From IMG/VR virus record IMGVR_UViG_3300042891_001375: a stretch of DNA of 64,000 bases, one strand, 5' to 3'. Positions 1 through 64,000 of this stretch are shown in pieces. Source of the stretch: an uncultured virus (IMG/VR IMGVR_UViG_3300042891_001375) (lineage: Duplodnaviria > Heunggongvirae > Uroviricota > Caudoviricetes). A program made the translations under genes and the position numbers. A model generated the notes under the pieces. That model worked only from the letters and a program-made list of their open reading frames with translations, made no database searches and was not told where the DNA came from. Every line of letters starts with the position of its first letter. Within the stretch, counting starts at the first letter, position 1.

Positions 1-24
1 AGAGACATTAAGGAAGAGAATAAA

Positions 25-450
25 ATGATAAATGAGCAATCTGAATTCAATCCTCCTCCAATGCTTCTGTTGAAAAGATTAGCACTTCGTATGTTTCCAG
101 ATGGAAAACGTGTTGTTCTTTATATTGATAACAAATATGGTCTCTCATTTCCAGTTCCATATGACGCATTTGCTCCAGGATTCAGTACTGTAAATACACT
201 CAGACCAGGTGCAAAAGTTGGTGGATTGCGCGCTGCAACTGCAGCTGCTGCAGGATATGTAAATGAAGAAACAGTTCCAGTAATTTTTGCCACAGGCGAA
301 GAAATTCTTGTTGAAAAAGTTGTTATGGATAAAATTAAAAATGTTTTTGATAATTTAAATGAAAAGAATAAAGAAAGATTATCAGATATGCTTCTTGAAA
401 GTCAAGAAACATTTAACAAAGTTAAAGATTTCGCACTACTAGTAGAATGA
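25..450 (+). CDS. hypothetical head-region protein
   Basis: 141-aa ORF upstream of the prohead core genes; ATGA overlap with next ORF. Confidence 0.6.
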   Translation: MINEQSEFNPPPMLLLKRLALRMFPDGKRVVLYIDNKYGLSFPVPYDAFAPGFSTVNTLRPGAKVGGLRAATAAAAGYVNEETVPVIFATGEEILVEKVVMDKIKNVFDNLNEKNKERLSDMLLESQETFNKVKDFALLVE

Positions 451-1358
451 ATACACAAGAAAGTTTTGAAGATCGATTTGGTTCTCCTGAATTTCAGGAT
501 AGAAAAGGATCAAATGTAGAAAACTCAGTGAGCCAAAAAGAAAAAGTACAGATGAAAAAATACGGCATTAAACCAAAAGATACAATGATTGATAAAATTA
601 ACAAGGTTATTGCAGAAGAAATGCCAGCACAAGATGTGGAAATTGATAACAACGAATATGATGATGAAGAAGATGAAGCAAAACAAAAAGAAAAAGAACA
701 AAAAAACGAATTAAAAATTAAGATTATGCAATACTTAAATCCTCGTATTGTAAAATCAAAAGAACTAAAGAACTATGTTGATCGATCAAACATTAAGGAA
801 GAAATTTATAAGACACTTAATAGTTTTGCTCAACAAAAATTAAATGCATATAAGAATGCAATTGCGCTCAATCTTCCAGTTGAACTTGGCGAGTCTGACA
901 AATTTATGCCAACGCCACGCCAAGTTCCCGCTCCTCCAGGTGGACTTCCAGTTCCAAAAGGATACGAGAGAGTAAAGAGCTGGGGTGGCGCATATGAGTT
1001 AAGAAGAACAGCAGAATCACTCCGCGACGAACATAATGAACTTCATACAACACCATCAGAAGAAACAGAGCAACTTGATGAGGCAAAGCGCAATCCAAAC
1101 GTGATGCGTCAAGGTCGTACGAAAGTAATCAAGGCTCGTGTTCGTGGTGGAAAAGTGCAGCGTCGCAAAAAAGTATCTGCTGTAAAAGGATACACAATTC
1201 GCGGTGGCAAACTCAAGCGTATGTCTGCTGCTGAAAGACTTCGCAGAAAACGTGGCGCTCGTATTGGTAAAATTAAAAGAAAAGCAAAGATGTCTCGTGC
1301 TATAATGAAAAGAAAACGCTCATTAAGAAAAAGAGCATCTCTTGGATTAAAGGAATAG
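447..1358 (+). CDS. prohead core protein (gp68-like C-terminal basic domain, acidic N-terminus)
   Basis: Directly upstream of gp21; very K/R-rich C-terminus (RRKKVSAVKGY...KRKRSLRKRASLGL) following QLDE. Confidence 0.65.
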   Translation: MNTQESFEDRFGSPEFQDRKGSNVENSVSQKEKVQMKKYGIKPKDTMIDKINKVIAEEMPAQDVEIDNNEYDDEEDEAKQKEKEQKNELKIKIMQYLNPRIVKSKELKNYVDRSNIKEEIYKTLNSFAQQKLNAYKNAIALNLPVELGESDKFMPTPRQVPAPPGGLPVPKGYERVKSWGGAYELRRTAESLRDEHNELHTTPSEETEQLDEAKRNPNVMRQGRTKVIKARVRGGKVQRRKKVSAVKGYTIRGGKLKRMSAAERLRRKRGARIGKIKRKAKMSRAIMKRKRSLRKRASLGLKE

Positions 1359-1362
1359 TAAA

Positions 1363-2007
1363 ATGAAATTGATTACAGAAACAGTCGAAGAAGTAAAGTA
1401 TATCACCGAAGACAATAACGGTGTGAAGACACTTTACATTCAAGGTCCATTTCTTGTTGCTGAAACAAAGAATCGTAATGGGCGCTCATATCCAGTTAGC
1501 GTTCTCGAAAATGAAGTAAATCGTTATATGAAAGAGTACGTTGATAAGAATCGCGCATTCGGTGAGCTCGGACATCCAGAGTCTCCAACGATTAATCTAG
1601 AGCGCGTCTCTCATATGATCACTAATATTACAAAGAACGGAAACGTCTTTGAAGGTAAGGCAAAAGTTCTTGACACGCCTATGGGTAAAATTGCCAAGAA
1701 TTTGATGGAAGCAGGGGCTACTCTCGGCGTTTCTTCGCGCGGAATGGGTTCTCTCAAAAACGAAGGTGGTGTAAACATTGTTCAACCAGACTTCTATCTC
1801 GCTACTGCAGCTGATATTGTTGCAGATCCATCAGCTCCAGGTGCTTTCGTTCAAGGTATTATGGAAGGTAAAGAGTGGGTGTGGGATAACGGTCTCGTCA
1901 AAGAACTTGATGTAAATGCATACTATGAAGAAATTAAAACAGCAAAGCAAAAACAGCTCGACGACATCTCTTTGAAGATCTTTGAGAACTTTTTGTCAAA
2001 GTTATAA
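1363..2007 (+). CDS. 21: prohead protease gp21
   Basis: MKLITE start, NRNGRSY, AFGELGHP, GVSSRGMGS, DIVADPSAPGAFV motifs. Confidence 0.97.
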   Translation: MKLITETVEEVKYITEDNNGVKTLYIQGPFLVAETKNRNGRSYPVSVLENEVNRYMKEYVDKNRAFGELGHPESPTINLERVSHMITNITKNGNVFEGKAKVLDTPMGKIAKNLMEAGATLGVSSRGMGSLKNEGGVNIVQPDFYLATAADIVADPSAPGAFVQGIMEGKEWVWDNGLVKELDVNAYYEEIKTAKQKQLDDISLKIFENFLSKL

Positions 2008-2011
2008 GTTT

Positions 2012-2019
2012 TATAAATA
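2012..2019 (+). promoter_or_regulatory. T4-type late promoter TATAAATA
   Basis: Exact T4 late consensus about 25 nt upstream of the gp22 ATG; AGGAG SD follows. Confidence 0.8.
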
Positions 2020-2044
2020 ATAATACCTCTTCAGGAGTTTTTAA

Positions 2045-5000
2045 ATGAAACATAAATCATTACATGAATCAGCAGCAGAAATTCTTGCAGCGTCTGTTGC
2101 AGGCGCAGGAAAAGAACCACTGCCAATGTCAGACATGTTAATGAATCCGCCAGTAGATTTAGGTGGAGAAATGACAACAGGAGATGTTACTGCTGTTGGT
2201 GATGCAGCTTCTCAATCAATGGAAGCATCACCAAAGCCAGGTCAACCTGGAGCTCCTGCTGAAGAAATGAAGACAGTCGAAAACGAATCAGAAGAAACTG
2301 AAGAAAAAGAAGAAGAAGAAGAGGAAGAAGGAGAGGAAGAAGAAAAGCCAGAAGCAATGATGGAAGCTCTCATTGCAGAGCATGGCGAACAAGTTATCCT
2401 CGAAAGTCTTATTTCAGAACACGGCGAACAGGCTGTGTATACTCAAATTCTAGAAAGTTTTGTTGCCGAGTATGGTGAAGATGCTGTCACAGACGCATTC
2501 ATCGATACATTGTCAGAAGAAATTGGAGATGAAAGATTACTTGATTTGATTGCTGAGTCTGTAGTTCCTGCATTCCACGAACAACAATTAACTGAAGAAC
2601 AATTTAATGTTCTTCAAGAACAATCAACCTCATTCATCACCGAAATGCAAACTCTTTCTGAAGAAGATTTTGAGAACTATATCTCAAATCTTACAGAAGA
2701 AGAATTTATTTACGCAATTCAATTATCGTCTCTCAACGAAGAATATCTCGTTGAATTCTTAAAGAAGATCGGCAAAGCACTTAAGAAAGGTGTGAAGGCT
2801 GTTGGTAAGGTAGCAAAGAAAGCAGTTAAGGTTGTTGCAAAAGCAGCACCACTTCTTTCATTCATCCCTGGTGTTGGTACTGCAGTCGGTGCAGTTGCTG
2901 GCAAACTATTGGGTGGAATCGGTTCAAAGATTGCAGGCAGTGCGCTTGGTAAAGCAGTTTCTGCTGGCGCATCAAAACTCGGTTCATCTGTACTTGGCAA
3001 AGCAGCACTTTCAGCAGGTAAGAGTGCACTACAAGGTGGTGTATCAAGCGTACTACAAGGTGGCAAATTCTCACAAGGCGCCAAGTTGGGCGCAGTAACT
3101 GGACTTGCTTCACCAATCGTTAATAAAGTTGCTGGTGGTTTGGCAAAAGCCACTGGTTCTGCTGCAATCGGTCAAACAGGAGCAGATGCTCTTGCTGGTG
3201 GTCTTGCAAACAAGGCAATGGGCGGCAGCTTCAGTCAAGGCGCAAAAACTGGCGCTATCGGTTCAGTAGTTGGCAGAGTTGCTGGTGGAATTGGCGATGC
3301 CATTCAACAAAGAACTGGATCTGACACAGCAGGAAATGTTGCGCGTGATGTTGCTACTGCAGTTGCTGATAAAGCAGCAAATCGCACAAAGGCAGCGTCA
3401 TACGGTGATCAAGAAGGTTCTGATGAAGCACCAGAGCAAGATGATGTTGAGCAACCAACACGTGTTGCCCAAACAACACCACAAGAAAGAGAAGAAGATG
3501 AGGATGCAGATAGCCCATCAAACTTCATGAGAGGCGTGAGAGCAAATAAAGTAGCCGCTCGTCGCCCAGCAACAAGAGGTGCTGCTGTACGAAATGTTGC
3601 TGAAGAAACTGATGATCTTTTAAATGAACTATCAGCACTCAATGAAGAACAATTAGATGCATTTATCAGCTCACTCAGTGAAGAAGAATTTGAAGCACTC
3701 AATGAGTTTGTTGGTCCACTAGCACGTGTTGGTGTTGCTGCTGGTAAAGCAGGTAAAGCACTAGTTGTTGCTGGTAAGAAAGCTGCATCTGGTCCAAAGG
3801 CTGCGAAAATTTCTGCAGCAGAAAAAGCAGCTGCAATAACTGCACAAGTTGCAACTAAATCAAAGGCTGGTGCTGCGCTTAAGACAGTTGGTAGAGTTGC
3901 AGGAAAACTTGCCCTACCAGTAACAGCTGGTCTTGCAGCATATGATGCTAAGAAAGGTTGGGATGTTGATCCAAATGCAACAACAGGCAAGAAAGCATTG
4001 AATGCTCTTCAAGGTGCTGCTTCTGGTGCAACATTAGGATTAATTCCTGGACCAACAAAAGCCGCTGCGCCAGCAAAGAAACCAGTTGCACCAACTAAGA
4101 AAAGTGCAGTTCCTGGAACTGACACACCAGCTGGATATGACAAATTTGGTCGTCCAGCAGGATCAAAAGATTTTGGTGTATCGCCAGCTCAAGTAAGAGC
4201 ACGTCCTGCAGTAACTGCAGCAAAACCAGCTGCTATGAGTGATGAACAGCGATATGGCAAAACTGGTGCTGCAATTCGCGGTGCTGATAAAGATGCATAT
4301 GCTAAGAGAAAAGACAGTGCATATCTACAATCAATGGGTATCACTGCTGCTCCTGGATCAGCAGAAGCAAATACGCAATTGCTACAAAAATTAAAAGACG
4401 GCAAAAAGCCAACTGCTGCTGCACCAGCTGCAGCTGTAGTATCAGAACCAACTCAAGCAACGACACCTGCACAACAATCAGTGACTGCTGGTGGAAGCAA
4501 ATGGGATGATTTGTCATCATGGGAAGCAAATCCAATTGCTCGTGGCGATGCTGGTGAAAGAGAAGATTATGAAGAGGCACCAACAACACCAGAGAAAGCA
4601 GGTGTTGGTATTTTTAGAACTCCAACAGGAGAGAAAACCAAACTAAGAAAAGCAATTCCAAACGAGATTGCCAACATCGTTGGTGGTCTTGCTGGTGGTG
4701 TAGGACAGGCTTTCAAAATCAAAGAACTCGGTTATAAGAAACCAGGATCAAGAGTAAATGAACAATTTGAGGACTCTAACATGAATGACGTAAACGGAGA
4801 AGAAACAACAATGGAAACAACAGAACTTACCGAAGAGCAAATTCGTGAAGAGAGAATGCTCGCTATTAAAGAAGCGGTAAAGCAATTCAAAGGAAACATG
4901 AGAGAAGATGTTGATGCTCTTTTCAACGGCGAGTCTCTTTCCGAAGAATTCCGTGCAAAAGCCACTTTGATTTTCGAATCAGCTGTGTCTTCTCGCGTTG

Positions 5001-5647
5001 AAAGCATTCTCGAACAAGTTATGGAACAGAACGATGCCGTTCTTGCCCAAGCATATGATGAGATCAAAGATCAACTAACAGAACAAGTTGATGAGTATCT
5101 CAATTATGTTGTTGAGCAATGGATGACTGAGAATCAAGTTGCCATCGAGACAGGACTACGTGCTGAACTCGCTGAAGACTTTATCTCTGGTCTACGTTCA
5201 TTGTTCCAAGAACATTATATCGAAATTCCTGAAGAGAAAGTTGATGTTGCAGAAACACTTGCAGCAGAACTTGAACAAGCAGGTGAATATGTTGAGACAG
5301 TTCATCAACATATTGAAGCACAAAACGTTGCAATCGCTGATCTTCAAGAGCAGTTGAATGCAGTCAAGAAAGAAAAAGCAATTGATAATTTCTGCGAAGG
5401 GCTCACAGCAGTCCAAGCAGCAAAAATGAAGTCGCTCGCAGAGGGCGTGGAGTTCACCGCAGAAGGTGATTTTGAAGAAAAACTCGCAGTACTACGCGAG
5501 AACTACTTCCCAACTAAAGTACAAGTGAAAAGTGAGGTAAAGGAAATTCAACAAGCAATGCTTAATGAAGAACCAGAAGTAGAACAAACCAATAATATTA
5601 TGGCTCGTTATGTCAAAGCAATCGCAAAAACGGCTCCAAAAGCCTAA
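2045..5647 (+). CDS. 22: prohead core scaffold protein gp22 with large N-terminal/central extension
   Basis: Between gp21 and gp23; C-terminal ~250 aa has gp22 motifs (EDVDALFNGESLSEEFRAKATLIFESAV, VDEYLNYVVEQW, LRENYF); total 1200 aa. Confidence 0.9.
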   Translation: MKHKSLHESAAEILAASVAGAGKEPLPMSDMLMNPPVDLGGEMTTGDVTAVGDAASQSMEASPKPGQPGAPAEEMKTVENESEETEEKEEEEEEEGEEEEKPEAMMEALIAEHGEQVILESLISEHGEQAVYTQILESFVAEYGEDAVTDAFIDTLSEEIGDERLLDLIAESVVPAFHEQQLTEEQFNVLQEQSTSFITEMQTLSEEDFENYISNLTEEEFIYAIQLSSLNEEYLVEFLKKIGKALKKGVKAVGKVAKKAVKVVAKAAPLLSFIPGVGTAVGAVAGKLLGGIGSKIAGSALGKAVSAGASKLGSSVLGKAALSAGKSALQGGVSSVLQGGKFSQGAKLGAVTGLASPIVNKVAGGLAKATGSAAIGQTGADALAGGLANKAMGGSFSQGAKTGAIGSVVGRVAGGIGDAIQQRTGSDTAGNVARDVATAVADKAANRTKAASYGDQEGSDEAPEQDDVEQPTRVAQTTPQEREEDEDADSPSNFMRGVRANKVAARRPATRGAAVRNVAEETDDLLNELSALNEEQLDAFISSLSEEEFEALNEFVGPLARVGVAAGKAGKALVVAGKKAASGPKAAKISAAEKAAAITAQVATKSKAGAALKTVGRVAGKLALPVTAGLAAYDAKKGWDVDPNATTGKKALNALQGAASGATLGLIPGPTKAAAPAKKPVAPTKKSAVPGTDTPAGYDKFGRPAGSKDFGVSPAQVRARPAVTAAKPAAMSDEQRYGKTGAAIRGADKDAYAKRKDSAYLQSMGITAAPGSAEANTQLLQKLKDGKKPTAAAPAAAVVSEPTQATTPAQQSVTAGGSKWDDLSSWEANPIARGDAGEREDYEEAPTTPEKAGVGIFRTPTGEKTKLRKAIPNEIANIVGGLAGGVGQAFKIKELGYKKPGSRVNEQFEDSNMNDVNGEETTMETTELTEEQIREERMLAIKEAVKQFKGNMREDVDALFNGESLSEEFRAKATLIFESAVSSRVESILEQVMEQNDAVLAQAYDEIKDQLTEQVDEYLNYVVEQWMTENQVAIETGLRAELAEDFISGLRSLFQEHYIEIPEEKVDVAETLAAELEQAGEYVETVHQHIEAQNVAIADLQEQLNAVKKEKAIDNFCEGLTAVQAAKMKSLAEGVEFTAEGDFEEKLAVLRENYFPTKVQVKSEVKEIQQAMLNEEPEVEQTNNIMARYVKAIAKTAPKA

Positions 5648-5672
5648 TTTAATTTAACTGAGGAAACACTAA

Positions 5673-6986
5673 ATGTATATCAACGAAACATATGCAAAGA
5701 AGTGGGCACCAGTTCTTGATCACCCAGAACTCCCAGCAATCAGCGACCCTTACAAGCGCGCAGTTACTGCTCTCGTTCTAGAAAATCAAGAGCGTGCTCT
5801 ACAAGAAGAAGCTCGTTCAATGCAAAACCTATGGGAAGCATCCCCAGCTAACGCTATGGGAACAGGCTCACCAAATGGTCTTTCAGGCGCAGCAGGTGCA
5901 CCAGTTGCTGGATTTGATCCAGTTCTAATTGGTCTCGTACGTCGTGCACTACCAAACCTAATGGCTTATGACATCTGCGGCGTTCAGCCAATGACTGGTC
6001 CAACAGGTTTGATTTTCGCAATGCGTTCACAATACGCCAACGCAACAGCAATGACAGGTGAAGCTCTCTATAACGAAGCAAACACCCATTATGCTGGTGC
6101 TGCTGGTGCAAACCCACTTGCAACATTGAACGCAAACATTGCAAACGTCACCCTAGCCAACACTGGTACAGGTATGACAACTGCAGTTGCAGAAGACAAG
6201 ACTCTAGAATATATGGGCTTCCAAATCGATCGCGTTGCTGTTACAGCAAAGTCACGCGGTTTGCAAGCAGCCTATACGCTAGAACTTGCACAAGATCTCA
6301 AGGCAATCCACGGTCTCGATGCAGAAACAGAATTGACAAATATTTTGTCAACTGAAATTCTTGCAGAAATCAACCGCGAAGTTGTCCGTACGATCTATGC
6401 AACAGCAAACATCGGTATCACTGGTCTATCAACAGCACAATTCAACCTATCTTCATCAAGCGACACAAGCGGTCGTTGGCAGGTAGAAAAGTACAAGTCA
6501 CTCTTGTTCGCTGTTGAGCGTGCTGCTAATAAGATCGCAAAAGATACCCGTCGCGGCAAGGGCAACATGCTCATCGTTTCAACCGATGTTGCATCAGCTC
6601 TTTCAATGACTGGTCTTTTGGACTACAACTCTGCTCTAACAAACAACACAAATCTAATGGTTGACGATACAGGCAACACATTCGCTGGATTGCTCTTCGG
6701 ACGCATCAAAGTGTTTGTTGACCCATATTCTGTCTCTGGTACAGATTATGCTGTTGTTGGTTACAAGGGTGCAACACCTTATGACGCTGGCTTGTTCTAC
6801 TGCCCATACGTTCCGCTACAAATGGTACGTGCAGTTGATCCAACAACTTACCAGCCAAAGGTCGGCTTCAAGACACGTTATGGTCTCGTAGCAAACCCAT
6901 TCGCAACAGCAGCTGGTCTTGGTGCTCTCGCAAACGACACAAACTACTACTATCGTAGATTCCAAGTGTTGAACATCAACCAGTAA
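5673..6986 (+). CDS. 23: major capsid protein gp23
   Basis: KWAPVLDH, CGVQPMTGPTGLIFAMR, ELAQDLKAIHGLDAE, FYCPYVPL, GFKTRYG. Confidence 0.99.
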   Translation: MYINETYAKKWAPVLDHPELPAISDPYKRAVTALVLENQERALQEEARSMQNLWEASPANAMGTGSPNGLSGAAGAPVAGFDPVLIGLVRRALPNLMAYDICGVQPMTGPTGLIFAMRSQYANATAMTGEALYNEANTHYAGAAGANPLATLNANIANVTLANTGTGMTTAVAEDKTLEYMGFQIDRVAVTAKSRGLQAAYTLELAQDLKAIHGLDAETELTNILSTEILAEINREVVRTIYATANIGITGLSTAQFNLSSSSDTSGRWQVEKYKSLLFAVERAANKIAKDTRRGKGNMLIVSTDVASALSMTGLLDYNSALTNNTNLMVDDTGNTFAGLLFGRIKVFVDPYSVSGTDYAVVGYKGATPYDAGLFYCPYVPLQMVRAVDPTTYQPKVGFKTRYGLVANPFATAAGLGALANDTNYYYRRFQVLNINQ

Positions 6987-7029
6987 TAGTATTACCAAAC
7001 TTATAAAAATAATAAGGTAATGTGACTCG

Positions 7030-7057
7030 GGGGGAGACGAAAGTCTCCCCCTTTTTT
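7030..7057 (+). terminator. Rho-independent terminator after gp23
   Basis: GGGGGAGAC-GAAA-GTCTCCCCC stem-loop followed by T6. Confidence 0.92.
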
Positions 7058-7063
7058 ATTTCG

Positions 7064-7070
7064 CTAAATA
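7064..7070 (+). promoter_or_regulatory. late promoter variant CTAAATA
   Basis: Same heptamer also occurs at 27211, 30096, 52324 and 60992, each just upstream of a gene or RNA. Confidence 0.6.
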
Positions 7071-7092
7071 AATGAGTGATGGAGGAGATTAG

Positions 7093-7647
7093 ATGACAGC
7101 ACTCACGCGAAACCCAGTAAACACTGATCTATTACAACCACATAAATTTCAAATCACATTTGATCGATTGCCAAATGTGACATACTTCTGTCAGACAGCA
7201 AGCCTTCCTGGCATTTCATTGACAGAAGTGCAACACTTTACACCATTCATTGATTTGTTTCGTCCAGGAGAGAAGGCAATTTATGATACCTTCAACACTC
7301 AGTTTCTTGTCAATGAAGATTTAAGTCCATGGTTTGAGTTGCACGATTGGATTCGTTCTGCAACATTTCCTACTGATTTTGAAGAATATGTGAATTTGGC
7401 TCGAACAACAAGATCAGGATTTGATCAAAGTTTGGCAACAAATAGAAGACCTGCAGTGTATACTGACGGAACTCTTGTAATTTATTCAAACAAAAATAAT
7501 CCAAGATTCCGAATTAAATTCCGCGACATTTTCCCAAACTATGTCGGTTCTATCAATTTTAATACTCTTGATAATGCAGAAACGACAGTAACTTGCGACG
7601 TATCTTTTAGATTCTCTTACTATGATATTGAGAAACTAGAAGTATAG
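7093..7647 (+). CDS. 3: tail completion / tube terminator protein gp3
   Basis: RLPNVTYFCQTASLPGISL, FLVNEDL, F.DIFP motifs; position after gp23. Confidence 0.88.
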   Translation: MTALTRNPVNTDLLQPHKFQITFDRLPNVTYFCQTASLPGISLTEVQHFTPFIDLFRPGEKAIYDTFNTQFLVNEDLSPWFELHDWIRSATFPTDFEEYVNLARTTRSGFDQSLATNRRPAVYTDGTLVIYSNKNNPRFRIKFRDIFPNYVGSINFNTLDNAETTVTCDVSFRFSYYDIEKLEV

Positions 7648-7672
7648 ACTATCCGCGAAACACCACATAGTG

Positions 7673-7701
7673 ATTATACTGGTGCAATTTATATAAGACA
7701 A
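7673..7701 (-). promoter_or_regulatory. sigma70-like promoter on minus strand (antisense to gp3)
   Basis: Reverse complement reads TTGTCT-17nt-TATAAT. Confidence 0.5.
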
Positions 7702-7714
7702 CTCTTGCTTTAAC

Positions 7715-7743
7715 TTGTCTTTTGATTGAAGATGTTATATACT
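7715..7743 (+). promoter_or_regulatory. sigma70-like promoter of uvsY (probably leaderless)
   Basis: TTGTCT-17nt-TATACT; ATG 7 nt downstream; no SD. Confidence 0.6.
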
Positions 7744-7750
7744 ATGCTCT

Positions 7751-8200
7751 ATGAAAATAGAAACTCCTCCTCTCGAAGAATTAATGCAGCAATGGGAAAA
7801 AGACTCAGAAGTTGATACAACTGAGCCTGGAAAAGAAATCCTGCGCATTCCATTACTTCATAACAAATACAACAAATACTTGTCATTACATAATCTTGCT
7901 GCAAGACGCGCAGCATTAGAGTTTGACAAACTCAAGAAACTCAAATGGATGTATTACAACGGCAAGTTAGACCAAGAAGAATTGGATAAACTTGGTTGGG
8001 AACCATTTCGTTTCACATTGAAGTCTGACATTGCTGTATATCTTGATGGTGATGATGATCTAAACAAACTCAAGCGCAAGAAAGCCTATCATGAGGAAGC
8101 AGCAAGTTTCTGCACCAACGTCATGAAGGAACTCAACAATCGCACGTGGCAGTTGAAAGAGTACATGGGCTGGGAGAAGTTTATCCAAGGTGCTCGATGA
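7751..8200 (+). CDS. uvsY: recombination mediator UvsY
   Basis: WEKDSEVD, IPLLHNKY, KWMYYNGK, EWEKF-type C-terminus; upstream of uvsW. Confidence 0.9.
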   Translation: MKIETPPLEELMQQWEKDSEVDTTEPGKEILRIPLLHNKYNKYLSLHNLAARRAALEFDKLKKLKWMYYNGKLDQEELDKLGWEPFRFTLKSDIAVYLDGDDDLNKLKRKKAYHEEAASFCTNVMKELNNRTWQLKEYMGWEKFIQGAR

Positions 8201-9663
8201 TAGAACACGTTGTAGTTGAAAAAGTAAATAACATCTATGTCCAAGTGACTGCTGAACCTGCCATCTTGCAAGAGATGTCAGAGTTTTTTACATTTTCAAC
8301 TCCAGGTTACCAATTTTCTCCTGCCTTTCGCAATAAATACTGGGACGGAAAGATTCGACTTTTGAATCTAAACACACGACAAATCTATCTTGGTTTAGTT
8401 CCGTACATTAAAAAGTTTTGCAAGGACAGCAATTACACCTGCGAGTATATCGATGAAGAAAAGGAAGTCTACCCGATTGACACAAAGAATCTTGCGAACG
8501 CTCTATCACTTCCGATGGAGCCGAGAGATTATCAGTATCTCGCTTCTAGCGTCGGACTTACGAAGAAGAGAACTGTACTCATTTCACCAACAGCGTCAGG
8601 AAAATCACTAATCATCTATATGATGATTCGCCACCTGTTGAATACAGGTAAGAAGCGCGGATTGTTGATTGTTCCTACGATCAATCTCGTCACTCAAATG
8701 CATAGTGACTTCAAGAACTATTCATCTGTCAACGGATGGGATGTAGACAAGTATTGTCAGAAGATCTATGGCGGCGAAAGCAAGATACCTGATAGCGATC
8801 TTGTTATATCAACTTGGCAGTCTATCTATGAGATGCCAAAAAAATACTTTGCGCAGTTTGATTTTATCATCGGCGACGAAGCGCATACGTTCAAAGCCAA
8901 GTCACTAACTTCTATCATGACTAAACTCATCAACTGTGATGTGCGTATTGGTACGACAGGTACACTTGATGACAGTAAAGTAAACAAGTTAGTTCTTGAA
9001 GGATTATTTGGACCAACGTTCAAAGTTATTTCCACAAAAGAACTCATTGAACGTAAACAACTTGCCAACTTCAGCATTAAGTGTATTGTGCTGAAGTATC
9101 CAGAAATAGTTTGCAAATCAATCAAAGGATTCACATATCCTGATGAAATGAACTTCTTGACTCAACACGAAGGGCGCAATCGATTCATCACTGATCTTGC
9201 ATTAAATCTCAAAGGCAATAGTCTTGTATTGTTTACTTATGTCGAAAAACACGGTAAACTATTATATGAATGGATAACTGAAAAAGCAAATGGGCGAAAA
9301 GTATTCTTTATCCACGGTGGGGTTGAAGCAGAAGATCGTGAAGCAGTGAGACATATCACTGAACAAGAAAACGATGCGATCATTGTGGCAAGTTACGGAA
9401 CGTTCTCAACAGGCGTTAATATTCGTAATCTACATAATATTATATTCTCTTCACCAACAAAGAGTAAGATTCGAGCATTGCAATCTATCGGTCGTGTACT
9501 GCGTCTAGGTGAAAATAAAGAAGCAGCCACGTTGTACGATATCGCTGATGATCTACGTTATGGTCCTTATACAAACTTCACATTGAAGCACTATGAGGAA
9601 CGAGTGAAGATCTACAGTGAAGAAAAATTTCCTTTCACAACCAATAACGTAAGGATAAACTAA
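8197..9663 (+). CDS. uvsW: UvsW SF2 helicase
   Basis: WDGKIRL, SPTASGKS, DEAH, LQSIGRVLR; ATGA-coupled start at 8197. Confidence 0.96.
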   Translation: MIEHVVVEKVNNIYVQVTAEPAILQEMSEFFTFSTPGYQFSPAFRNKYWDGKIRLLNLNTRQIYLGLVPYIKKFCKDSNYTCEYIDEEKEVYPIDTKNLANALSLPMEPRDYQYLASSVGLTKKRTVLISPTASGKSLIIYMMIRHLLNTGKKRGLLIVPTINLVTQMHSDFKNYSSVNGWDVDKYCQKIYGGESKIPDSDLVISTWQSIYEMPKKYFAQFDFIIGDEAHTFKAKSLTSIMTKLINCDVRIGTTGTLDDSKVNKLVLEGLFGPTFKVISTKELIERKQLANFSIKCIVLKYPEIVCKSIKGFTYPDEMNFLTQHEGRNRFITDLALNLKGNSLVLFTYVEKHGKLLYEWITEKANGRKVFFIHGGVEAEDREAVRHITEQENDAIIVASYGTFSTGVNIRNLHNIIFSSPTKSKIRALQSIGRVLRLGENKEAATLYDIADDLRYGPYTNFTLKHYEERVKIYSEEKFPFTTNNVRIN

Positions 9664-10103
9664 TGTCTGAAGATCCAGTAGAATATAAACCAAGAGGTGA
9701 ATTAAAGTTTGTTCGCCTTCGTTCAATTCCAGATGATATCATTGGATATGTAACGTACAAACAAGATTATGTCACAGTAGAATTGCCATTGCGAATTGAA
9801 ATCGAAACTTTATTTGATGAGGGTCGACAAATCTTAGCAATGCAAGAATATCTTCCGCAATCAGTGATTGAGATTAAAGAAGTTGATTTCAGTACTGACG
9901 AGGTTCTGTTTGCAACGCCAGTTCGTGCAGAGTTTGTTGAGCAATATGAATACGTTGCTGATTTCTTTTATAATAACACTACCAATTTCAAAGAACCAAT
10001 CAAAAAGAAAACTAAAAAGATGGAAGGCAATCCAGAAACAGTTGAAAAGGTTGTTTCTATCCTTGAAGCAATGGCAAATAAAAAAGACAAACCAGTACAC
10101 TAA
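9663..10103 (+). CDS. conserved T4-like hypothetical protein (possible Sm-like fold)
   Basis: 146-aa ORF coupled between uvsW and gp55. Confidence 0.6.
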   Translation: MSEDPVEYKPRGELKFVRLRSIPDDIIGYVTYKQDYVTVELPLRIEIETLFDEGRQILAMQEYLPQSVIEIKEVDFSTDEVLFATPVRAEFVEQYEYVADFFYNNTTNFKEPIKKKTKKMEGNPETVEKVVSILEAMANKKDKPVH

Positions 10104-10105
10104 TT

Positions 10106-10645
10106 ATGGCAAAGAATCACTATATCAATAACAAAGATTTTCTTCGTGAAATGACAAAGTATCGAACAGCAATTCGAAAGGCAAAACGCCAAGGATTGCC
10201 AAAGCCACAGATCCCACGATATGTTGCTGAATGTTTTATGAAGATCGCTGAAAATTTATCGCACAAACCAAACTTCTTGTCATATACTTTTAGAGACGAA
10301 ATGGTTGCTGATGCAATTGAAAACTGCGTAATGTACGTTGACAATTTTGACCCAGCAAAATCAAGCAATCCATTTGCCTATTTCACTCAAATAGTATATT
10401 ATGCATTCTTACGTCGCATTCAGAAAGAAAAGAAACAATTGTATGTTAAATACAAATCTACTGAGACTGCTGGTATTCTTGATGAGTTTGAATTGAACGA
10501 AAATGAAGATGGAACTTTTAGGCAGTTTGAGTTGTACGAAAATATCTCTGAGTTTATTGTAAATTATGAGAATGCTCGCAAAGCAAAGAAAGCCAAGCGT
10601 GCTGGTTTGGAGAAGTTTGTAGATGAAGATAGCAATATTGGGTGA
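10106..10645 (+). CDS. 55: late transcription sigma factor gp55
   Basis: HYINNKDF, KIAENLSHKPNF, NPFAYFTQI.YYAFLRRIQKEKKQ. Confidence 0.96.
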   Translation: MAKNHYINNKDFLREMTKYRTAIRKAKRQGLPKPQIPRYVAECFMKIAENLSHKPNFLSYTFRDEMVADAIENCVMYVDNFDPAKSSNPFAYFTQIVYYAFLRRIQKEKKQLYVKYKSTETAGILDEFELNENEDGTFRQFELYENISEFIVNYENARKAKKAKRAGLEKFVDEDSNIG

Positions 10646-11675
10646 CACACATTTTGGTATGAGAGGCGATAGCATTGCCTTTCATAATCATTATCGTGAG
10701 TTCTATACTAAACACTTTTTTCCTTATTTGGTGGACCATGGAGTTAGGACCATCTTTCAACTTGGTGATCTATTTGATCGTCGGAAGTATATTTCTTTTC
10801 AGTCTCTTGCTCTTTGCCGCAAGTATTTTTTTGATGAGATTACTCGGCTTAATCTAGAGTGTCACACTCTGCTTGGAAATCATGACATCACATTCAAGAA
10901 TACACTTGAGGTCAATTCGCCAGAGTTACTGCTCAAAGACTATCCAAACGTTATTGTTTACAATGAGCCAACAGAATGGCAAGGTATTGATATCATTCCT
11001 TGGATCTGTAAAGACAATGAACTAGAAATTCTAGACTTTATCAAGCGCAGCACTAATCATGTTTGCTTTGGTCATTTCGAACTGCAAGGATTTGAAATGG
11101 ATCGTGGTAACATCTGTCACGAAGGTATGGATCCTTCTATCTTGCAGAAGTATGATCTAGTTTTATCTGGTCACTTCCACCACAAGAGCAATAGCGGCAG
11201 TATTGTATATGTTGGCACTCCTGGTGAAATGACTTGGGCTGACTATAATGATGAGCGTGGATTTCACATCTATGATACTGAAACCCGCCAATTAGAATTC
11301 ATAAAGAATCCGCTGCAAATGTTTTACAAGATTCAATACAATGATGATGAATTGTATTATAATGATCTTGTCAACGCAGACTATTCGCATCTTACAAGTA
11401 AGTATGTCAAGATTGTCGTTGAAAAACGAAACAATTCATTCTTGTTTGATACATTGCTAGATTCACTCGCAAAAGTAAATCCACTTGAATTATCAGTTGT
11501 TGAAGACTTTTCTGAAATTACTGATAATGTTGATGTTGATATTGACCAAGCAGAAGATACAATGACAATCTTAAATAAGTATGTTGATGGCTTGACATTG
11601 CCAGTAGAATCAGATAAAATAAAGACTGTTCTGCGCGATGTATATAACGAAGCATTGTCTATGGAGACAGCGTGA
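10623..11675 (+). CDS. 47: recombination endonuclease gp47 (Mre11/SbcD-like)
   Basis: GDTHFG, GDLFD, GNHD, GHFH metallophosphoesterase motifs. Confidence 0.96.
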   Translation: MKIAILGDTHFGMRGDSIAFHNHYREFYTKHFFPYLVDHGVRTIFQLGDLFDRRKYISFQSLALCRKYFFDEITRLNLECHTLLGNHDITFKNTLEVNSPELLLKDYPNVIVYNEPTEWQGIDIIPWICKDNELEILDFIKRSTNHVCFGHFELQGFEMDRGNICHEGMDPSILQKYDLVLSGHFHHKSNSGSIVYVGTPGEMTWADYNDERGFHIYDTETRQLEFIKNPLQMFYKIQYNDDELYYNDLVNADYSHLTSKYVKIVVEKRNNSFLFDTLLDSLAKVNPLELSVVEDFSEITDNVDVDIDQAEDTMTILNKYVDGLTLPVESDKIKTVLRDVYNEALSMETA

Positions 11676-13378
11676 TTCTATTTAAAAAAGTTCGTTACAA
11701 GAATTTCCTTTCCACTGGAAATGTCTTTACTGAAATCTCTCTAAATGAAAACGCCACGACATTGATCGTCGGTGAAAATGGTGCAGGTAAGTCAACATTC
11801 CTGGACGCCATTACGTTCTCATTATTTGGTAAACCATTCCGCAATATCAATAAGCCACAACTTGTAAATTCTGTCAATGAAAAAGATTGCCTCGTTGAAG
11901 TTGAGTTTGATATTGGCAAGAAGTCATATAAAGTTATTCGTGGCATTCGACCAAACGTATTTGAAATCTATTGCGATGGTGATCTGTTAAATCAAGACGC
12001 AAGATCTAAAGATTATCAGGATCATCTAGAGAAACTTATTCTCAAGATGAATTATAAGTCATTTACTCAGATTGTGATCCTTGGTTCAACCAACTTCACT
12101 CCATTCATGCAGTTATCAGCAGCGGATCGCCGCACTGTTATCGAAGATCTGCTTGACATCCAGATCTTTTCAGCCATGAATGTGATTGTCAAAGGCAAAC
12201 TACACACACTCAAAGATGAAGCAGCACAATTAAAAATTCAAATTGACAATACTAAAGATAAAATCGAACTACACAAGAAACATCTTGACGAACTTAAGAA
12301 GAATACAAAAGAAATCGTAGATGCAAAGAAACAAGAAGTGACTGAAAACACGGCATCACTCTCGGCACTTGAAATCGAAGCGACTGACAAAGAAACGCAA
12401 ATTGAAAGTTTATTCAACGAAGTATCAGACGACGATTCAACCAGTAAAAAATTCAACAAACTAAATCAACTTGAAGCCAAGATTGAAGGGAATATTCAGA
12501 AACTCGAGAAAGACATCGAGTTTTATTCTGTAAATTCGACTTGTCCAACCTGCGATCAGGCTATCAATAACAAAGACGAAAAAGTACACACATGCAACAG
12601 TAAAATCACAGAACTAACCGAAGGTCTAAACAAACTAAAGGAAGAGAGTGATGCCGTTCTACGTCGAATCAATACAATTAAATCAACCCAACAAACTCTC
12701 AAAACTCTTGAGCAAGATCTTGTGCGGATCAATACTTCTCGCAAGCAGGTTCGAAACTATATTACGAAACTTGAAAAAGAAATTGGTGAAATAGAAAGCA
12801 AACCAGCCATGAGCGATGAGTTCAAGGCACAATCAAAAGAGTTGCTCAACGCATTACAAGCATTTAACGAAAAAAGAAAAACGGTATCTGAACAAACACA
12901 ACATTATGATATTGTCGCGCAGTTGCTTAAAGATGGCGGGATTAAGTCGAAAATCATTAAGCAGTACGTGCCAGTTATAAACAAACTGGTAAATAAGTAT
13001 TTGGCTGCGATGGACTTCTTTGTCAACTTCAACATTGACGAGGAGTTCAAGGAGACCATCAAGTCTCGTCACCGAGATGATTTCAGTTATGAAAATTTCT
13101 CAGAAGGTGAAAAGAAACGTATTGATCTAGCACTGTTGTTCACTTGGAGGTCGGTCGCCAAACTAAAGAACAGTGTCAATACCAATCTTCTCATCTTCGA
13201 CGAGGTCTTTGATGGTTCTCTTGACATCAATGGCACTGAAGAATTTATGAAGTTGATAAATATGTTTGCTGATAATACAAACATCTTTGTGATCACTCAC
13301 AAGACTGATCAGATGGTTGATAAATTTAAACACACAATTCGATTTGGCAAAGTGAAGAATTTCTCACAGGTGATTTAA
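11672..13378 (+). CDS. 46: recombination ATPase gp46 (Rad50/SbcC-like)
   Basis: GENGAGKS, CPTC zinc hook, FSEGEK signature, LIFDEVFD. Confidence 0.97.
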   Translation: MILFKKVRYKNFLSTGNVFTEISLNENATTLIVGENGAGKSTFLDAITFSLFGKPFRNINKPQLVNSVNEKDCLVEVEFDIGKKSYKVIRGIRPNVFEIYCDGDLLNQDARSKDYQDHLEKLILKMNYKSFTQIVILGSTNFTPFMQLSAADRRTVIEDLLDIQIFSAMNVIVKGKLHTLKDEAAQLKIQIDNTKDKIELHKKHLDELKKNTKEIVDAKKQEVTENTASLSALEIEATDKETQIESLFNEVSDDDSTSKKFNKLNQLEAKIEGNIQKLEKDIEFYSVNSTCPTCDQAINNKDEKVHTCNSKITELTEGLNKLKEESDAVLRRINTIKSTQQTLKTLEQDLVRINTSRKQVRNYITKLEKEIGEIESKPAMSDEFKAQSKELLNALQAFNEKRKTVSEQTQHYDIVAQLLKDGGIKSKIIKQYVPVINKLVNKYLAAMDFFVNFNIDEEFKETIKSRHRDDFSYENFSEGEKKRIDLALLFTWRSVAKLKNSVNTNLLIFDEVFDGSLDINGTEEFMKLINMFADNTNIFVITHKTDQMVDKFKHTIRFGKVKNFSQVI

Positions 13379-13379
13379 A

Positions 13380-14036
13380 ATGGAAAGATTGGTCAAATAT
13401 TACAAAGGCGATTTGATTGAATATAGCATATTCAAACTAGTTGACTTTTACGATCCAATTCTTCGCCAACCAACAATTCCATGGGATCATAAAAAGTATG
13501 ATCCAAAGGAATCAGAATATTTGGGGTTCTCTCTGGCTGAAACATTACAGAAACTCGGCGGTCTTGGTTTATCAGCCAACCAAGTAGGACTACCTCATAA
13601 AATTTGTGTAGTGAATATGGGTGAACATGGAATATGGACAATGTTCAATCCAGAAATTATTGAACATGGAGAGAAATTATCTGAATACTCTGAAGGATGT
13701 TTATCATATCCTGGACTATATCTGAAACTTCCAAGATACGATCATATCAAAGTGAAGTTTCAAGCAATGTATGGTCAAGAAGTGATTCATGAGTTTGATG
13801 GATTGACTGCTGTTTGTGTTCAACACGAATTAGATCATTTGAATGGAATTGTGTATACTGATAAAGTCAGTCCAATTAAACTTGATCAAGCAAAAAGAAA
13901 AGTCAAGAAGAATCTGAAGAAGATGAAAGCATTAACAGAGTCGCGAGAGATTCTAGAAATGCAACAGCCAACACAAGAGATTGTGAAGAAACAAGAACAA
14001 ACTGAGGCTGAAAAATTCGTCTATTCCACTGGTTGA
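13380..14036 (+). CDS. def: peptide deformylase
   Basis: GLGLSANQVG, EGCLSYP, QHELDHLNG. Confidence 0.95.
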   Translation: MERLVKYYKGDLIEYSIFKLVDFYDPILRQPTIPWDHKKYDPKESEYLGFSLAETLQKLGGLGLSANQVGLPHKICVVNMGEHGIWTMFNPEIIEHGEKLSEYSEGCLSYPGLYLKLPRYDHIKVKFQAMYGQEVIHEFDGLTAVCVQHELDHLNGIVYTDKVSPIKLDQAKRKVKKNLKKMKALTESREILEMQQPTQEIVKKQEQTEAEKFVYSTG

Positions 14037-14038
14037 CG

Positions 14039-14098
14039 TAAGTTATTGATTTTATTCGAGTTTTTTCTATTTACGATGTGACTGTAATCAGCGACAAT
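14039..14098 (+). promoter_or_regulatory. IHF-site plus sigma70-like early promoter, copy 1
   Basis: TAAGTTATTGATT, 18 nt, TTTACG-17-GACAAT. Confidence 0.7.
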
Positions 14099-14126
14099 AC
14101 TTGATTACGGTAACAATTAGGTGAGT

Positions 14127-14276
14127 ATGAAAAAGTCCGTGAAGCGTGGCTGGCGCTCAGATTTTAGTTCAAAAACCCCTGAAATTATACGTGAAAACAA
14201 TAAGCGGATTTATAATAACCTGAAAAAAACTGATCCTGTGAAGGCTGAAATCTTTAGGCAAAAATACCTGTCGTAA
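14127..14276 (+). CDS. small basic hypothetical protein (49 aa, not in ORF track)
   Basis: AGGTGAG SD-like sequence; MKKSVKRGWRSDFSSKTPEIIRENNKRIYNNLKKTDPVKAEIFRQKYLS; lies between two promoter repeats. Confidence 0.65.
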   Translation: MKKSVKRGWRSDFSSKTPEIIRENNKRIYNNLKKTDPVKAEIFRQKYLS

Positions 14277-14333
14277 GTTATTGATTTTATTCGAGTTTTT
14301 ACTGTTGTTTTTCTAGCCGTTTTAGGGGACAAT
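14274..14333 (+). promoter_or_regulatory. IHF-site plus early promoter, copy 2 (leaderless)
   Basis: TAAGTTATTGATT, 18 nt, TTGTTT-17-GACAAT, ATG 6 nt later. Confidence 0.72.
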
Positions 14334-14339
14334 GGTTGT

Positions 14340-16616
14340 ATGAAAACGAATTTACAGGCTTCTAAATCGATCCTCGCCAAACTCTTGGCGAGCGAGAATA
14401 TCACCGTCTCTCACCAAAATGTTCGAACGGCATACTTCGACCTCAAGAATCGCACGATGGTTCTTCCCGTATGGAAGGACATGGACGGCGACTTGTATGA
14501 CTTGTTAACAGGTCACGAAGTCGGTCATGCTTTGAACACTCCTGATGATGGCTGGCACAATCAAGTCAAAGAAAGTGACAAGAAATTCAAAGATTTCTTG
14601 AATGTCATCGAAGATGCGCGCATTGAGAAACTTGTCAAGCGCAAGTTCCCTGGACTTTCAAAGTCTTTTGCTCGTGCTTACACTTCTCTCTATGAGCGCG
14701 ATTTTTTCGGCATCAAGAAACTTGACGACCTCAGCAAACTCAATCTGATTGATCGCATCAACCTGCGCTTCAAGATGGGTTCACATGTTGTTGTTGAATT
14801 CAATGACTTCGAGCGTGACATCGTTCGTGAAGTTGAGGCTGCTGAAACGTGGGATCAAGTTGTTGATATTGCTCGCCGTGTGTATGAGTACACCAAACAA
14901 AATGAGCAAGACAAGATTCAGAACAAACAAGACCTGCAAGAGCAGATGAAAGAAGAGCGTCAGCAGGATCAAGATGATTCTGGCGAGTACGATGACGTTG
15001 ATGATGATTCTGACTATGAAGATAACATCGATGGCAACGATAACTCTGATCTAGACGAAGAATCAGACGGCACTGATGCTGAAGATTCTCAGGATCAAAC
15101 TGAGTCAGATGAAGAAGAATCTGACAGCGACCAGTATTCTTCTGGTGGTGGCGTCGACGAAGAAGAACAAGAAGATGAAGATGAGCCGCAGTCTGTAACT
15201 GATCGCAATTTCCGCCAGCGTGAGCAGGAATTGGTCAACGAGACTGGCAAAATCTTCATGTATGAGTTGCCCGATGCTGTTCTTGAGAACATCATTCTTC
15301 CGAACACGGAAGTTGTGAATGATCTTGAGACATTCTTCCGTTCGCAAGTTGAAGATACCGATCGTCGTTATGGTCATCATGGTATTGCATACGACACTGT
15401 TGTCCAGAAGTGTGTGCGCAAATTCAACACGAACAACAAAAAAGTTATTATGCATATCTTGAAAGAATTCGAGATGCGCAAGAAAGCCAGCGAATATGCG
15501 CGAACGCAGACTGCTCGCACTGGTGAACTCAACATGAATGTGCTTCACAAGTATCGTTTCAGCAATGATCTGTTCAAGAAGATCACTGTTGTGCCCAAGG
15601 GCAAGAACCATGGCTTTATCATGTTTGTTGATATGTCTGGTTCAATGCACGATATTCTTCGCAACACGATTGAGCAGATGCTTGTGCTTGCTTCGTTCTG
15701 TAAACTTGCCAAAGTTCCGTTTGAAGTTTATGGCTTCAGTGACGATGCTTATGGAAACAAGAAGTTGCGCGAGATGTTAAAGAAAGAACGTTTTGTTTCT
15801 AATCGCGCAATTGACATGACGATGGGCAACAATTGGTTCCATCTGAAGCATCTGATTGGTTCTTCTTTGCCGCCTGTTCAATATCGTCGTGCGTTCAATG
15901 CGATGTGCGTCGTTGCGAATGAGTATGGTCGTTGCTATGATTATCACAGCAACAATGATAACGACCATGGCAACTGGCAATACAATTGGGATAACGGTGG
16001 CTTTGGTTTGAATGGCACTCCGTTCCTGGAAACTTTGCTTGCTTCTCGCGGAATCATTACTGCGTTCCAGAACAAGCATCAGTTAGATGTTTGCAACGTT
16101 GTGTATCTGACAGACGGCGACGGTGGCAACAATCTTTCATATCCCCTAATGGATGTAGACTCTGGTTTCTATGATGATCGTCGCAGGTCTGTTGTCTATC
16201 TTATTGACAAAAAGACAAAGAAGAAAGTCAAGTTGGCCAATAATTATTATATGCAAGCAGCGATCACGGAGTTGGTTGCTGATGTGACTGGCTGCAAACA
16301 TCTTGGCTTCTTTGTTGGTAACAAAAAAGCCATTCAACGTGACATGAAGTATCTTATCGCTGACAAGTCTCATGAGCAGCAAGATGCTGCCAAGAAATGT
16401 TTTCGCGAGCATAATTATCTTATCGTTGAGCGTCTCGGATATGACAAATATTTCTATGTTGCTCTTCCGAACACTAACATTGTCGACGACAAACTTGAGA
16501 TCACCAGCGATATGAACAAGAATAGAATGGCTCGCGAGTTCTCGAAACATGTGAGCAGCAAGAAAACCAATCGTCTCCTCCTCACGAAACTAGCCGAAGA
16601 ACTGGCGGTGGCGTAA
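14340..16616 (+). CDS. CobT-like protein: N-terminal HEXXH metallopeptidase-like domain, acidic linker, C-terminal vWA domain
   Basis: GHEVGHAL, NVIEDARIE, D/E-rich linker, MIDAS DMSGSM, LTDGDG. Confidence 0.88.
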   Translation: MKTNLQASKSILAKLLASENITVSHQNVRTAYFDLKNRTMVLPVWKDMDGDLYDLLTGHEVGHALNTPDDGWHNQVKESDKKFKDFLNVIEDARIEKLVKRKFPGLSKSFARAYTSLYERDFFGIKKLDDLSKLNLIDRINLRFKMGSHVVVEFNDFERDIVREVEAAETWDQVVDIARRVYEYTKQNEQDKIQNKQDLQEQMKEERQQDQDDSGEYDDVDDDSDYEDNIDGNDNSDLDEESDGTDAEDSQDQTESDEEESDSDQYSSGGGVDEEEQEDEDEPQSVTDRNFRQREQELVNETGKIFMYELPDAVLENIILPNTEVVNDLETFFRSQVEDTDRRYGHHGIAYDTVVQKCVRKFNTNNKKVIMHILKEFEMRKKASEYARTQTARTGELNMNVLHKYRFSNDLFKKITVVPKGKNHGFIMFVDMSGSMHDILRNTIEQMLVLASFCKLAKVPFEVYGFSDDAYGNKKLREMLKKERFVSNRAIDMTMGNNWFHLKHLIGSSLPPVQYRRAFNAMCVVANEYGRCYDYHSNNDNDHGNWQYNWDNGGFGLNGTPFLETLLASRGIITAFQNKHQLDVCNVVYLTDGDGGNNLSYPLMDVDSGFYDDRRRSVVYLIDKKTKKKVKLANNYYMQAAITELVADVTGCKHLGFFVGNKKAIQRDMKYLIADKSHEQQDAAKKCFREHNYLIVERLGYDKYFYVALPNTNIVDDKLEITSDMNKNRMAREFSKHVSSKKTNRLLLTKLAEELAVA

Positions 16617-16673
16617 GTTGTTGATTCTATTAGAGTTTTTACTGTTGTTTTCTGTGTGTTTTTATACGATAAT
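16614..16673 (+). promoter_or_regulatory. IHF-site plus early promoter, copy 3
   Basis: TAAGTTGTTGATT, 18 nt, TTGTTT-17-GATAAT. Confidence 0.72.
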
Positions 16674-16704
16674 TGTATTATAGTGAATGATAATGGAGTT
16701 TGAT

Positions 16705-18072
16705 GTGAGAAAGTCTAATTATGATGAAAGCGCGAAGATTGCGGTTCTTGAGAAGTTGCATGCGCACTTCGACAAAGATGTTGTTTCGGTCAAAGAACTG
16801 AATGACTATTGCCTGAACAAGAAGAATGGCATTCCGAATTTCCCATACTTCATTCTCCGCGAGCGCAAGGTTGGTCGCGGTCAGTATAACATCGTCCCCA
16901 AAAATGTTGGTTGTATCACTCCTGCTGCCTCGAATCAGGATGAAGTCCCAGTTGCTGCTGCTGCGATGGTCGCACAAGTTGTGAACATTGCTTCGCGTCG
17001 TGCACAAAATCTAACTGAGTCATTTGTGCCTGATCGCAACGAAACGTATGTTCCGTTTGGCTTCTACAATGACTTGCGCGACATCATCAAGTCACGCATC
17101 TTCTATCCCATCTATATCACTGGCTTGTCAGGTAACGGCAAGACGTTCATGATTGAGCAAGTTTGTGCTGCGCTCAAACGTGAGTTGATTCGCGTGAATA
17201 TCACGAAGCGCACCGATGAGTCTGACTTGATTGGTTCTTACGAATTGGTCGATGGCAATACTGTGCGTCGTGAAGGACCAGTGATCACTGCGATGCGTCG
17301 TGGTGCCGTGCTGCTTCTTGATGAGTGTGATCTCGGCACGGAAGATATTCTGTGCTTGCAGCCGATTCTTGAAGGCAAGCCATACTTCGACAAGAAGACT
17401 GGTGAAGTTGTCCACCCTGCTGCTGGCTTCAACGTGATTGCAACTGCGAACACAAAGGGCAAAGGCAGCGACGATGGTCGATTCATCGGTACAAACTTGC
17501 TCAACGAAGCATTCCTGGAACGTTTCGCGATCACTGTTGAGCAAGAGTATCCGCCAGCCAGCACTGAGCGAAAGATTCTCGAGAAAAATTTCGCTGTTCT
17601 GAATATCACTGACACGACGTTCATTGACCGTCTGATCACGTGGGCTGAATTGATTCGCAAGTCTTTTGCTGATGGTGCAGTTGATGAAGTCATCTCGACT
17701 CGTCGTCTTGTGCATATCACGAAAGCATTCTCTATCTTCAACAATCGTTTGAAGGCGATTGAGATGTGCTTGAATCGTTTCGATGCTGACACCAAGAATG
17801 CCTTCTTGGATCTCTACACAAAGGTTGATGCGGAGGCAACTCCTGCTCCTGTGACTCCTGATGCCACTGAGACTGCAGCGCGTCCATATGAATTGGTTGT
17901 GAGCAGAGACCCCAGTACACTCACCACCACTTTTTCGTATAGGGGTGAGACTGTCACATTCTCGGAGTTAGAGATTGAAGAATTGCGTAATCGAGGATTG
18001 TCAGAAGAGCAGATCAAACTCCGTGTTCTTGAGACTCTTGACAAGGTTGTTGCTCGCAAAGGTGCGATATAA
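16705..18072 (+). CDS. CobS/MoxR-like AAA+ ATPase
   Basis: GLSGNGKT Walker A, LLLDECD Walker B, ATANTKG, NEAFLERF, ISTRRL; GTG start after GGAG (track start 16687). Confidence 0.92.
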   Translation: MRKSNYDESAKIAVLEKLHAHFDKDVVSVKELNDYCLNKKNGIPNFPYFILRERKVGRGQYNIVPKNVGCITPAASNQDEVPVAAAAMVAQVVNIASRRAQNLTESFVPDRNETYVPFGFYNDLRDIIKSRIFYPIYITGLSGNGKTFMIEQVCAALKRELIRVNITKRTDESDLIGSYELVDGNTVRREGPVITAMRRGAVLLLDECDLGTEDILCLQPILEGKPYFDKKTGEVVHPAAGFNVIATANTKGKGSDDGRFIGTNLLNEAFLERFAITVEQEYPPASTERKILEKNFAVLNITDTTFIDRLITWAELIRKSFADGAVDEVISTRRLVHITKAFSIFNNRLKAIEMCLNRFDADTKNAFLDLYTKVDAEATPAPVTPDATETAARPYELVVSRDPSTLTTTFSYRGETVTFSELEIEELRNRGLSEEQIKLRVLETLDKVVARKGAI

Positions 18073-19364
18073 TGAGTCGAATGACGAAAAAGAAATATGA
18101 AGCCATCACTTATGGATGGCGACATATTATAACTGGCAAGATGTATATCGGTTATCATAAGACCAATGAGATTTATGATGGTTATGTTTTCTCCTCTGAG
18201 GATCCAGAAGCCAATCTTGCCTGGTCTTATGGTTTGCTGAAGCGCAGCATTCTGTATCGCGGAAAGCAATCTGTCGCGATCACTCTCGAAAATTTCTTGT
18301 TGAAGTCAGTGAGTGCGCACAAGAACGATAAATTTTACAATCAGTCAGTTGGTGGTGGTGAGGGCTGCGTCAAAGACTTCTCTAATCTAACTGAAGAGAT
18401 TAAGAAAGTTGGTCTAGATTGGATTGCTGGAATTGATCCAGTTTATGTGACTGAAAAAAGTAAAGTTGACAAAGATGATATCAGATATATTTGTGAACAG
18501 ATTAATTCTGGCAAGTATAAAATCCATGAAAATGAAAAGGTTAGCGAAATTCGCTCATTGCCTAGAAATCAAGTGCGCTTAAATGTGATTGAACATGAGC
18601 ATAAAGATGGTATCGCTGAACTTATGAAGGATGATCCAGGTAAAGCGCGACAGAACGTTTCACCTGTGATTGTTTGTGTTCATGATAATGGGTATAAAGA
18701 AATTATTGACGGCAATCATACTATAGAAGCAGCCCATGATGCGGGTTGGACATTAGTTCCTGTAATCTATATTAATTATTCTGAATTTAAATTCAAGAAA
18801 GAAAATGTTGATTATTTTGGCTATGCGATGAATCATGACGAGAAACGTAAAAGACCTAACAGCAAAGATGATTTAAAGCAAGCAATTATGAGATTTGCAA
18901 ATTCTCATGATGAATTGAAGATTGGCACCGAAGAATTCAAGGAAGCATTCATCGACCCTTATGGCGATTTCTGGTCTAAAAAACAAATTGCTAAAACGAT
19001 CGAATCTGTAAAAGATCATCTTGAAACTCTCGATGCTATGAAGAATCGTAACTTCAAGGTGTGGTCGAAACGAGAACTGAAAGCAGTAACTGATAAACTT
19101 GCTGAAGAGAATCCTGGACATGCGGTGATCAGTATTACATCTGGTTCTTGTTATAATGCTGGCGTTGGGGCTGTGGCGAACAAGGCTGGCGAAATGGATA
19201 CGTGGGATGCAATCATGGTTGTGAGTCACCGTACTCTAAATGAATTTAATTCTTGGAAAAAGAACGGTGGTTCTGAAGACAAATTAAATGCTGCAATGAA
19301 GCGTATGCATGAGAGGCTGAAATGCCAAGTTATTGTCCTTGAATCTTTTGTTAAAACAAAATAG
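18072..19364 (+). CDS. Seg-type GIY-YIG-like domain fused to ParB/Srx-like domain
   Basis: N-terminal ITYGWRHIITGKMYIGYHKT..YDGYVFSS; central SPVIV...IIDGNHTIEAA. Confidence 0.6.
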   Translation: MSRMTKKKYEAITYGWRHIITGKMYIGYHKTNEIYDGYVFSSEDPEANLAWSYGLLKRSILYRGKQSVAITLENFLLKSVSAHKNDKFYNQSVGGGEGCVKDFSNLTEEIKKVGLDWIAGIDPVYVTEKSKVDKDDIRYICEQINSGKYKIHENEKVSEIRSLPRNQVRLNVIEHEHKDGIAELMKDDPGKARQNVSPVIVCVHDNGYKEIIDGNHTIEAAHDAGWTLVPVIYINYSEFKFKKENVDYFGYAMNHDEKRKRPNSKDDLKQAIMRFANSHDELKIGTEEFKEAFIDPYGDFWSKKQIAKTIESVKDHLETLDAMKNRNFKVWSKRELKAVTDKLAEENPGHAVISITSGSCYNAGVGAVANKAGEMDTWDAIMVVSHRTLNEFNSWKKNGGSEDKLNAAMKRMHERLKCQVIVLESFVKTK

Positions 19365-19393
19365 TTTACTTTTGGGATTTGTTATTATATAAT
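19365..19393 (+). promoter_or_regulatory. sigma70-like promoter
   Basis: TTTACT-17-TATAAT. Confidence 0.65.
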
Positions 19394-19464
19394 AACAAGT
19401 ATGTCGTAAGGAAAGCCCCAATCTTGCGATATTATTGAAGGGGTGTTTTGTGAAGGTATATTAT

Positions 19465-19758
19465 ATGTCTAATGCTCTTGATTCTTTTGTTTCTTATCTT
19501 GCTGACGGCAACACTGTAACATCGCGCCAAGTTCGTGCAATGTTCAAGGTTGACAATGCTGCTGATCTTGCTTATCGTGCACGCAATGAGGGTATCTCTG
19601 TATACACCAATCGCGTCACTAATTCGCGTGGTCAGAAGGTATTTGCCTATCGTCTTGGCAATCCTTCGAAGCAGTTCGAGAAGTATCTCGATCAGGGTCA
19701 GATTGCGCGTGCTCGCAAGACCCTCTACCGCGATGCTATCAGCGTCACGATGGGCTAA
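19465..19758 (+). CDS. small winged-helix DNA-binding protein
   Basis: L.DG..VT..Q....F......AYRARNEG.SVY...YRLG pattern; own promoter and terminator. Confidence 0.65.
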   Translation: MSNALDSFVSYLADGNTVTSRQVRAMFKVDNAADLAYRARNEGISVYTNRVTNSRGQKVFAYRLGNPSKQFEKYLDQGQIARARKTLYRDAISVTMG

Positions 19759-19787
19759 TCAGCCAATTCTAAAAATGTGATAACATT

Positions 19788-19820
19788 CTGTGGGGGTGCA
19801 ATGCCCCCACAGTTTCATTT
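19788..19820 (+). terminator. Rho-independent terminator
   Basis: CTGTGGGGGT-GCAAT-GCCCCCACAG then TTTCATTT. Confidence 0.75.
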
Positions 19821-19841
19821 GGGGTTCGGAAAATACTGATG

Positions 19842-19870
19842 TTGACATTGTGCCTTGCTGGATATATAAT
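19842..19870 (+). promoter_or_regulatory. consensus sigma70 promoter driving the modification operon
   Basis: Perfect TTGACA-17-TATAAT; AGGAG SD downstream. Confidence 0.88.
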
Positions 19871-19890
19871 ATCATGAGCAGGAGAAAGTT

Positions 19891-21183
19891 ATGACCAAAG
19901 TAATTATTGCAAATTCAAAAATAGATTGTGAACATTTGCTAGGACAATTCCTAGACGAGTCGCATTTTGATACTGTGATCAATGAAGACACAGATTGCTA
20001 TCTTGGCAGCGAACATGAAGATAATATCGCATTCAAGTTTCGCAAAAACTATTTCAGCAAACAAGAGCAAGATGATGCTTATGCAGGTTTGCGCGAGGCT
20101 GCAACACCAACTCAAAATCGTGGACTTGCAGCAGGACCAAAAGGTGAGAAATGTGGTGGTCGTGAGTGGGTGACTGAGTTTCAATTACATGTTCTTGACT
20201 TCTTCAAGAAGCAGCCAGAGAATTCAGTCATACCTGTGAATGTTAAAGAAGAGATTGAATCGATTCGCGCCAAGTATGAGAATGCAGAATCGTCTCGTGG
20301 TCTTGTTTGGTTGAGCGCAAAAGTCAAAGAAGATGAATTTGACTTTGACAAGTGGCTTCAAAGAGTCGCTGAGATGTCAGTCAAAGAACGTAAAGAAGAA
20401 GCGCGTGGTGTTGAAGAAACTTATATTTCGGATACAACCTATGCCAACGTAGTGTTGTCGGGTATTGCTGGTTGGTTCGATCGGTATCCTCGTATTCCAT
20501 ATGGTCGCGCAACAGCATATACGCAAAACTCATTTGACAAATTTAAATTGTCATTTCCATTTCTACAGACACTTGATCGCGGTTTTGCTGAGTTGCTTCC
20601 AACTCGTCATGCAGCGCAGCGTGCTGCAGCGGATACAATCGATCCTGCATTCCTCGTTCCGCAAACTGTTTTCACTACAATCACAGTTAACAAGACATTC
20701 CGAACAGCAGCACATCGTGATGCTGGTGACTTTACAAATGGATTAAGCAATCTTCTTGTTTTATCAAACAATGGTAACTATACAGGTGGATATCTTGTTC
20801 TTCCAGAAGTTCGTATTGCCGTGAATGTACGACCAGGTGACCTGCTGCTCGTCAATAATCATGAGTACATTCATGGCAATACACCTATTGAACTGCAAGA
20901 TGAAATGGCAGAGCGTATAAGTCTTGTCTGTTATTTGAGAGAAAAGATGCTTGAACTTGGTGAAGATAGATGGGAGTCTTTACGATATAAATTTGTTGAG
21001 CATCGTAGAAAAGATAAGGAACATCCTCTCCAGAGAAAACTTTGGAATGGAATATCTGAAGGCATGTGGGAAAGCGATGAATGGTTTGATTTCGTAGACC
21101 AAAATGGTGGTAATAGTTTGAGAATGGGTAAATACGATAAGAAAAGAGAAAAGACATCCACTCTAGAAGATATGTTCGGTTAA
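19891..21183 (+). CDS. TET/JBP-family 2OG-Fe(II) dioxygenase
   Basis: FTTITVNKTFRTAAHRDAGD (HxD), GDLLLVNNHEYIHGNT (distal H), RISLVCYLRE (2OG-binding R). Confidence 0.85.
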   Translation: MTKVIIANSKIDCEHLLGQFLDESHFDTVINEDTDCYLGSEHEDNIAFKFRKNYFSKQEQDDAYAGLREAATPTQNRGLAAGPKGEKCGGREWVTEFQLHVLDFFKKQPENSVIPVNVKEEIESIRAKYENAESSRGLVWLSAKVKEDEFDFDKWLQRVAEMSVKERKEEARGVEETYISDTTYANVVLSGIAGWFDRYPRIPYGRATAYTQNSFDKFKLSFPFLQTLDRGFAELLPTRHAAQRAAADTIDPAFLVPQTVFTTITVNKTFRTAAHRDAGDFTNGLSNLLVLSNNGNYTGGYLVLPEVRIAVNVRPGDLLLVNNHEYIHGNTPIELQDEMAERISLVCYLREKMLELGEDRWESLRYKFVEHRRKDKEHPLQRKLWNGISEGMWESDEWFDFVDQNGGNSLRMGKYDKKREKTSTLEDMFG

Positions 21184-21184
21184 T

Positions 21185-21874
21185 ATGTGCGCAATTATTG
21201 GTGCTTATATCGAGAACCCAAGTTCTCGTGATTTGGTAATGCTTGCTGATGTTGTCCGTGAGTCTAGTATTCGCGGATTACACGCAACTGGTGTTTCTTG
21301 GGTTCGTGATGGTGAAATAAAAACTCGCATTGACGCTAAACCAGCCACGCAGTTTTTAGAATCACTTGATCTAAACAATTGTGTTAACGAAGATGGCAAT
21401 CTATATTTGATTGGTCATTGCCGTTATTCTACATCTGATCTTGAATTTAATCAACCATTGTACAATGACAATATCTCTATTGTTCACAATGGCGTTGTCA
21501 GCCAAGAGATGCCAGAAAACTGGGAACGTCTATATGGCTACAAGTGTAAAACTCGAAACGATAGTGAGTTGATTCTTCATACTCTTGAAGCAAACAAGTC
21601 TCCATTAGTAGAATTTTCAAATGCTTCAATGGCTGTAGTTGAATTGTACAAAGAAAAGCAATTACGTTTCTATCGCAACGGCAAACGTCCAATTTACTTT
21701 ACTTCTTTGACCAATGGCGGTATAATTACTTCAACGAAAGATATTGCTCTTCGTTCTGATCTCAAAGATCCTATTGAGGTTGATATGAATTGCTATGTGA
21801 CTATAGCAAAGAATGTCTTTCGAAAGAACTATGTTATAATTGATGATGCAAAGGATTTACAGCATGTACGATAA
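21185..21874 (+). CDS. class-II (Ntn) glutamine amidotransferase-like protein
   Basis: N-terminal Met-Cys, RG.HATG, GHCRYST, HNGV, NDSE. Confidence 0.88.
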   Translation: MCAIIGAYIENPSSRDLVMLADVVRESSIRGLHATGVSWVRDGEIKTRIDAKPATQFLESLDLNNCVNEDGNLYLIGHCRYSTSDLEFNQPLYNDNISIVHNGVVSQEMPENWERLYGYKCKTRNDSELILHTLEANKSPLVEFSNASMAVVELYKEKQLRFYRNGKRPIYFTSLTNGGIITSTKDIALRSDLKDPIEVDMNCYVTIAKNVFRKNYVIIDDAKDLQHVR

Positions 21875-22736
21875 GTCAACGTTTACATATGGTGCTGAAA
21901 TTGAGTGGGGTGATATTGATCGTCGTATGGATATCCCCCCAACTCTCGGTAAATGGGAATATGCTGAAACTGATATTGTAAACATTCACCCACCATATCA
22001 ATATCGTGCATGCGATCCTCTTGGTAAAGAACCACCATTCGGCGGTGAAGTCAATATGATGCCAACCAAAACTTGGCAAGAACAAGTTGATCGCATCATG
22101 CGTCTAAAAGAAATGTTTCTTGAGTACGGAAATAATCCGTCAGCCTCTTGCGTCAACCATGGTCATATTCATGTCTTTGTTCCAGGACTGAAAGATGATA
22201 TTGCTGGATTGAAGCGATTGGTTGGATATATTCAAGATAATCAAGAAGATACGATTGAAGCCTGTTATCAATTCTACGAAACTTCTGAGATGAAGCAGTG
22301 CGAAGGCGCAAAGATGTATCTGAAGTTTGATGGTGGTCGCCCAATGCCTGAGTATATGTGCGACAATATTATTGAACTTGCTACTGACTTCAATCACTTT
22401 ATCAAATTACATGCTGCTGGAAAAGATGGCGTGTCAATGGGTCGCCCTTTTAGATACGCCATCAATACTTATTGCATGAAGCATACTGGTACAATCGAGT
22501 TTCGTTGTTTCCGCTCAACTACAAAGCGAGAAGAAATGGAATCTCAATTTCGATTTGTTGAAATGTTTATAGACGCAGCATTGAATGGTGGATCATCTGT
22601 TCGCGAGATTCTGGCTAATAATACGTTCAAGTTCCCACCATTTGTGTGGAACTTAGATGAGTATCATGGTTGGCAGCAAACCAAATATCCAAAGGAACGT
22701 GGAGAAAAGAAACGCGAGTTCCATGAAGTTGTGTGA
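21864..22736 (+). CDS. amidoligase (glutamine synthetase / gamma-glutamyl-cysteine ligase-like COOH-NH2 ligase)
   Basis: TYGAEIEW, GGEVN, HGHIHV, RYAIN, TIEFRCF. Confidence 0.8.
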   Translation: MYDKSTFTYGAEIEWGDIDRRMDIPPTLGKWEYAETDIVNIHPPYQYRACDPLGKEPPFGGEVNMMPTKTWQEQVDRIMRLKEMFLEYGNNPSASCVNHGHIHVFVPGLKDDIAGLKRLVGYIQDNQEDTIEACYQFYETSEMKQCEGAKMYLKFDGGRPMPEYMCDNIIELATDFNHFIKLHAAGKDGVSMGRPFRYAINTYCMKHTGTIEFRCFRSTTKREEMESQFRFVEMFIDAALNGGSSVREILANNTFKFPPFVWNLDEYHGWQQTKYPKERGEKKREFHEVV

Positions 22737-23238
22737 CACAAGTCGCGATGAATTTGTCGCGCATATAACTGAGAACAAAGCAGACTCTTTCGCCAAGACT
22801 TTTGTAGCGAAAGCAGATATGCAGGAACAATGGCAGTACTGTATTGGATGTTGGGAAGGCGGAGAGTTGGCTGGCGCGATTATCACTACTCGTTCGAAGA
22901 AAACTCCATATGTTTTCAATCTACAATTGCTTCATACATTTGCAAAACATAGACGTAAGGGTGTTGCAAGATTGCTTACTCAAGATTCTCTTGATCGCGC
23001 ACAAGGTCTTGGCACCAGTTACTATCGTGTTTCAGCAGAGCCTGATGCAATTGTTTTCTATGAGTCTATGGGATTTAAGTTCTTGGGAAAACAGAAAAGC
23101 GGATGCTCTCTGAGTATGTTCAAAATCAATGGAAAGAATTTTGCTGATGGTATCTATGATCTTTCAGATCCTGTAATACACGCAGCAGTATACAAAAAAG
23201 GTAAAGGTGGTTGTGTCGAAGTCTTTGCAGCGTCGTGA
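22723..23238 (+). CDS. GNAT-family acetyltransferase
   Basis: HRRKGVARLL acetyl-CoA motif, AIVFYESMGF. Confidence 0.88.
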   Translation: MKLCDTSRDEFVAHITENKADSFAKTFVAKADMQEQWQYCIGCWEGGELAGAIITTRSKKTPYVFNLQLLHTFAKHRRKGVARLLTQDSLDRAQGLGTSYYRVSAEPDAIVFYESMGFKFLGKQKSGCSLSMFKINGKNFADGIYDLSDPVIHAAVYKKGKGGCVEVFAAS

Positions 23239-24226
23239 ACAATTCATTCGTTGGTATGCGTGGTCGATGCAGTTTGGCGATTGCGATCCAGCGGTATGGA
23301 TGACAAACTATCTTCATAATCGTTATGAACACAATGATGAGGAAAGACTCTGGCTTGCATGGCTTTATGGTAACACCTATCAATTGCCAACTGCATGGGT
23401 TCTAAAAAATGAATTCCCAGACTATGAACTTGCTACCGTTGATCGTATCGAATGGTGGAACTCTAGTAATTATACTAGATTGCGCTATCAAACAGACACA
23501 AAGTGGAACAAAGGTCACTTGCCTGCCATGTTCGCATCTTACCAAAAATTTATTGGCAAGAAAACTCAACGTGAGGTTCTAGAAAAATATTATGGCGACA
23601 ACGAAACACAATCTTTCCACAATCTTTGGAATAATCTTAAGACTTCTCTTTACAAATTTGGTCGCTATTCCACTTGGTTTTACCTTCAGCATCTTACTCA
23701 TACTGCTGGCATTAACTGTGTACCTGACAGCCTCATGCTTGACGATTTTGCAGGGTCTCGTTCTCATCGTAATGGTTTGCATCTCGCCATCGGGCAAGAT
23801 GACAAATATGATGCTAAACTCACTGCTGCAGAATGCGCAGACCTTGAAAGCATCGCCAAAGAGATTCTTGAGGAAACCAGATCTAGATTCCCTCAACTGA
23901 GCAATCAAATCGATTTCTTTACGATGGAAACTTGTTTGTGTTCATTCAAGAAAATCTTTCGTGAACATCATGGACGTTATCTTGGCTATTATCTTGATCG
24001 TCAATCAGAAGAAATTGAGCAAGCAGAGGGTGATGGCTGGACTGGTATTGAATGGAATGTTTTGTGGCAAGCAAGAAACGAAACTCTCGATTCAAGGCTT
24101 GCTTCGCGAAATAAAATCAACAAAGAAAAGTTTACTTATTTCCTGAGAACAGGTAAACTAGAAAGAATGAATTGGATGTTCCAAGACGAAGAAGAAGTTA
24201 AGGAAGGTTTGGAGGCATTATGGTAA
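23207..24226 (+). CDS. aGPT-PPlase / amino acid:DNA transferase-like protein (HhH-glycosylase fold)
   Basis: GDCDP, RLWLAWLYG.TY, FGRYSTWFY, METCLCSFKK, RYLGYY; adjacent to P-loop kinase; start codon uncertain. Confidence 0.75.
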   Translation: MVVSKSLQRREQFIRWYAWSMQFGDCDPAVWMTNYLHNRYEHNDEERLWLAWLYGNTYQLPTAWVLKNEFPDYELATVDRIEWWNSSNYTRLRYQTDTKWNKGHLPAMFASYQKFIGKKTQREVLEKYYGDNETQSFHNLWNNLKTSLYKFGRYSTWFYLQHLTHTAGINCVPDSLMLDDFAGSRSHRNGLHLAIGQDDKYDAKLTAAECADLESIAKEILEETRSRFPQLSNQIDFFTMETCLCSFKKIFREHHGRYLGYYLDRQSEEIEQAEGDGWTGIEWNVLWQARNETLDSRLASRNKINKEKFTYFLRTGKLERMNWMFQDEEEVKEGLEALW

Positions 24227-24801
24227 GAGTGATTGCGATGGGTGGTGAGCCAGCAACTGGCAAAACCACCCTCATGTTTCGATTGATTTCAATGGCTGAC
24301 GATTGGCAAACAGTCAAACCAGAGAAACTTCTTGATGCTGTATATTCCAAGAAATTGAATCTTTATATTCTTGGCAAGTATGTAGACGATGGTAATGTAT
24401 TTCAAGGAACAGATCGTTTGTCAATGGCAGTTCAACCAGATGCTACTGCGTTCTTTAGTAATCTTGCATATGAATCAAATGCAGATGGTCACAATGTAAA
24501 TGTTATCTTTGAAGGTGATCGTTTGTTCAATGGTAAGATGCTTGATCGTCTTTCTGAACTATTCCCAAATGATTTCAAGATTCTAATCCTTACAGTTAAG
24601 GATAGCACTCTTGATCAACGTCACATTGATCGCAAAGATGATCAAGATGACAAATTCAAAAATTCTCGTAAGACCAAAATCTCCAATATCATGGGGTCGC
24701 TGACTCTCATGGACTATATAGAGACAATGGTCAACGAAAACCTCGATGATCAATCTAAGATTATTGACAATATTAGAAAATTTTACAACTGGAGTGAATA
24801 A
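24220..24801 (+). CDS. P-loop kinase, putative 5-hydroxymethylpyrimidine DNA kinase
   Basis: GGEPATGKTT, LGKY...FQGTDRLSMAVQP, FEGDRL; neighbour of the AADT-like gene. Confidence 0.72.
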   Translation: MVRVIAMGGEPATGKTTLMFRLISMADDWQTVKPEKLLDAVYSKKLNLYILGKYVDDGNVFQGTDRLSMAVQPDATAFFSNLAYESNADGHNVNVIFEGDRLFNGKMLDRLSELFPNDFKILILTVKDSTLDQRHIDRKDDQDDKFKNSRKTKISNIMGSLTLMDYIETMVNENLDDQSKIIDNIRKFYNWSE

Positions 24802-24803
24802 TT

Positions 24804-25643
24804 ATGCAGTTAGAAGTTAAAGTTGAAGAGTTGCGCAAGAAAAAGTTATTTGTGGCAACTCCAATGTATGGTGGCATGTCTCATGGCATGTATGTAAAGT
24901 CCTGTTTAGATTTACAAGCAATCTGCGGACAATATGGTATTGAAGTTCGTTTCTCATTCATCTTCAATGAATCATTGATTACTCGCGCTCGCAACTATCT
25001 TGCTGATGAGTTCCTTCGCGCAGAAGGATTCACTCATATGCTCTTTATCGATGCAGATATTCATTTCGATCCACGTGATGTGATTGCATGTCTTGCTCTT
25101 GATAAGGACATCATTGGTGGACCATACCCAAAGAAGTCTATCAAATGGGGTGCAATTAAAGAAGCAGTCAAGCGTCATCCAGATATTGAGCCTGGTGAAA
25201 TGGAAAAGGTTGCTGGTGATTTCGTCTTCAATCCTGCTCCTGGTACTGTCAAGTTTAGTGTTGCTGAGCCAATTCAAGTTCTAGAAATTGGCACAGGATA
25301 TATGATGATTAAGCGTCAAGTCTTTGAACGTTTTAAAGAAGCATATCCAGAATTCAGTTATAAGCCAGATCATGTTGGTCAAGCCAACTTTGACGGTTCG
25401 CGATATATCCATGCATTCTTCGATACCGTCATTGATCGTAAGCGTAAAGTGAACGTTGATGGCGTTGAACGCGAAGTCGGTGGATCTGATCGTTATCTCT
25501 CAGAAGATTATATGTTCTGCCAATGGTGGAGAAACATCGGTGGTGAGATTTGGCTCTGCCCATGGATGAAGACTCATCACATCGGAACATATGCATTCAC
25601 TGGTGACATGCCAGCAGTTGCTAATTACGTTGGCACTCTCTAA
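24804..25643 (+). CDS. GT-A fold glycosyltransferase-like protein
   Basis: ATPMYGG, ESLITRARN, FIDADI (DxD), GTGYMMI, YLSEDYMFC. Confidence 0.75.
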   Translation: MQLEVKVEELRKKKLFVATPMYGGMSHGMYVKSCLDLQAICGQYGIEVRFSFIFNESLITRARNYLADEFLRAEGFTHMLFIDADIHFDPRDVIACLALDKDIIGGPYPKKSIKWGAIKEAVKRHPDIEPGEMEKVAGDFVFNPAPGTVKFSVAEPIQVLEIGTGYMMIKRQVFERFKEAYPEFSYKPDHVGQANFDGSRYIHAFFDTVIDRKRKVNVDGVEREVGGSDRYLSEDYMFCQWWRNIGGEIWLCPWMKTHHIGTYAFTGDMPAVANYVGTL

Positions 25644-25649
25644 TATTGT

Positions 25650-26318
25650 ATGATCGTAGGTTTAGTTGGCTTTATTGGAGCAGGTAAAGGCACAGTTGCA
25701 GATCTCTTGGTAGAACGTCATGATTTCTTCAAAGAAAGTTATGCGAACAGCCTGAAAGATGCTTGCTCGATTATATTTGGTTGGAATCGCGAAATGCTTG
25801 AAGGTAACACACCTGAATCAAGAGCATGGCGTGAACAACCAGACGTATGGTGGTCAGAAAAACTCGATCGTGAGTTTTCGCCAAGATTAGCACTCCAGCT
25901 AATGGGCACAGAGGCAGGGCGGGATGTATTTCACCCTGACCTCTGGGTTCATACTGTAATGCGTCGCTGCGAGCAATCACCATGGAATAATTATGTGATT
26001 GCTGATGTTCGTTTCCCAAATGAAATCGATGCAATTGTGAAATCTGGCGGCAAAGTTATTCGCGTTCGTCGTGGTGATGATCCTGAATGGTACAGTCTTG
26101 CTCGTGAATGCAATCTTTATAACAAACAAGAAATAATGCGCAATGCTTATCCAGAAGTTCACTTTAGTGAGTGGGCTTGGATTGGTGCACATTATGATAT
26201 TGTGATGGATAATAATTGTTCGTTAGATGAGTTGACCGTGAGGGTTGACAAGTTGGTTGATTCGTTATATAATAATCGTGTTGAAGCAAATGAGGTCGTT
26301 AATTATGAAACTTTCTGA
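25650..26318 (+). CDS. 1: deoxynucleoside monophosphate kinase (gp1-like)
   Basis: GFIGAGKGT, SPRLALQLMGTE, DVRFPNE, HFSE. Confidence 0.92.
   Translation: MIVGLVGFIGAGKGTVADLLVERHDFFKESYANSLKDACSIIFGWNREMLEGNTPESRAWREQPDVWWSEKLDREFSPRLALQLMGTEAGRDVFHPDLWVHTVMRRCEQSPWNNYVIADVRFPNEIDAIVKSGGKVIRVRRGDDPEWYSLARECNLYNKQEIMRNAYPEVHFSEWAWIGAHYDIVMDNNCSLDELTVRVDKLVDSLYNNRVEANEVVNYETF
26245..26273 (+). promoter_or_regulatory. consensus sigma70 promoter for gp45 inside the 3' end of gp1
   Basis: TTGACA-17-TATAAT. Confidence 0.8.
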
Positions 26319-26979
26319 TGATACTGTGCAAGTCCTGAAAAACTTTTCAGGCATTAATCAAAGTTTGCAATTCAAGTCTGGCAATACTTTGAAAACTATC
26401 TCTCCCCTCAAGACAATCTTCGTTGAAGCAACTGTTGGTGAGAGTTTCCCAAAAGAGTTCGCTCTTTATGATTTGAATAAACTCTTGGCAAAAGTCTCCT
26501 TGTATAAGGATGCTGAGTTGTCGTTTGATGATGACAAACTCAACATCAGTGCAAACAAGAAGTCTGATTACATCAAGTATTGTTCGCCGAAAGTTATTGT
26601 GACTCCACCTGAGAAGGCGATCACGTTTGGTGATCCTGATTGTTCATTCAGTCTCTCGCAAGAAGATCTCGATTGGATGCGCAAGAGTGCGGGCATCTCT
26701 GGCTCACCAAACTTCGTATTTGAGAGCGATGGTTCCACGATTCACTTCATTGCTACCGACGTGAAGGATGATTCTGCTGATCAGTCCAAGATTGAAATCG
26801 GCACGGCTGAGAATGGTAAAGAATTCAAGGTTGTGATGAAGGTCGAAAACTTCAAGTTGCTTGAAGGTTCGTATGATGTTGCAATCGCTAAGAAAGGTCT
26901 TGCGCGATTCAAGCACAAGACTGTTGACATCACTTACTACATCGCAATTGAAGCCGCAAGTTCGACATTCGGAGAATAA
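26305..26979 (+). CDS. 45: sliding clamp gp45
   Basis: MKLS..T..VLKNFS.IN, FALYDL, KVENFKLL.G.Y.V, YYIAIE. Confidence 0.95.
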   Translation: MKLSDDTVQVLKNFSGINQSLQFKSGNTLKTISPLKTIFVEATVGESFPKEFALYDLNKLLAKVSLYKDAELSFDDDKLNISANKKSDYIKYCSPKVIVTPPEKAITFGDPDCSFSLSQEDLDWMRKSAGISGSPNFVFESDGSTIHFIATDVKDDSADQSKIEIGTAENGKEFKVVMKVENFKLLEGSYDVAIAKKGLARFKHKTVDITYYIAIEAASSTFGE

Positions 26980-26981
26980 TC

Positions 26982-27218
26982 ATGGCACTTGATAAAGCAA
27001 AGGTTTTGGGATGCCTTCAAGAAATCTCAAACTCGTTAACTCGCATTGAGGCTGAACGCGATCTGATTAAAGAGATTCTCCAGAAAATGCAAGACGAATG
27101 TGAGATTCCAAAGAAGTTGTCTCGCAAACTGGCAAAGGTTTATCACAAACGTAATTATGAGGAAGAAGTTGCAGAACAGAGTGACTTCCAAACCATTTAC
27201 GAAAACGTGGCTAAATAA
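26982..27218 (+). CDS. DsbA/GapR-like small dsDNA-binding protein
   Basis: Helical 78-aa protein with EISNSLTRIEAERDLIKE...RKLAKVYHKRN. Confidence 0.6.
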   Translation: MALDKAKVLGCLQEISNSLTRIEAERDLIKEILQKMQDECEIPKKLSRKLAKVYHKRNYEEEVAEQSDFQTIYENVAK

Positions 27219-27221
27219 ACT

Positions 27222-27301
27222 AGATGGGACGCAATACTCTAATTTGACGGCACTATCCGCCAGACTGCTCGCCGTGGGAGTTCACCTTCCCCGTCCCATC
27301 T
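27222..27301 (+). ncRNA. candidate structured RNA (~80 nt)
   Basis: Perfect 10-bp closing stem AGATGGGACG/CGTCCCATCT, inner stems ACGGC/GCCGT and GGGAG/CTTCC; GC-rich island after CTAAATA. Confidence 0.5.
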
Positions 27302-27319
27302 TCTCTTTGGAGTTATATT

Positions 27320-27487
27320 ATGCATAAAGATGATCTAAAAGTATTGATTATTATTCTTTTATTCGCCGCATTCGCTCTCGTCAACACATTTTTTCTTTGG
27401 GTTCCTGCATCAGCACCACCTGTAATGTTGGTGTTGTTCGTTGGATTGTATTCGATATGGGAGCATAAGTATGGCAACAAGGCGTAA
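27320..27487 (+). CDS. small two-TM membrane protein (55 aa, not in track)
   Basis: GGAG SD; MHKDDLKVLIIILLFAAFALVNTFFLWVPASAPPVMLVLFVGLYSIWEHKYGNKA. Confidence 0.65.
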   Translation: MHKDDLKVLIIILLFAAFALVNTFFLWVPASAPPVMLVLFVGLYSIWEHKYGNKA

Positions 27488-27791
27488 TTTTTTCAAGTAT
27501 CTTGGTCTTGCTGGTGGTGTTGCTGGCGGTGGTATTGTAGCCGCCGCCGCTGTTCTTCCTGATGCTGATAAGTGTAAGGCAATAGAAGAAATTAAAGCCG
27601 CTGGTTACAATGGCAAGTTAAACATTGGCACTGAGTATGGTGAACTTGCATCACCAGACGGCACTATCAGTTGTGGTCCCAAATTTGTTCCAGGAACACA
27701 AAAGCATGTAACCGCAAGTATGACCGTCGGTCCTGATGGCGAGATGTACTTGATGACAAACGGAAAATGGCGTAGAATAGTGACTGAATAA
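27471..27791 (+). CDS. hypothetical protein with twin-arginine (Tat)-like signal
   Basis: MATRRNFFKYLGLAGGVAGGGIVAAAA; GGAG SD. Confidence 0.65.
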   Translation: MATRRNFFKYLGLAGGVAGGGIVAAAAVLPDADKCKAIEEIKAAGYNGKLNIGTEYGELASPDGTISCGPKFVPGTQKHVTASMTVGPDGEMYLMTNGKWRRIVTE

Positions 27792-27809
27792 ACAATCAGG
27801 AGTTATATT

Positions 27810-28748
27810 ATGAATGAAGCGTTGTGGGTTGAAAAATACCGTCCTCATACTATTGCCGATTGTATTCTTCCTGATGAATACAAGGCAACTTTCCAATCTT
27901 ATGTTGATCGCAAAGAGATTCCTCATCTCTTGCTTTGTGGCACTCCAGGAACAGGTAAGACTACCGTTGCTCGTGCATTGTGCGATGAGATCGGTTGTGA
28001 TTATCTAATGATCAATGGCTCGGATGAATCAGGTATTGATACTTTCAGAGTCAAGATCAAGAACTATGCAAGCGCGATGTCGATGACTGGTGGGAAGAAA
28101 GTTATCATCATTGATGAAGCAGATTATTTGAATCCAAACTCAACTCAGCCAGCCATGCGTGCTGCTATGGAAGAGTTTGCGCATAACTGTACTTTCATTA
28201 TGACTTGCAACTTTAAGAATCGTATCATTGAACCTTTGCATAGTCGATGTGCTGTAATTGAATTCAAGTTGCGCAAAGAAGATAAGCCAAAGATGGCAAT
28301 GGCGTTCATGAAACGTGCATCAGAAATTCTTACTACAGAAAAAGTTCCATTTGACAAATCTGTCCTCGCTGAAGTTGTCAAGAAACATTTTCCAGATTAT
28401 CGTCGCGTTCTGAATGAGTTGCAGCGTTACAGTGTCAGTGGTAAGATTGATACTGGTATTCTGACGAGCATTGCTGATGTATCTTTGAATGATCTTGTCA
28501 CATCCCTCAAAGATCAAAACTTCAGCGCGATGCGTAAGTGGGTTGCTGATTTCGGTGGCGATGATCCTGCGAAAATTTATCGTAAGATTTATGATAGTCT
28601 TTACGACATTATGGATAAGTCTACGATTCCGAATGCTGTCTTGATTCTCGCCAAGTATCAATATCAATCGGCTTTTGTCGCAGATCAGGAACTGAATCTC
28701 ACCGCATGTCTCACTGAGATGATGGTGGAGTGTAAGTTCAATGGCTGA
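27810..28748 (+). CDS. 44: clamp loader large subunit gp44
   Basis: LWVEKYRP, GTPGTGKTT, IIDEAD, PLHSRC. Confidence 0.97.
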   Translation: MNEALWVEKYRPHTIADCILPDEYKATFQSYVDRKEIPHLLLCGTPGTGKTTVARALCDEIGCDYLMINGSDESGIDTFRVKIKNYASAMSMTGGKKVIIIDEADYLNPNSTQPAMRAAMEEFAHNCTFIMTCNFKNRIIEPLHSRCAVIEFKLRKEDKPKMAMAFMKRASEILTTEKVPFDKSVLAEVVKKHFPDYRRVLNELQRYSVSGKIDTGILTSIADVSLNDLVTSLKDQNFSAMRKWVADFGGDDPAKIYRKIYDSLYDIMDKSTIPNAVLILAKYQYQSAFVADQELNLTACLTEMMVECKFNG

Positions 28749-29118
28749 TCTATTTAAAGAAATTATCCCGTCGATTCTGCAGACGAAAGAATATGCTCTC
28801 CTGACGGAGCAGGACGAAAAATCATATTCCTCATTTATGGTGAATCGAGCACTCTCGTTTCATCGAGATACCGCTCTGATCGCGAACGAGATGAATAAGT
28901 ATCCGAATCTCGACAATAAACTCAAATATGATTTTCTCCTAAATATAATACGAGCCCAGAAGCGCCAATATAGTAAATGGCACAAAAGGGTTAAGAGCAG
29001 CGATTTGGATGCGGTCAAAGAATATTATGGATACTCCGATGCAAAGGCAGAGGAAGCATTAAAAATTCTAGACGACGCTCAGATCGATTTGATAAAAAAA
29101 CAATTATATAAGGGTTAG
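28741..29118 (+). CDS. 62: clamp loader small subunit gp62
   Basis: FMVNRALS, VKEYYGYS..KA.EALKIL. Confidence 0.93.
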   Translation: MADLFKEIIPSILQTKEYALLTEQDEKSYSSFMVNRALSFHRDTALIANEMNKYPNLDNKLKYDFLLNIIRAQKRQYSKWHKRVKSSDLDAVKEYYGYSDAKAEEALKILDDAQIDLIKKQLYKG

Positions 29119-29121
29119 AAC

Positions 29122-29523
29122 ATGAGCGTTGATAAACTAGTTGAAGTCACTCTTGAGCAACAAGATGATTTTTTGAAAGTGCGCGAGACTCTCACTCGCA
29201 TTGGTGTGGCTGCAAAAAATGACAATATTCTCTATCAATCCTGCCACATTCTCCATAAACAAGGTAAGTATTATATCGTTCATTTCAAAGAACTCTTTGA
29301 ATTAGACGGTAAGCCATCCAATATGTCAGACAATGACATTCAACGTCGCAACACGATTGCGAATCTAATGGCTGAGTGGGGTTTGGTAAAACTCGTCGAT
29401 CCAGATAAGACAAAGGATAATGTCGCACCATTAAGCCAAATCAAGATTCTTCCATTCAAAGAGAAAAACGATTGGCAATTGGTCTCAAAATATACAATCG
29501 GGAAGAAAAAGAAGGAAGGTTGA
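29122..29523 (+). CDS. regA: translational repressor RegA
   Basis: DDFLKVRETLTRIG, LYQSCHILHKQGKYYIVHFKELF. Confidence 0.97.
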   Translation: MSVDKLVEVTLEQQDDFLKVRETLTRIGVAAKNDNILYQSCHILHKQGKYYIVHFKELFELDGKPSNMSDNDIQRRNTIANLMAEWGLVKLVDPDKTKDNVAPLSQIKILPFKEKNDWQLVSKYTIGKKKKEG

Positions 29524-29526
29524 TTT

Positions 29527-30099
29527 ATGATTGTGATGAATGTGTATAAACTTCGTGATGATATTGAACTTCCAACATACGGCACTTCTTTAGCAAACTG
29601 TTTTGATTTGTCATTCCAACCAACATCAAATGTTGTAACTGGATATGACTCATTCAACGCACCTATTGAACGAGATGTAAACGGATTTGGAGAAATCTCC
29701 ATCTATCCAGGCGATCGTTTATTGATTCCGACTGGATTAATTTTCAAGATCGAACGTTATGTTACAATTGAAACATTTGCAGATATTGCACGACATGATG
29801 ATGAACTTCCACTTCAGAATTACAGCATTCGCCTTCATCCTCGTTCAGGACTTTCGCTTAAGAAAGGATTGATCCTAGCGAACTCGGAAGGAATCGTTGA
29901 TGTTGATTATCAAGAAGAAGTGTTTGTGCTTTTGACAAACATTTCGAAGATGCATCAGACAATTCGTCGCGGTGATCGCATTGCTCAGGCTGAAGTTATT
30001 ACCAATAGCCAATTTGCTTTTAAAGTAATCGCATCAAAACCAGAAAAACATTCTGAAAGATCTGGCGGATTTGGCAGCACAGGTGTTAATGCTGCCTAA
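29527..30099 (+). CDS. dut: trimeric dUTPase
   Basis: PRSGL, GIVDVDY, GDRIAQ, RSGGFGSTG. Confidence 0.92.
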   Translation: MIVMNVYKLRDDIELPTYGTSLANCFDLSFQPTSNVVTGYDSFNAPIERDVNGFGEISIYPGDRLLIPTGLIFKIERYVTIETFADIARHDDELPLQNYSIRLHPRSGLSLKKGLILANSEGIVDVDYQEEVFVLLTNISKMHQTIRRGDRIAQAEVITNSQFAFKVIASKPEKHSERSGGFGSTGVNAA

Positions 30100-30107
30100 A
30101 TAGAATT

Positions 30108-30164
30108 GGATGCCCATAAGGGGTCCATAACTATAAACTTGCTTATTAAAGGAGTTACAAAATG
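30108..30164 (+). promoter_or_regulatory. ROSE-like RNA thermometer in the hsp20 leader
   Basis: 5' hairpin GGATGCC...GGGTCC; SD hairpin AACTTGCTT-ATTA-AAGGAGTT with U(U/C)GCU opposite the SD and a bulged G. Confidence 0.7.
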
Positions 30165-30602
30165 ACAAATATCACTACACTCACATCCGCATACGGACTC
30201 GATCGCCTTCTTCCAACCGCTCTTGGGTTTGAAAATGCTTTCGCTGCTCTCGATAATGCTGCTCATCTACTTACAGCATCTCAAACTGCATTTCCTCCAG
30301 TGAACATCGTCAAGAAAGACGAATATAATTTTATCATTGAACTTGCAGTTGCTGGATACAAACAAGATGAGATTGAAATCACTGCTGAGAGAAACTCTCT
30401 CAAAGTCACAGGCAAAAAGGCTGAGGAAGAAGAACGCAACTATCTTGTAAAGGGTATTGCTGGTCGTAAGTTCTCACGCCAATTTGTTTTATCAGACACA
30501 GTAGTGGTTCGTGATGCAAATCTTGCTGATGGCATTCTTTCTATTGAATTAGAAAATGTCATTCCTGAAGAACAGAAACCTCGTAAGATTGAAATTAAAT
30601 AA
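30162..30602 (+). CDS. small heat shock protein Hsp20 (IbpA-like)
   Basis: FPPVNIVK, IELAVAGY, KGIAGRKFSRQF, ADGILSI, PEEQKPRKIEI. Confidence 0.95.
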   Translation: MTNITTLTSAYGLDRLLPTALGFENAFAALDNAAHLLTASQTAFPPVNIVKKDEYNFIIELAVAGYKQDEIEITAERNSLKVTGKKAEEEERNYLVKGIAGRKFSRQFVLSDTVVVRDANLADGILSIELENVIPEEQKPRKIEIK

Positions 30603-30618
30603 CCATTGAGATTATATT

Positions 30619-31110
30619 ATGATTCGTGATGAACTATCGTGGGATGAATTGTTTATCTTACAGGCTACTCTGATCGCTCAGAAAAGCAAGGATCCGTCGA
30701 CAAAGGTGGGGTGTGTAATCGTCAATGATGATAATGTCATCTTGTCGACGGGTTTTAATGGCTTTCCAAGAGGCATTGAAGAAGATTGGAAAGATCGTTG
30801 GAAGAGTCCAGAAAAGTATCACTGGGTTGAGCATGCTGAACGCAATGCAATCTTCAACGCCGCACGTGTTGGTGTTTCACTCAACAATTCTCGTGCATAT
30901 CTAAACTGGGAACCAAAGCCATGCGCTGATTGCACACGCGCATTGATCCAAGCAGGAATCAAAGAAGTCATCGGACCAAACCGACCATTCTCTGGTAAGG
31001 GTGCAGGAAAGCATTACTCGATCGAGCACGCAGAAGTCATGCTGCGCGAGGCAGGAGTCCGAATACGCTATTTCGACCTCCCCCCAGAACTAGGGGAACC
31101 GCCATTCTAG
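30619..31110 (+). CDS. cd: dCMP deaminase
   Basis: SKDPSTKVG, GFNGFPRG, HAERNA, PCADC. Confidence 0.93.
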   Translation: MIRDELSWDELFILQATLIAQKSKDPSTKVGCVIVNDDNVILSTGFNGFPRGIEEDWKDRWKSPEKYHWVEHAERNAIFNAARVGVSLNNSRAYLNWEPKPCADCTRALIQAGIKEVIGPNRPFSGKGAGKHYSIEHAEVMLREAGVRIRYFDLPPELGEPPF

Positions 31111-31115
31111 GACCG

Positions 31116-31144
31116 CTCTCTCGGCTCTCTCCTCGGCGAGAGAG
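31116..31144 (+). terminator. hairpin at the boundary of the early block
   Basis: CTCTCTCG...CGAGAGAG inverted repeat; no clear U-tract. Confidence 0.4.
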
Positions 31145-31151
31145 GGTGTCG

Positions 31152-31211
31152 TAAGTTATTGATTTTATTCAGATTTTTTCTGTTGTGTTTTCCTGTATTT
31201 TATACGACAAT
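31152..31211 (+). promoter_or_regulatory. IHF-site plus early promoter, copy 4 (leaderless)
   Basis: TAAGTTATTGATT, 18 nt, TTGTGT-17-GACAAT, ATG 6 nt later. Confidence 0.72.
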
Positions 31212-31217
31212 TGTTGT

Positions 31218-31400
31218 ATGACATACATGAAATACATGACTTCTGGGAACGACTTATTCGGTGACCGCCACACGCTGTGGTATGTGGGCGATTATCATTA
31301 TCAGATAGAATGCCGTGTTACAGGCAACAAAATCGACCTTCCAGACATGTGTTTCGAGGATGCTCTTCGCACCTTCGAAAGCGTGCTCGTAAGTTATTGA
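31218..31400 (+). CDS. small early hypothetical protein
   Basis: 60 aa starting at the ATG just after the promoter. Confidence 0.6.
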   Translation: MTYMKYMTSGNDLFGDRHTLWYVGDYHYQIECRVTGNKIDLPDMCFEDALRTFESVLVSY

Positions 31401-31449
31401 TTTTGCAAGAGTTTTTACTGTTGCTAAAAACGTCTAAAAATGCTATAAT
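31390..31449 (+). promoter_or_regulatory. IHF-site plus early promoter, copy 5 (leaderless)
   Basis: TAAGTTATTGATT, 18 nt, TTGCTA-17-TATAAT, ATG 6 nt later. Confidence 0.75.
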
Positions 31450-31455
31450 TGTCTT

Positions 31456-31746
31456 ATGAAATACGAAAACACTGTGAAAATTGGTGACGTTGTCAAGTCT
31501 CTTGACTTCGTTGGTGTCAATGACTGTTATTATGTTGGTGTCGTGATCGGCATCAGCGAGATGGACGGCACTTTCCGTGCTCGCACCGTCCAGCGTGTGT
31601 GGCAGGGCAATGCTGACAAGAAAATCCTCTCGGATACTTTCGTCGCTCCGTTGCCTGGCAATTCTTTCTTCGACGATCTGGCTGAAGAAAAGAATGCTGC
31701 TCCTCGCGTGCAGGTTGTGTGGCGTGACTCGTCGGTGGCTGCATAA
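31456..31746 (+). CDS. early hypothetical protein (SH3/KOW-like)
   Basis: VKIGDVVKSLDF...YYVGVV beta-rich pattern. Confidence 0.65.
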   Translation: MKYENTVKIGDVVKSLDFVGVNDCYYVGVVIGISEMDGTFRARTVQRVWQGNADKKILSDTFVAPLPGNSFFDDLAEEKNAAPRVQVVWRDSSVAA

Positions 31747-31955
31747 TGAACATCGACAAACGACATGGCGGTCCGTATGACCGTGGTTCTGCTGACAGTT
31801 ACTATCGTCGTCCTCGTCGTCCGCACTTCTTCACTGATGCGACGTATTTGAGTGATGAGATTCCTGAGCGATTCATGACTGCCCAGCAAATTGCTGAGTA
31901 CAATTTTGGCTTTGATATGAACGAAGCAGATCAAAATTTTAAGGAGTGGGAATAA
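31746..31955 (+). CDS. early hypothetical protein
   Basis: RHGGPYDRGSADSYYRR; coupled to the upstream ORF. Confidence 0.65.
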   Translation: MNIDKRHGGPYDRGSADSYYRRPRRPHFFTDATYLSDEIPERFMTAQQIAEYNFGFDMNEADQNFKEWE

Positions 31956-31956
31956 T

Positions 31957-32181
31957 ATGAGAAAGCAAACTGAAACTTTGCTGAGTGAGGCGATCGATCT
32001 GGTGAATGGTGTCGATCATGTTCTGGCGAACACCATGACTCAGTATGATCTGAGTGCCAAGAACTGTTATGATCTTGCGGAGAAACTTGAGCGTGCGTGT
32101 CATGCACTGCTTGTTGTTGGTGATCGCAAGACGCAACAAGACTTGAACAAGATTCCGATGGGTGAAGGGGTGCCGTTCTAA
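31957..32181 (+). CDS. early hypothetical protein
   Basis: Tightly packed ORF with SD. Confidence 0.6.
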   Translation: MRKQTETLLSEAIDLVNGVDHVLANTMTQYDLSAKNCYDLAEKLERACHALLVVGDRKTQQDLNKIPMGEGVPF

Positions 32182-32414
32182 TGGGATACTTCAAAAATTT
32201 AGAGATTGATGTCATCGAGATGCATCGTCACGATGGGCTCAAGGAAGCAGAGATTGCAAAGATCACTGGCTTGTCACTGACTGAAGTAAATGAGATTCTC
32301 GCAGCATATGAGAATCGTGATGTTGATTACAATGAATACGATACTGACATGGTCAGTTATGATGATCTTGTCTTTGATCCAGGTGATGTTGATTACAATG
32401 CGGAGCATTACTAA
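32181..32414 (+). CDS. early hypothetical protein with HTH-like segment and acidic tail
   Basis: GLKEAEIAKITGLSLTEV. Confidence 0.6.
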   Translation: MGYFKNLEIDVIEMHRHDGLKEAEIAKITGLSLTEVNEILAAYENRDVDYNEYDTDMVSYDDLVFDPGDVDYNAEHY

Positions 32415-32608
32415 TGAGCGATGTAATGACAGAAAGCAAAGTCTTTGAACTTTGTGTTAAAATGCAACGTCTTGGATATGCAGTTGTGATATTCACTCCA
32501 GAAGAGTTGCGTGGTGCCAATCCTGATCATGTTCAAGACCGTTTGGTTGAATTGGGTTGGGATGTAATTGATACTCTTGCCACTGAGCCGCGAGAAGGTG
32601 AAGGTTGA
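32414..32608 (+). CDS. early hypothetical protein
   Basis: TAATG coupling. Confidence 0.6.
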   Translation: MSDVMTESKVFELCVKMQRLGYAVVIFTPEELRGANPDHVQDRLVELGWDVIDTLATEPREGEG

Positions 32609-32724
32609 TGGAAGATAATGGATTCATCTTCGGTGTGTTGATGTTTCTTTGCGGATTCGTTTCAGGTATACTAATCTGTATCCCAGCCAAACGAAAAGAC
32701 AGGTATTTTTACGATGACAAATGA
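32608..32724 (+). CDS. small single-TM protein (38 aa, not in track)
   Basis: TGATG coupling; MEDNGFIFGVLMFLCGFVSGILICIPAKRKDRYFYDDK. Confidence 0.55.
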   Translation: MEDNGFIFGVLMFLCGFVSGILICIPAKRKDRYFYDDK

Positions 32725-32935
32725 ATATCGTCGTTCTGTTCTTGCAGCAAAAGCAAGAGTTCAATTTGATCCTAGCAATCGCAAACATATGATTGATTTT
32801 GCTAGATTTGTCAAGTATAATAGTTGGACGAGTGGTTGCTCTTATTTCTTGGAAGATCCGTACACTGATATTCCTTCCATGATTCGAGCAAAGATTGCTG
32901 ATTACACTTTATCTAAACTGGTGGAAAAAGTATGA
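32714..32935 (+). CDS. hypothetical protein
   Basis: Packed ORF. Confidence 0.6.
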   Translation: MTNEYRRSVLAAKARVQFDPSNRKHMIDFARFVKYNSWTSGCSYFLEDPYTDIPSMIRAKIADYTLSKLVEKV

Positions 32936-33120
32936 GCGAAGGTGACTTTGAAGTATTGAATCGCGGCACAATTGAAGAGTTGCAAACTCTTCGGAAGTTT
33001 GCTCGTGAAATGATTTCTCTATCCAAGATTCACGACATGCCTTTGCCGCATGAGGTGCGAACGAAGGTTGATTCTCTTGAATTGTTTTATCAAGGTCACA
33101 ACGAGAAGTATCCTGTATGA
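32932..33120 (+). CDS. hypothetical protein
   Basis: ATGA coupling. Confidence 0.55.
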   Translation: MSEGDFEVLNRGTIEELQTLRKFAREMISLSKIHDMPLPHEVRTKVDSLELFYQGHNEKYPV

Positions 33121-33437
33121 TGATCTATTGCGCTGCACGTTTCAAACCAAAGAAGAAGCGTAAGCAGAAGGGTGTAGTTGCAAAAAAGTATAACAAGTCC
33201 TCGGCGATTCTCGGTGTTGAGAAATTGCCGAGCCTTTCTTATGGGTCACGAGTTGGTGCTGATGCTGCTCGCAGTGTTCAGTCGCTGAACTCTGATAAAG
33301 TCTTTACAGAGAAAAGAGAGAGCCTGATGTATACAGGCACTCTGGTGAAGGGTATTGCTACGATGCACAAGTCGAATGCAGTGCCTGTCATCGACGAAGA
33401 GCAGATGAAAGATATCTCGAGAATGCGCCGTGGGTAA
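33117..33437 (+). CDS. conserved T4-like hypothetical protein
   Basis: YTG..VKGIATMHKSNAVPV motif. Confidence 0.65.
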   Translation: MMIYCAARFKPKKKRKQKGVVAKKYNKSSAILGVEKLPSLSYGSRVGADAARSVQSLNSDKVFTEKRESLMYTGTLVKGIATMHKSNAVPVIDEEQMKDISRMRRG

Positions 33438-33594
33438 AATTCTCTGTTTCTTTGGTCTGCATAAATGGGAAGGATTGTGGCGACCCAGTCGTTGCAGTTA
33501 CTATCCCTTTGACATCCTTGTAAACAAAACTTGCAAACGATGCGGGAAAGTGGTTGTCCCGAAACAATCACATCATTCATCTGACGAGGATTAA
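33430..33594 (+). CDS. small putative Zn-binding protein (54 aa, not in track)
   Basis: GTG start; LCFFGLHKW...CKRCGK. Confidence 0.5.
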   Translation: MGKILCFFGLHKWEGLWRPSRCSYYPFDILVNKTCKRCGKVVVPKQSHHSSDED

Positions 33595-33597
33595 TTT

Positions 33598-33807
33598 ATG
33601 AGTATTCGTTCAAAGGCTGCTATTGAAACTGGAAAATTTCTTGTTTATTTTAGTATCATTTTCTGTGGATGTTATGTTCTTCTCGACCAACTCGGTCCGA
33701 AGTTTGGGATGATCGTTATTGCTTTGGGTTTGATTGGTAGTCTTGCTTGGTCTGTATATGATTATTATGTCAACAAGTTCACTCTTGAAGACAAGTGGAA
33801 ACTCTGA
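33598..33807 (+). CDS. two-TM membrane protein
   Basis: GAGGA SD; two hydrophobic segments. Confidence 0.6.
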   Translation: MSIRSKAAIETGKFLVYFSIIFCGCYVLLDQLGPKFGMIVIALGLIGSLAWSVYDYYVNKFTLEDKWKL

Positions 33808-33983
33808 TCAGTCCTTGTAAGACTATATGCAAACTAGACACCCGACGTGAATATTGCGTCGGGTGTTTTCGCACTGTGGCAGAGATAACTGACTGGTACA
33901 AGTTGCCTTTGTCAGAAAAACAGCGTATAATGGAAGAATGTAAAGAACGCGAATATATAAAGACGTATTCCGCAAATAACTGA
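33795..33983 (+). CDS. DUF1289-like Cys-rich protein
   Basis: SPCKTICKLD...CVGCFRTVAEITDW. Confidence 0.75.
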   Translation: METLISPCKTICKLDTRREYCVGCFRTVAEITDWYKLPLSEKQRIMEECKEREYIKTYSANN

Positions 33984-33993
33984 TAGGTGAATT

Positions 33994-34296
33994 ATGGCTA
34001 ATGTTAGATTTGAATATTCTGGTAAGTTGAGCGATGGTCGTTTTTGGGATGAGACTTCTAACAAACGAGTCGTTGTTGAACTTGAAGATAACGATTTGAG
34101 TGTGCCTGAAATGCTTGATGAGTTTATGAATTTCATGCAAGCAATCGGATACAAGTTTGAAATCGGCGATCGTTTTGATGTTGTGAATGATTTCAAGGTC
34201 AATGACAAACAACTTGATCTTGAATTTGGTAACGGCACAAGTCATACAGACTTCGCCGCACCCTCTACTGCCCCAGTAGATCCATTTGCTCCGTGA
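33994..34296 (+). CDS. hypothetical protein
   Basis: AGGTG SD; F.NFMQAIGY motif. Confidence 0.6.
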   Translation: MANVRFEYSGKLSDGRFWDETSNKRVVVELEDNDLSVPEMLDEFMNFMQAIGYKFEIGDRFDVVNDFKVNDKQLDLEFGNGTSHTDFAAPSTAPVDPFAP

Positions 34297-34304
34297 GGTG
34301 ATTC

Positions 34305-34394
34305 ATGCCAGCCAAAACAGGAACAAAACGACATGGCAAAGGTCGCGCTAAACTAGGTTCTAAGAAACGAGCAGCGCGTCGTAAGAAGTCGTGA
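34305..34394 (+). CDS. 29-aa highly basic peptide (not in track)
   Basis: GAGGTG SD; MPAKTGTKRHGKGRAKLGSKKRAARRKKS; GTGA coupling to the next ORF. Confidence 0.6.
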   Translation: MPAKTGTKRHGKGRAKLGSKKRAARRKKS

Positions 34395-34654
34395 CAAAAG
34401 TAAATTCAGTCACTCCCAAGTATGACATAACTTGGTATGTGAAATGGACAGCAAGTATTATCACACTTGTTGGTATCACAGTTCGAGCCAGCGGCTTAAC
34501 TCAATTTCAATACATAGATTTAATCTGTAGTTGGATTGGTGCCGCTGGCTGGTTCTTTGTTGGATTTAGATGGAATGATCGTGCATTGATGATTCTGAAT
34601 GGTGTGATTGGTGTGATTTTGTTTGCAGGAATCATGAGGTATTTTCTGTCATGA
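34391..34654 (+). CDS. three-TM membrane protein
   Basis: WYVKWTAS...GWFFVG..WNDRALMILN. Confidence 0.65.
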   Translation: MTKVNSVTPKYDITWYVKWTASIITLVGITVRASGLTQFQYIDLICSWIGAAGWFFVGFRWNDRALMILNGVIGVILFAGIMRYFLS

Positions 34655-35139
34655 AGATTTCAATTGGCAAGTATCCTAAAAAGGGTGAGCAAAAGAAGTC
34701 CATTCATATTGATCCATGGGATACATGGAGCATGGATCATACTCTTGCTGAGATCATTCATCCTATGCTCAAGCAGTTGCGCAAGACTACTCATGGCGCA
34801 CCTTATACCGAAGATGAGGATGTTCCTGAGCATCTTCGTTCTACCAATGCCAAGCCTAAGAAAAACGAATGGGATGTGGATGAGTTTCACTTCAAGCGTT
34901 GGGACTGGATCATGAAAGAAATGATCTGGACTTTCGGCGAACACGCAAAAGACCGCGAACCAAACTTCTGGATCAAGAAGCCCAAATATAAATGGGTAGA
35001 GGTAGAAGGTACTGATCATTCTGAAATGGTCACCGTCGACAAAGGTAAGTTCGACGATGCCAAAGCCAAAGCATATTGGGAACGAAAGAGGAATGGCTTT
35101 CGTTTGTTTGGAAAGTATTATCAAAATCTTTGGGATTAA
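34651..35139 (+). CDS. conserved T4-like hypothetical protein
   Basis: IDPWDTWSMDHTLAEII.PML, GFRLFGKYYQNLWD. Confidence 0.7.
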   Translation: MKISIGKYPKKGEQKKSIHIDPWDTWSMDHTLAEIIHPMLKQLRKTTHGAPYTEDEDVPEHLRSTNAKPKKNEWDVDEFHFKRWDWIMKEMIWTFGEHAKDREPNFWIKKPKYKWVEVEGTDHSEMVTVDKGKFDDAKAKAYWERKRNGFRLFGKYYQNLWD

Positions 35140-35142
35140 TTT

Positions 35143-35892
35143 GTGAAAGTATCAATCATTACACCCACAACAGGCAATCCATTCCTTGGTGAATGTATCG
35201 CATCAGTTCGTGCACAAACATATAAAAACGTTGAACACATTGTTGTAGTTGATGGTATACAGCGTTGGGACAAAGCAGACGAGATTTTATTGGCTGCTGA
35301 ATTTCCTAACGGAGTAAATGAACATGTTTGTGTATTACCATATCCTACAGGCACTAATCGTTACAACGGTCATCGCGTGTACGGTGCTGCTACTTATTTC
35401 GCAGATGGCGATTATCATCTCTGGTTAGACGACGACAATCTTCTTGAACCAGATCATATTGAGAAATTGGTCAAACTCGTTCAAGAGAAAAATTTAGACT
35501 GGGCGTTTTCATTTCGCAAGATCATTGACAAGGATAATAATGTTCTTTGTCTTGATGACTGCGAGTCTTTGGGTATGTGGGCAAGTATTCTACATCCAGA
35601 AGATTTCTTCGTTGATGTCAATTGCTATTTTGTCAAGAAAGAAGTTGCTGTGCAAATAACCCCAGTCTGGTATCGCAAATTCCGCGAGCCTGGTCAGATG
35701 GAAATCGATCGTGCGATTGCTGCAGTACTCATGCACCCAAATAACAAACTAAAGTTTGACGGCACACGTGATTATACGGTAAGATATCGTGTAGGAAATA
35801 CTGGCTTGTCAGTGCAAGCGGATTTCTTCTTGCAAGGTAATCAACGAATGCTTGAAAGGCATAATGGAGAACTGCCGTGGAAAAAACTCTAG
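35143..35892 (+). CDS. GT2-family glycosyltransferase
   Basis: VSIITPT, SVRAQTY, IVVVDG, WLDDD. Confidence 0.88.
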   Translation: MKVSIITPTTGNPFLGECIASVRAQTYKNVEHIVVVDGIQRWDKADEILLAAEFPNGVNEHVCVLPYPTGTNRYNGHRVYGAATYFADGDYHLWLDDDNLLEPDHIEKLVKLVQEKNLDWAFSFRKIIDKDNNVLCLDDCESLGMWASILHPEDFFVDVNCYFVKKEVAVQITPVWYRKFREPGQMEIDRAIAAVLMHPNNKLKFDGTRDYTVRYRVGNTGLSVQADFFLQGNQRMLERHNGELPWKKL

Positions 35893-36773
35893 TCTGCGTC
35901 ATTTCTCAAACACGAGAATATGATATTGTTTGGGATAAGTTTAAAGAAAACGTTTTAGACGTTTTGGATGCAGATCTTGCTCTGTGTATCTCTGTCGATG
36001 ATAACTATGATTACAATAATCCATTCTGGCAAACTGCCAAATACAAATGGACCACTCATGAGTATAGTGACTGGGTAGATTCATTTGAGCATGCACGATT
36101 AACAGAGTTTCCAGAGCATACTGATCGTTGGAAGAATCTTCTATACAATAATGACAGCCAAGCCAATTGGTTGTCGCCAATTAATAATGCTCCAGGTGCA
36201 GGAGCAATTCTCATTTTCTTTCGATGGCTTTTGTTGCATCATTTAAGAAATGACAAAGTTCTAGATCAATATGATAGATTTGTAATTGCAAGATCAGACT
36301 TCATGTATCTTTGTCCGCATCCTCCAATGGAATTAATGGATCCAAAATACGTTTGGGTTCCAGATGGTGAGTATCACGGCGGAGTGACAGATAGGTATGC
36401 AGTACTGTCGCGTCAAAATGTGGAAGGCTACTTATCCATATTGAAACACATTATCACTAATCCAGATTTGATGTATCAGCGAGTGATGATGCACACTTTC
36501 AAGAACCTCGAAGCAGCAGTAAAGAATACTTTAGATATTGAGTTTGGAGAATCTACAAGATATCTTGGCAATTTCCCATACTTCATGTATTCAGTTCGCT
36601 CGAAAGATACATCTACGCGATGGGCTCCAGGATATTGGAACGAACAACTTGGATACTATGTAAAGTATCCAGATGAATTATACATGGCTGAATATTATTC
36701 AGAAATTTTAAAACACAAAGATGATTGGTACACTAAAAAAATAGAGTCTGCAGATTATGAACTCATTGTATAA
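35877..36773 (+). CDS. putative glycosyltransferase-like protein
   Basis: YDRFVIARSDF, GGVTDRYAV; sugar-cluster context. Confidence 0.5.
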   Translation: MEKTLVCVISQTREYDIVWDKFKENVLDVLDADLALCISVDDNYDYNNPFWQTAKYKWTTHEYSDWVDSFEHARLTEFPEHTDRWKNLLYNNDSQANWLSPINNAPGAGAILIFFRWLLLHHLRNDKVLDQYDRFVIARSDFMYLCPHPPMELMDPKYVWVPDGEYHGGVTDRYAVLSRQNVEGYLSILKHIITNPDLMYQRVMMHTFKNLEAAVKNTLDIEFGESTRYLGNFPYFMYSVRSKDTSTRWAPGYWNEQLGYYVKYPDELYMAEYYSEILKHKDDWYTKKIESADYELIV

Positions 36774-37986
36774 AAGTAAATTTTTATCGGATTGTCTTAT
36801 TACTGGCAATCCTGTTCAAAAGATTTTAGATTTTGGTCAGCATTCTTATGCTGATACTTTTATTGCTGAAAATCAACTACACTTATCAGAGCCAGTATTT
36901 CCTTTACAATTGTCTTTAAATCCAGAATCTGGGTTGATTCAATTGGGTTATATGAGTGACGATGAAGAAAGATATAACCTGTACGAATACAGTTATACTT
37001 CCAGTAACTCTAAGATCTCTCGAAAGCATTGGGATGAGTTTGCTGCTCATGCCATCAGCAAATACGGAAACTATCAGTTTGCTGTTGAGATTGGAAGCAA
37101 TGATGGATATTTGATTGGTCAATTTAATAAGAGTGGTAAGAAGATTCTTGGTGTCGATTGCTCAAAGCAAATGTGTGACACTGCGAATGCGAATGGTGTT
37201 CGATCTATTCAAAGAGTCTTTGGTGTTTCAGTCGCAAATGAAGTTTTGAACTCCGATGGCAAGGCTGACATTATTATTGCAAATAATGTCTTCAATCATT
37301 CGAATAATCCATTAGACTTCGCCAAAGCCGTCGCCGCTTTGCTTTCGGATGATGGTGTGTTCATCTTCGAAGTGCCATATTGGTTGATTATGATTCAGAG
37401 TAATCGATTCGTTGATATGGTTTATCATGAACACATCAGTTATTTTACTGTTAAGAGTTGCTTGAATTTACTTAATGCTGCTGGTTTACAAATGGTCGAC
37501 TTTGAGATTGTTGACTATCATGGTGGAAGCCTAAGAGTTGAAGCAAAACTTAAAAGTGACAATCAGAATAAAGAAAAGATTCTAAATGCCATTGAAGAAG
37601 AAACGGCTGCTGGATTATATGATATAGAATTTTATAATCGTTTTCAGAAGAAGTTAGAGTTAGACAGAGCAAATTGGTTAAAGAAATTCTATGAACTTCT
37701 CGAGAATGATCCAGGTGCAGTTGTGATTGGAGTTGGGGCTGCAGCCAAAGCAAACACATGGCTTAATTGGCACAGACTCGATAAAACTCTTTTACATTGC
37801 ATCACTGATGCTTCGAAGTCGAAGCAAGGTAAATATACTCCATTGTCAAGAATACCAATTCGTGGAGATGACGAGTTTTCAAAACATGAACGTCCGTATG
37901 CTTTGATTCTGAGTTGGAATATCAGCGATGAATTAAAGCAAATCCTTCTTAAGATCAACCCCAACATAAGGTTTATTTCCCAATGA
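36757..37986 (+). CDS. NDP-hexose C-methyltransferase (SAM-dependent)
   Basis: VEIGSNDG, ANNVFNH, YHEHISYF, HGGSLR, GAAAKA, KQGKYTP, LILSWN. Confidence 0.85.
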   Translation: MNSLYKSKFLSDCLITGNPVQKILDFGQHSYADTFIAENQLHLSEPVFPLQLSLNPESGLIQLGYMSDDEERYNLYEYSYTSSNSKISRKHWDEFAAHAISKYGNYQFAVEIGSNDGYLIGQFNKSGKKILGVDCSKQMCDTANANGVRSIQRVFGVSVANEVLNSDGKADIIIANNVFNHSNNPLDFAKAVAALLSDDGVFIFEVPYWLIMIQSNRFVDMVYHEHISYFTVKSCLNLLNAAGLQMVDFEIVDYHGGSLRVEAKLKSDNQNKEKILNAIEEETAAGLYDIEFYNRFQKKLELDRANWLKKFYELLENDPGAVVIGVGAAAKANTWLNWHRLDKTLLHCITDASKSKQGKYTPLSRIPIRGDDEFSKHERPYALILSWNISDELKQILLKINPNIRFISQ

Positions 37987-38399
37987 AAGTTTATAACATC
38001 TATAATCATTTAAATGGTAACAAACAAGATAATCTGGGCAGTTTCTCGGATGAACGAGGATCAATTACAGATATCTTCTATCAAAAATCTATGCATCATG
38101 GTTGTATAATTCAAAACAATCCAGGTGCCGTGAGAGGCAATCACTATCATAACCAAACAATTCAATATACGTTTATTCTGTCTGGTTCATTGCGATATTA
38201 TGCTTCAAATTTAGACAGAACTGAATTGGTTACGCATGATGCGATTCCTGGTGATTTCATCGTTAGTGGACCACAAGAAATTCATGCGATGAAAGCAGGA
38301 TCAGAGGGCTGTGTGTTTATTGCATTCGCTGAAGGTCCACGTGGCGGCGAAGATTATGAGAAAGATACAGTTCGAGTAGATTCGATTGTCAATGACTAA
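37983..38399 (+). CDS. cupin-fold sugar isomerase/epimerase (FdtA/WxcM- or RmlC-like)
   Basis: DERGSI, VRGNHYH, EIHAM. Confidence 0.72.
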   Translation: MKVYNIYNHLNGNKQDNLGSFSDERGSITDIFYQKSMHHGCIIQNNPGAVRGNHYHNQTIQYTFILSGSLRYYASNLDRTELVTHDAIPGDFIVSGPQEIHAMKAGSEGCVFIAFAEGPRGGEDYEKDTVRVDSIVND

Positions 38400-38988
38400 A
38401 ATTGCTGTTGTCATTGGCAGTACTGGTGGAATTGGTGCAGCGGTTTGTCAAGGTCTAAAAGAACATTACATCGTTGTTCATGTAGATAGAACAACAATTG
38501 ATTTCAATAAATCAGATTGTTATGAGTTATTGAATAGCCTTTTGGTATCTCAAAATCCTGATCTGATTGTAAATTGCTCAGGGCATTATACAGACAATTC
38601 TGAAAAGCACTACGACACAATGAATGTTAATCTTGGATCTAATTGGTCAATCATCAAGCACTACATCGAAAATAAACCAGCAAAAAAGATTAAACTGATC
38701 ATGATTGGTTCAAGTGCCTATCGTGAAGGTCGTAAGATGTATATGATGTATGCAGCAAGTAAGGCAGCATTGTACAACTTATGGTTAAGTGCTTGTGAGT
38801 ATTTTGACAATAGTAATCTTTCTATTGTTCTAATTAATCCTGTTAAAACAAAAACTAAAATGATGAATCCAACGGCAACTAGATATATTATGCCCGAGGA
38901 TGTTGCTAGTTCTGTTCTAGAGCATTCATTTGGTAATGATAATAAATGCATAGACATGTCATATTATAAGGAGTTGCGAAATGATTAA
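38392..38988 (+). CDS. short-chain dehydrogenase/reductase
   Basis: GSTGGIG, YAASKAA. Confidence 0.85.
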   Translation: MTKIAVVIGSTGGIGAAVCQGLKEHYIVVHVDRTTIDFNKSDCYELLNSLLVSQNPDLIVNCSGHYTDNSEKHYDTMNVNLGSNWSIIKHYIENKPAKKIKLIMIGSSAYREGRKMYMMYAASKAALYNLWLSACEYFDNSNLSIVLINPVKTKTKMMNPTATRYIMPEDVASSVLEHSFGNDNKCIDMSYYKELRND

Positions 38989-39760
38989 AGTTGGTGTAAT
39001 TGGAAAGGGAGTTGTCGGTTCAGCCGTTTATGACGGATTGATTCATCTTGGACACAAAATGAGTTTCTTCGATGTTAAGCACGAAGGATCTAAAATTGAA
39101 GACGTTTTAGATACTGATTGTGCTTTCGTTTGTGTTCCAACTGATCAATTGCCAAACGGTGATTGCGATACAAGCATCGTAGAGAAAGTCGTATCAGAGT
39201 TAAACGAAAGAAATTATTCTGGTCTTGTTGCAATTAAAAGCACAGTCACACCAGGAACATCTGAAAGTCTCTCAAGAAAATTTCCTAATTTAAAAATCTG
39301 CAGCGTTCCAGAGTTTCTTCGTGCACGCTCTGCTCTTGCTGACTTTATGTACAACCATGACCTTCTGGTTATTGGAAGTCATAGACAAGAGGACTTTGAT
39401 TTGGTGAAGCAGATTCATGGAAGATTGCCTCGTCAGGTTTCTTGTATCAAACCAACAGAAGCAGAAATTGTCAAATACTTTAACAATGTAAATCACAGCG
39501 TTCAGATTATTTTTGCCAATATCTTCTACGAAGTTTGTAAGAAACTTGACGCCGATTATGATAACGTATATACTACCATTATCAAACGTGATTGTTTCAA
39601 TCCAGCGTATCTGATGTGTAATGAAAATCTCAGAGGATTTGGTGGACACTGTTTGCCGAAAGACACATCAGCATGGGCAAGTCTAATGAACAAATTAGAT
39701 TTAGATTACACAACAATTCAATCTGTGCTTTCTGATAATGAGAAGATAAAGAATGGCTAA
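38981..39760 (+). CDS. UDP-glucose/GDP-mannose dehydrogenase family
   Basis: GKGVVG, CVPT, KSTVTPGT, PEFLR, GFGGHCLPKD. Confidence 0.9.
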   Translation: MIKVGVIGKGVVGSAVYDGLIHLGHKMSFFDVKHEGSKIEDVLDTDCAFVCVPTDQLPNGDCDTSIVEKVVSELNERNYSGLVAIKSTVTPGTSESLSRKFPNLKICSVPEFLRARSALADFMYNHDLLVIGSHRQEDFDLVKQIHGRLPRQVSCIKPTEAEIVKYFNNVNHSVQIIFANIFYEVCKKLDADYDNVYTTIIKRDCFNPAYLMCNENLRGFGGHCLPKDTSAWASLMNKLDLDYTTIQSVLSDNEKIKNG

Positions 39761-40640
39761 AATTTTAGTGACTGGTGCAAGTGGTCTATTGGGAACTGAA
39801 TTTTGCACTCAACTTAAAGATGCGGATAATTATGTTTGGGCGATTGATAATCACTCTCGCTCAAGCACGATTCCTCCGTGTGACGTTTGGGTGAGTCAGG
39901 ATCTAAATGATCCTAGAACATTTGAGACATTGCCAACTGATTTTGATTACATCTATCATTATGGCGCAATCAACGGAACAACAAACTTCTACAAGTATCC
40001 AAATAAAGTTTTGACAAATAATTTTATTTGTGATATCAATGTGTTTAATTTTGCGAGTCAGTGCGAGAAATTAAAGAATCTCGTTTATGCATCTAGCAGC
40101 GAAATCGTTGCTGATGATCCAGCCTCACCTGTTCCAGAGAATGCAGATGTCTTAATTAAGAACATCCATAATCCTCGATGGAGTTATCGACTCGCTAAGA
40201 TCACAAGCGAAAACTTTTTGACAAATAGTAACTTACCATGGTTGATCCTTCGATACTTTAATGTGTATGGAAAGAATAGTAAACAGGGTCACTTTCTCGG
40301 CGATCAAATCAATAAGATCCAGAATGGAACATTTAGTGTAATCGGAGCAAATGAGACGAGATCGTTTTGCTACGTTTCAGATGCAATTTCTGCCAGCATT
40401 CATGTTGCGCAAACTGTTTCGAAAGAAGTCATCAATATTGGTAATGATGCTGAAGTCAGAATTGGCGATGCTGTAAAGATTATTGCGAAACATCTTGGTT
40501 ACCCAGATGCAGTATTTGAAGAGTTGCCGAGCGTCCAAGGTTCAGTGGCGAATAGAAGACCAGACATAAGCAAACTTCGAAAGTATATGCCAAGTTATAA
40601 TCCGATATCCTTCGATGAAGGCGTGGAGAAAATTGTATGA
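39753..40640 (+). CDS. NAD-dependent epimerase/dehydratase
   Basis: TGASGLLG, ASSSE, YRLAK, RYFNVYG, RSFCYVSD. Confidence 0.9.
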   Translation: MAKILVTGASGLLGTEFCTQLKDADNYVWAIDNHSRSSTIPPCDVWVSQDLNDPRTFETLPTDFDYIYHYGAINGTTNFYKYPNKVLTNNFICDINVFNFASQCEKLKNLVYASSSEIVADDPASPVPENADVLIKNIHNPRWSYRLAKITSENFLTNSNLPWLILRYFNVYGKNSKQGHFLGDQINKIQNGTFSVIGANETRSFCYVSDAISASIHVAQTVSKEVINIGNDAEVRIGDAVKIIAKHLGYPDAVFEELPSVQGSVANRRPDISKLRKYMPSYNPISFDEGVEKIV

Positions 40641-41314
40641 GCCCATGTATTGCGACTATTTTCATGAAGAACATTGATCCTGTTTTATTGGATCATCAAA
40701 AAAGAGTTGTTGCTAAATTTAACAAATCGAATATTCCACACTATCACATATTGACTGAAGCACCTCCTGGTTATACCATGGATAAGTTAATTGATATGTT
40801 GGAAGAAAGAAGTCATGATGCAATTATGTTTCTTGATATTGATGCTGTGCCATTAAACGACACTGTCATTGATCACTTTTTCGAGCAAGCATATGCTGGT
40901 AAGGTTATTGGATCTGCTCAAAGAAGCAATCATATCGAAAACAAACAACATGTCTTTGCTGCTCCACATAATGTCACATTTACAATTGAAACATATCGTA
41001 AGTGCAAGAATCCATCTTTCAATCCAAACTATCGTGGTGATGTTGCAGAAGAATTGACTTTTGCTGCTGAAGAGAATAATATTCCTGTAGAGATTCTAAT
41101 GCCGTTGCGATATGATGCTCCACCAATTCGTATGGATTGGGAACCAAAAGATGCACCACCGTATTGGGATCTTGCTGATGGCATGCCAAAGTATGGTATT
41201 GGCACAACATTTGGCACAGAAGGAAATGAAATGTTCTGGCATATGTACCAAAGTTTTTATCCAGGACAAAAAGAAAGATTTATTAAAAAATGTGAGGAAA
41301 TTCTGAATGGCTAA
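40637..41314 (+). CDS. putative glycosyltransferase (DxD)
   Basis: MFLDIDAVPL; sugar-cluster context. Confidence 0.5.
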   Translation: MSPCIATIFMKNIDPVLLDHQKRVVAKFNKSNIPHYHILTEAPPGYTMDKLIDMLEERSHDAIMFLDIDAVPLNDTVIDHFFEQAYAGKVIGSAQRSNHIENKQHVFAAPHNVTFTIETYRKCKNPSFNPNYRGDVAEELTFAAEENNIPVEILMPLRYDAPPIRMDWEPKDAPPYWDLADGMPKYGIGTTFGTEGNEMFWHMYQSFYPGQKERFIKKCEEILNG

Positions 41315-41513
41315 TCGTAGTGATTTTTTCAATGCTAAACTTCCACGTACTCTGAAGCGTGCCCTTGCTATGGCTGAGACTTATGGTTGGGTCAAAGATG
41401 CGCATGAGCGTGGTGATCTTCGAAGATCAATGATTGCTGCTCATGCTAATCATGTTGGCTTTAAAATGAAGCGTCACAATACTGAAAATCGTGACGCTGG
41501 TGACAGCGAATAA
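41307..41513 (+). CDS. hypothetical protein
   Basis: Coupled ORF with SD. Confidence 0.6.
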   Translation: MANRSDFFNAKLPRTLKRALAMAETYGWVKDAHERGDLRRSMIAAHANHVGFKMKRHNTENRDAGDSE

Positions 41514-41764
41514 TGAACTCGTTATCCGAACTCAAAGAATTATTGATCAGTAAAGAAATTGAGATCAAAGAATTCAATGGGTGGTCATTGAAGGTTGGTA
41601 AAGACACTTGGGTTATGGACCACGGTCTGTTGTATAGAAATGGTGTGCCTCAAAGCCTGAGAGAAAAGAATATTTTTGACAATTACAAAAGGAAGAAACA
41701 AGATGACAATATCAGCACTCAAACTCGTAAGTGGCGAGGAATTAGTAGTAGAAATTACAAGTGA
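41513..41764 (+). CDS. hypothetical protein
   Basis: TAATG coupling. Confidence 0.5.
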   Translation: MNSLSELKELLISKEIEIKEFNGWSLKVGKDTWVMDHGLLYRNGVPQSLREKNIFDNYKRKKQDDNISTQTRKWRGISSRNYK

Positions 41765-42002
41765 AGAAGGTGATCTTGTAACATTCAAGAATCCTGTTGC
41801 TTCCGTTTTGCAAAGATCGCAACAAAATGGTGGTGCTGCTCTTGGTTTTATGCCATGGATGCACGCTGCTGATGGTCCATTTACAGTACACAAAGACAAG
41901 ATCATTTGTGTTGCAAATGTTGCCGAGGAAGTGAAAAACGGGTATAATCAAATCTTCGGGGCAGGAATTGTAGTGCCTCCAAAAGATTTAATCTTGGGGT
42001 GA
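41703..42002 (+). CDS. conserved T4-like hypothetical protein (Sm-like)
   Basis: LKLVSGEELV...LGFMPW...YNQIFG.GIVVP. Confidence 0.7.
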   Translation: MTISALKLVSGEELVVEITSEEGDLVTFKNPVASVLQRSQQNGGAALGFMPWMHAADGPFTVHKDKIICVANVAEEVKNGYNQIFGAGIVVPPKDLILG

Positions 42003-42003
42003 T

Positions 42004-44544
42004 ATGTCCGATTTTTATACCAATGTCAGCGTCTCTGGTCGATTTATTCTTCTGAGAGGCGTTGAGAATGATAAGAGGGTCAGACGGAAGGTTGAATTCC
42101 GTCCGACCTTTTTTCTTTCCAGCCAAGAGAAATCGGAATACAAAACTCTTGCTGGTGATTATGTCAAACCCATTCAGCCTGGAACAATTCCAGAATGTCG
42201 TGAATTTTTAGAGAGGTACGAGAGTGTCGACAATTTTCCTATTTTTGGGAATAATCGCTATGAGTATGCTTATATTGCTGATGAGTATCCTGACGATATT
42301 CTTTGGGATGTCAGTAAAATACTTATTGCCTATCTTGATATCGAAGTTGGATCCGAAAATGGATTTCCTGAACCAAGAGATGCAAATGAAGCAATCACAG
42401 CAATCAGCATCAAAGTTAAGGGTAATTATTTTGTGTTTGGTTGTGGCGATTATGTCAAGCATCGTGACGACGTGCACTATGCAAAGTGTCGAGATGAGTC
42501 AGACCTCATACGACGCTTCCTCGACCTATGGAGCCGATGGCATCCAGATGTAGTCACTGGCTGGAACGTCGAGCAATTCGATATTCCATATCTTGCAAAT
42601 CGCATCACCAAGATTCTTGGTGAAGATGAAGCCAAGAAACTCTCACCGTGGAATCGTATTAGCAAACGCGAAACGGTGATGATGAATCGTCCAGTGCAGT
42701 TCTATGATATTTCTGGAATTGCCATTCTTGACTACATTCAACTCTATCGCAAGTTCACTTATTCACAGCAAGAGTCTTATCGCCTTGATAACATTGCTCA
42801 CGTTGAGTTGGGCGAAAAGAAATTAGATTATTCAGAGTTCGAAACTCTGCATCAACTCTACAAACATGACTATCAAAAGTTCATTGAGTATAACATCAAG
42901 GACGTAGAACTTGTTGAGAAACTCGAAGATAAGATGAAGTTGATTGAGTTGGCTTTGACTCTTGCGTATGATAACAAAGTAAACTACGACGATGTGTTCA
43001 CTCAAGTCCGTATGTGGGATGCGATTGTGTACAACTATTTGTTACGCAAGAAGATTGTCATTCCGCAGATGTCGCGCAGCACAAAGAGTTCACAATACGA
43101 AGGTGCGTATGTCAAAGATCCTATTTGTGGCATGCATGAATGGGTTGCATCATTCGACTTGAACAGTCTGTATCCGCACTTGATCATGCAGTATAACATC
43201 TCAATGGAAACTTTGATTGAGCCAAAGTTATACAATGATAACATGCGTGGCTTTATCAGCAACTGTAACATCAACGTTGATAATCTACTCAATCAAGAAG
43301 TTGATACGAGCATTCTAAAAGATCTTGGTGTTACGGTAACTCCGAATGGTCAGTTGTTCCGCACTCAAGAGCAGGGTGTTCTACCTGAGATTATGGATAG
43401 CATGTATAAAGATCGCACACGCTATAAGAAATTGGCTCTTGAGGCAAAGAAGAAAATCGAAACTGTTCTTGAAGATAAGAATCAAGTGAACTATCTCGAG
43501 AAACAAGTTGCGCGATATAATAACCTGCAGTTGGCAAAGAAAGTTACTTTAAACTCTGCTTACGGTGCGCTGGGTAATCAATACTTCCGCTTCTTTGATA
43601 TTCGTATCGCTGAAGGCATCACGACAGCAGGTCAGTTGTCTATTCGTTGGATTGAAAAGAAGATCAACGAGTACATGAACAAACTGTTGAAAACCGAAGG
43701 CGAAGATTATGTTATCGCCTCTGATACTGACTCGATTTATTTGAACATGGGTCCGTTAATCAAGAAACTTTATCCTGATACTTCTGACACCAAGAAAGTG
43801 ATCAAGTTCATGAATAAGGTTTGCGATGATAAGATTCAGCCGTTCATTGATGCATCGTATGAGGAACTGAAAGAATATGTCAACGCATTCCAGCAGCGTA
43901 TGGAAATGAAGCGTGAGTCTTTGGCTGACAAAGCAATCTGGACTGCGAAAAAGCGATATATTCTCAACGTGCATGATAGCGAAGGTGTTGCGTATGCGAA
44001 ACCTAAACTTAAGATCATGGGTCTTGAGGCTGTCAAGTCTTCAACACCATCTGCTTGTCGCATAAAGATTAAAGAGGCAATCAATATTGTCATGACGCAA
44101 ACTGAAGATGATCTTCACAAGTTCATTGAAAAGTTCCGTCATGAATTTAAGACATTGCCTGTTGAGGATATCGCATTCCCAAGATCTGTGAATGGTCTGA
44201 AAGAATATGCTGACTCGGCGAACATCTTCAAGAAGGGAACACCGATTCATGTTAAGGGTGCTTTGGTTTACAATCACTTGCTGAGAGAAATGAAACTCAA
44301 CAAACGCTATCAAGAAATCCAAGAAGGCGAGAAGATTAAGTTCATCTATTTGAAGCAACCAAACATCTACAATAATAATACTCTTGCATTCTTGTCTGGT
44401 ATTCCCAAGCAATTGGATGCAGAGCAATATATCGATTATGATTTGCAGTTTGAGAAATCATTCCTCGAACCACTCGATATTATTCTTTCTTCTATCAATT
44501 GGCAATCTGAAAAGGTTGAATCTCTGGATTGCTTTTTCAATTGA
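42004..44544 (+). CDS. 43: family B DNA polymerase gp43
   Basis: DIEV exonuclease I, SFDLNSLYP, KVTLNSAYG, SDTDS; uninterrupted. Confidence 0.98.
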   Translation: MSDFYTNVSVSGRFILLRGVENDKRVRRKVEFRPTFFLSSQEKSEYKTLAGDYVKPIQPGTIPECREFLERYESVDNFPIFGNNRYEYAYIADEYPDDILWDVSKILIAYLDIEVGSENGFPEPRDANEAITAISIKVKGNYFVFGCGDYVKHRDDVHYAKCRDESDLIRRFLDLWSRWHPDVVTGWNVEQFDIPYLANRITKILGEDEAKKLSPWNRISKRETVMMNRPVQFYDISGIAILDYIQLYRKFTYSQQESYRLDNIAHVELGEKKLDYSEFETLHQLYKHDYQKFIEYNIKDVELVEKLEDKMKLIELALTLAYDNKVNYDDVFTQVRMWDAIVYNYLLRKKIVIPQMSRSTKSSQYEGAYVKDPICGMHEWVASFDLNSLYPHLIMQYNISMETLIEPKLYNDNMRGFISNCNINVDNLLNQEVDTSILKDLGVTVTPNGQLFRTQEQGVLPEIMDSMYKDRTRYKKLALEAKKKIETVLEDKNQVNYLEKQVARYNNLQLAKKVTLNSAYGALGNQYFRFFDIRIAEGITTAGQLSIRWIEKKINEYMNKLLKTEGEDYVIASDTDSIYLNMGPLIKKLYPDTSDTKKVIKFMNKVCDDKIQPFIDASYEELKEYVNAFQQRMEMKRESLADKAIWTAKKRYILNVHDSEGVAYAKPKLKIMGLEAVKSSTPSACRIKIKEAINIVMTQTEDDLHKFIEKFRHEFKTLPVEDIAFPRSVNGLKEYADSANIFKKGTPIHVKGALVYNHLLREMKLNKRYQEIQEGEKIKFIYLKQPNIYNNNTLAFLSGIPKQLDAEQYIDYDLQFEKSFLEPLDIILSSINWQSEKVESLDCFFN

Positions 44545-44557
44545 AATAGTTTATAAT
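44529..44557 (+). promoter_or_regulatory. sigma70-like promoter for uvsX
   Basis: TTGCTT-17-TATAAT. Confidence 0.65.
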
Positions 44558-44585
44558 ACAAATATCCCAAAACGGAGACATACCA

Positions 44586-45644
44586 ATGAGTCTACTCGAA
44601 AAATTAAAAAAGAATACCACTATTAAAGATACTGCTATTCTTACCAAATCTAAATTCTTTGCTGCAAAGGATATGATTCAAACGACAATTCCAGTTGTCA
44701 ATGTCGCTTTCTCTGGTGATCTTGACGGTGGTTTTACTCCTGGTCTCACAATGTGGGCTGGTCCGTCGAAGCACTTCAAGACTGCATTCAGTCTCTTGAT
44801 GGCAAAAGCATATCAAGACAAGTATCCTGATTCTGTTGTTCTATTCTATGACTCAGAGTTTGGTACTCCACAAAACTATTTCACTTCGTTTGGTATTGAT
44901 ACCGATCGCGTTGTTCATACTCCAATCACGGACGTTGAGCAATTGAAGTTTGACATTATGCAACAGTTGACTCAGATTGAGCGTGGCGAGCGTGTGATGA
45001 TCGTCATTGACTCAATTGGTAACTTGGCTTCGAAGAAAGAAGTTGAAGATGCGTTGGATGGTAAGTCAGTCGCTGACATGAGCCGCGCAAAGCAAATAAA
45101 ATCCCTGTTCCGTATGGTGACACCACACCTCACCCTAAAAGACATTCCCATGGTTGTAGTAAATCATACCTATAAGGAAATAGGTCTGTATCCCAAGGAT
45201 ATTGTCGGTGGCGGAACAGGTTCCTATTATTCTGCTGATAATATATACATTCTTGGACGACAGCAGGAAAAAGATGGACAGGATCTTATTGGCTATAATT
45301 TCATTATCAACGTCGAAAAGTCTCGCTATGTACGTGAGAAGGCTCGTATTCCTGTCACTGTTCGTTTTGATGGCGGCATTAGCAAGTACAGTGGGCTTCT
45401 TGATATGGCTCTTGAGTCTGGTCATGTCGTAAAACCAAACGTTGGTTGGTACGCTAAAGTCAATCGCACAACTGGTGAGATTGAAAACAAGAAGTGGCGA
45501 ATGGCTGACACTGAATCACCTGAGTTCTGGGATAGTATTCTTTCTGATGAATCATTCAAGGATTGGGTGCGCAACAACTATCAATTCAGTTCAGCAGTCG
45601 CTGGTAATCTATCTGATGAGTTAGAAGAGTCGGAAGATGATTGA
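44586..45644 (+). CDS. uvsX: RecA-like recombinase UvsX
   Basis: AGPSKHFKT, YDSEFG, IDSIGNLASKKE. Confidence 0.96.
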   Translation: MSLLEKLKKNTTIKDTAILTKSKFFAAKDMIQTTIPVVNVAFSGDLDGGFTPGLTMWAGPSKHFKTAFSLLMAKAYQDKYPDSVVLFYDSEFGTPQNYFTSFGIDTDRVVHTPITDVEQLKFDIMQQLTQIERGERVMIVIDSIGNLASKKEVEDALDGKSVADMSRAKQIKSLFRMVTPHLTLKDIPMVVVNHTYKEIGLYPKDIVGGGTGSYYSADNIYILGRQQEKDGQDLIGYNFIINVEKSRYVREKARIPVTVRFDGGISKYSGLLDMALESGHVVKPNVGWYAKVNRTTGEIENKKWRMADTESPEFWDSILSDESFKDWVRNNYQFSSAVAGNLSDELEESEDD

Positions 45645-46143
45645 GAATCTAATCGCTAAACTACAATTTTGGTACGTCAAACAATTCTACAAAATTGAAA
45701 AGCAATATACTTTCTTCGTGGACCTCAATGGTCCACCTGGAAGTTTTGCTGTCAAATTCTTGGGAAAATATGATGGCGTGATCGTTGAGTTCACTGATGT
45801 GAAAGTTGGCGATAATGGTTTGATGACGTTTGATTATGATGTTATCTCGAATGTAAACAATGCAAATGTAAAGAGCAAATCATTTGATCGATTTACTTCT
45901 AACGTGATGCGTAGTATACTTCTGAGTGCTATTGACAATGCGATGAAGGAAGGCAATGAAAACAGAAACACTGATCTTGTCGAATCTGATGCGGAACGAG
46001 TCTTTCATGAGGAAGACTCTACCATTCTTGAAGAAAGAGTATCTGAGCGAAAGCCACGAAAGAAAACTATTCGAGGAAATAAAAGAATTCGTTCTGAAGT
46101 ACAACAGTCTGCCGCCGACAGCAGCGGTGGAGATCAGCCTTAA
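45637..46143 (+). CDS. hypothetical protein (3' end overlaps gp41)
   Basis: Between uvsX and gp41; GKYDGVIVEF..V....MTFDYDV. Confidence 0.55.
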   Translation: MIENLIAKLQFWYVKQFYKIEKQYTFFVDLNGPPGSFAVKFLGKYDGVIVEFTDVKVGDNGLMTFDYDVISNVNNANVKSKSFDRFTSNVMRSILLSAIDNAMKEGNENRNTDLVESDAERVFHEEDSTILEERVSERKPRKKTIRGNKRIRSEVQQSAADSSGGDQP

Positions 46144-47332
46144 AGAATCTACCAAACTCACTGAAGTTGAGTTAAATAAGTCACTGGAACTCCTCAAGGA
46201 AATATCAAGTGACAAATCAGAACAAAAACTCGAGTGGCTTCTTGACACTACAGAAAAGTTTTGTCAAGAAAAAGCAGTCTATAATGCTATCATGGACAGC
46301 ATTCAGATACTCGATGGCAAAGATACAGCGAGGGGCAAAGGAAGCATTCCTACTCTTTTGTCTGATGCTCTGGGGGTTAGTTTCGATCCTCATATTGGTC
46401 ACGACTTTTTGGATAATTACGCTGATCGGTATGATTTCTATCATCGCATCGAGAAACGAATCCCCTTCGATCTTGAGTATTTCAACAAGATCACTAAAGG
46501 AGGATTGCCGCAAAAGACCCTTAACATTGCTCTTGCAGGTACTGGCGTCGGCAAGTCTCTGTTTATGTGCCATGTGGCTGCTAGTTGTTTGGTTCAGAAC
46601 TACAATGTTCTATACATTACTCTAGAAATGGCTGAAGAGAAAATCGCTGAACGTATTGATGCGAATCTTCTCAACGTCTCTCTTGACGATCTCATGAACA
46701 TGCCGAAAGACATGTATGAGAAACGTATGAGTAAAATCAAGACTTCTGTCAAGGGCAAGTTGATCATCAAGGAATATCCAACTGCGTCTGCGAATCCTGC
46801 TCACTTCCGTGCATTGATTAACGATCTGGCTCTGAAAAAGAACTTCCGTCCAGATATTATTTTTGTTGACTATCTAAATATTTGTGCGTCGGCTCGAATC
46901 AAGGCAGGTGCGAATGTCAACTCATATACCTATATCAAAGCAATTGCTGAGGAACTTCGTGGCTTGGCGGTGGAGAATAATGTACCGATCGTTTCGGCTA
47001 CTCAGACGACTCGATCTGGCTTTAGCAACTCGGATCCTGGACTAGAAGATACTTCAGAATCATTTGGTTTGCCAGCAACCGCTGACTTCATGTTCGCTCT
47101 TGTTAGTACTGAAGAGCTGCAACAGTTAAATCAGATTCTCGTGAAGCAGTTGAAGAATCGTTATAATGATCCGAATCTTCATAAGAGATTCACGGTTGGT
47201 ATTGATCGCGCAAAGATGAAACTTTATGATCTTGAGCAGAAAGCCCAAGATGCTGTGATGAAAGAAAACGAATCAAAGCCTGTCTTTGATCGTGGTCGAA
47301 GCACCGATAAGTTTAAGAATCTGAAGGTGTAA
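45956..47332 (+). CDS. 41: replicative DnaB-like helicase gp41
   Basis: LAGTGVGKS, ITLEMAEE, VDYLNI, ATQTTR, KQLKNRY. Confidence 0.97.
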   Translation: MKTETLILSNLMRNESFMRKTLPFLKKEYLSESHERKLFEEIKEFVLKYNSLPPTAAVEISLKESTKLTEVELNKSLELLKEISSDKSEQKLEWLLDTTEKFCQEKAVYNAIMDSIQILDGKDTARGKGSIPTLLSDALGVSFDPHIGHDFLDNYADRYDFYHRIEKRIPFDLEYFNKITKGGLPQKTLNIALAGTGVGKSLFMCHVAASCLVQNYNVLYITLEMAEEKIAERIDANLLNVSLDDLMNMPKDMYEKRMSKIKTSVKGKLIIKEYPTASANPAHFRALINDLALKKNFRPDIIFVDYLNICASARIKAGANVNSYTYIKAIAEELRGLAVENNVPIVSATQTTRSGFSNSDPGLEDTSESFGLPATADFMFALVSTEELQQLNQILVKQLKNRYNDPNLHKRFTVGIDRAKMKLYDLEQKAQDAVMKENESKPVFDRGRSTDKFKNLKV

Positions 47333-47982
47333 TGCAACTCAAGAAGATCGAAAAGAAGGTCTATGCTCTCGCCGAAAAATGGGTCGGAGAGAAGCATATT
47401 CCTTCTATCATTCGTCAACTGAATAAAGCATTCAAGCCATATATTGTTTGCTTTTCATCAGAAAGATTTGAGGGCGAATATTACCCTGATCATAATGTGA
47501 TCGTAAATGGTCATTATTGCCTACGAATTTCGGATATAGTTCCAGAGCACATCTATATTTGTCTAAATTTTCCAGATGATTCTAAGAAAGTAATTATTAC
47601 AGAAAAAGGTGCTCATAATCTTGCTGTAAAGATCATCCGAGCAATTCATCACGAGTATCGACACAAGCATCAGCAGAAACAACGTCCATTGCTTTTACAG
47701 AAAGAATATAAGCCGAAGCCGAAACAGAACAAAATGAAGGCGATGTATTATGGGAATCCTGATGAACTGGATGCTCATGCATACGAAACCCAAGCGGAGA
47801 AATTAGATATAAATAAACTGAGGAAAGCGCATAAGATTGGCTGGAAAGAATGTGAAGCCATCTTTATGTATCGTCTGCATTTCCGCAGACAAGATCCTAA
47901 AGTTTGGAAAAGATTTCTAAAAAAGGTTTATAAATCTAATGAAAAAATTCAGAGAATACCTGAAGGAACAAGAAACCCATAG
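47332..47982 (+). CDS. HEXXH-motif protein
   Basis: IHHEYRHKHQ...YYGNPDELDAHA. Confidence 0.6.
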   Translation: MQLKKIEKKVYALAEKWVGEKHIPSIIRQLNKAFKPYIVCFSSERFEGEYYPDHNVIVNGHYCLRISDIVPEHIYICLNFPDDSKKVIITEKGAHNLAVKIIRAIHHEYRHKHQQKQRPLLLQKEYKPKPKQNKMKAMYYGNPDELDAHAYETQAEKLDINKLRKAHKIGWKECEAIFMYRLHFRRQDPKVWKRFLKKVYKSNEKIQRIPEGTRNP

Positions 47983-48334
47983 CAGTATTCAAGACTTCAT
48001 GGGTTACTGCAAAAATAATTTGGGTATTGCTGAACTCCCAAGACTCGTTTTGATCAACGATCGCGGCATGGCTCGCGAGAATACCAGTTTTGGTGGGTAC
48101 TCTCCTTCTGAAAGAACTATTCATTTAAACGTTGCTGGTCGACATCTCGCAGATGTTTTGAGAACGTTGGGGCATGAATTGGTCCATCACAAACAAAACG
48201 AAGATGGAATATTGACCAATTATGCAGGTGAGACAGGAAGCGAGTTTGAGAACGAAGCAAACAGTAAAGCTGGTGTCATCATGAGAAATTATGGTAAATC
48301 AAATCCTGCAATTTATGAGGAAGTTGAATTATAA
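47939..48334 (+). CDS. HEXXH zincin-like protein with capsid-targeting-like N-terminus
   Basis: MKKFREYLKE; LGHELVHHKQ...ENEANSKAG. Confidence 0.65.
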   Translation: MKKFREYLKEQETHSSIQDFMGYCKNNLGIAELPRLVLINDRGMARENTSFGGYSPSERTIHLNVAGRHLADVLRTLGHELVHHKQNEDGILTNYAGETGSEFENEANSKAGVIMRNYGKSNPAIYEEVEL

Positions 48335-48344
48335 TTGAGGTTTT

Positions 48345-49295
48345 ATGACTGTATTTGTGACTGGTGGTTTGGGATTTATTGGTTCTAATTTTGTAATCTC
48401 TCACCTGAAAAAATATCCTGATGAGAAAATTGTCATCATTGACAATCTTTCATATGCAGCGAATGAACAAAATCTAGATGGGTATTGGGGTGACTACCAC
48501 CTTCAACGCAAACATTGCGACATTCGCAATTTTGGACATCTGGAGAGTTTGTATCATGATTACCAACCAAATCTTACTTTTCATTTCGCTGCTGAATCTC
48601 ATGTGGATAATTCCATTCGCGGCGACGATATTTTCGTGGATACAAATATTACTGGAACCCACAACGTTCTCAAGTGTATTCGCAAACACGGCGGGAAATT
48701 AGTTCACGTTTCTACTGATGAAGTCTACGGAAGTCTAACTCACGAAGATCCTCCGTTCACTGAGAACACTCCATACAATCCTCGCAATCCATATTCTGCA
48801 ACCAAAGCAGCCAGCGATCATCTTGTTCGCGCATATGTCAATACGCATAATATTGATGCAATTGTAACTAACTGCTCTAATAACTATGGTCCTCGTCAGC
48901 ATCGCGAGAAATTCATTCCAACAATTATTCGCCATATTCAAAATAATACACCAGTTCCTGTTTATGGAAATGGAATGAATATTCGTGATTGGTTGTATGT
49001 TGAAGATCACTGTGAGGCTTTACTCGCAATCAAAGAAAACTGGAAATCAGGTGAGCGTTACAATATCGGTGGTGGTGTTGAGATGACCAATCTCGATATG
49101 GTCACTTTGATTCTTGATGTTATGGGTAAGCCAGTGCATATGTATCAATCATGGATTAATTTTGTGAATGATCGTAAGGGTCATGATTTTAGATATGCCA
49201 TGGATGCGAGTAAGATTTATAAAGAACTAGGTTGGTCAGCAAAGACTAAACTTGCTGAAGGTCTAGAAAAAACATTGGAGTATTATAATGCGTAA
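48345..49295 (+). CDS. rmlB: dTDP-glucose 4,6-dehydratase
   Basis: TGGLGFIGSNF, HFAAESHVDNSI, STDEVYG, YSATKA, NCSNNYGP. Confidence 0.95.
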   Translation: MTVFVTGGLGFIGSNFVISHLKKYPDEKIVIIDNLSYAANEQNLDGYWGDYHLQRKHCDIRNFGHLESLYHDYQPNLTFHFAAESHVDNSIRGDDIFVDTNITGTHNVLKCIRKHGGKLVHVSTDEVYGSLTHEDPPFTENTPYNPRNPYSATKAASDHLVRAYVNTHNIDAIVTNCSNNYGPRQHREKFIPTIIRHIQNNTPVPVYGNGMNIRDWLYVEDHCEALLAIKENWKSGERYNIGGGVEMTNLDMVTLILDVMGKPVHMYQSWINFVNDRKGHDFRYAMDASKIYKELGWSAKTKLAEGLEKTLEYYNA

Positions 49296-50160
49296 GGGAA
49301 TTATTTTATCAGGCGGTCTCGGTACTCGCTTGTATCCATGCACAAAAGTAATTTCAAAACAATTACTGCCTGTATATGATAAGCCATTGGTCTATTATCC
49401 AATCTCAACATTGATGATGGCTGGTATTCGTGAGATTATGATCATCACTTCACCTGCTGATCGTACACCATTTGAAAATTTAATTGGTAATGGATCACAA
49501 TGGGGGTTGAATATCTCATATGCAACTCAATTAGAACCAAGAGGTATTGCTGAGTGTTTTCGTATTGCTGAAAAGTGGATTGGCAAAGATGATGTCACTC
49601 TTATTCTTGGCGATAATATTTTCTATGGTAACGAACTTATCAATCGATTCAATGCTGCTTCTTGGAACAATACTGGCTGCACTTTGTTTGCTTATCATGT
49701 TGCAGATCCAGAAAGATTTGGTGTGATTGAACTTGATCATAATGATGATCCTGTTAGAATTGTAGAGAAGCCAAAAGTTGCTCCAAGCAATTATGCAGTC
49801 ACTGGGCTTTACTTTTACGACAATAAAGTAGTAGAATATGCTTGGAGGATAACTCCTTCAGCAAGAGGCGAATTAGAAATTACTGACATCAACAATCTTT
49901 ATATGCAAGATCACAATTGCAAGATTGAATATCTGAATCGTGGTATTGCTTGGATTGATACTGGCACGTTTGAATCTCTTTCAGAGGCATCTGTATTCGT
50001 TGGTTCTGTTCAACGTAGAACAGGAATGATGATTGCATGCCCTGAAGAAATTGCATATCGTAATGCATGGATTACAGAAAATGAAATTCGTCGGGCTGCA
50101 GAGAAATATAGTAAGTCTGATTATGGTAGATATCTTGGACAAATTTTGAGGACGAAATAA
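49288..50160 (+). CDS. rmlA: glucose-1-phosphate thymidylyltransferase
   Basis: GIILSGG.GTRLYP, SKQLLPVYDKP, LGDNIFYG, SARGELEITD, WIDTGT. Confidence 0.96.
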   Translation: MRKGIILSGGLGTRLYPCTKVISKQLLPVYDKPLVYYPISTLMMAGIREIMIITSPADRTPFENLIGNGSQWGLNISYATQLEPRGIAECFRIAEKWIGKDDVTLILGDNIFYGNELINRFNAASWNNTGCTLFAYHVADPERFGVIELDHNDDPVRIVEKPKVAPSNYAVTGLYFYDNKVVEYAWRITPSARGELEITDINNLYMQDHNCKIEYLNRGIAWIDTGTFESLSEASVFVGSVQRRTGMMIACPEEIAYRNAWITENEIRRAAEKYSKSDYGRYLGQILRTK

Positions 50161-51455
50161 TGAGTGACGTGAAGCAAATGATTGAAGAATTGGTTGCCGC
50201 TGTTGGTACGCCGAAGTATGCATACAATTGCAAACAATTTAATTCTGAGAAAGACACTGTATTCTATTCTGGTCCATATTGGGATGAGAAGGAAGTTATC
50301 GCTGGCGTCACTGCATTCTTAACAGGCAAGTGGCTAGTCTCTGGTGAAAACGTTGCCAAGTTTCAATGGGCGTTTGGACATAAGTTCAATGTCAAGCATT
50401 GTCACATGGTCAACTCTGGATCATCAGCCAATCTTACCATGGTTGCTGCTCTCAAGAAACGTCTTGGTTGGAAAGATGGCGATCAAGTTATCGTATCACC
50501 TGTTGGCTTCCCAACTACGATTGCTCCGTTGGTACAAAACGGATTGACGCCTGTGTTCGTTGATATTGAAATGGATACACTCAACTTTAATCTTGATCAT
50601 GTTGAGAAGTGGATCACTGACAAGACAGTTGCCGTTTTCGTTTCACCTGTTCTCGGTAATCCACCTGATATGGATCGTATTGCTCGCATTTGTGCTGAGA
50701 ATGACATTTATCTCATTGGTGATAATTGTGATTCTCTTGGCACAAAGTGGAATGACAGATTGTTGACTGACTATTATTATTCATGGACCACTTCTTTTTA
50801 TCCAGCGCATCACATGTCGACTGGTGAAGGTGGTATGGTGTGCTCAAATGACGAAGAACTTATTAATACAGCGCGTTCAATTAGTTGGTGGGGTCGTGAT
50901 TGCCGTTGTGTCGGTGCTGCTAATCTATTGGCTTGTGGCACATGCGGTAATCGCTTTGACAAGTGGCTTGAAGGCTATAATGGGATAATTGATCACAAGT
51001 ATCTTTTCTCAAACATGGGATACAATCTCAAGCCATTGGATCTTCAAGGTGCCATCGGCATTGAGCAATTGAAGAAGATTGATGAAATTGATGTTAAGCG
51101 TCGACTAAACTTCGAGCGCATTAAGAGCATCTTTTATCGTCACGTTCCTGGTGTTCGTGTTGCTTCTGCGTTGCCAAAGGCAGACCCTTCTTGGTTTGGT
51201 GTTCCGCTCATTACAGATACACCTGAACTCAAGGAAAAACTTCAGGCATTCTGTGAAACAAATCGTATTCAAACTCGCAATTACTTTGCTGGAAATATTC
51301 TGTTGCATCCTGGCTATAAACATCTTGACGATGCCGCGAAGTATCCAAATGCAAACAAGGCATTGAGCAACGTATTCTTCGTTGGTTGTCCACCGCATTA
51401 CGGTGAAGATGTATTTGCTTACTATGAGAGTGTAATGTCCAAATGGCATTCGTAA
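50160..51455 (+). CDS. NDP-4-keto-6-deoxyglucose 3-dehydrase (RfbH/DdhC/AscC E1-type)
   Basis: NSGSSAN, SFYPAHHMSTGEGG (His in place of the PLP Lys), WGRDC.C...CGTCGNRF Cys cluster. Confidence 0.85.
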   Translation: MSDVKQMIEELVAAVGTPKYAYNCKQFNSEKDTVFYSGPYWDEKEVIAGVTAFLTGKWLVSGENVAKFQWAFGHKFNVKHCHMVNSGSSANLTMVAALKKRLGWKDGDQVIVSPVGFPTTIAPLVQNGLTPVFVDIEMDTLNFNLDHVEKWITDKTVAVFVSPVLGNPPDMDRIARICAENDIYLIGDNCDSLGTKWNDRLLTDYYYSWTTSFYPAHHMSTGEGGMVCSNDEELINTARSISWWGRDCRCVGAANLLACGTCGNRFDKWLEGYNGIIDHKYLFSNMGYNLKPLDLQGAIGIEQLKKIDEIDVKRRLNFERIKSIFYRHVPGVRVASALPKADPSWFGVPLITDTPELKEKLQAFCETNRIQTRNYFAGNILLHPGYKHLDDAAKYPNANKALSNVFFVGCPPHYGEDVFAYYESVMSKWHS

Positions 51456-52327
51456 ATGTTTTCGGAGGACATGGGTTTGTCGGAAGCGAGTATTGCCGAG
51501 CCTCGAAAGACGGTCTCATCAAAAATCATAGAAACAATTACGAAGTATCAAGTGCAAATTGTGTTTACTTTATTAGTACCGTTGACAACTATAATGTACA
51601 TTTCGATAATCAACTGGATATTAATACTAATCTCGTTGTTTTAATGCAGGTTCTGAATAGTTATCGAAAATATATTCAGAGAACTGGTGAGAAGGGCACT
51701 TTTAATTTTATCAGTTCTTGGTTTGTATATGGTCAAGACTCTGGGTTCGGTGTTGGCTCTCGCGGAATTCCAGAAACTGATCCATGTGAACCGAAGGGAT
51801 TCTACTCAATCACCAAACGATGCGCTGAGCAACTTCTCATATCATATTGTGAAACGTTTGATTTAAATTATCGGATATTGAGGTTAGCAAATGTATTGGG
51901 AAAACACGATAAAAAAGTATCTGCAAAGAAAAACGCACTTCAATACCTCTTGGGGGAAATTGCTAAAAACAAACCAGTGGACCTTTACGACTCTGGTTAT
52001 TTTTATCGCGATTATGTTGACGTTAGGGATTGCGCTCGTGCTATCGATCTTTGCGTTAGACTTGGGGAACAAAATAGCATTTATAATATCGGGAACGGTA
52101 AGGGGATAATCTTCCGCGATATTCTCCGATATGCTCGAGATGCGATGGACTCTGCATCAGTGTTTAATACTATCGAGCAAAAAGAGTTTCATAAGAAAGT
52201 TCAATCCTCTCGCTCTTTCTTTATGGATAATACCAAGTTGGTGGCGCTTGGATATAGACCAGAACACTCTATTAACGAAACAATCGACGATCTAATTCAA
52301 GGAATATTAACTGATAAAAATAACTAA
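51443..52327 (+). CDS. NAD-dependent epimerase/reductase
   Basis: GGHGFVG, YSITK, LRLANV, RDYVDV. Confidence 0.82.
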   Translation: MAFVNVFGGHGFVGSEYCRASKDGLIKNHRNNYEVSSANCVYFISTVDNYNVHFDNQLDINTNLVVLMQVLNSYRKYIQRTGEKGTFNFISSWFVYGQDSGFGVGSRGIPETDPCEPKGFYSITKRCAEQLLISYCETFDLNYRILRLANVLGKHDKKVSAKKNALQYLLGEIAKNKPVDLYDSGYFYRDYVDVRDCARAIDLCVRLGEQNSIYNIGNGKGIIFRDILRYARDAMDSASVFNTIEQKEFHKKVQSSRSFFMDNTKLVALGYRPEHSINETIDDLIQGILTDKNN

Positions 52328-52362
52328 ATAGAGTATAAATCTCCCATAGAGTGGAAGGAATT

Positions 52363-53697
52363 ATGCTTGGATTTAGTCAATATCTCACTGAAGCCGCCAA
52401 ATTCGAAACAGAAGATATTAATGGTGGACACGTTGACCATGTAGAAGATTTCTTTATCACACATGGGAAAGAAGGTTTAGATCTATCTCTTAATTTTCTA
52501 GATAATGTTCACAAATATCTAAAGGGTGAACCATCAGCCGCCAGTGTCTCTGTAAAGCACGACGGTGCTCCAGCCATGGTATTCGGTCGACTCCCAAACA
52601 AGAATGCCAAGTATACAGGCTATGCTCCTGGGCAATTCTTCGTTGCAACTAAATCCGCTTTCAATAAGACGACACAAAAGCTCGTCACATCTCCAGAGGA
52701 CGTAGAGAAGCATTTCGGTGATCGTCCAGAACTTGCTTCTAAAATGCTCGCTGCATTAGAACATCTCCCTAAAGTCACGCCAATGAAGGGTATCTATCAA
52801 GGTGACTTCATGCATACACCTGATATGGTTACTCAAGAGGGAGATGAAGAGACTGGAGTTACATATTCTCTTAATCCACAACTAATCAACTATTCTGCTC
52901 CTGCAAACTCAAAGCTCGGACAGAAAATCGCTCAATCTAAATTTGGTATCGTTGTTCATACTGCATACCCAAATGCAAAATGGAAACCAAATGCTAAGAC
53001 TGGCGAAATGATGTTGAATTTCCCAAAAAGACAATTCAATGTCCCATTAAGATCATTCGGTGCACATCCAGACGTCCATGTGATTGACCCAAGAGCATTG
53101 CGACCAAATCCAGAAAATCATGTATCTGACGCTCAAGCTGCATATGATCGTGCTGTTAAAAATGTCAAGATTATGTCAGAGAAACATGATTTCGATCATG
53201 TAATTCCTCACGGCGATCATTACTCAACGTATGTTAATGAAACTGTTCGCACTGGCGCACCATTAACATTCGAAGGATTCACTGAGCACGTTAATAATAA
53301 ATTCGAGAAGAAAATTCAGAATCCAAAGAACGCAAAGAAAGCACAAAGCATCGCTCAGAAAAGAGATGAGACATTGAATGATTTAAGTATGAATTCTGTT
53401 AAGTGGCGTCAAACAATGCGCATTCACGACGCACTCAGTGAAGCCAAACACGCTCTATTGCCAGGTCTTGATACAAATGCTCAAGACAATCCAAATTTAA
53501 TGCAAGGTTCAATCAGTGATCCAGATACAGGTGAGATTGTGAATTCACAAGAAGGTCATGTTATCGTGATGAGAAATCCTCAAACAGGAAATGATGTTCC
53601 AACAAAGTTTATTGATCGCCCAACCTTCAGTCGTTTAAACTTTAGTCGTGCACGCTTTGCTCGTAATGCTGCAGCAGAACAAGAGACAGAACAATGA
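52363..53697 (+). CDS. putative internal head protein (conserved T4-like hypothetical)
   Basis: After CTAAATA; MLGFSQYLTEA start; H.EDF, KHDGAPAMVFG, FFVATKS, QGDFM, KFIDR..FS..NF. Confidence 0.65.
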   Translation: MLGFSQYLTEAAKFETEDINGGHVDHVEDFFITHGKEGLDLSLNFLDNVHKYLKGEPSAASVSVKHDGAPAMVFGRLPNKNAKYTGYAPGQFFVATKSAFNKTTQKLVTSPEDVEKHFGDRPELASKMLAALEHLPKVTPMKGIYQGDFMHTPDMVTQEGDEETGVTYSLNPQLINYSAPANSKLGQKIAQSKFGIVVHTAYPNAKWKPNAKTGEMMLNFPKRQFNVPLRSFGAHPDVHVIDPRALRPNPENHVSDAQAAYDRAVKNVKIMSEKHDFDHVIPHGDHYSTYVNETVRTGAPLTFEGFTEHVNNKFEKKIQNPKNAKKAQSIAQKRDETLNDLSMNSVKWRQTMRIHDALSEAKHALLPGLDTNAQDNPNLMQGSISDPDTGEIVNSQEGHVIVMRNPQTGNDVPTKFIDRPTFSRLNFSRARFARNAAAEQETEQ

Positions 53698-54530
53698 GAA
53701 CATCATCATGGGAAAAAGATAAAGACATCATTGCAGGAACAGAAAGTTTCGATGATGATTTCGGCAGTGCATACGACAGAGTAGCCTACGATGTGCCAAA
53801 TAGAGGCAATGCTGCTGGAATTAAGTTGCCAAAACGTGCATCAGAAATGACGATTGGTGAACTTGAAGATTTCTATGGCACTGCAAACAATCCAACAGAA
53901 GCACGATTACGTTCACAAGCATATGGTACAAAACGATTTGGCTCTGATAGTCCACAAGGAAAATATGGAAGTTCAGGCACAGGTAAATATCAGTTTGAAG
54001 TGACTACACTTTCTCAGACTGCAAAAGATCTTTATGGCGATAACTATAGAAATGTAGTTTATAGTCCTGACGAACAAGAAAAGTTAGCAAAACATTTGTA
54101 TACAAAAAAGGCTGCAGAAGGTCCAAAGGCTCTTGGCAATACCTGGTTTGCAATGAAAAATAAAACAGCAGCTGGTCCAAGCGCTGATGCATATGATTCT
54201 CCATCTTCATCTATAGCAGCTCCTGTTGTTGCAGCGGCTGCGCCAGTTGCTGCCTTTGCATCTTTTAAAAATAAAGATAAAGATGAAAAAGAAGAAGACG
54301 ATTCATTATATGCCAATAGAGATGAAGAACCAGTTGGAACATTAAAACATATTGAAACATGGTTTAATCCAGAGTCTCGGCTCAAAAATATGCAAGCACT
54401 TTTAAATAAAGAAGTTGTTTTAAAAAGAAAAACAGAAAGACCTAAGACTGCTATTCGTTTTAAAGCATTTCGAAAAGCAATTCAAGAACAAATTATTATG
54501 AATGAATCTCTAGAAAAAGAGGACAAATAG
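53694..54530 (+). CDS. lambda-lysozyme/GH104-like muramidase domain with acidic tail
   Basis: IIAGTES (putative catalytic E), SEMTIGEL, TGKYQF..TTL, YSPDEQEKLA, LGNTW. Confidence 0.65.
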   Translation: MRTSSWEKDKDIIAGTESFDDDFGSAYDRVAYDVPNRGNAAGIKLPKRASEMTIGELEDFYGTANNPTEARLRSQAYGTKRFGSDSPQGKYGSSGTGKYQFEVTTLSQTAKDLYGDNYRNVVYSPDEQEKLAKHLYTKKAAEGPKALGNTWFAMKNKTAAGPSADAYDSPSSSIAAPVVAAAAPVAAFASFKNKDKDEKEEDDSLYANRDEEPVGTLKHIETWFNPESRLKNMQALLNKEVVLKRKTERPKTAIRFKAFRKAIQEQIIMNESLEKEDK

Positions 54531-54534
54531 TATT

Positions 54535-56142
54535 ATGAGTGAGAAAGAAGTAAAATCTCATGCAATGTTGGTTGGTGGATTCTCACCATTCACCAAAGGA
54601 CATGACGAAAACGTAAATCAGATGAAGTCTGGTGAGCACACCAGCGTTAATGTCTTCACAACGCAGTCTGCTCGTCGTCCAATCTCAGCAGAAAAGAAAG
54701 TTGAGTACATTAAAACTGCCGTTGGATCAGATGTAAACGTAGACACAACAATCACTCCATTACATGCTGCATCTCAAGTTTATTCCTCTGGTAAAAGAGG
54801 AAAGTTAGTTATTTACGGTGGATCTGATCGTTCATCTATTGCAGATCGTATCCGTGATTATAACAACAAAGAAGGTAAACACGGATTCTATAAATTCGAT
54901 GATATCGAATTCAAACAAGTTGGTGGCGAAAGAAAGCAAGGAGCAAAAGGGCTTTCTGGTATTTCTGGAACAGCAGCACGTAATGCAAAGAATCCTCGTG
55001 AACTCAAGAAGTTCCTCCCAAAAGCATTACATCCACATGCCGAAGATATCTTTAAAGAACTAAAAGAAGAAGTATGTCCAATAGCATTCTTCCTCATTGG
55101 TGGTCCAGGAAGTGGAAAGGATTTTGTTCTCAAGAATACTTTTGCCAAGTATGATTTGATGGAAGTTCAGATTGATCAGGTTCTAAATGGAGCTGCAAAT
55201 CAGTTGTTCGAAGAAAAGAAAAATCTTGTCATCAATGGTCCTATTGATCAAGGCAAGATTGAAGAAATTAAATCATTACATGAAGATTATAATTTCGATA
55301 CAATTTACGTTTCAGTAACGAATAAAGTTAGCCGTCAGCGTAATGAGCAAAGAGAAAATCCACTTAATGAATCAAAAAGAATTCAAAAGTTCTTGAGCAC
55401 TGAAAAACTTGTAGAATCTCTTGATGATGTATTTGTATTTAATAATTCGATGAATATCAATGCTGCAAGTGCATTTGAAAAATTAATTTTTGAAGATCAA
55501 ACAGTTAAACTTGAACAGCGCATTCAAACTCATGGTATTGATCCAGTTGAAACACCAGAACTAAGATCATTCACTGTTCTAGCAGAAAGATTTAAGAAGC
55601 GTGTTGCAAGAGACAAAGAATCTGGATTACCAAAGAAATACGTTGCTGGATTAAGTTCATCAACAGCAAAGGCGCGTGCTGCACATTGGAAAGAAAAAGA
55701 AAAGTATTCTGATCGTGATCCACGAGCATATGAGCCAGCTCCAGGAGACGAAACAGCAAAAACGAAACCAAGCAAACATACATTGGCAATTCGAAAAGCA
55801 ATGGATGAGGGTATTGATTTTGATAAGCCAATTCCAGCGAAAGTTGATCCAAGAAGAAATCGTGTTGCTCGCACTGGCAATATTACAGCAGTCATGCAGA
55901 AAAGAAGTATGTTAAAGAAAATTCGCATGATGTCAGAAACGAAAGAGTATAATCTAAAGCAATTAATCGATACAACAAAATCTATTACAAATCAATTATC
56001 GATTCCTGCTAACAGATTGAGCAATTTAACTGAAGGAAGTGCAACATATATGGATAATAATGTTTTGTGGGAAGCAGTAAAACATCCATCATCACAACGC
56101 TGGTATCTAACTGGTAATTACGCAGAGAATAACGATGAGTGA
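54535..56142 (+). CDS. multidomain protein: HIGH-type nucleotidyltransferase, P-loop kinase and basic domain
   Basis: GGFSPFTKGH, GGSDR, ISGTAAR; FLIGGPGSGKD; GLPKKYVAGLS. Confidence 0.7.
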   Translation: MSEKEVKSHAMLVGGFSPFTKGHDENVNQMKSGEHTSVNVFTTQSARRPISAEKKVEYIKTAVGSDVNVDTTITPLHAASQVYSSGKRGKLVIYGGSDRSSIADRIRDYNNKEGKHGFYKFDDIEFKQVGGERKQGAKGLSGISGTAARNAKNPRELKKFLPKALHPHAEDIFKELKEEVCPIAFFLIGGPGSGKDFVLKNTFAKYDLMEVQIDQVLNGAANQLFEEKKNLVINGPIDQGKIEEIKSLHEDYNFDTIYVSVTNKVSRQRNEQRENPLNESKRIQKFLSTEKLVESLDDVFVFNNSMNINAASAFEKLIFEDQTVKLEQRIQTHGIDPVETPELRSFTVLAERFKKRVARDKESGLPKKYVAGLSSSTAKARAAHWKEKEKYSDRDPRAYEPAPGDETAKTKPSKHTLAIRKAMDEGIDFDKPIPAKVDPRRNRVARTGNITAVMQKRSMLKKIRMMSETKEYNLKQLIDTTKSITNQLSIPANRLSNLTEGSATYMDNNVLWEAVKHPSSQRWYLTGNYAENNDE

Positions 56143-57409
56143 AGATAAGAAAAAAGAATCAAGCCTTTCTCTGTCAGCAAAGGCTAAAAAGTTTGGCGTG
56201 TCATTAGGCACACTTAAGAAAGTTTATAAGCGTGGTGTTGCTGCATGGAATTCTGGACATCGTCCAGGAACGACACCACAACAGTGGGGTCATGCGCGTG
56301 TGAATTCTTTCCTTCGTAAAGGCAAAACATATCACACAGCTGATAAAGATCTTAGAGAAGATTTAGATATTAATGAATTATTTGAAATGCAACTATTTGG
56401 AACAGATGAATACAGACAGCATGCAATTGCAATGACACCAGGTCAAAACCAGGAGATTGAAGATGTTTTCCCTACTGAAGAATATGGTAACGAGATTCCG
56501 AATACTGGAGATGAAACAGAACAAGCACCAGAACACGGCGGTGAGGAATCGAATGCAAGAATTGGATATGGAAATCCTGGAAATGCTGGAGTCTCGTTCA
56601 GAAACCTCCGAAAAGCACTCCAAGAACAAGAAGAAGCAGAACAAGAAGAAGTAGAGGACGAAGAAGAGGAAGAACTCGAAGACGATGAGATTGAAGGGGA
56701 TGGAATTGATTTCACACCATCACTCAAAACAAGAAAGGTTAAGAACTACTTCGGTCAACAATATGCTGCGCCAGATATAAGTGGATTGCCTGTTCTAACT
56801 GGAATGGTGGCAGAGGAAACTCTCAGTGAAGCAGTTGATTATCATATTCAAAATAATTTATCTTTGATTGAAAACATATATCGCCCAGGATCTGAGATGT
56901 TCTTTGCAATGATTTTAGAAGCAAAGAGATTATATGCAGAGGGGCAATACACAGCAAGGGATGAATTTGAACAGGATCTTCTCGAAAGCGATATCGGAGA
57001 AGTTGCTGAGTATGAAGGCGAATCAGTTCTTCTTGATTATCCATATGAAGAGGATATGGAAGAATGCTGGAAAGGCTACACTCAAAAGGGAATGAAGAAA
57101 AAGGGAGACAAAATGGTCCCAAACTGCGTTCCAATGGAAGAGGAAAACGATCCAACGAAAGGAAAAGGAATCGGTAAGCCATTTCGCTCAGGCGGTGGTG
57201 GTGCAGTATACGTTCGAAACGAGAAAGGGAACGTCGTTAAGGTCAATTTCAGCCAATCTGGTATGAAGAAACGATTCAACGAACCAGCAAGAGTTAAATC
57301 TTTCGTCGCAAGACATAACTGTTATGGTAATAAGGATAAGACTAGTGCATCCTATTGGGCATGTCGTTGGCCAAGATACTTCAGTGATTCGGGAAAGAAA
57401 TGGTGGTAA
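56135..57409 (+). CDS. multidomain putative virion protein (DUF5824-like N-terminus, Cys/His-containing C-terminus)
   Basis: KVYKRGVAAW.SGHRPG.TPQQWGHARVNSF; CWKGY...VPNCVP; FVARHNC...ASYWACRW. Confidence 0.6.
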   Translation: MSEDKKKESSLSLSAKAKKFGVSLGTLKKVYKRGVAAWNSGHRPGTTPQQWGHARVNSFLRKGKTYHTADKDLREDLDINELFEMQLFGTDEYRQHAIAMTPGQNQEIEDVFPTEEYGNEIPNTGDETEQAPEHGGEESNARIGYGNPGNAGVSFRNLRKALQEQEEAEQEEVEDEEEEELEDDEIEGDGIDFTPSLKTRKVKNYFGQQYAAPDISGLPVLTGMVAEETLSEAVDYHIQNNLSLIENIYRPGSEMFFAMILEAKRLYAEGQYTARDEFEQDLLESDIGEVAEYEGESVLLDYPYEEDMEECWKGYTQKGMKKKGDKMVPNCVPMEEENDPTKGKGIGKPFRSGGGGAVYVRNEKGNVVKVNFSQSGMKKRFNEPARVKSFVARHNCYGNKDKTSASYWACRWPRYFSDSGKKWW

Positions 57410-57681
57410 ATCCATACGAGCAAAAAAACCTAAATAATGGTGTATTCCTGCGCACATTCTCAAAGGATGTTTTGAGTGAAGAACTCGTTTGGCACAGAGA
57501 TCACAACGACAGAATCGTAGAGGTTCTTGACGGAGAAAACTGGGAAATCCAGTTTGAAAATAAACTCCCACAGTCCCTCAAAATCGGCGAAGAATATGTT
57601 ATTCCAGCATATACTTACCACCGAATTAAACGTGGCACGACAGATTTAATAGTTAGAATTCAAGAGAATCTTGAGGGTTAA
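57400..57681 (+). CDS. small cupin-fold protein
   Basis: ELVWHRD...IPAYTYHRI. Confidence 0.65.
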   Translation: MVVNPYEQKNLNNGVFLRTFSKDVLSEELVWHRDHNDRIVEVLDGENWEIQFENKLPQSLKIGEEYVIPAYTYHRIKRGTTDLIVRIQENLEG

Positions 57682-57682
57682 A

Positions 57683-60019
57683 ATGGAAGGATGGCAAAAA
57701 GGTGCACCAGCGGTATTGAAATTCTCAAGTGCTGGGAAGCAAAAATATTTTAAGCAGTTTCCTGAAAGAGAAGCCTGGTTTAAGCAAAATTATCCAGAGC
57801 ATTTCGGTAGATCTGTAACTGCCGCCACAACCAGTCTCAAGAAAACTAATACAGCAAAGAAACAACAACAAAGACTCTCAACAATTCGCCAAGCTGCTTC
57901 AAAGCGCGATCAACTTAAAGTTTCTTCAGCAGCAGTTCAAGCCATGGGTGCTCGCCGCCGAGAGGGTGGTGAGGGTCTTGGTGGTGGATTAGAAACCAAC
58001 CGTGATATCATTGCACATGCTCGTGCTGGTGGAACAATTAGTTCTGGCGGTCTCGGAAGTTTGTTTGAAGATGGAACATCAAATCCTCTTTCTGGTGGTG
58101 TTGAAGCCATTATAGATAAGGATGGAAATACAAAAGGCTGGAAATTTAACGGTGTCACATATAAATCAGCAAAAGAAGCAAATGCCGCCAAAAATTCATT
58201 AGATGATGCGATCAATAAAGCAAAAATGTCTGACATTGGCGATACAATCAGCTCAGTTGGTGACAAAATGGGTGATTTGCTCAGACTCGGTTATGATGCG
58301 ATAGGAACTGCGGCAGAAAATAAAAAGAAAGAGTTGCAAGCAAGAGGTGAATGGGGTCTTGACTGGCCAACTCCAGATAAAGATCCAACACGTTGGAGCA
58401 GCAGACCAGATGCATTGCCAATGTATAATACATGGAGCGGCGGGACTGATAAAGATATTTTAAAAGCACTTAAAGCAGATTTCTCACCAAAAGAAACAGC
58501 AGACAAAGCACCAATTAGATCTCAGTATGCAAAAGATATATCCGTAGATTTAGCAGCTGATAGACCAGATATTCCGAAAAGAAAAAAATCCGATGGGGAT
58601 AAAGGTATGTATTACGAAGAAAATGAACTAACAGATGTCGCAAAGACACTTGCAGAAAGAATTGTCACCAACAAATTGCAGGAATGCATGCCTGAAGAAA
58701 GCAAGTGGGATAATTTAGATGCATGGGAAAAGAATCCGATTCCAAAAGGCGCATCATCAGAAGCAGAAGATGAGCCAGGTGAATATGATTATGAAGGTGA
58801 TATGGCAAAGTCACAACTTCGTAGCATCGCATACAATGCAAAAATGCTTCACGACATGTTAGAAGATAATACAAATCTCCCTGAATGGGTACAGAGCAAG
58901 ATTACACTTGCTGAAGATTATATGCTCACTGCAGCAAATTACATGCGTAGTGAAATGGATCGCATGGATGAAGCAACATCATTCCCAGCTGGTGGTGGTG
59001 TGATCAATTATGATCCAAAATGGGAGAAGTCTGAAGCAGAAGGAACTGCAAATCTTGGAGACGAACAGCCTCCATTTGATCCAAGTCCTAACAGACCAGA
59101 GATGGATCCAGGAAAGCATCCAGAAGGATTTCGTCGTGCACGTCAACTTGCTCGTCAAGCATTAAAAGCAAAAATCGCATCAATGCAACAACCAGCTGCA
59201 GCTGAAGATTTAGTTGCACAACATAATGCATTGCATAATGTTGAAGAAGCATACAGAGGACCAACAACTACGATTGACGGACAAAGATATGCTGGCAAAT
59301 TAACTGCTGATCAAATAAAAGCAGCAAAAACTCGTGCAGCAAATTTAGCAGCAGAAAAGATTCCTTATGAAGCTCGCGCTGCAGAAAGAGTAGCAAAGCG
59401 TTCAGCACAACAAGCAACACAAAAAACTGCATCAAAAGCAGTTCTAAAGAATGTCATTAAAGGTGTCGCTGGTAAAGTTGCTGCGCCATTAGCCGTTGGT
59501 ATGGCAGGATATGATGCTTATAAGGGCTTCACTGCAGATCCAAATGCTGACATGTCAACAAAACTCAGTAACACTGGCAAATCAGTTTTGAGTGGATTGA
59601 CATTCGGAATGGCTGGAACAGATGCCAAAACAATCAAAGCACAAGCAGCAAAGAAAGGAATGAAAGAAGAAGTTGATGAATCAAATGATCTTGTCAACCG
59701 AGGAATGCTTCCAGATACATCAGTAATTCCTGCAGGAAAAGGTTTCGGTGACGATCTTAAGAAAAATAAAATTATCAATAAAGCTGGAAAGGCTATTGAA
59801 AAGAAAAAGCCTGTTACATCCACAGAAAATCCTTCTGAGAATGAACTAGTTCCACAGTCAATGCTTCCAGATAATCCTGCTGCAGCATTTCCTCCTGGAT
59901 ATGTGGTTCCAAAACCACTTGAAGAACAAACAGATGATCAAAATTCATATGTAAAAGCAAGTGCAACATTTCTAACAAAAACGTCACCACGTGTAGTGTA
60001 CGGAGATAAAAATGACTAA
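57683..60019 (+). CDS. large modular putative internal head protein
   Basis: Many L/V/M-x-E sites; EGDMAKSQL...LPEWVQSKITLA domain; modules shared with the gp22 extension. Confidence 0.6.
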   Translation: MEGWQKGAPAVLKFSSAGKQKYFKQFPEREAWFKQNYPEHFGRSVTAATTSLKKTNTAKKQQQRLSTIRQAASKRDQLKVSSAAVQAMGARRREGGEGLGGGLETNRDIIAHARAGGTISSGGLGSLFEDGTSNPLSGGVEAIIDKDGNTKGWKFNGVTYKSAKEANAAKNSLDDAINKAKMSDIGDTISSVGDKMGDLLRLGYDAIGTAAENKKKELQARGEWGLDWPTPDKDPTRWSSRPDALPMYNTWSGGTDKDILKALKADFSPKETADKAPIRSQYAKDISVDLAADRPDIPKRKKSDGDKGMYYEENELTDVAKTLAERIVTNKLQECMPEESKWDNLDAWEKNPIPKGASSEAEDEPGEYDYEGDMAKSQLRSIAYNAKMLHDMLEDNTNLPEWVQSKITLAEDYMLTAANYMRSEMDRMDEATSFPAGGGVINYDPKWEKSEAEGTANLGDEQPPFDPSPNRPEMDPGKHPEGFRRARQLARQALKAKIASMQQPAAAEDLVAQHNALHNVEEAYRGPTTTIDGQRYAGKLTADQIKAAKTRAANLAAEKIPYEARAAERVAKRSAQQATQKTASKAVLKNVIKGVAGKVAAPLAVGMAGYDAYKGFTADPNADMSTKLSNTGKSVLSGLTFGMAGTDAKTIKAQAAKKGMKEEVDESNDLVNRGMLPDTSVIPAGKGFGDDLKKNKIINKAGKAIEKKKPVTSTENPSENELVPQSMLPDNPAAAFPPGYVVPKPLEEQTDDQNSYVKASATFLTKTSPRVVYGDKND

Positions 60020-60995
60020 AGTTGAAAATTTATACGCAGAACAAATCATTAACGAATCACCATACTACTATGATGAGAGTGGTCGTCTTCGAGTAAAGAC
60101 AATCAATGAGTCTGCTCCAATGTTGCGCAAACCGCTACCTGTTGAAGATGAGAAACCAAAAGAACCAGCGGGACCAGATAGACCAAAAGAAGTAAAATTG
60201 GTGGGAAAAAAACCTCTTCCAGTTCAAGGTGAACCCGTTCCAGTTAAGGGTGGGACTGCATTTTTACCAAAACCAAAACCAGGTATGCGAGCATTACCAT
60301 CTAAGGATGTTGGATTGGGTCGTCTTCGTAAACTTCCGAAGGATGCACCAGTTGAACCATCAGAAGGCGGTGGCGGCGGCAATTGGAGAGGCGGCATGGG
60401 CGGACCAAAGTATCTTCCAGCACCAGTTGAACCATCTGGTGGAATGATGCGCACTGCTGACATGCAAGACAGCAATAACGATGGCACGGATGACAGAGAT
60501 CAAAGACCATCAGCACAACCACAAAAGAAAGAGATCAAACAAGATCTTCGTGGTCTTAAAAATCAGAAACGTGAGATGAAAGCAGTTGGTCAAAAGCCAG
60601 GAATGGATTTAAAATCTAAGATTGCAGATGCCAAAGCAAAACTTGGTGCTGCAAAGGGTGTTGAGAAACGACCAGCAACTGGTCAAAAACCAAAATTTCT
60701 CTCTAAATTCCGTTCACAACGCGATACAGGAAGAAATGTCAACACACGTGCAGGATTAAGAAATACTCGTGGTTTAAGAGAAGATGTTGTTGACTCAGTT
60801 TTCGAGAAACTTAGATTAGTTCAAGCTGCACCAGCAACTGATTATATCGAAGAAAAAATGAATATGAAGACTGCAGAAATGGGTGAGGTCATCAAAGACT
60901 TTGAAAAGTCTGATGCACCACAATTCAAAGGTAAGTCAAAGGCAAAGCGTAGACAGATGGCAATCGCTGCAAAGTTGCAGGCAGAAAGAGGCTAA
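60012..60995 (+). CDS. low-complexity putative internal head protein
   Basis: P/K-rich; C-terminal DFEKSDAPQFKGKSKAKRRQMAIAAKL. Confidence 0.6.
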   Translation: MTKVENLYAEQIINESPYYYDESGRLRVKTINESAPMLRKPLPVEDEKPKEPAGPDRPKEVKLVGKKPLPVQGEPVPVKGGTAFLPKPKPGMRALPSKDVGLGRLRKLPKDAPVEPSEGGGGGNWRGGMGGPKYLPAPVEPSGGMMRTADMQDSNNDGTDDRDQRPSAQPQKKEIKQDLRGLKNQKREMKAVGQKPGMDLKSKIADAKAKLGAAKGVEKRPATGQKPKFLSKFRSQRDTGRNVNTRAGLRNTRGLREDVVDSVFEKLRLVQAAPATDYIEEKMNMKTAEMGEVIKDFEKSDAPQFKGKSKAKRRQMAIAAKLQAERG

Positions 60996-61042
60996 ATATA
61001 ATATTATTGGATAAACCAACAATAAATTAGGAAACCATTACG

Positions 61043-62668
61043 ATGAGCAATAATAACGAATTCGATTCAATGAGTCCAACAGTCCGCGCTGTGTATTCAG
61101 CACTTGGTGGAAAGGCTCCAACACAAGCAGCTGTGCAAGAAGCACCAGTTGAAACTACTGTAAACGAGCAAGTTGACGAATCAGTGACTGATGATGTCAT
61201 CGTTGTGGATATCTTCGAAGAGAATGGTGAAATTGTTGGTTTGGATAATGGAGTTCTTACCTTTGATGATAATTTACCATATATCGACATCATTGAAAAG
61301 TATCGTGGTGAGCAGTATATTGATGAATTAATCAATGAAGCAGTGGCTGCAAAAAAGCCTGCAGCAAAACCTGTTTCCAAACCAGCGGCAAAGAAACCAA
61401 CTGTTGATTTCAAGAAAGCATCAGCAGCTGCAGTTGCTAAAGGTGCACCATCTGGATCAAAATCAACAATAAAACCAGTAGCCAAACCTGCTGCTAAATC
61501 AACTGGTGCGGCAAAAACAACAGCCACAAAAGCAACAACAAAGAAACCAGCTGCGAAAAAGACGACACCGACTCCTGCACAAATTCGCACTTCTGATACC
61601 ACAAAACCAAGCACCACTGCTGCAAAGGTTACACAAAGAGCAAAAGATACCAAGTTAGATCTTGGCGGTATGGAAAAGGATATTGGCGATCAACTTAAAG
61701 CAACTGATAAGGTCGTTGCTGACAAGACAAAGAAAGATATCGCATCAATGAAGCCAGGACAAGTAAAGCAAAGTTTCTTGTCAAAAATCACTGGTGGTCG
61801 TCTCGGCAAAACAACGTTTACACCTGGAGACGGTGGAACTTTGGGTCAATTCGATAAAGATTTCACACAAAAGATTTCAGATGAAGCAAAGAAGATCAAA
61901 CAGCAAAGAGAAAAAGATGAGGCTGAACTTGGTCCAGTTGAAATCAAATCAAAGAAAAAACCTGAAGTACCAGTAACAAAACCAGCAGTAGAACCACCTG
62001 AGGCACCAGAAACACCAGATGTTGGTGGTGCTGACACTGGCGCAGCAGATACACCAGATACAGGCGCAGCAGATACGGGTGGAACCGATACAGGTGCGGC
62101 GCCAAGAACTCCTTCTCGCAAAGGCGCAGTTCCTGTTCGTTATTCAATTGATGGTAGAGAAACAGAGAAAGAAACATACAGAAAGAAGAGATCTTCTGGT
62201 GAAGTTGCAAGCCAAGATGTTGTATTCAATGTAAGAAATACAAAGACTGGTGAAAAGAGAGCAATCACGAAGAAGGATCCAGAGTATCAAGCATACTACA
62301 GCAGATACAAGAAAATGTCAGGTGCAATCACTGAGGCATTGATTCGCATGGGCGCTGTTCTTGGTGAAGATGGATGGTATCTCAATGATGAACTCATTGA
62401 ATCAATCTCAACAGAATACAGTCCAGTCGCAATGCCAACACCATATTACTATGATAATACTGGTCGTCTCAAAATTATGACAGAGGAAGAATGGACACAA
62501 TTGGGTCTAGCCGAAGTCATCCTTGAGAGAATTATCACAGAAGCTCTTGATGATGTTGGTGAAGAAGATCATGATGTTGATAACGATGGTGATTCAGACG
62601 AGAGCGATGACTATCTAAAGAATAGAAGAGAAAAAGTTGCTGCGGCAATTGGTAAAGGTAAGAAATAA
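61043..62668 (+). CDS. putative virion protein with histone-H1-like K/A/P repeats
   Basis: After CTAAATA; KKPAAKPVSKPAAKK; C-terminal D.VG.ED.DVDNDGD.D.SD.YLKNRR. Confidence 0.6.
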   Translation: MSNNNEFDSMSPTVRAVYSALGGKAPTQAAVQEAPVETTVNEQVDESVTDDVIVVDIFEENGEIVGLDNGVLTFDDNLPYIDIIEKYRGEQYIDELINEAVAAKKPAAKPVSKPAAKKPTVDFKKASAAAVAKGAPSGSKSTIKPVAKPAAKSTGAAKTTATKATTKKPAAKKTTPTPAQIRTSDTTKPSTTAAKVTQRAKDTKLDLGGMEKDIGDQLKATDKVVADKTKKDIASMKPGQVKQSFLSKITGGRLGKTTFTPGDGGTLGQFDKDFTQKISDEAKKIKQQREKDEAELGPVEIKSKKKPEVPVTKPAVEPPEAPETPDVGGADTGAADTPDTGAADTGGTDTGAAPRTPSRKGAVPVRYSIDGRETEKETYRKKRSSGEVASQDVVFNVRNTKTGEKRAITKKDPEYQAYYSRYKKMSGAITEALIRMGAVLGEDGWYLNDELIESISTEYSPVAMPTPYYYDNTGRLKIMTEEEWTQLGLAEVILERIITEALDDVGEEDHDVDNDGDSDESDDYLKNRREKVAAAIGKGKK

Positions 62669-63591
62669 TGAAGCATATCGTAACACTCACTACATCTAAT
62701 CCTTCACACGAGCATATTGCGCTTCGTCGCAAACAAAACACAACCAACTTCATGGTTGAGGCTGCAAGTGAAGATGAGGCAATCAAGCGTGCTTCTGCAC
62801 ACTTTAGAAAGTTGGGTCATTACATCCACGAAGCAAAAGTTTTTAAAAAAAAAGATAACGAAGTAAACGAAGCTCTTGGATTAGCAATACCTGCAATTGC
62901 AGCTGGTTTAAGAACTGCAGGTGTTCTTGCAAAACCAGTTCTAAAGAATCTTCCAAGAGCTCTTTCGAAAACTGACGTAGAAGAGAAGTTGCCAGTTCCT
63001 GTACCAGCACCTGCGCCAGTTGTGACAAAGCCAGCTGCGGTTCATGTAACACGCCCAGTGACACTTCCTGCAGTGCCGCATTCTATTCATAAGATACCTC
63101 CTGTGCTTCCGACTCCTGCGCCAGTGAGACCAGTGCCAGTTCCTGTACCATTGTCAACAACAGCACCAGTAAAACCAACACCAGTGCCAGTCCCTGCGCC
63201 AGTGCCTGCAAAAGATACAAAATTAAAAACAAAGCCAGATACAACCAGACTACCTTCACCGAAATCTGATCCAACTAGACCACCTCCACGTGGACCAGTG
63301 ACTCCACCAATCACAGGTGGTGCAGGTAAACCTATTCCCGTCGCTGCTGGTTCATTCTCATTAGGAGCAGATCGCGGAGAAGTTGATATTGGAACACTCG
63401 GTCAATATCGTGGAATATTCCCAATGTATCAGCATGCTGACTTTAATAGAGGCAGAATACAAGAAAATAAAATGGTTGCGAACACGATTGGTCGAGTGAT
63501 GACCAAGAGAAAGAAAGCAAGTAAAGAAAATGCAGACGACGAAAAGAACAAAATAAATATGGAACCTAAACTACGTGGTGGAAGGGTTTAA
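62668..63591 (+). CDS. proline-rich putative virion protein
   Basis: PVPVPAPAP repeats after VNE. Confidence 0.6.
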   Translation: MKHIVTLTTSNPSHEHIALRRKQNTTNFMVEAASEDEAIKRASAHFRKLGHYIHEAKVFKKKDNEVNEALGLAIPAIAAGLRTAGVLAKPVLKNLPRALSKTDVEEKLPVPVPAPAPVVTKPAAVHVTRPVTLPAVPHSIHKIPPVLPTPAPVRPVPVPVPLSTTAPVKPTPVPVPAPVPAKDTKLKTKPDTTRLPSPKSDPTRPPPRGPVTPPITGGAGKPIPVAAGSFSLGADRGEVDIGTLGQYRGIFPMYQHADFNRGRIQENKMVANTIGRVMTKRKKASKENADDEKNKINMEPKLRGGRV

Positions 63592-63600
63592 CAGGAGCAC

Positions 63601-64000
63601 ATGATGCAAAATTTTAAACAATTTATTAATGAAGGATTGAATCCAAACTATATTGAAGTGGATTCAAGATTTGTTGAGAATAATAAAGACTCAATCAATG
63701 CAGATTTCGATAGACTTACTGCTCAACCTTATACAAACACCATGGTATTTTATAATCAAATTCGTGGAACGTTAGAACGTTATGGAATGATCATGCCACC
63801 ATCAGCGACAAAACAGTTTATGAGTACTGATGGAGAGTTGGCATTTAAACTTGGTGAAGAAGGGTTGAATCTTTATGTTGTGTTCAATACACACAAGAAT
63901 TCATATGTTGATGGTTATGTTCAAGTCGTCGACGACGTTGAACTCGACCATCTAATGTCTGCTGATGAAGAAGATATGGAAGATGAGGTTGAAGAGGAAG
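63601..64000 (+). CDS. putative internal head protein (truncated by window end)
   Basis: AGGAG SD; MMQNFKQFINEG; open to the window end. Confidence 0.6.
   Translation, partial: MMQNFKQFINEGLNPNYIEVDSRFVENNKDSINADFDRLTAQPYTNTMVFYNQIRGTLERYGMIMPPSATKQFMSTDGELAFKLGEEGLNLYVVFNTHKNSYVDGYVQVVDDVELDHLMSADEEDMEDEVEEE

Follow-up and report, generated by a model that had tools for sequence, protein, structure and literature searches.

The gp22 scaffold gene in the window, a 64,000-nucleotide stretch of an uncultured virus (IMG/VR record IMGVR_UViG_3300042891_001375), encodes a protein of 1200 aa in which an extra ~850 aa are inserted between the conserved gp22 N-terminus and the scaffold core. We consider there to be about an even chance that the gene product is a scaffold-cargo polyprotein and serves to load internal or ejection proteins. 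The cargo would be retained in the virion, ejected at infection, and inserted into a membrane.

A Long gp22 in a T4-type Prohead Locus

All features described here are on the + strand. The 1200-aa ORF lies at 2045-5647, with the sequence AGGAG 8 nt upstream of its start, and is flanked by a gp21-type prohead protease gene and a gp23 gene. The gene order 68-like, 21, 22, 23 is the same as in T4. The first of these genes (447..1358) encodes a prohead core protein of 303 aa that is assigned as gp68-like from its T4 gene 68 position before gene 21. It has no Pfam or PHROG match. Its C-terminus is similar to the basic one of T4 gp68 and forms an extremely basic tail with LGLKE as its last residues. 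The prohead serine protease (1363..2007, 214 aa) matches Pfam Peptidase_S77 (E 1.9e-33) and PHROG 207 (E 5e-80); it is 37% identical to T4 gp21 and keeps the GELxHP and GVSSRGxGS blocks. The major capsid protein gp23 (5673..6986; Pfam Gp23, E 4e-127) contains L53-W54-E55 followed by A56, which aligns with the T4 maturation site between L63-T64-E65 and A66; the T4 gp23 propeptide has 65 residues (PMC9026906).

The scaffold core of the long gp22 (aa 916-1200, 4790..5647) was located by three comparisons. Pfam T4_CASP (PF25623) matches aa 952-1193 only (E 1e-61; 209.1 bits versus a cut-off of 27), PHROG 237 (head scaffolding) matches aa 906-1195 (E 7e-69), and residues 19-214 of T4 gp22 align with aa 956-1152 (E 6e-21). 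The earlier estimate, made from the sequence alone, that about 900 aa precede the core agrees with the ~905-950 aa found by these comparisons. The core is very acidic (pI 4.4). At 1200 aa the protein is ~4 times the usual length; T4 gp22, said in that reading to be under 300 aa, has 269 aa, scaffolds of this kind measure ~270-450 aa, and the related normal forms have 431 and 452 aa. Some 850 aa gave no scaffold match in the Pfam and PHROG scans.

This additional sequence had been described as an N-terminal extension, but it lies behind a conserved gp22 N-terminus. Residues 1-100 (2045..2344) are common to gp22 proteins of normal size, and profile positions 1 to ~110 match proteins of 140-452 aa, including the T4_CASP-bearing P0050 and P0090. 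This region has a dN/dS of 0.06-0.13. P0047 (413 aa) was considered as a short, close gp22 and set aside because its first residues lie within acidic motif B and it is probably a contig-end fragment.

Immediately N-terminal of the core, a near-invariant block recognized by its conservation (aa 836-915, 4550..4789) shows 95-98% identity in relatives whose flanking sequences are 35-55% identical, with a dN/dS of 0.04-0.08. The block contains an in-frame ATG, Met913 (4781..4783), with GAGGA 7 nt upstream. Among the 23 in-frame ATGs, a Shine-Dalgarno-like tetramer is present 5-16 nt upstream only for aa 1, 913, and 923. As a hypothesis only, Met913 may be an internal start for a core-only scaffold of 288 aa. 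Nucleotide conservation upstream of Met913 is no higher than elsewhere in the near-invariant block.

The Reading Frame Is Intact in Independent Assemblies and Relatives

An assembly chimera, or the fusion of at least two genes through sequencing error, has in our estimate a negligible chance of accounting for the long gp22. The Gly/Ala-rich and poly-Glu stretches are repeat-like, and one relative (L003) differs from the window protein by a 4-aa deletion in poly-Glu. Against an artefact, a single contig of 6051 nt from a lake metagenome (run X10) spans window positions 1300-4659 with 0 differences, and further contigs of this run cover 4630-5458. Tiled contigs from run X9 cover 1300-5700 with 0-6 differences each. 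Misassembly had been raised as a concern with the original observation, and these two independently assembled sets of contigs, together with relatives of the same architecture, reveal no chimera. The nearest cultured relatives of the phage are marine, and the runs that contain its sequence are lake or freshwater metagenomes.

The same layout and open frame are found in IMG/VR contigs at 100, 99, 75, 54, and 53% identity, and dN/dS is below 1 throughout the long gp22. A survey of gp22 lengths in related phages, which had been proposed as a check, shows that long forms recur: 17 protein clusters of 660-2100 aa share the gp22 core (E <= 1e-10), and the cluster of the window protein itself has 30 members on 13 contigs. 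The compared lineages are related, so that counts among them are not independent. In two RNA-library runs (X15 and X16) parts of the ORF are represented by short contigs, in X15 for example at 3508-3658 and 4396-4546; their shares are small (0.18 and 0.16) and DNA is possible in such libraries, so these contigs are no proof of transcription. In 50,697 deposited phage records, searched by BLAST with the low-complexity filter on, tblastn with the whole protein gave matches at aa 941-1199 only. In the deposited phage records, cargo A alone (described below) had no match at E <= 0.01, and no match was found for the podovirus-type carrier of its helix.

Acidic Linkers Rich in Protease Motifs Delimit Two Basic Blocks

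The specificity of T4 gp21 is stated in PMC9026906 to be L/I-X-E, as the sequence-only reading had given it. The proposal that such sites lie in acidic spacers is supported by their enrichment in the linkers and the core. Acidic linker A (aa 101-237, 2345..2755), which consists of poly-Glu, (L/I)xE(H/Y)G repeats, and an LSEEDFxNYISNLTEEEF motif and ends in LVE, has 13 strict L/I-x-E motifs versus 5.3 expected, a number that 0 of 5000 shuffles reached (P < 2e-4). The core region (aa 892-1200) has 14 versus 6.6 expected (P = 0.002). Acidic linker B (aa 518-554, 3596..3706) contains a duplicate of the LSEE motif, ends in LNE, and holds 4 strict motifs in 37 aa. Residues 190-247, which include the end of linker A, are predicted by AlphaFold2 to be helical (pLDDT 69-82). 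The spacer that precedes linker B (aa 451-517, 3395..3595) is mixed acidic and basic and poorly conserved (35% identity to L005; dN/dS 0.10-0.61).

Of the two peptides singled out earlier, FLKKIGK starts at aa 238 (nt 2756) and FVGPLAR starts at aa 555 (nt 3707), as had been indicated, and each is indeed preceded by an acidic block and L-x-E. The impression that the same architecture occurs twice is borne out by a true internal duplication, aa 192-260 with aa 519-580 (BLASTP E 9e-8, 36% identity), but the two peptides themselves are not equivalent, with hydrophobic moments of 0.727 and 0.384, respectively. The gp21-type protease would cleave at the L/I-x-E sites. The release of short cecropin/magainin-like peptides, which had been suggested, does not agree with the motif map. 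After aa 238 the next strict L/I-x-E is at aa 528, so that the predicted product is a basic protein of 291 aa (cargo A), and the second product, cargo B, would have 340 aa.

This arrangement recurs among the long forms examined. In all 14 of these, the fragments of at least 60 aa between motifs are an N-terminal piece and a basic block of 232-319 aa, and in 13 of them this block begins at the amphipathic helix, 0-1 residue after L-x-E. Behind the second acidic motif come one or two more blocks. In P0161 there are three acidic motifs with a further block after each, and three motif-free basic fragments. The depletion of L/I-x-E inside the cargo is itself not significant (0 observed versus 1.7 expected, P = 0.165), and the absence of the motif is largely due to low Glu content. 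Some relatives have I-P-E within cargo B.

The acidic blocks had also been interpreted as masking pro-pieces like those of antimicrobial-peptide precursors. The LSEE..LSEEE element is also found in ordinary gp22 proteins of 431-452 aa that have no cationic cargo, and is instead an ancestral scaffold and linker element. The 431- and 452-aa proteins share with the long gp22 the N-terminal ~100 aa and the acidic motif, there LTEE..LTEEE.

Cargo A Contains an Amphipathic Helix and a Module Homologous to Rhs-type Toxins

Cargo A (aa 238-528) is predicted to be a protein of ~28 kDa with a pI of ~10, a net charge of +13, and no strict L/I-x-E, starting directly after L-V-E. Its predicted N-terminus is a cationic amphipathic helix (aa 238-266, 2756..2842) with 12 Lys and zero acidic residues. 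The hydrophobic moment of this peptide peaks at 100 degrees, and 0 of 5000 shuffles reach its value; Lys spacing in cargo A peaks at 3, 4, 7, 8, and 11. A hydrophobic-moment calculation, suggested as a check of both peptides, finds the first strongly amphipathic, but the second (aa 555-579) is only weakly so, with a marginal value that 3% of shuffles reach. The helix is followed by a hydrophobic hinge segment (aa 267-285) and a Gly/Ala "zipper" helical region (aa 286-450), together at 2843..3394. Kyte-Doolittle hydropathy reaches 1.61 at aa 267-285 only, which is the sole transmembrane-like segment. The zipper region contains two GGxFSQGAK repeats. In AlphaFold2 models aa 316-450 are all-helical (pLDDT 61-73), and the whole aa 190-460 model has a pLDDT of 60.9. 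The dN/dS of 0.12-0.28 over the hinge and Gly/Ala region indicates purifying selection on block A.

By profile comparison, block A is homologous to a ~170-aa module that lies just after the autoproteolytic site of Rhs-type polymorphic toxins. With hhalign, block A aligned to aa 107-282 of an Rhs C-terminal fragment (P0083) with a probability of 97.9 and E 4e-13, and to a second such fragment (P0098) with a probability of 96.8 and E 3e-10. P0083 has a match to DUF637 ("PT637"), the pre-toxin module of Rhs/CdiA proteins, at aa 138-224, inside the aligned region. An HMM of block A scored six Rhs-type modules at 39-64 bits, compared with at most 8.5 bits for 300 shuffles of each. Of six Rhs-type proteins compared, five have a homologous helix starting 1-5 aa behind the terminal TDP(S/T)G; the sixth, P0081, shows none at the start of the stretch compared. 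The window module likewise begins right after the predicted protease motif. What comes after the module is a toxin domain in the Rhs proteins and an acidic spacer in the window protein.

Pfam DUF637 did not match aa 238-452 even at E <= 10, and a profile search of PDB sequences at E <= 1 matched no Rhs protein, the solved Rhs pore-former Tse5 included. The ESM Atlas gave a DUF637 cluster at 0.87, which we regard as a lead only. In the PDB profile search acidic motif B bore a weak similarity to the Z-domain of protein A (E 0.011-0.9), which was not significant and was discarded.

The first 42-60 aa of cargo A also occur in proteins of 434-864 aa that have a tape-measure-type C-terminal motif and adjoin virion genes on podovirus-like contigs. 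Judging by gene position and PHROG labels, these may be ejection proteins. The same helix stands at the start of small proteins of 99-163 aa that end in a hydrophobic C-terminal anchor (hhalign probability 98.2 for P0106). The resemblance of these proteins to small phage membrane proteins would fit a membrane function inside the cell, exerted by the uncleaved protein or by free fragments, such as attachment of prohead assembly to the inner membrane, host depolarisation, or help in lysis like that of phage cationic lysis peptides, and T4 heads nucleate on the inner membrane (PMC5694885). We nevertheless judge such a function very unlikely. The shell encloses the scaffold, so that most copies cannot contact a membrane, the placement of the sequence, with an L-x-E site on one side and scaffold elements on the other, suggests that it is freed in the head, and no lysis genes adjoin the locus in the Pfam and PHROG scans.

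It is also quite unlikely, in our opinion, that the basic Lys/Ala/Gly-rich fragments are DNA-associated internal proteins that serve the packaged DNA as counter-ions or organise it, with no part to play at a membrane. Both blocks have a pI of ~10 and 9-12% Lys, the neighbouring gp68-like protein has a still more basic tail, and in T4 the internal proteins stay with the DNA (PMC9026906, PMC7697877). However, the charge of the cargo A peptide forms a strict amphipathic helix adjoining a hydrophobic segment, and the modules find their nearest relatives among proteins directed to the membrane and envelope, not among DNA-binding ones.

Cargo B and Stand-alone Carriers of the Cargo Modules

Cargo B (aa 555-894, 3707..4726; 34.0 kDa, pI 9.96, net charge +22) has no strict L/I-x-E motif inside and contains the motifs RYGKTG and GIFRTPTGEKT. 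Within it lies a helical hairpin that we term domain B (aa ~611-670, 3875-4054), for which the consensus is GRxxGKxAxPLxxGMxAYDAxKGxxADPNA..NAG..L.G.TFGL; the window protein aligns with 14 such proteins. Domain B has many matches at E 1e-7 to 1e-14 in proteins of 58-1250 aa, and 6 of the 20 matches scanned contain muralytic Pfam domains (lysozyme, glucosaminidase, or M15). No peptidoglycan hydrolase domain was found by Pfam in the window protein. In P0004, a sister long gp22, the cargo B region contains a LysM domain and lacks the domain B motif.

AlphaFold2 models domain B as helix-loop-helix (pLDDT 57.1), and a Foldseek search of the AlphaFold2 models, which are of low confidence, against the PDB gave nothing below E = 4. 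Scans of five pieces of the extension with Pfam (E <= 10) and PHROGs (E <= 1) gave nothing meaningful. The sole significant PHROG match was a marginal one of aa 722-807 to phrog_5115 ("ferredoxin", E 4e-4), which we regard as spurious, and no similarity to T4 internal proteins was seen in the extension.

These observations bear on whether the extension is purely morphogenetic, that is, whether it enlarges or reshapes the core or neutralises its acidity and is then wholly degraded and expelled with no later role. The two basic blocks share a chain with acidic blocks, and the central part of the extension varies and has been partly lost in one relative (L008), as might be expected of such material. 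Nonetheless, we find this explanation unlikely. Motif-free blocks of 28-34 kDa could probably not exit through capsid pores as small peptides do, and the relationships of block A to the released Rhs module and tape-measure-like proteins, and of block B to muralytic carriers, are unexpected for filler. Block A is also under purifying selection, and P0005 (996 aa) has the same cargo modules without any gp22 core. On this distribution among sequences, the cargo modules move between carriers.

The window itself encodes a protein of 541 aa (61043..62665) with termini that match those of the stand-alone cargo carriers P0005 and P0008: the N-terminus MSNxNE and the C-terminus DxDNDGD..YLxNRR are both as in these proteins. 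The C-terminal 79 aa match with a BLASTP E of 1e-11, and the N-terminal match is weak (E 0.11). The protein belongs to PHROG 4359, of unknown function. Scans for the gene context of P0005 and P0009, two viral and one metagenomic, returned the C-terminal DNDGD motif only or nothing, and the neighbourhood of L009 was uninformative. P0009 has a 40-aa motif match to the gp68-like protein (E 0.048), a lead rather than a finding.

The Proposed Scaffold-Cargo Polyprotein Compared with Known Delivery Systems

By these comparisons the extension resembles cargo, in the Rhs module of block A and in domain B, and not scaffold, which favors the proposal that the scaffold doubles as a cargo carrier. In the scaffold-cargo polyprotein, two cargo blocks would have been added to a T4-type scaffold, which normally consists of ~100 conserved aa at the N-terminus, a helical acidic element, and a core of ~290 aa; a copy of the acidic element stands before each block. 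Because the core would place the whole protein inside the prohead, no separate capsid-targeting sequence would be needed. Cleavage by the gp21-type protease at L/I-x-E would turn the acidic linkers and the core into small peptides able to leave, and two motif-free basic proteins, cargo A of ~28 kDa and cargo B of ~34 kDa, would be left behind. Cargo A would then present a free cationic amphipathic helix, followed by the hydrophobic Gly-rich segment and the Gly/Ala helices, as the module that Rhs toxins free by autoproteolysis, and cargo B would contribute the helical hairpin found in large phage proteins, some of them muralytic. The most likely role is that the cargo stays with the DNA, exits via the tail at infection, enters the host envelope, and aids DNA passage. 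At the T4 copy number of 576 (PMC5694885), the head would have to hold ~36 MDa of cargo beside the DNA, which is a heavy load; more than 40 MDa of internal protein is reported for SPN3US (PMC7411985).

The T4 prohead core is one of the closest parallels. The protease, the scaffold core, and the gp23 cleavage site are homologous, the cargo is basic in both, and L/I-x-E adjoins the mature N-termini, predicted ones in the case of the window. T4 core proteins are cut into fragments that exit the head, and the internal proteins are retained and then ejected (PMC9026906, PMC5694885). The T4 internal proteins IPI-III and Alt are, however, encoded by separate genes and have a capsid-targeting sequence (CTS) of 10-20 aa that is trimmed by gp21 (PMC5694885), whereas the window cargo lies inside the gp22 reading frame, with L-x-E before both blocks, and the scaffold itself would be the targeting device.

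The gp21-like protease of giant phages (phiKZ, 201phi2-1, and SPN3US) recognizes short motifs and cuts many head proteins behind a Glu (PMC9026906, PMC5694885). The long propeptides of these proteins contain several sites and so are cleared, and the phages eject internal protein in large amounts (PMC9026906, PMC5694885, PMC7411985). These proteins are encoded by separate genes with their own propeptides, and the account in PMC5694885 gives no confirmed gp22 counterpart, in contrast to the window cargo, which is inside a bona fide gp22.

The Rhs toxin Tse5 of P. aeruginosa keeps a flexible membrane-inserting fragment inside a protein shell, and cleavage is required for its activity (PMC10684867). 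The window protein is predicted to share with Rhs toxins a flexible membrane-directed segment that is kept in a protein shell and freed at its N-terminus by proteolysis (PMC10684867, for the Rhs side). The Rhs toxins use an aspartyl autoprotease and a cocoon, whereas the window phage would use the prohead protease and the capsid, and the Rhs modules precede a toxin domain that the window module does not have. Two groups resembling ejection or tape-measure proteins have parts in common with the window protein: the first ~40-60 aa of cargo A in the proteins of 434-864 aa on podovirus-like contigs, and domain B in proteins of 400-1250 aa, some with lysozyme or peptidase domains. Compared with the tape-measure and muralytic carriers, the window protein has no muralytic domain, and its delivery is predicted to be from a T4-type head via a contractile tail.

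Cecropins and magainins are secreted peptides of 20-40 aa with a Lys-rich amphipathic helix, a hinge, and a hydrophobic segment. Cargo A is like them in its properties: its amphipathic helix is rich in Lys, its hinge is Ala-Ala-Pro, and its hydrophobic segment is rich in Gly. It differs in being a predicted protein of 291 aa.

A more far-reaching interpretation, which we offer tentatively and think possible rather than probable, is that phage capsids and Rhs cocoons share a "store in a shell, cut, then insert" membrane module. The scaffold would be the loading device that brings up to hundreds of copies, together with the domain B hairpin, into the head; they would be ejected ahead of or with the DNA and build a conduit in the inner membrane. 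Internal initiation at Met913 may determine how much of the scaffold is made with cargo and how much without.

Proteomics and in vitro cleavage offer a direct check of the cleavage sites and fragments predicted here. It is only partly understood how phages select the proteins packaged in their heads and how T4-type phage DNA passes across the inner membrane. A natural scaffold-cargo fusion would add a third loading route beside the targeting peptides of T4 and the long propeptides of giant phages, and would be the counterpart of engineered cargo fusions. A phage head component homologous to a released Rhs module joins two delivery systems that are usually studied separately, and the homology offers the widespread DUF637-region module a testable function.

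The Long gp22 Gene Lies in a T4-type Head Module

The long gp22 gene is a single uninterrupted open reading frame of 1200 residues on the plus strand (2045–5647), with AGGAG located 8 nucleotides upstream of its start. Its setting is a T4-type head module. A 255-residue protein, of which only the end lies inside the window (25–450), is followed by a 303-residue protein with a very basic tail (447–1358), a gp21-type protease (1363–2007; Peptidase_S77, E = 2e-33), the long gp22, gp23 (5673–6986; E = 4e-127), and then a tail-tube-like protein, UvsY and UvsW. In T4, the gene order is 67, 68, 21, 22, 23, but gp22 has only 269 residues. The remainder of the window encodes the T4 set for replication and late transcription (gp55, gp46/47, gp45, gp44/62, RegA, gp43, UvsX and gp41). 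Auxiliary genes lie at 13380–14033, 16687–18069, 30162–30599, 38386–41311 and 48345–52324; they encode peptide deformylase, a CobS-like ATPase that PHROG labels "porphyrin biosynthesis", Hsp20, and, in two gene clusters, enzymes acting on nucleotide sugars (epimerases, dehydrogenase, aminotransferase and cytidylyltransferase).

Recognizable scaffold sequence is confined to the C-terminal quarter of the open reading frame. The Pfam T4_CASP match covers residues 952–1193, the PHROG 237 match covers residues 906–1195, and residues 956–1152 align with residues 19–214 of T4 gp22.

Both proteins upstream of the protease have L-x-E as their extreme C terminus, LVE in the first (25–450) and LKE in the second (447–1358), and their counterparts on the related contig L004 terminate in LIE and LKE; the pattern is also seen on contig L008. 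This is the appearance that would be expected of a gp21 cleavage product. The 303-residue protein, a probable homologue of gp68, carries an Arg/Lys-rich tail of about 100 residues ending in RKRASLGLKE, similar to the basic C terminus of T4 gp68, which reads RRKALGLS.

The Extra Sequence Is an Insertion Containing Two Basic Blocks

The layout of the protein was derived from an alignment of relatives together with more distant matches. A conserved gp22 N terminus (residues 1–100) is followed by acidic linker A (residues 101–237), which contains poly-Glu, (L/I)xE(H/Y)G repeats, an LSEEDFxNYISNLTEEEF motif and a final LVE. The first basic block, cargo A (residues 238 to about 528), consists of a Lys-rich amphipathic helix (238–266), an Ala-Ala-Pro hinge with a hydrophobic segment (267–285), a Gly/Ala-rich helical region with two GGxFSQGAK repeats (up to 450) and a loose spacer. 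The segment 267–285 is the only one of transmembrane-like hydropathy (Kyte-Doolittle value of 1.61). Acidic linker B (residues 518–554) repeats the LSEE motif through a genuine duplication (BLASTP E = 9e-8). The second basic block, cargo B (residues 555–894), contains a hairpin of about 60 residues termed domain B (611–670), a variable stretch and a highly conserved block; residues 836–915 are 95–98% identical in relatives, with flanks that are 35–55% identical. The scaffold core extends to residue 1200.

The poly-Glu run of linker A (2300–2345) varies in length among near-identical contigs, with a 4-residue deletion in contig L003, and 2293–2346 was flagged as a skipped repeat in the read and contig layout. 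The linker B motif LSALNEEQLDAFISSLSEEE (3596–3706, residues 518–554) weakly resembles helices 1–2 of the protein A Z-domain, LPNLNEEQRNAFIQSLKDD; with E values of 0.011–0.9 the match is not significant, and such a resemblance would fit a helix-turn-helix element.

The conserved N terminus also opens two ordinary gp22 proteins of 431 and 452 residues (clusters P0050 and P0090), where it is followed by an acidic LTEE..Y/F..LTEEE motif and then by the core. The extra sequence is therefore an insertion rather than the N-terminal extension described in the sequence-only reading. That reading had located the extra sequence, the two acidic blocks and the peptides FLKKIGK and FVGPLAR exactly. It had also taken the acidic blocks for masking pro-pieces; because the acidic element is ancestral to ordinary gp22, masking is not the primary explanation for it.

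Related Phage Contigs Carry the Long Form

The closest cultured phages are distant relatives, with gp23 identities of at most 57% (cyanophages and Methylophilales phage Melnitz) and gp22 cores about 40% identical (Pelagibacter phage Mosig and cyanophages). Not one of the 2312 phage records that matched includes the extension. IMG/VR contigs with the same long gene are 100, 99, 75, 54 and 53% identical across the extension. In a collection of 5.8 billion proteins, the core was found at E ≤ 1e-10 in 17 clusters of 660–2100 residues, and in 15 of these it is at least 78% identical to that of the window. The cluster to which the window protein belongs counts 30 members, spread over 13 contigs of up to 134,188 nucleotides.

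At least 93% of the sampled words were present in 14 DNA runs. After 8 of these were set aside as a possible source, 6 runs from 5 studies remained, all lake or freshwater metagenomes, so the phage is a freshwater phage. In run X10, a single 6051-nucleotide contig is identical to window positions 1300–4659 and other contigs cover 4630–5458; in run X9, contigs tile 1300–5700 with 0–6 differences each. Because both assemblies and the relatives reproduce the layout, the misassembly considered in the sequence-only reading is excluded, and there is hardly any probability that the extension is an artefact.

Predicted Cleavage Motifs Flank the Basic Blocks

The protease of the window is 37% identical to T4 gp21 and retains the GELxHP and GVSSRGxGS blocks. 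In T4, cleavage is reported to follow an L/I-X-E rule, and the 65-residue gp23 propeptide ends at L63-T64-E65|A66 (PMC9026906); gp23 of the window aligns L53-W54-E55|A56 with this site. Because of the protease homology and the aligned gp23 site, it is reasonable to apply the T4 rule here.

Strict L/I-x-E motifs were counted and compared with shuffled sequences. Linker A contains 13 against 5.3 expected, a number reached by none of 5000 shuffles, and residues 892–1200 contain 14 against 6.6 expected (P = 0.002). The 617 residues of cargo contain none against 1.7 expected, which is not significant alone (P = 0.165). Using strict boundaries, cargo A has a mass of 28.4 kDa and a pI of 9.9, and cargo B has a mass of 34.0 kDa and a pI of 9.96; the pI of the core is 4.4. 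With charges of this kind, the extension might be purely morphogenetic or charge-balancing, which we consider unlikely.

Motif-free fragments were compared in 14 long gp22 forms, a set that takes in the 17 clusters other than P0002, P0153, P0157, P0158 and P0162. In all 14, which belong to related lineages and are not independent events, the fragments of at least 60 residues include an acidic N-terminal piece and a basic block of 232–319 residues. The basic block starts 0–1 residue past LVE, LNE or LDE, at an F/GF-(F/L)-(K/S)K helix, in every form except P0006 (13 of 14). Past the second acidic motif there are one or two more blocks, with net charges of −2 to +22. The two gp22 proteins of normal size contain the N-terminal piece only, plus one 70-residue piece in P0090. 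The 1383-residue P0161 has three acidic motifs with a further block after each, and three motif-free basic fragments, and the 674-residue P0163, whose core is 49% identical, carries a basic insert of another kind at the equivalent place. The predicted products are thus proteins of about 290 and 340 residues and not the short antimicrobial-type peptides proposed earlier, and the supposed second cationic amphipathic unit is only weakly amphipathic.

Cargo A Is Related to Modules Released from Rhs Proteins

When 1.84 billion representatives were searched with a profile built from the extension, 172 proteins matched at E ≤ 1e-3, and the relatives named from this search are among the best 150 of these. 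Profile positions 237–410 match the C-terminal parts of proteins of 2295–2746 residues with SpvB, TcdB-mid and RHS-repeat domains, as well as shorter Rhs C-terminal fragments. Two of these fragments have a Pfam DUF637 match; the window protein has no direct match to it. Profile-profile comparison of cargo A gave a probability of 97.9 (E = 4e-13, 162 columns) with cluster P0083 and of 96.8 (E = 3e-10) with P0098. A cargo A HMM scored six Rhs-type modules at 39–64 bits, and 300 shuffles of each never exceeded 8.5 bits, so composition does not explain the match.

In five of the six Rhs-type proteins, a Lys-rich F(F/L)KKL.KK helix starts 1–5 residues past the terminal TDP(S/T)G of the Rhs core; the sixth, P0081, has no such helix at the module start examined. 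Another 106–181 residues follow the module in five of the six. In these five the helix comes just after the TDP(S/T)G of the autoproteolytic core, and in cargo A it comes just after L-V-E. For Tse5, the DPXGX19DPXG motif is reported to be an aspartyl autoprotease with essential cleavage directly after it, and the released fragment is described as flexible within the Rhs shell and spontaneously membrane-inserting (PMC10684867). Tse5 itself has no detectable similarity to cargo A.

The helix and hydrophobic segment (the first 40–60 residues or so of cargo A) also begin small proteins of 99–163 residues that end in a hydrophobic anchor (P0106; hhalign probability 98.2), and are found inside proteins of 434–864 residues on IMG/VR contigs. 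The latter have a tape-measure-type C-terminal motif (PHROG, E = 1e-4 to 1e-7) and sit after a "virion structural protein" (phrog_3287); relatives of the latter in cultured phages, Pelagibacter phage HTVC027P being one, bear the annotation "stabilization protein" or tail protein. This gene position suggests that they are ejection proteins of short-tailed phages. Among three podovirus-like contigs (L017, 2059–3852; L019, 4752–6416; L024, 3537–6128), (L/M)-x-E-(F/Y)-G precedes the helix in two (MAEFG|WLKK and LPEYG|FFKK) and may be a further Glu-directed processing site.

These homologies strengthen the central idea of the sequence-only reading, a scaffold carrying protease-released, membrane-directed cargo. 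That the cargo would be basic internal proteins associated with DNA, with no membrane role, is unlikely, and somewhat less probable than a purely morphogenetic or charge-balancing extension.

Cargo B and the Mobility of the Modules

Domain B is a well-conserved motif found, among the matches listed, in many proteins of 58–1250 residues. Six of 20 that were scanned have a downstream lysozyme, glucosaminidase or M15/VanY domain, and several carry the PHROG labels endolysin or tape measure. In P0004, a sister long gp22, the region of domain B holds LysM and lacks the domain B motif. An intracellular membrane or lysis role for the extension appears quite improbable.

The 996-residue P0005 contains domain B, the NIRG, RYGKTG and GIFR motifs, acidic repeats, LVE|LKKFFKK and the Gly/Ala region, with no gp22 core. 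The cargo modules are mobile. Both termini of P0005 and P0008 match a 541-residue window protein (61043–62665; N terminus MSNNNE, Ca-binding-like C-terminal motif DVDNDGDSDESDDYLKNRREK, PHROG 4359), and the middles of P0005 and P0008 hold gp22 cargo modules. This family appears to be a second carrier whose central part can be exchanged. The C-terminal PHROG 4359 also matches window positions 56135–57406.

dN/dS ratios computed against L004 and a second related contig, L005, were 0.12–0.28 for cargo A, 0.24–0.46 for the first part of cargo B, 0.10–0.61 for the spacer and 0.07–0.16 for the core. Between the window and L004, dS rises from 0.04 in the core to 1.48 in linker A, a span of about 35-fold within one gene. 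The gp22 gene is therefore a recombination mosaic, and the variation indicates recent recombination between related phages inside gp22.

A Model for Scaffold-borne Cargo

We favor a model, with about an even chance of being correct, in which the core would take the entire chain into the prohead and the protease would strip the linkers and core, leaving two basic proteins; all steps after translation are inferred. Cargo A would gain its amphipathic helix as a new N terminus, like the Rhs module. Being low in aromatic residues, Gly/Ala-rich and probably flexible, it would be suited to storage beside DNA and to passage through the tail. The homologies point to envelope-directed action, which for cargo A would be membrane insertion, and cargo B would contribute a hairpin common with muralytic phage proteins. 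If the copy number equals the 576 given for T4 (PMC5694885), the total mass of cargo would be about 36 MDa; ejection proteins of more than 40 MDa are reported for SPN3US (PMC7411985).

Of 23 in-frame ATG codons, only those of Met-1, Met-913 and Met-923 have a Shine-Dalgarno-like tetramer 5–16 nucleotides upstream. Met-913 (4781–4783) and Met-923 (4811–4813), located where the extension meets the core, would give T4-sized scaffolds of 288 and 278 residues. One of these might serve as a nested start for the core alone, lowering the cargo load; no excess of nucleotide conservation was found at Met-913. An internal start is annotated in T4 gene 21.

Searches of the full-text literature, mostly outside subscription journals, turned up neither an account of a long gp22 nor one of a naturally occurring fusion between scaffold and cargo. 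Protease-processed internal head proteins are known. What appears to be new is that cargo would be loaded within the scaffold chain itself, and that this cargo is akin to a module released from Rhs proteins.
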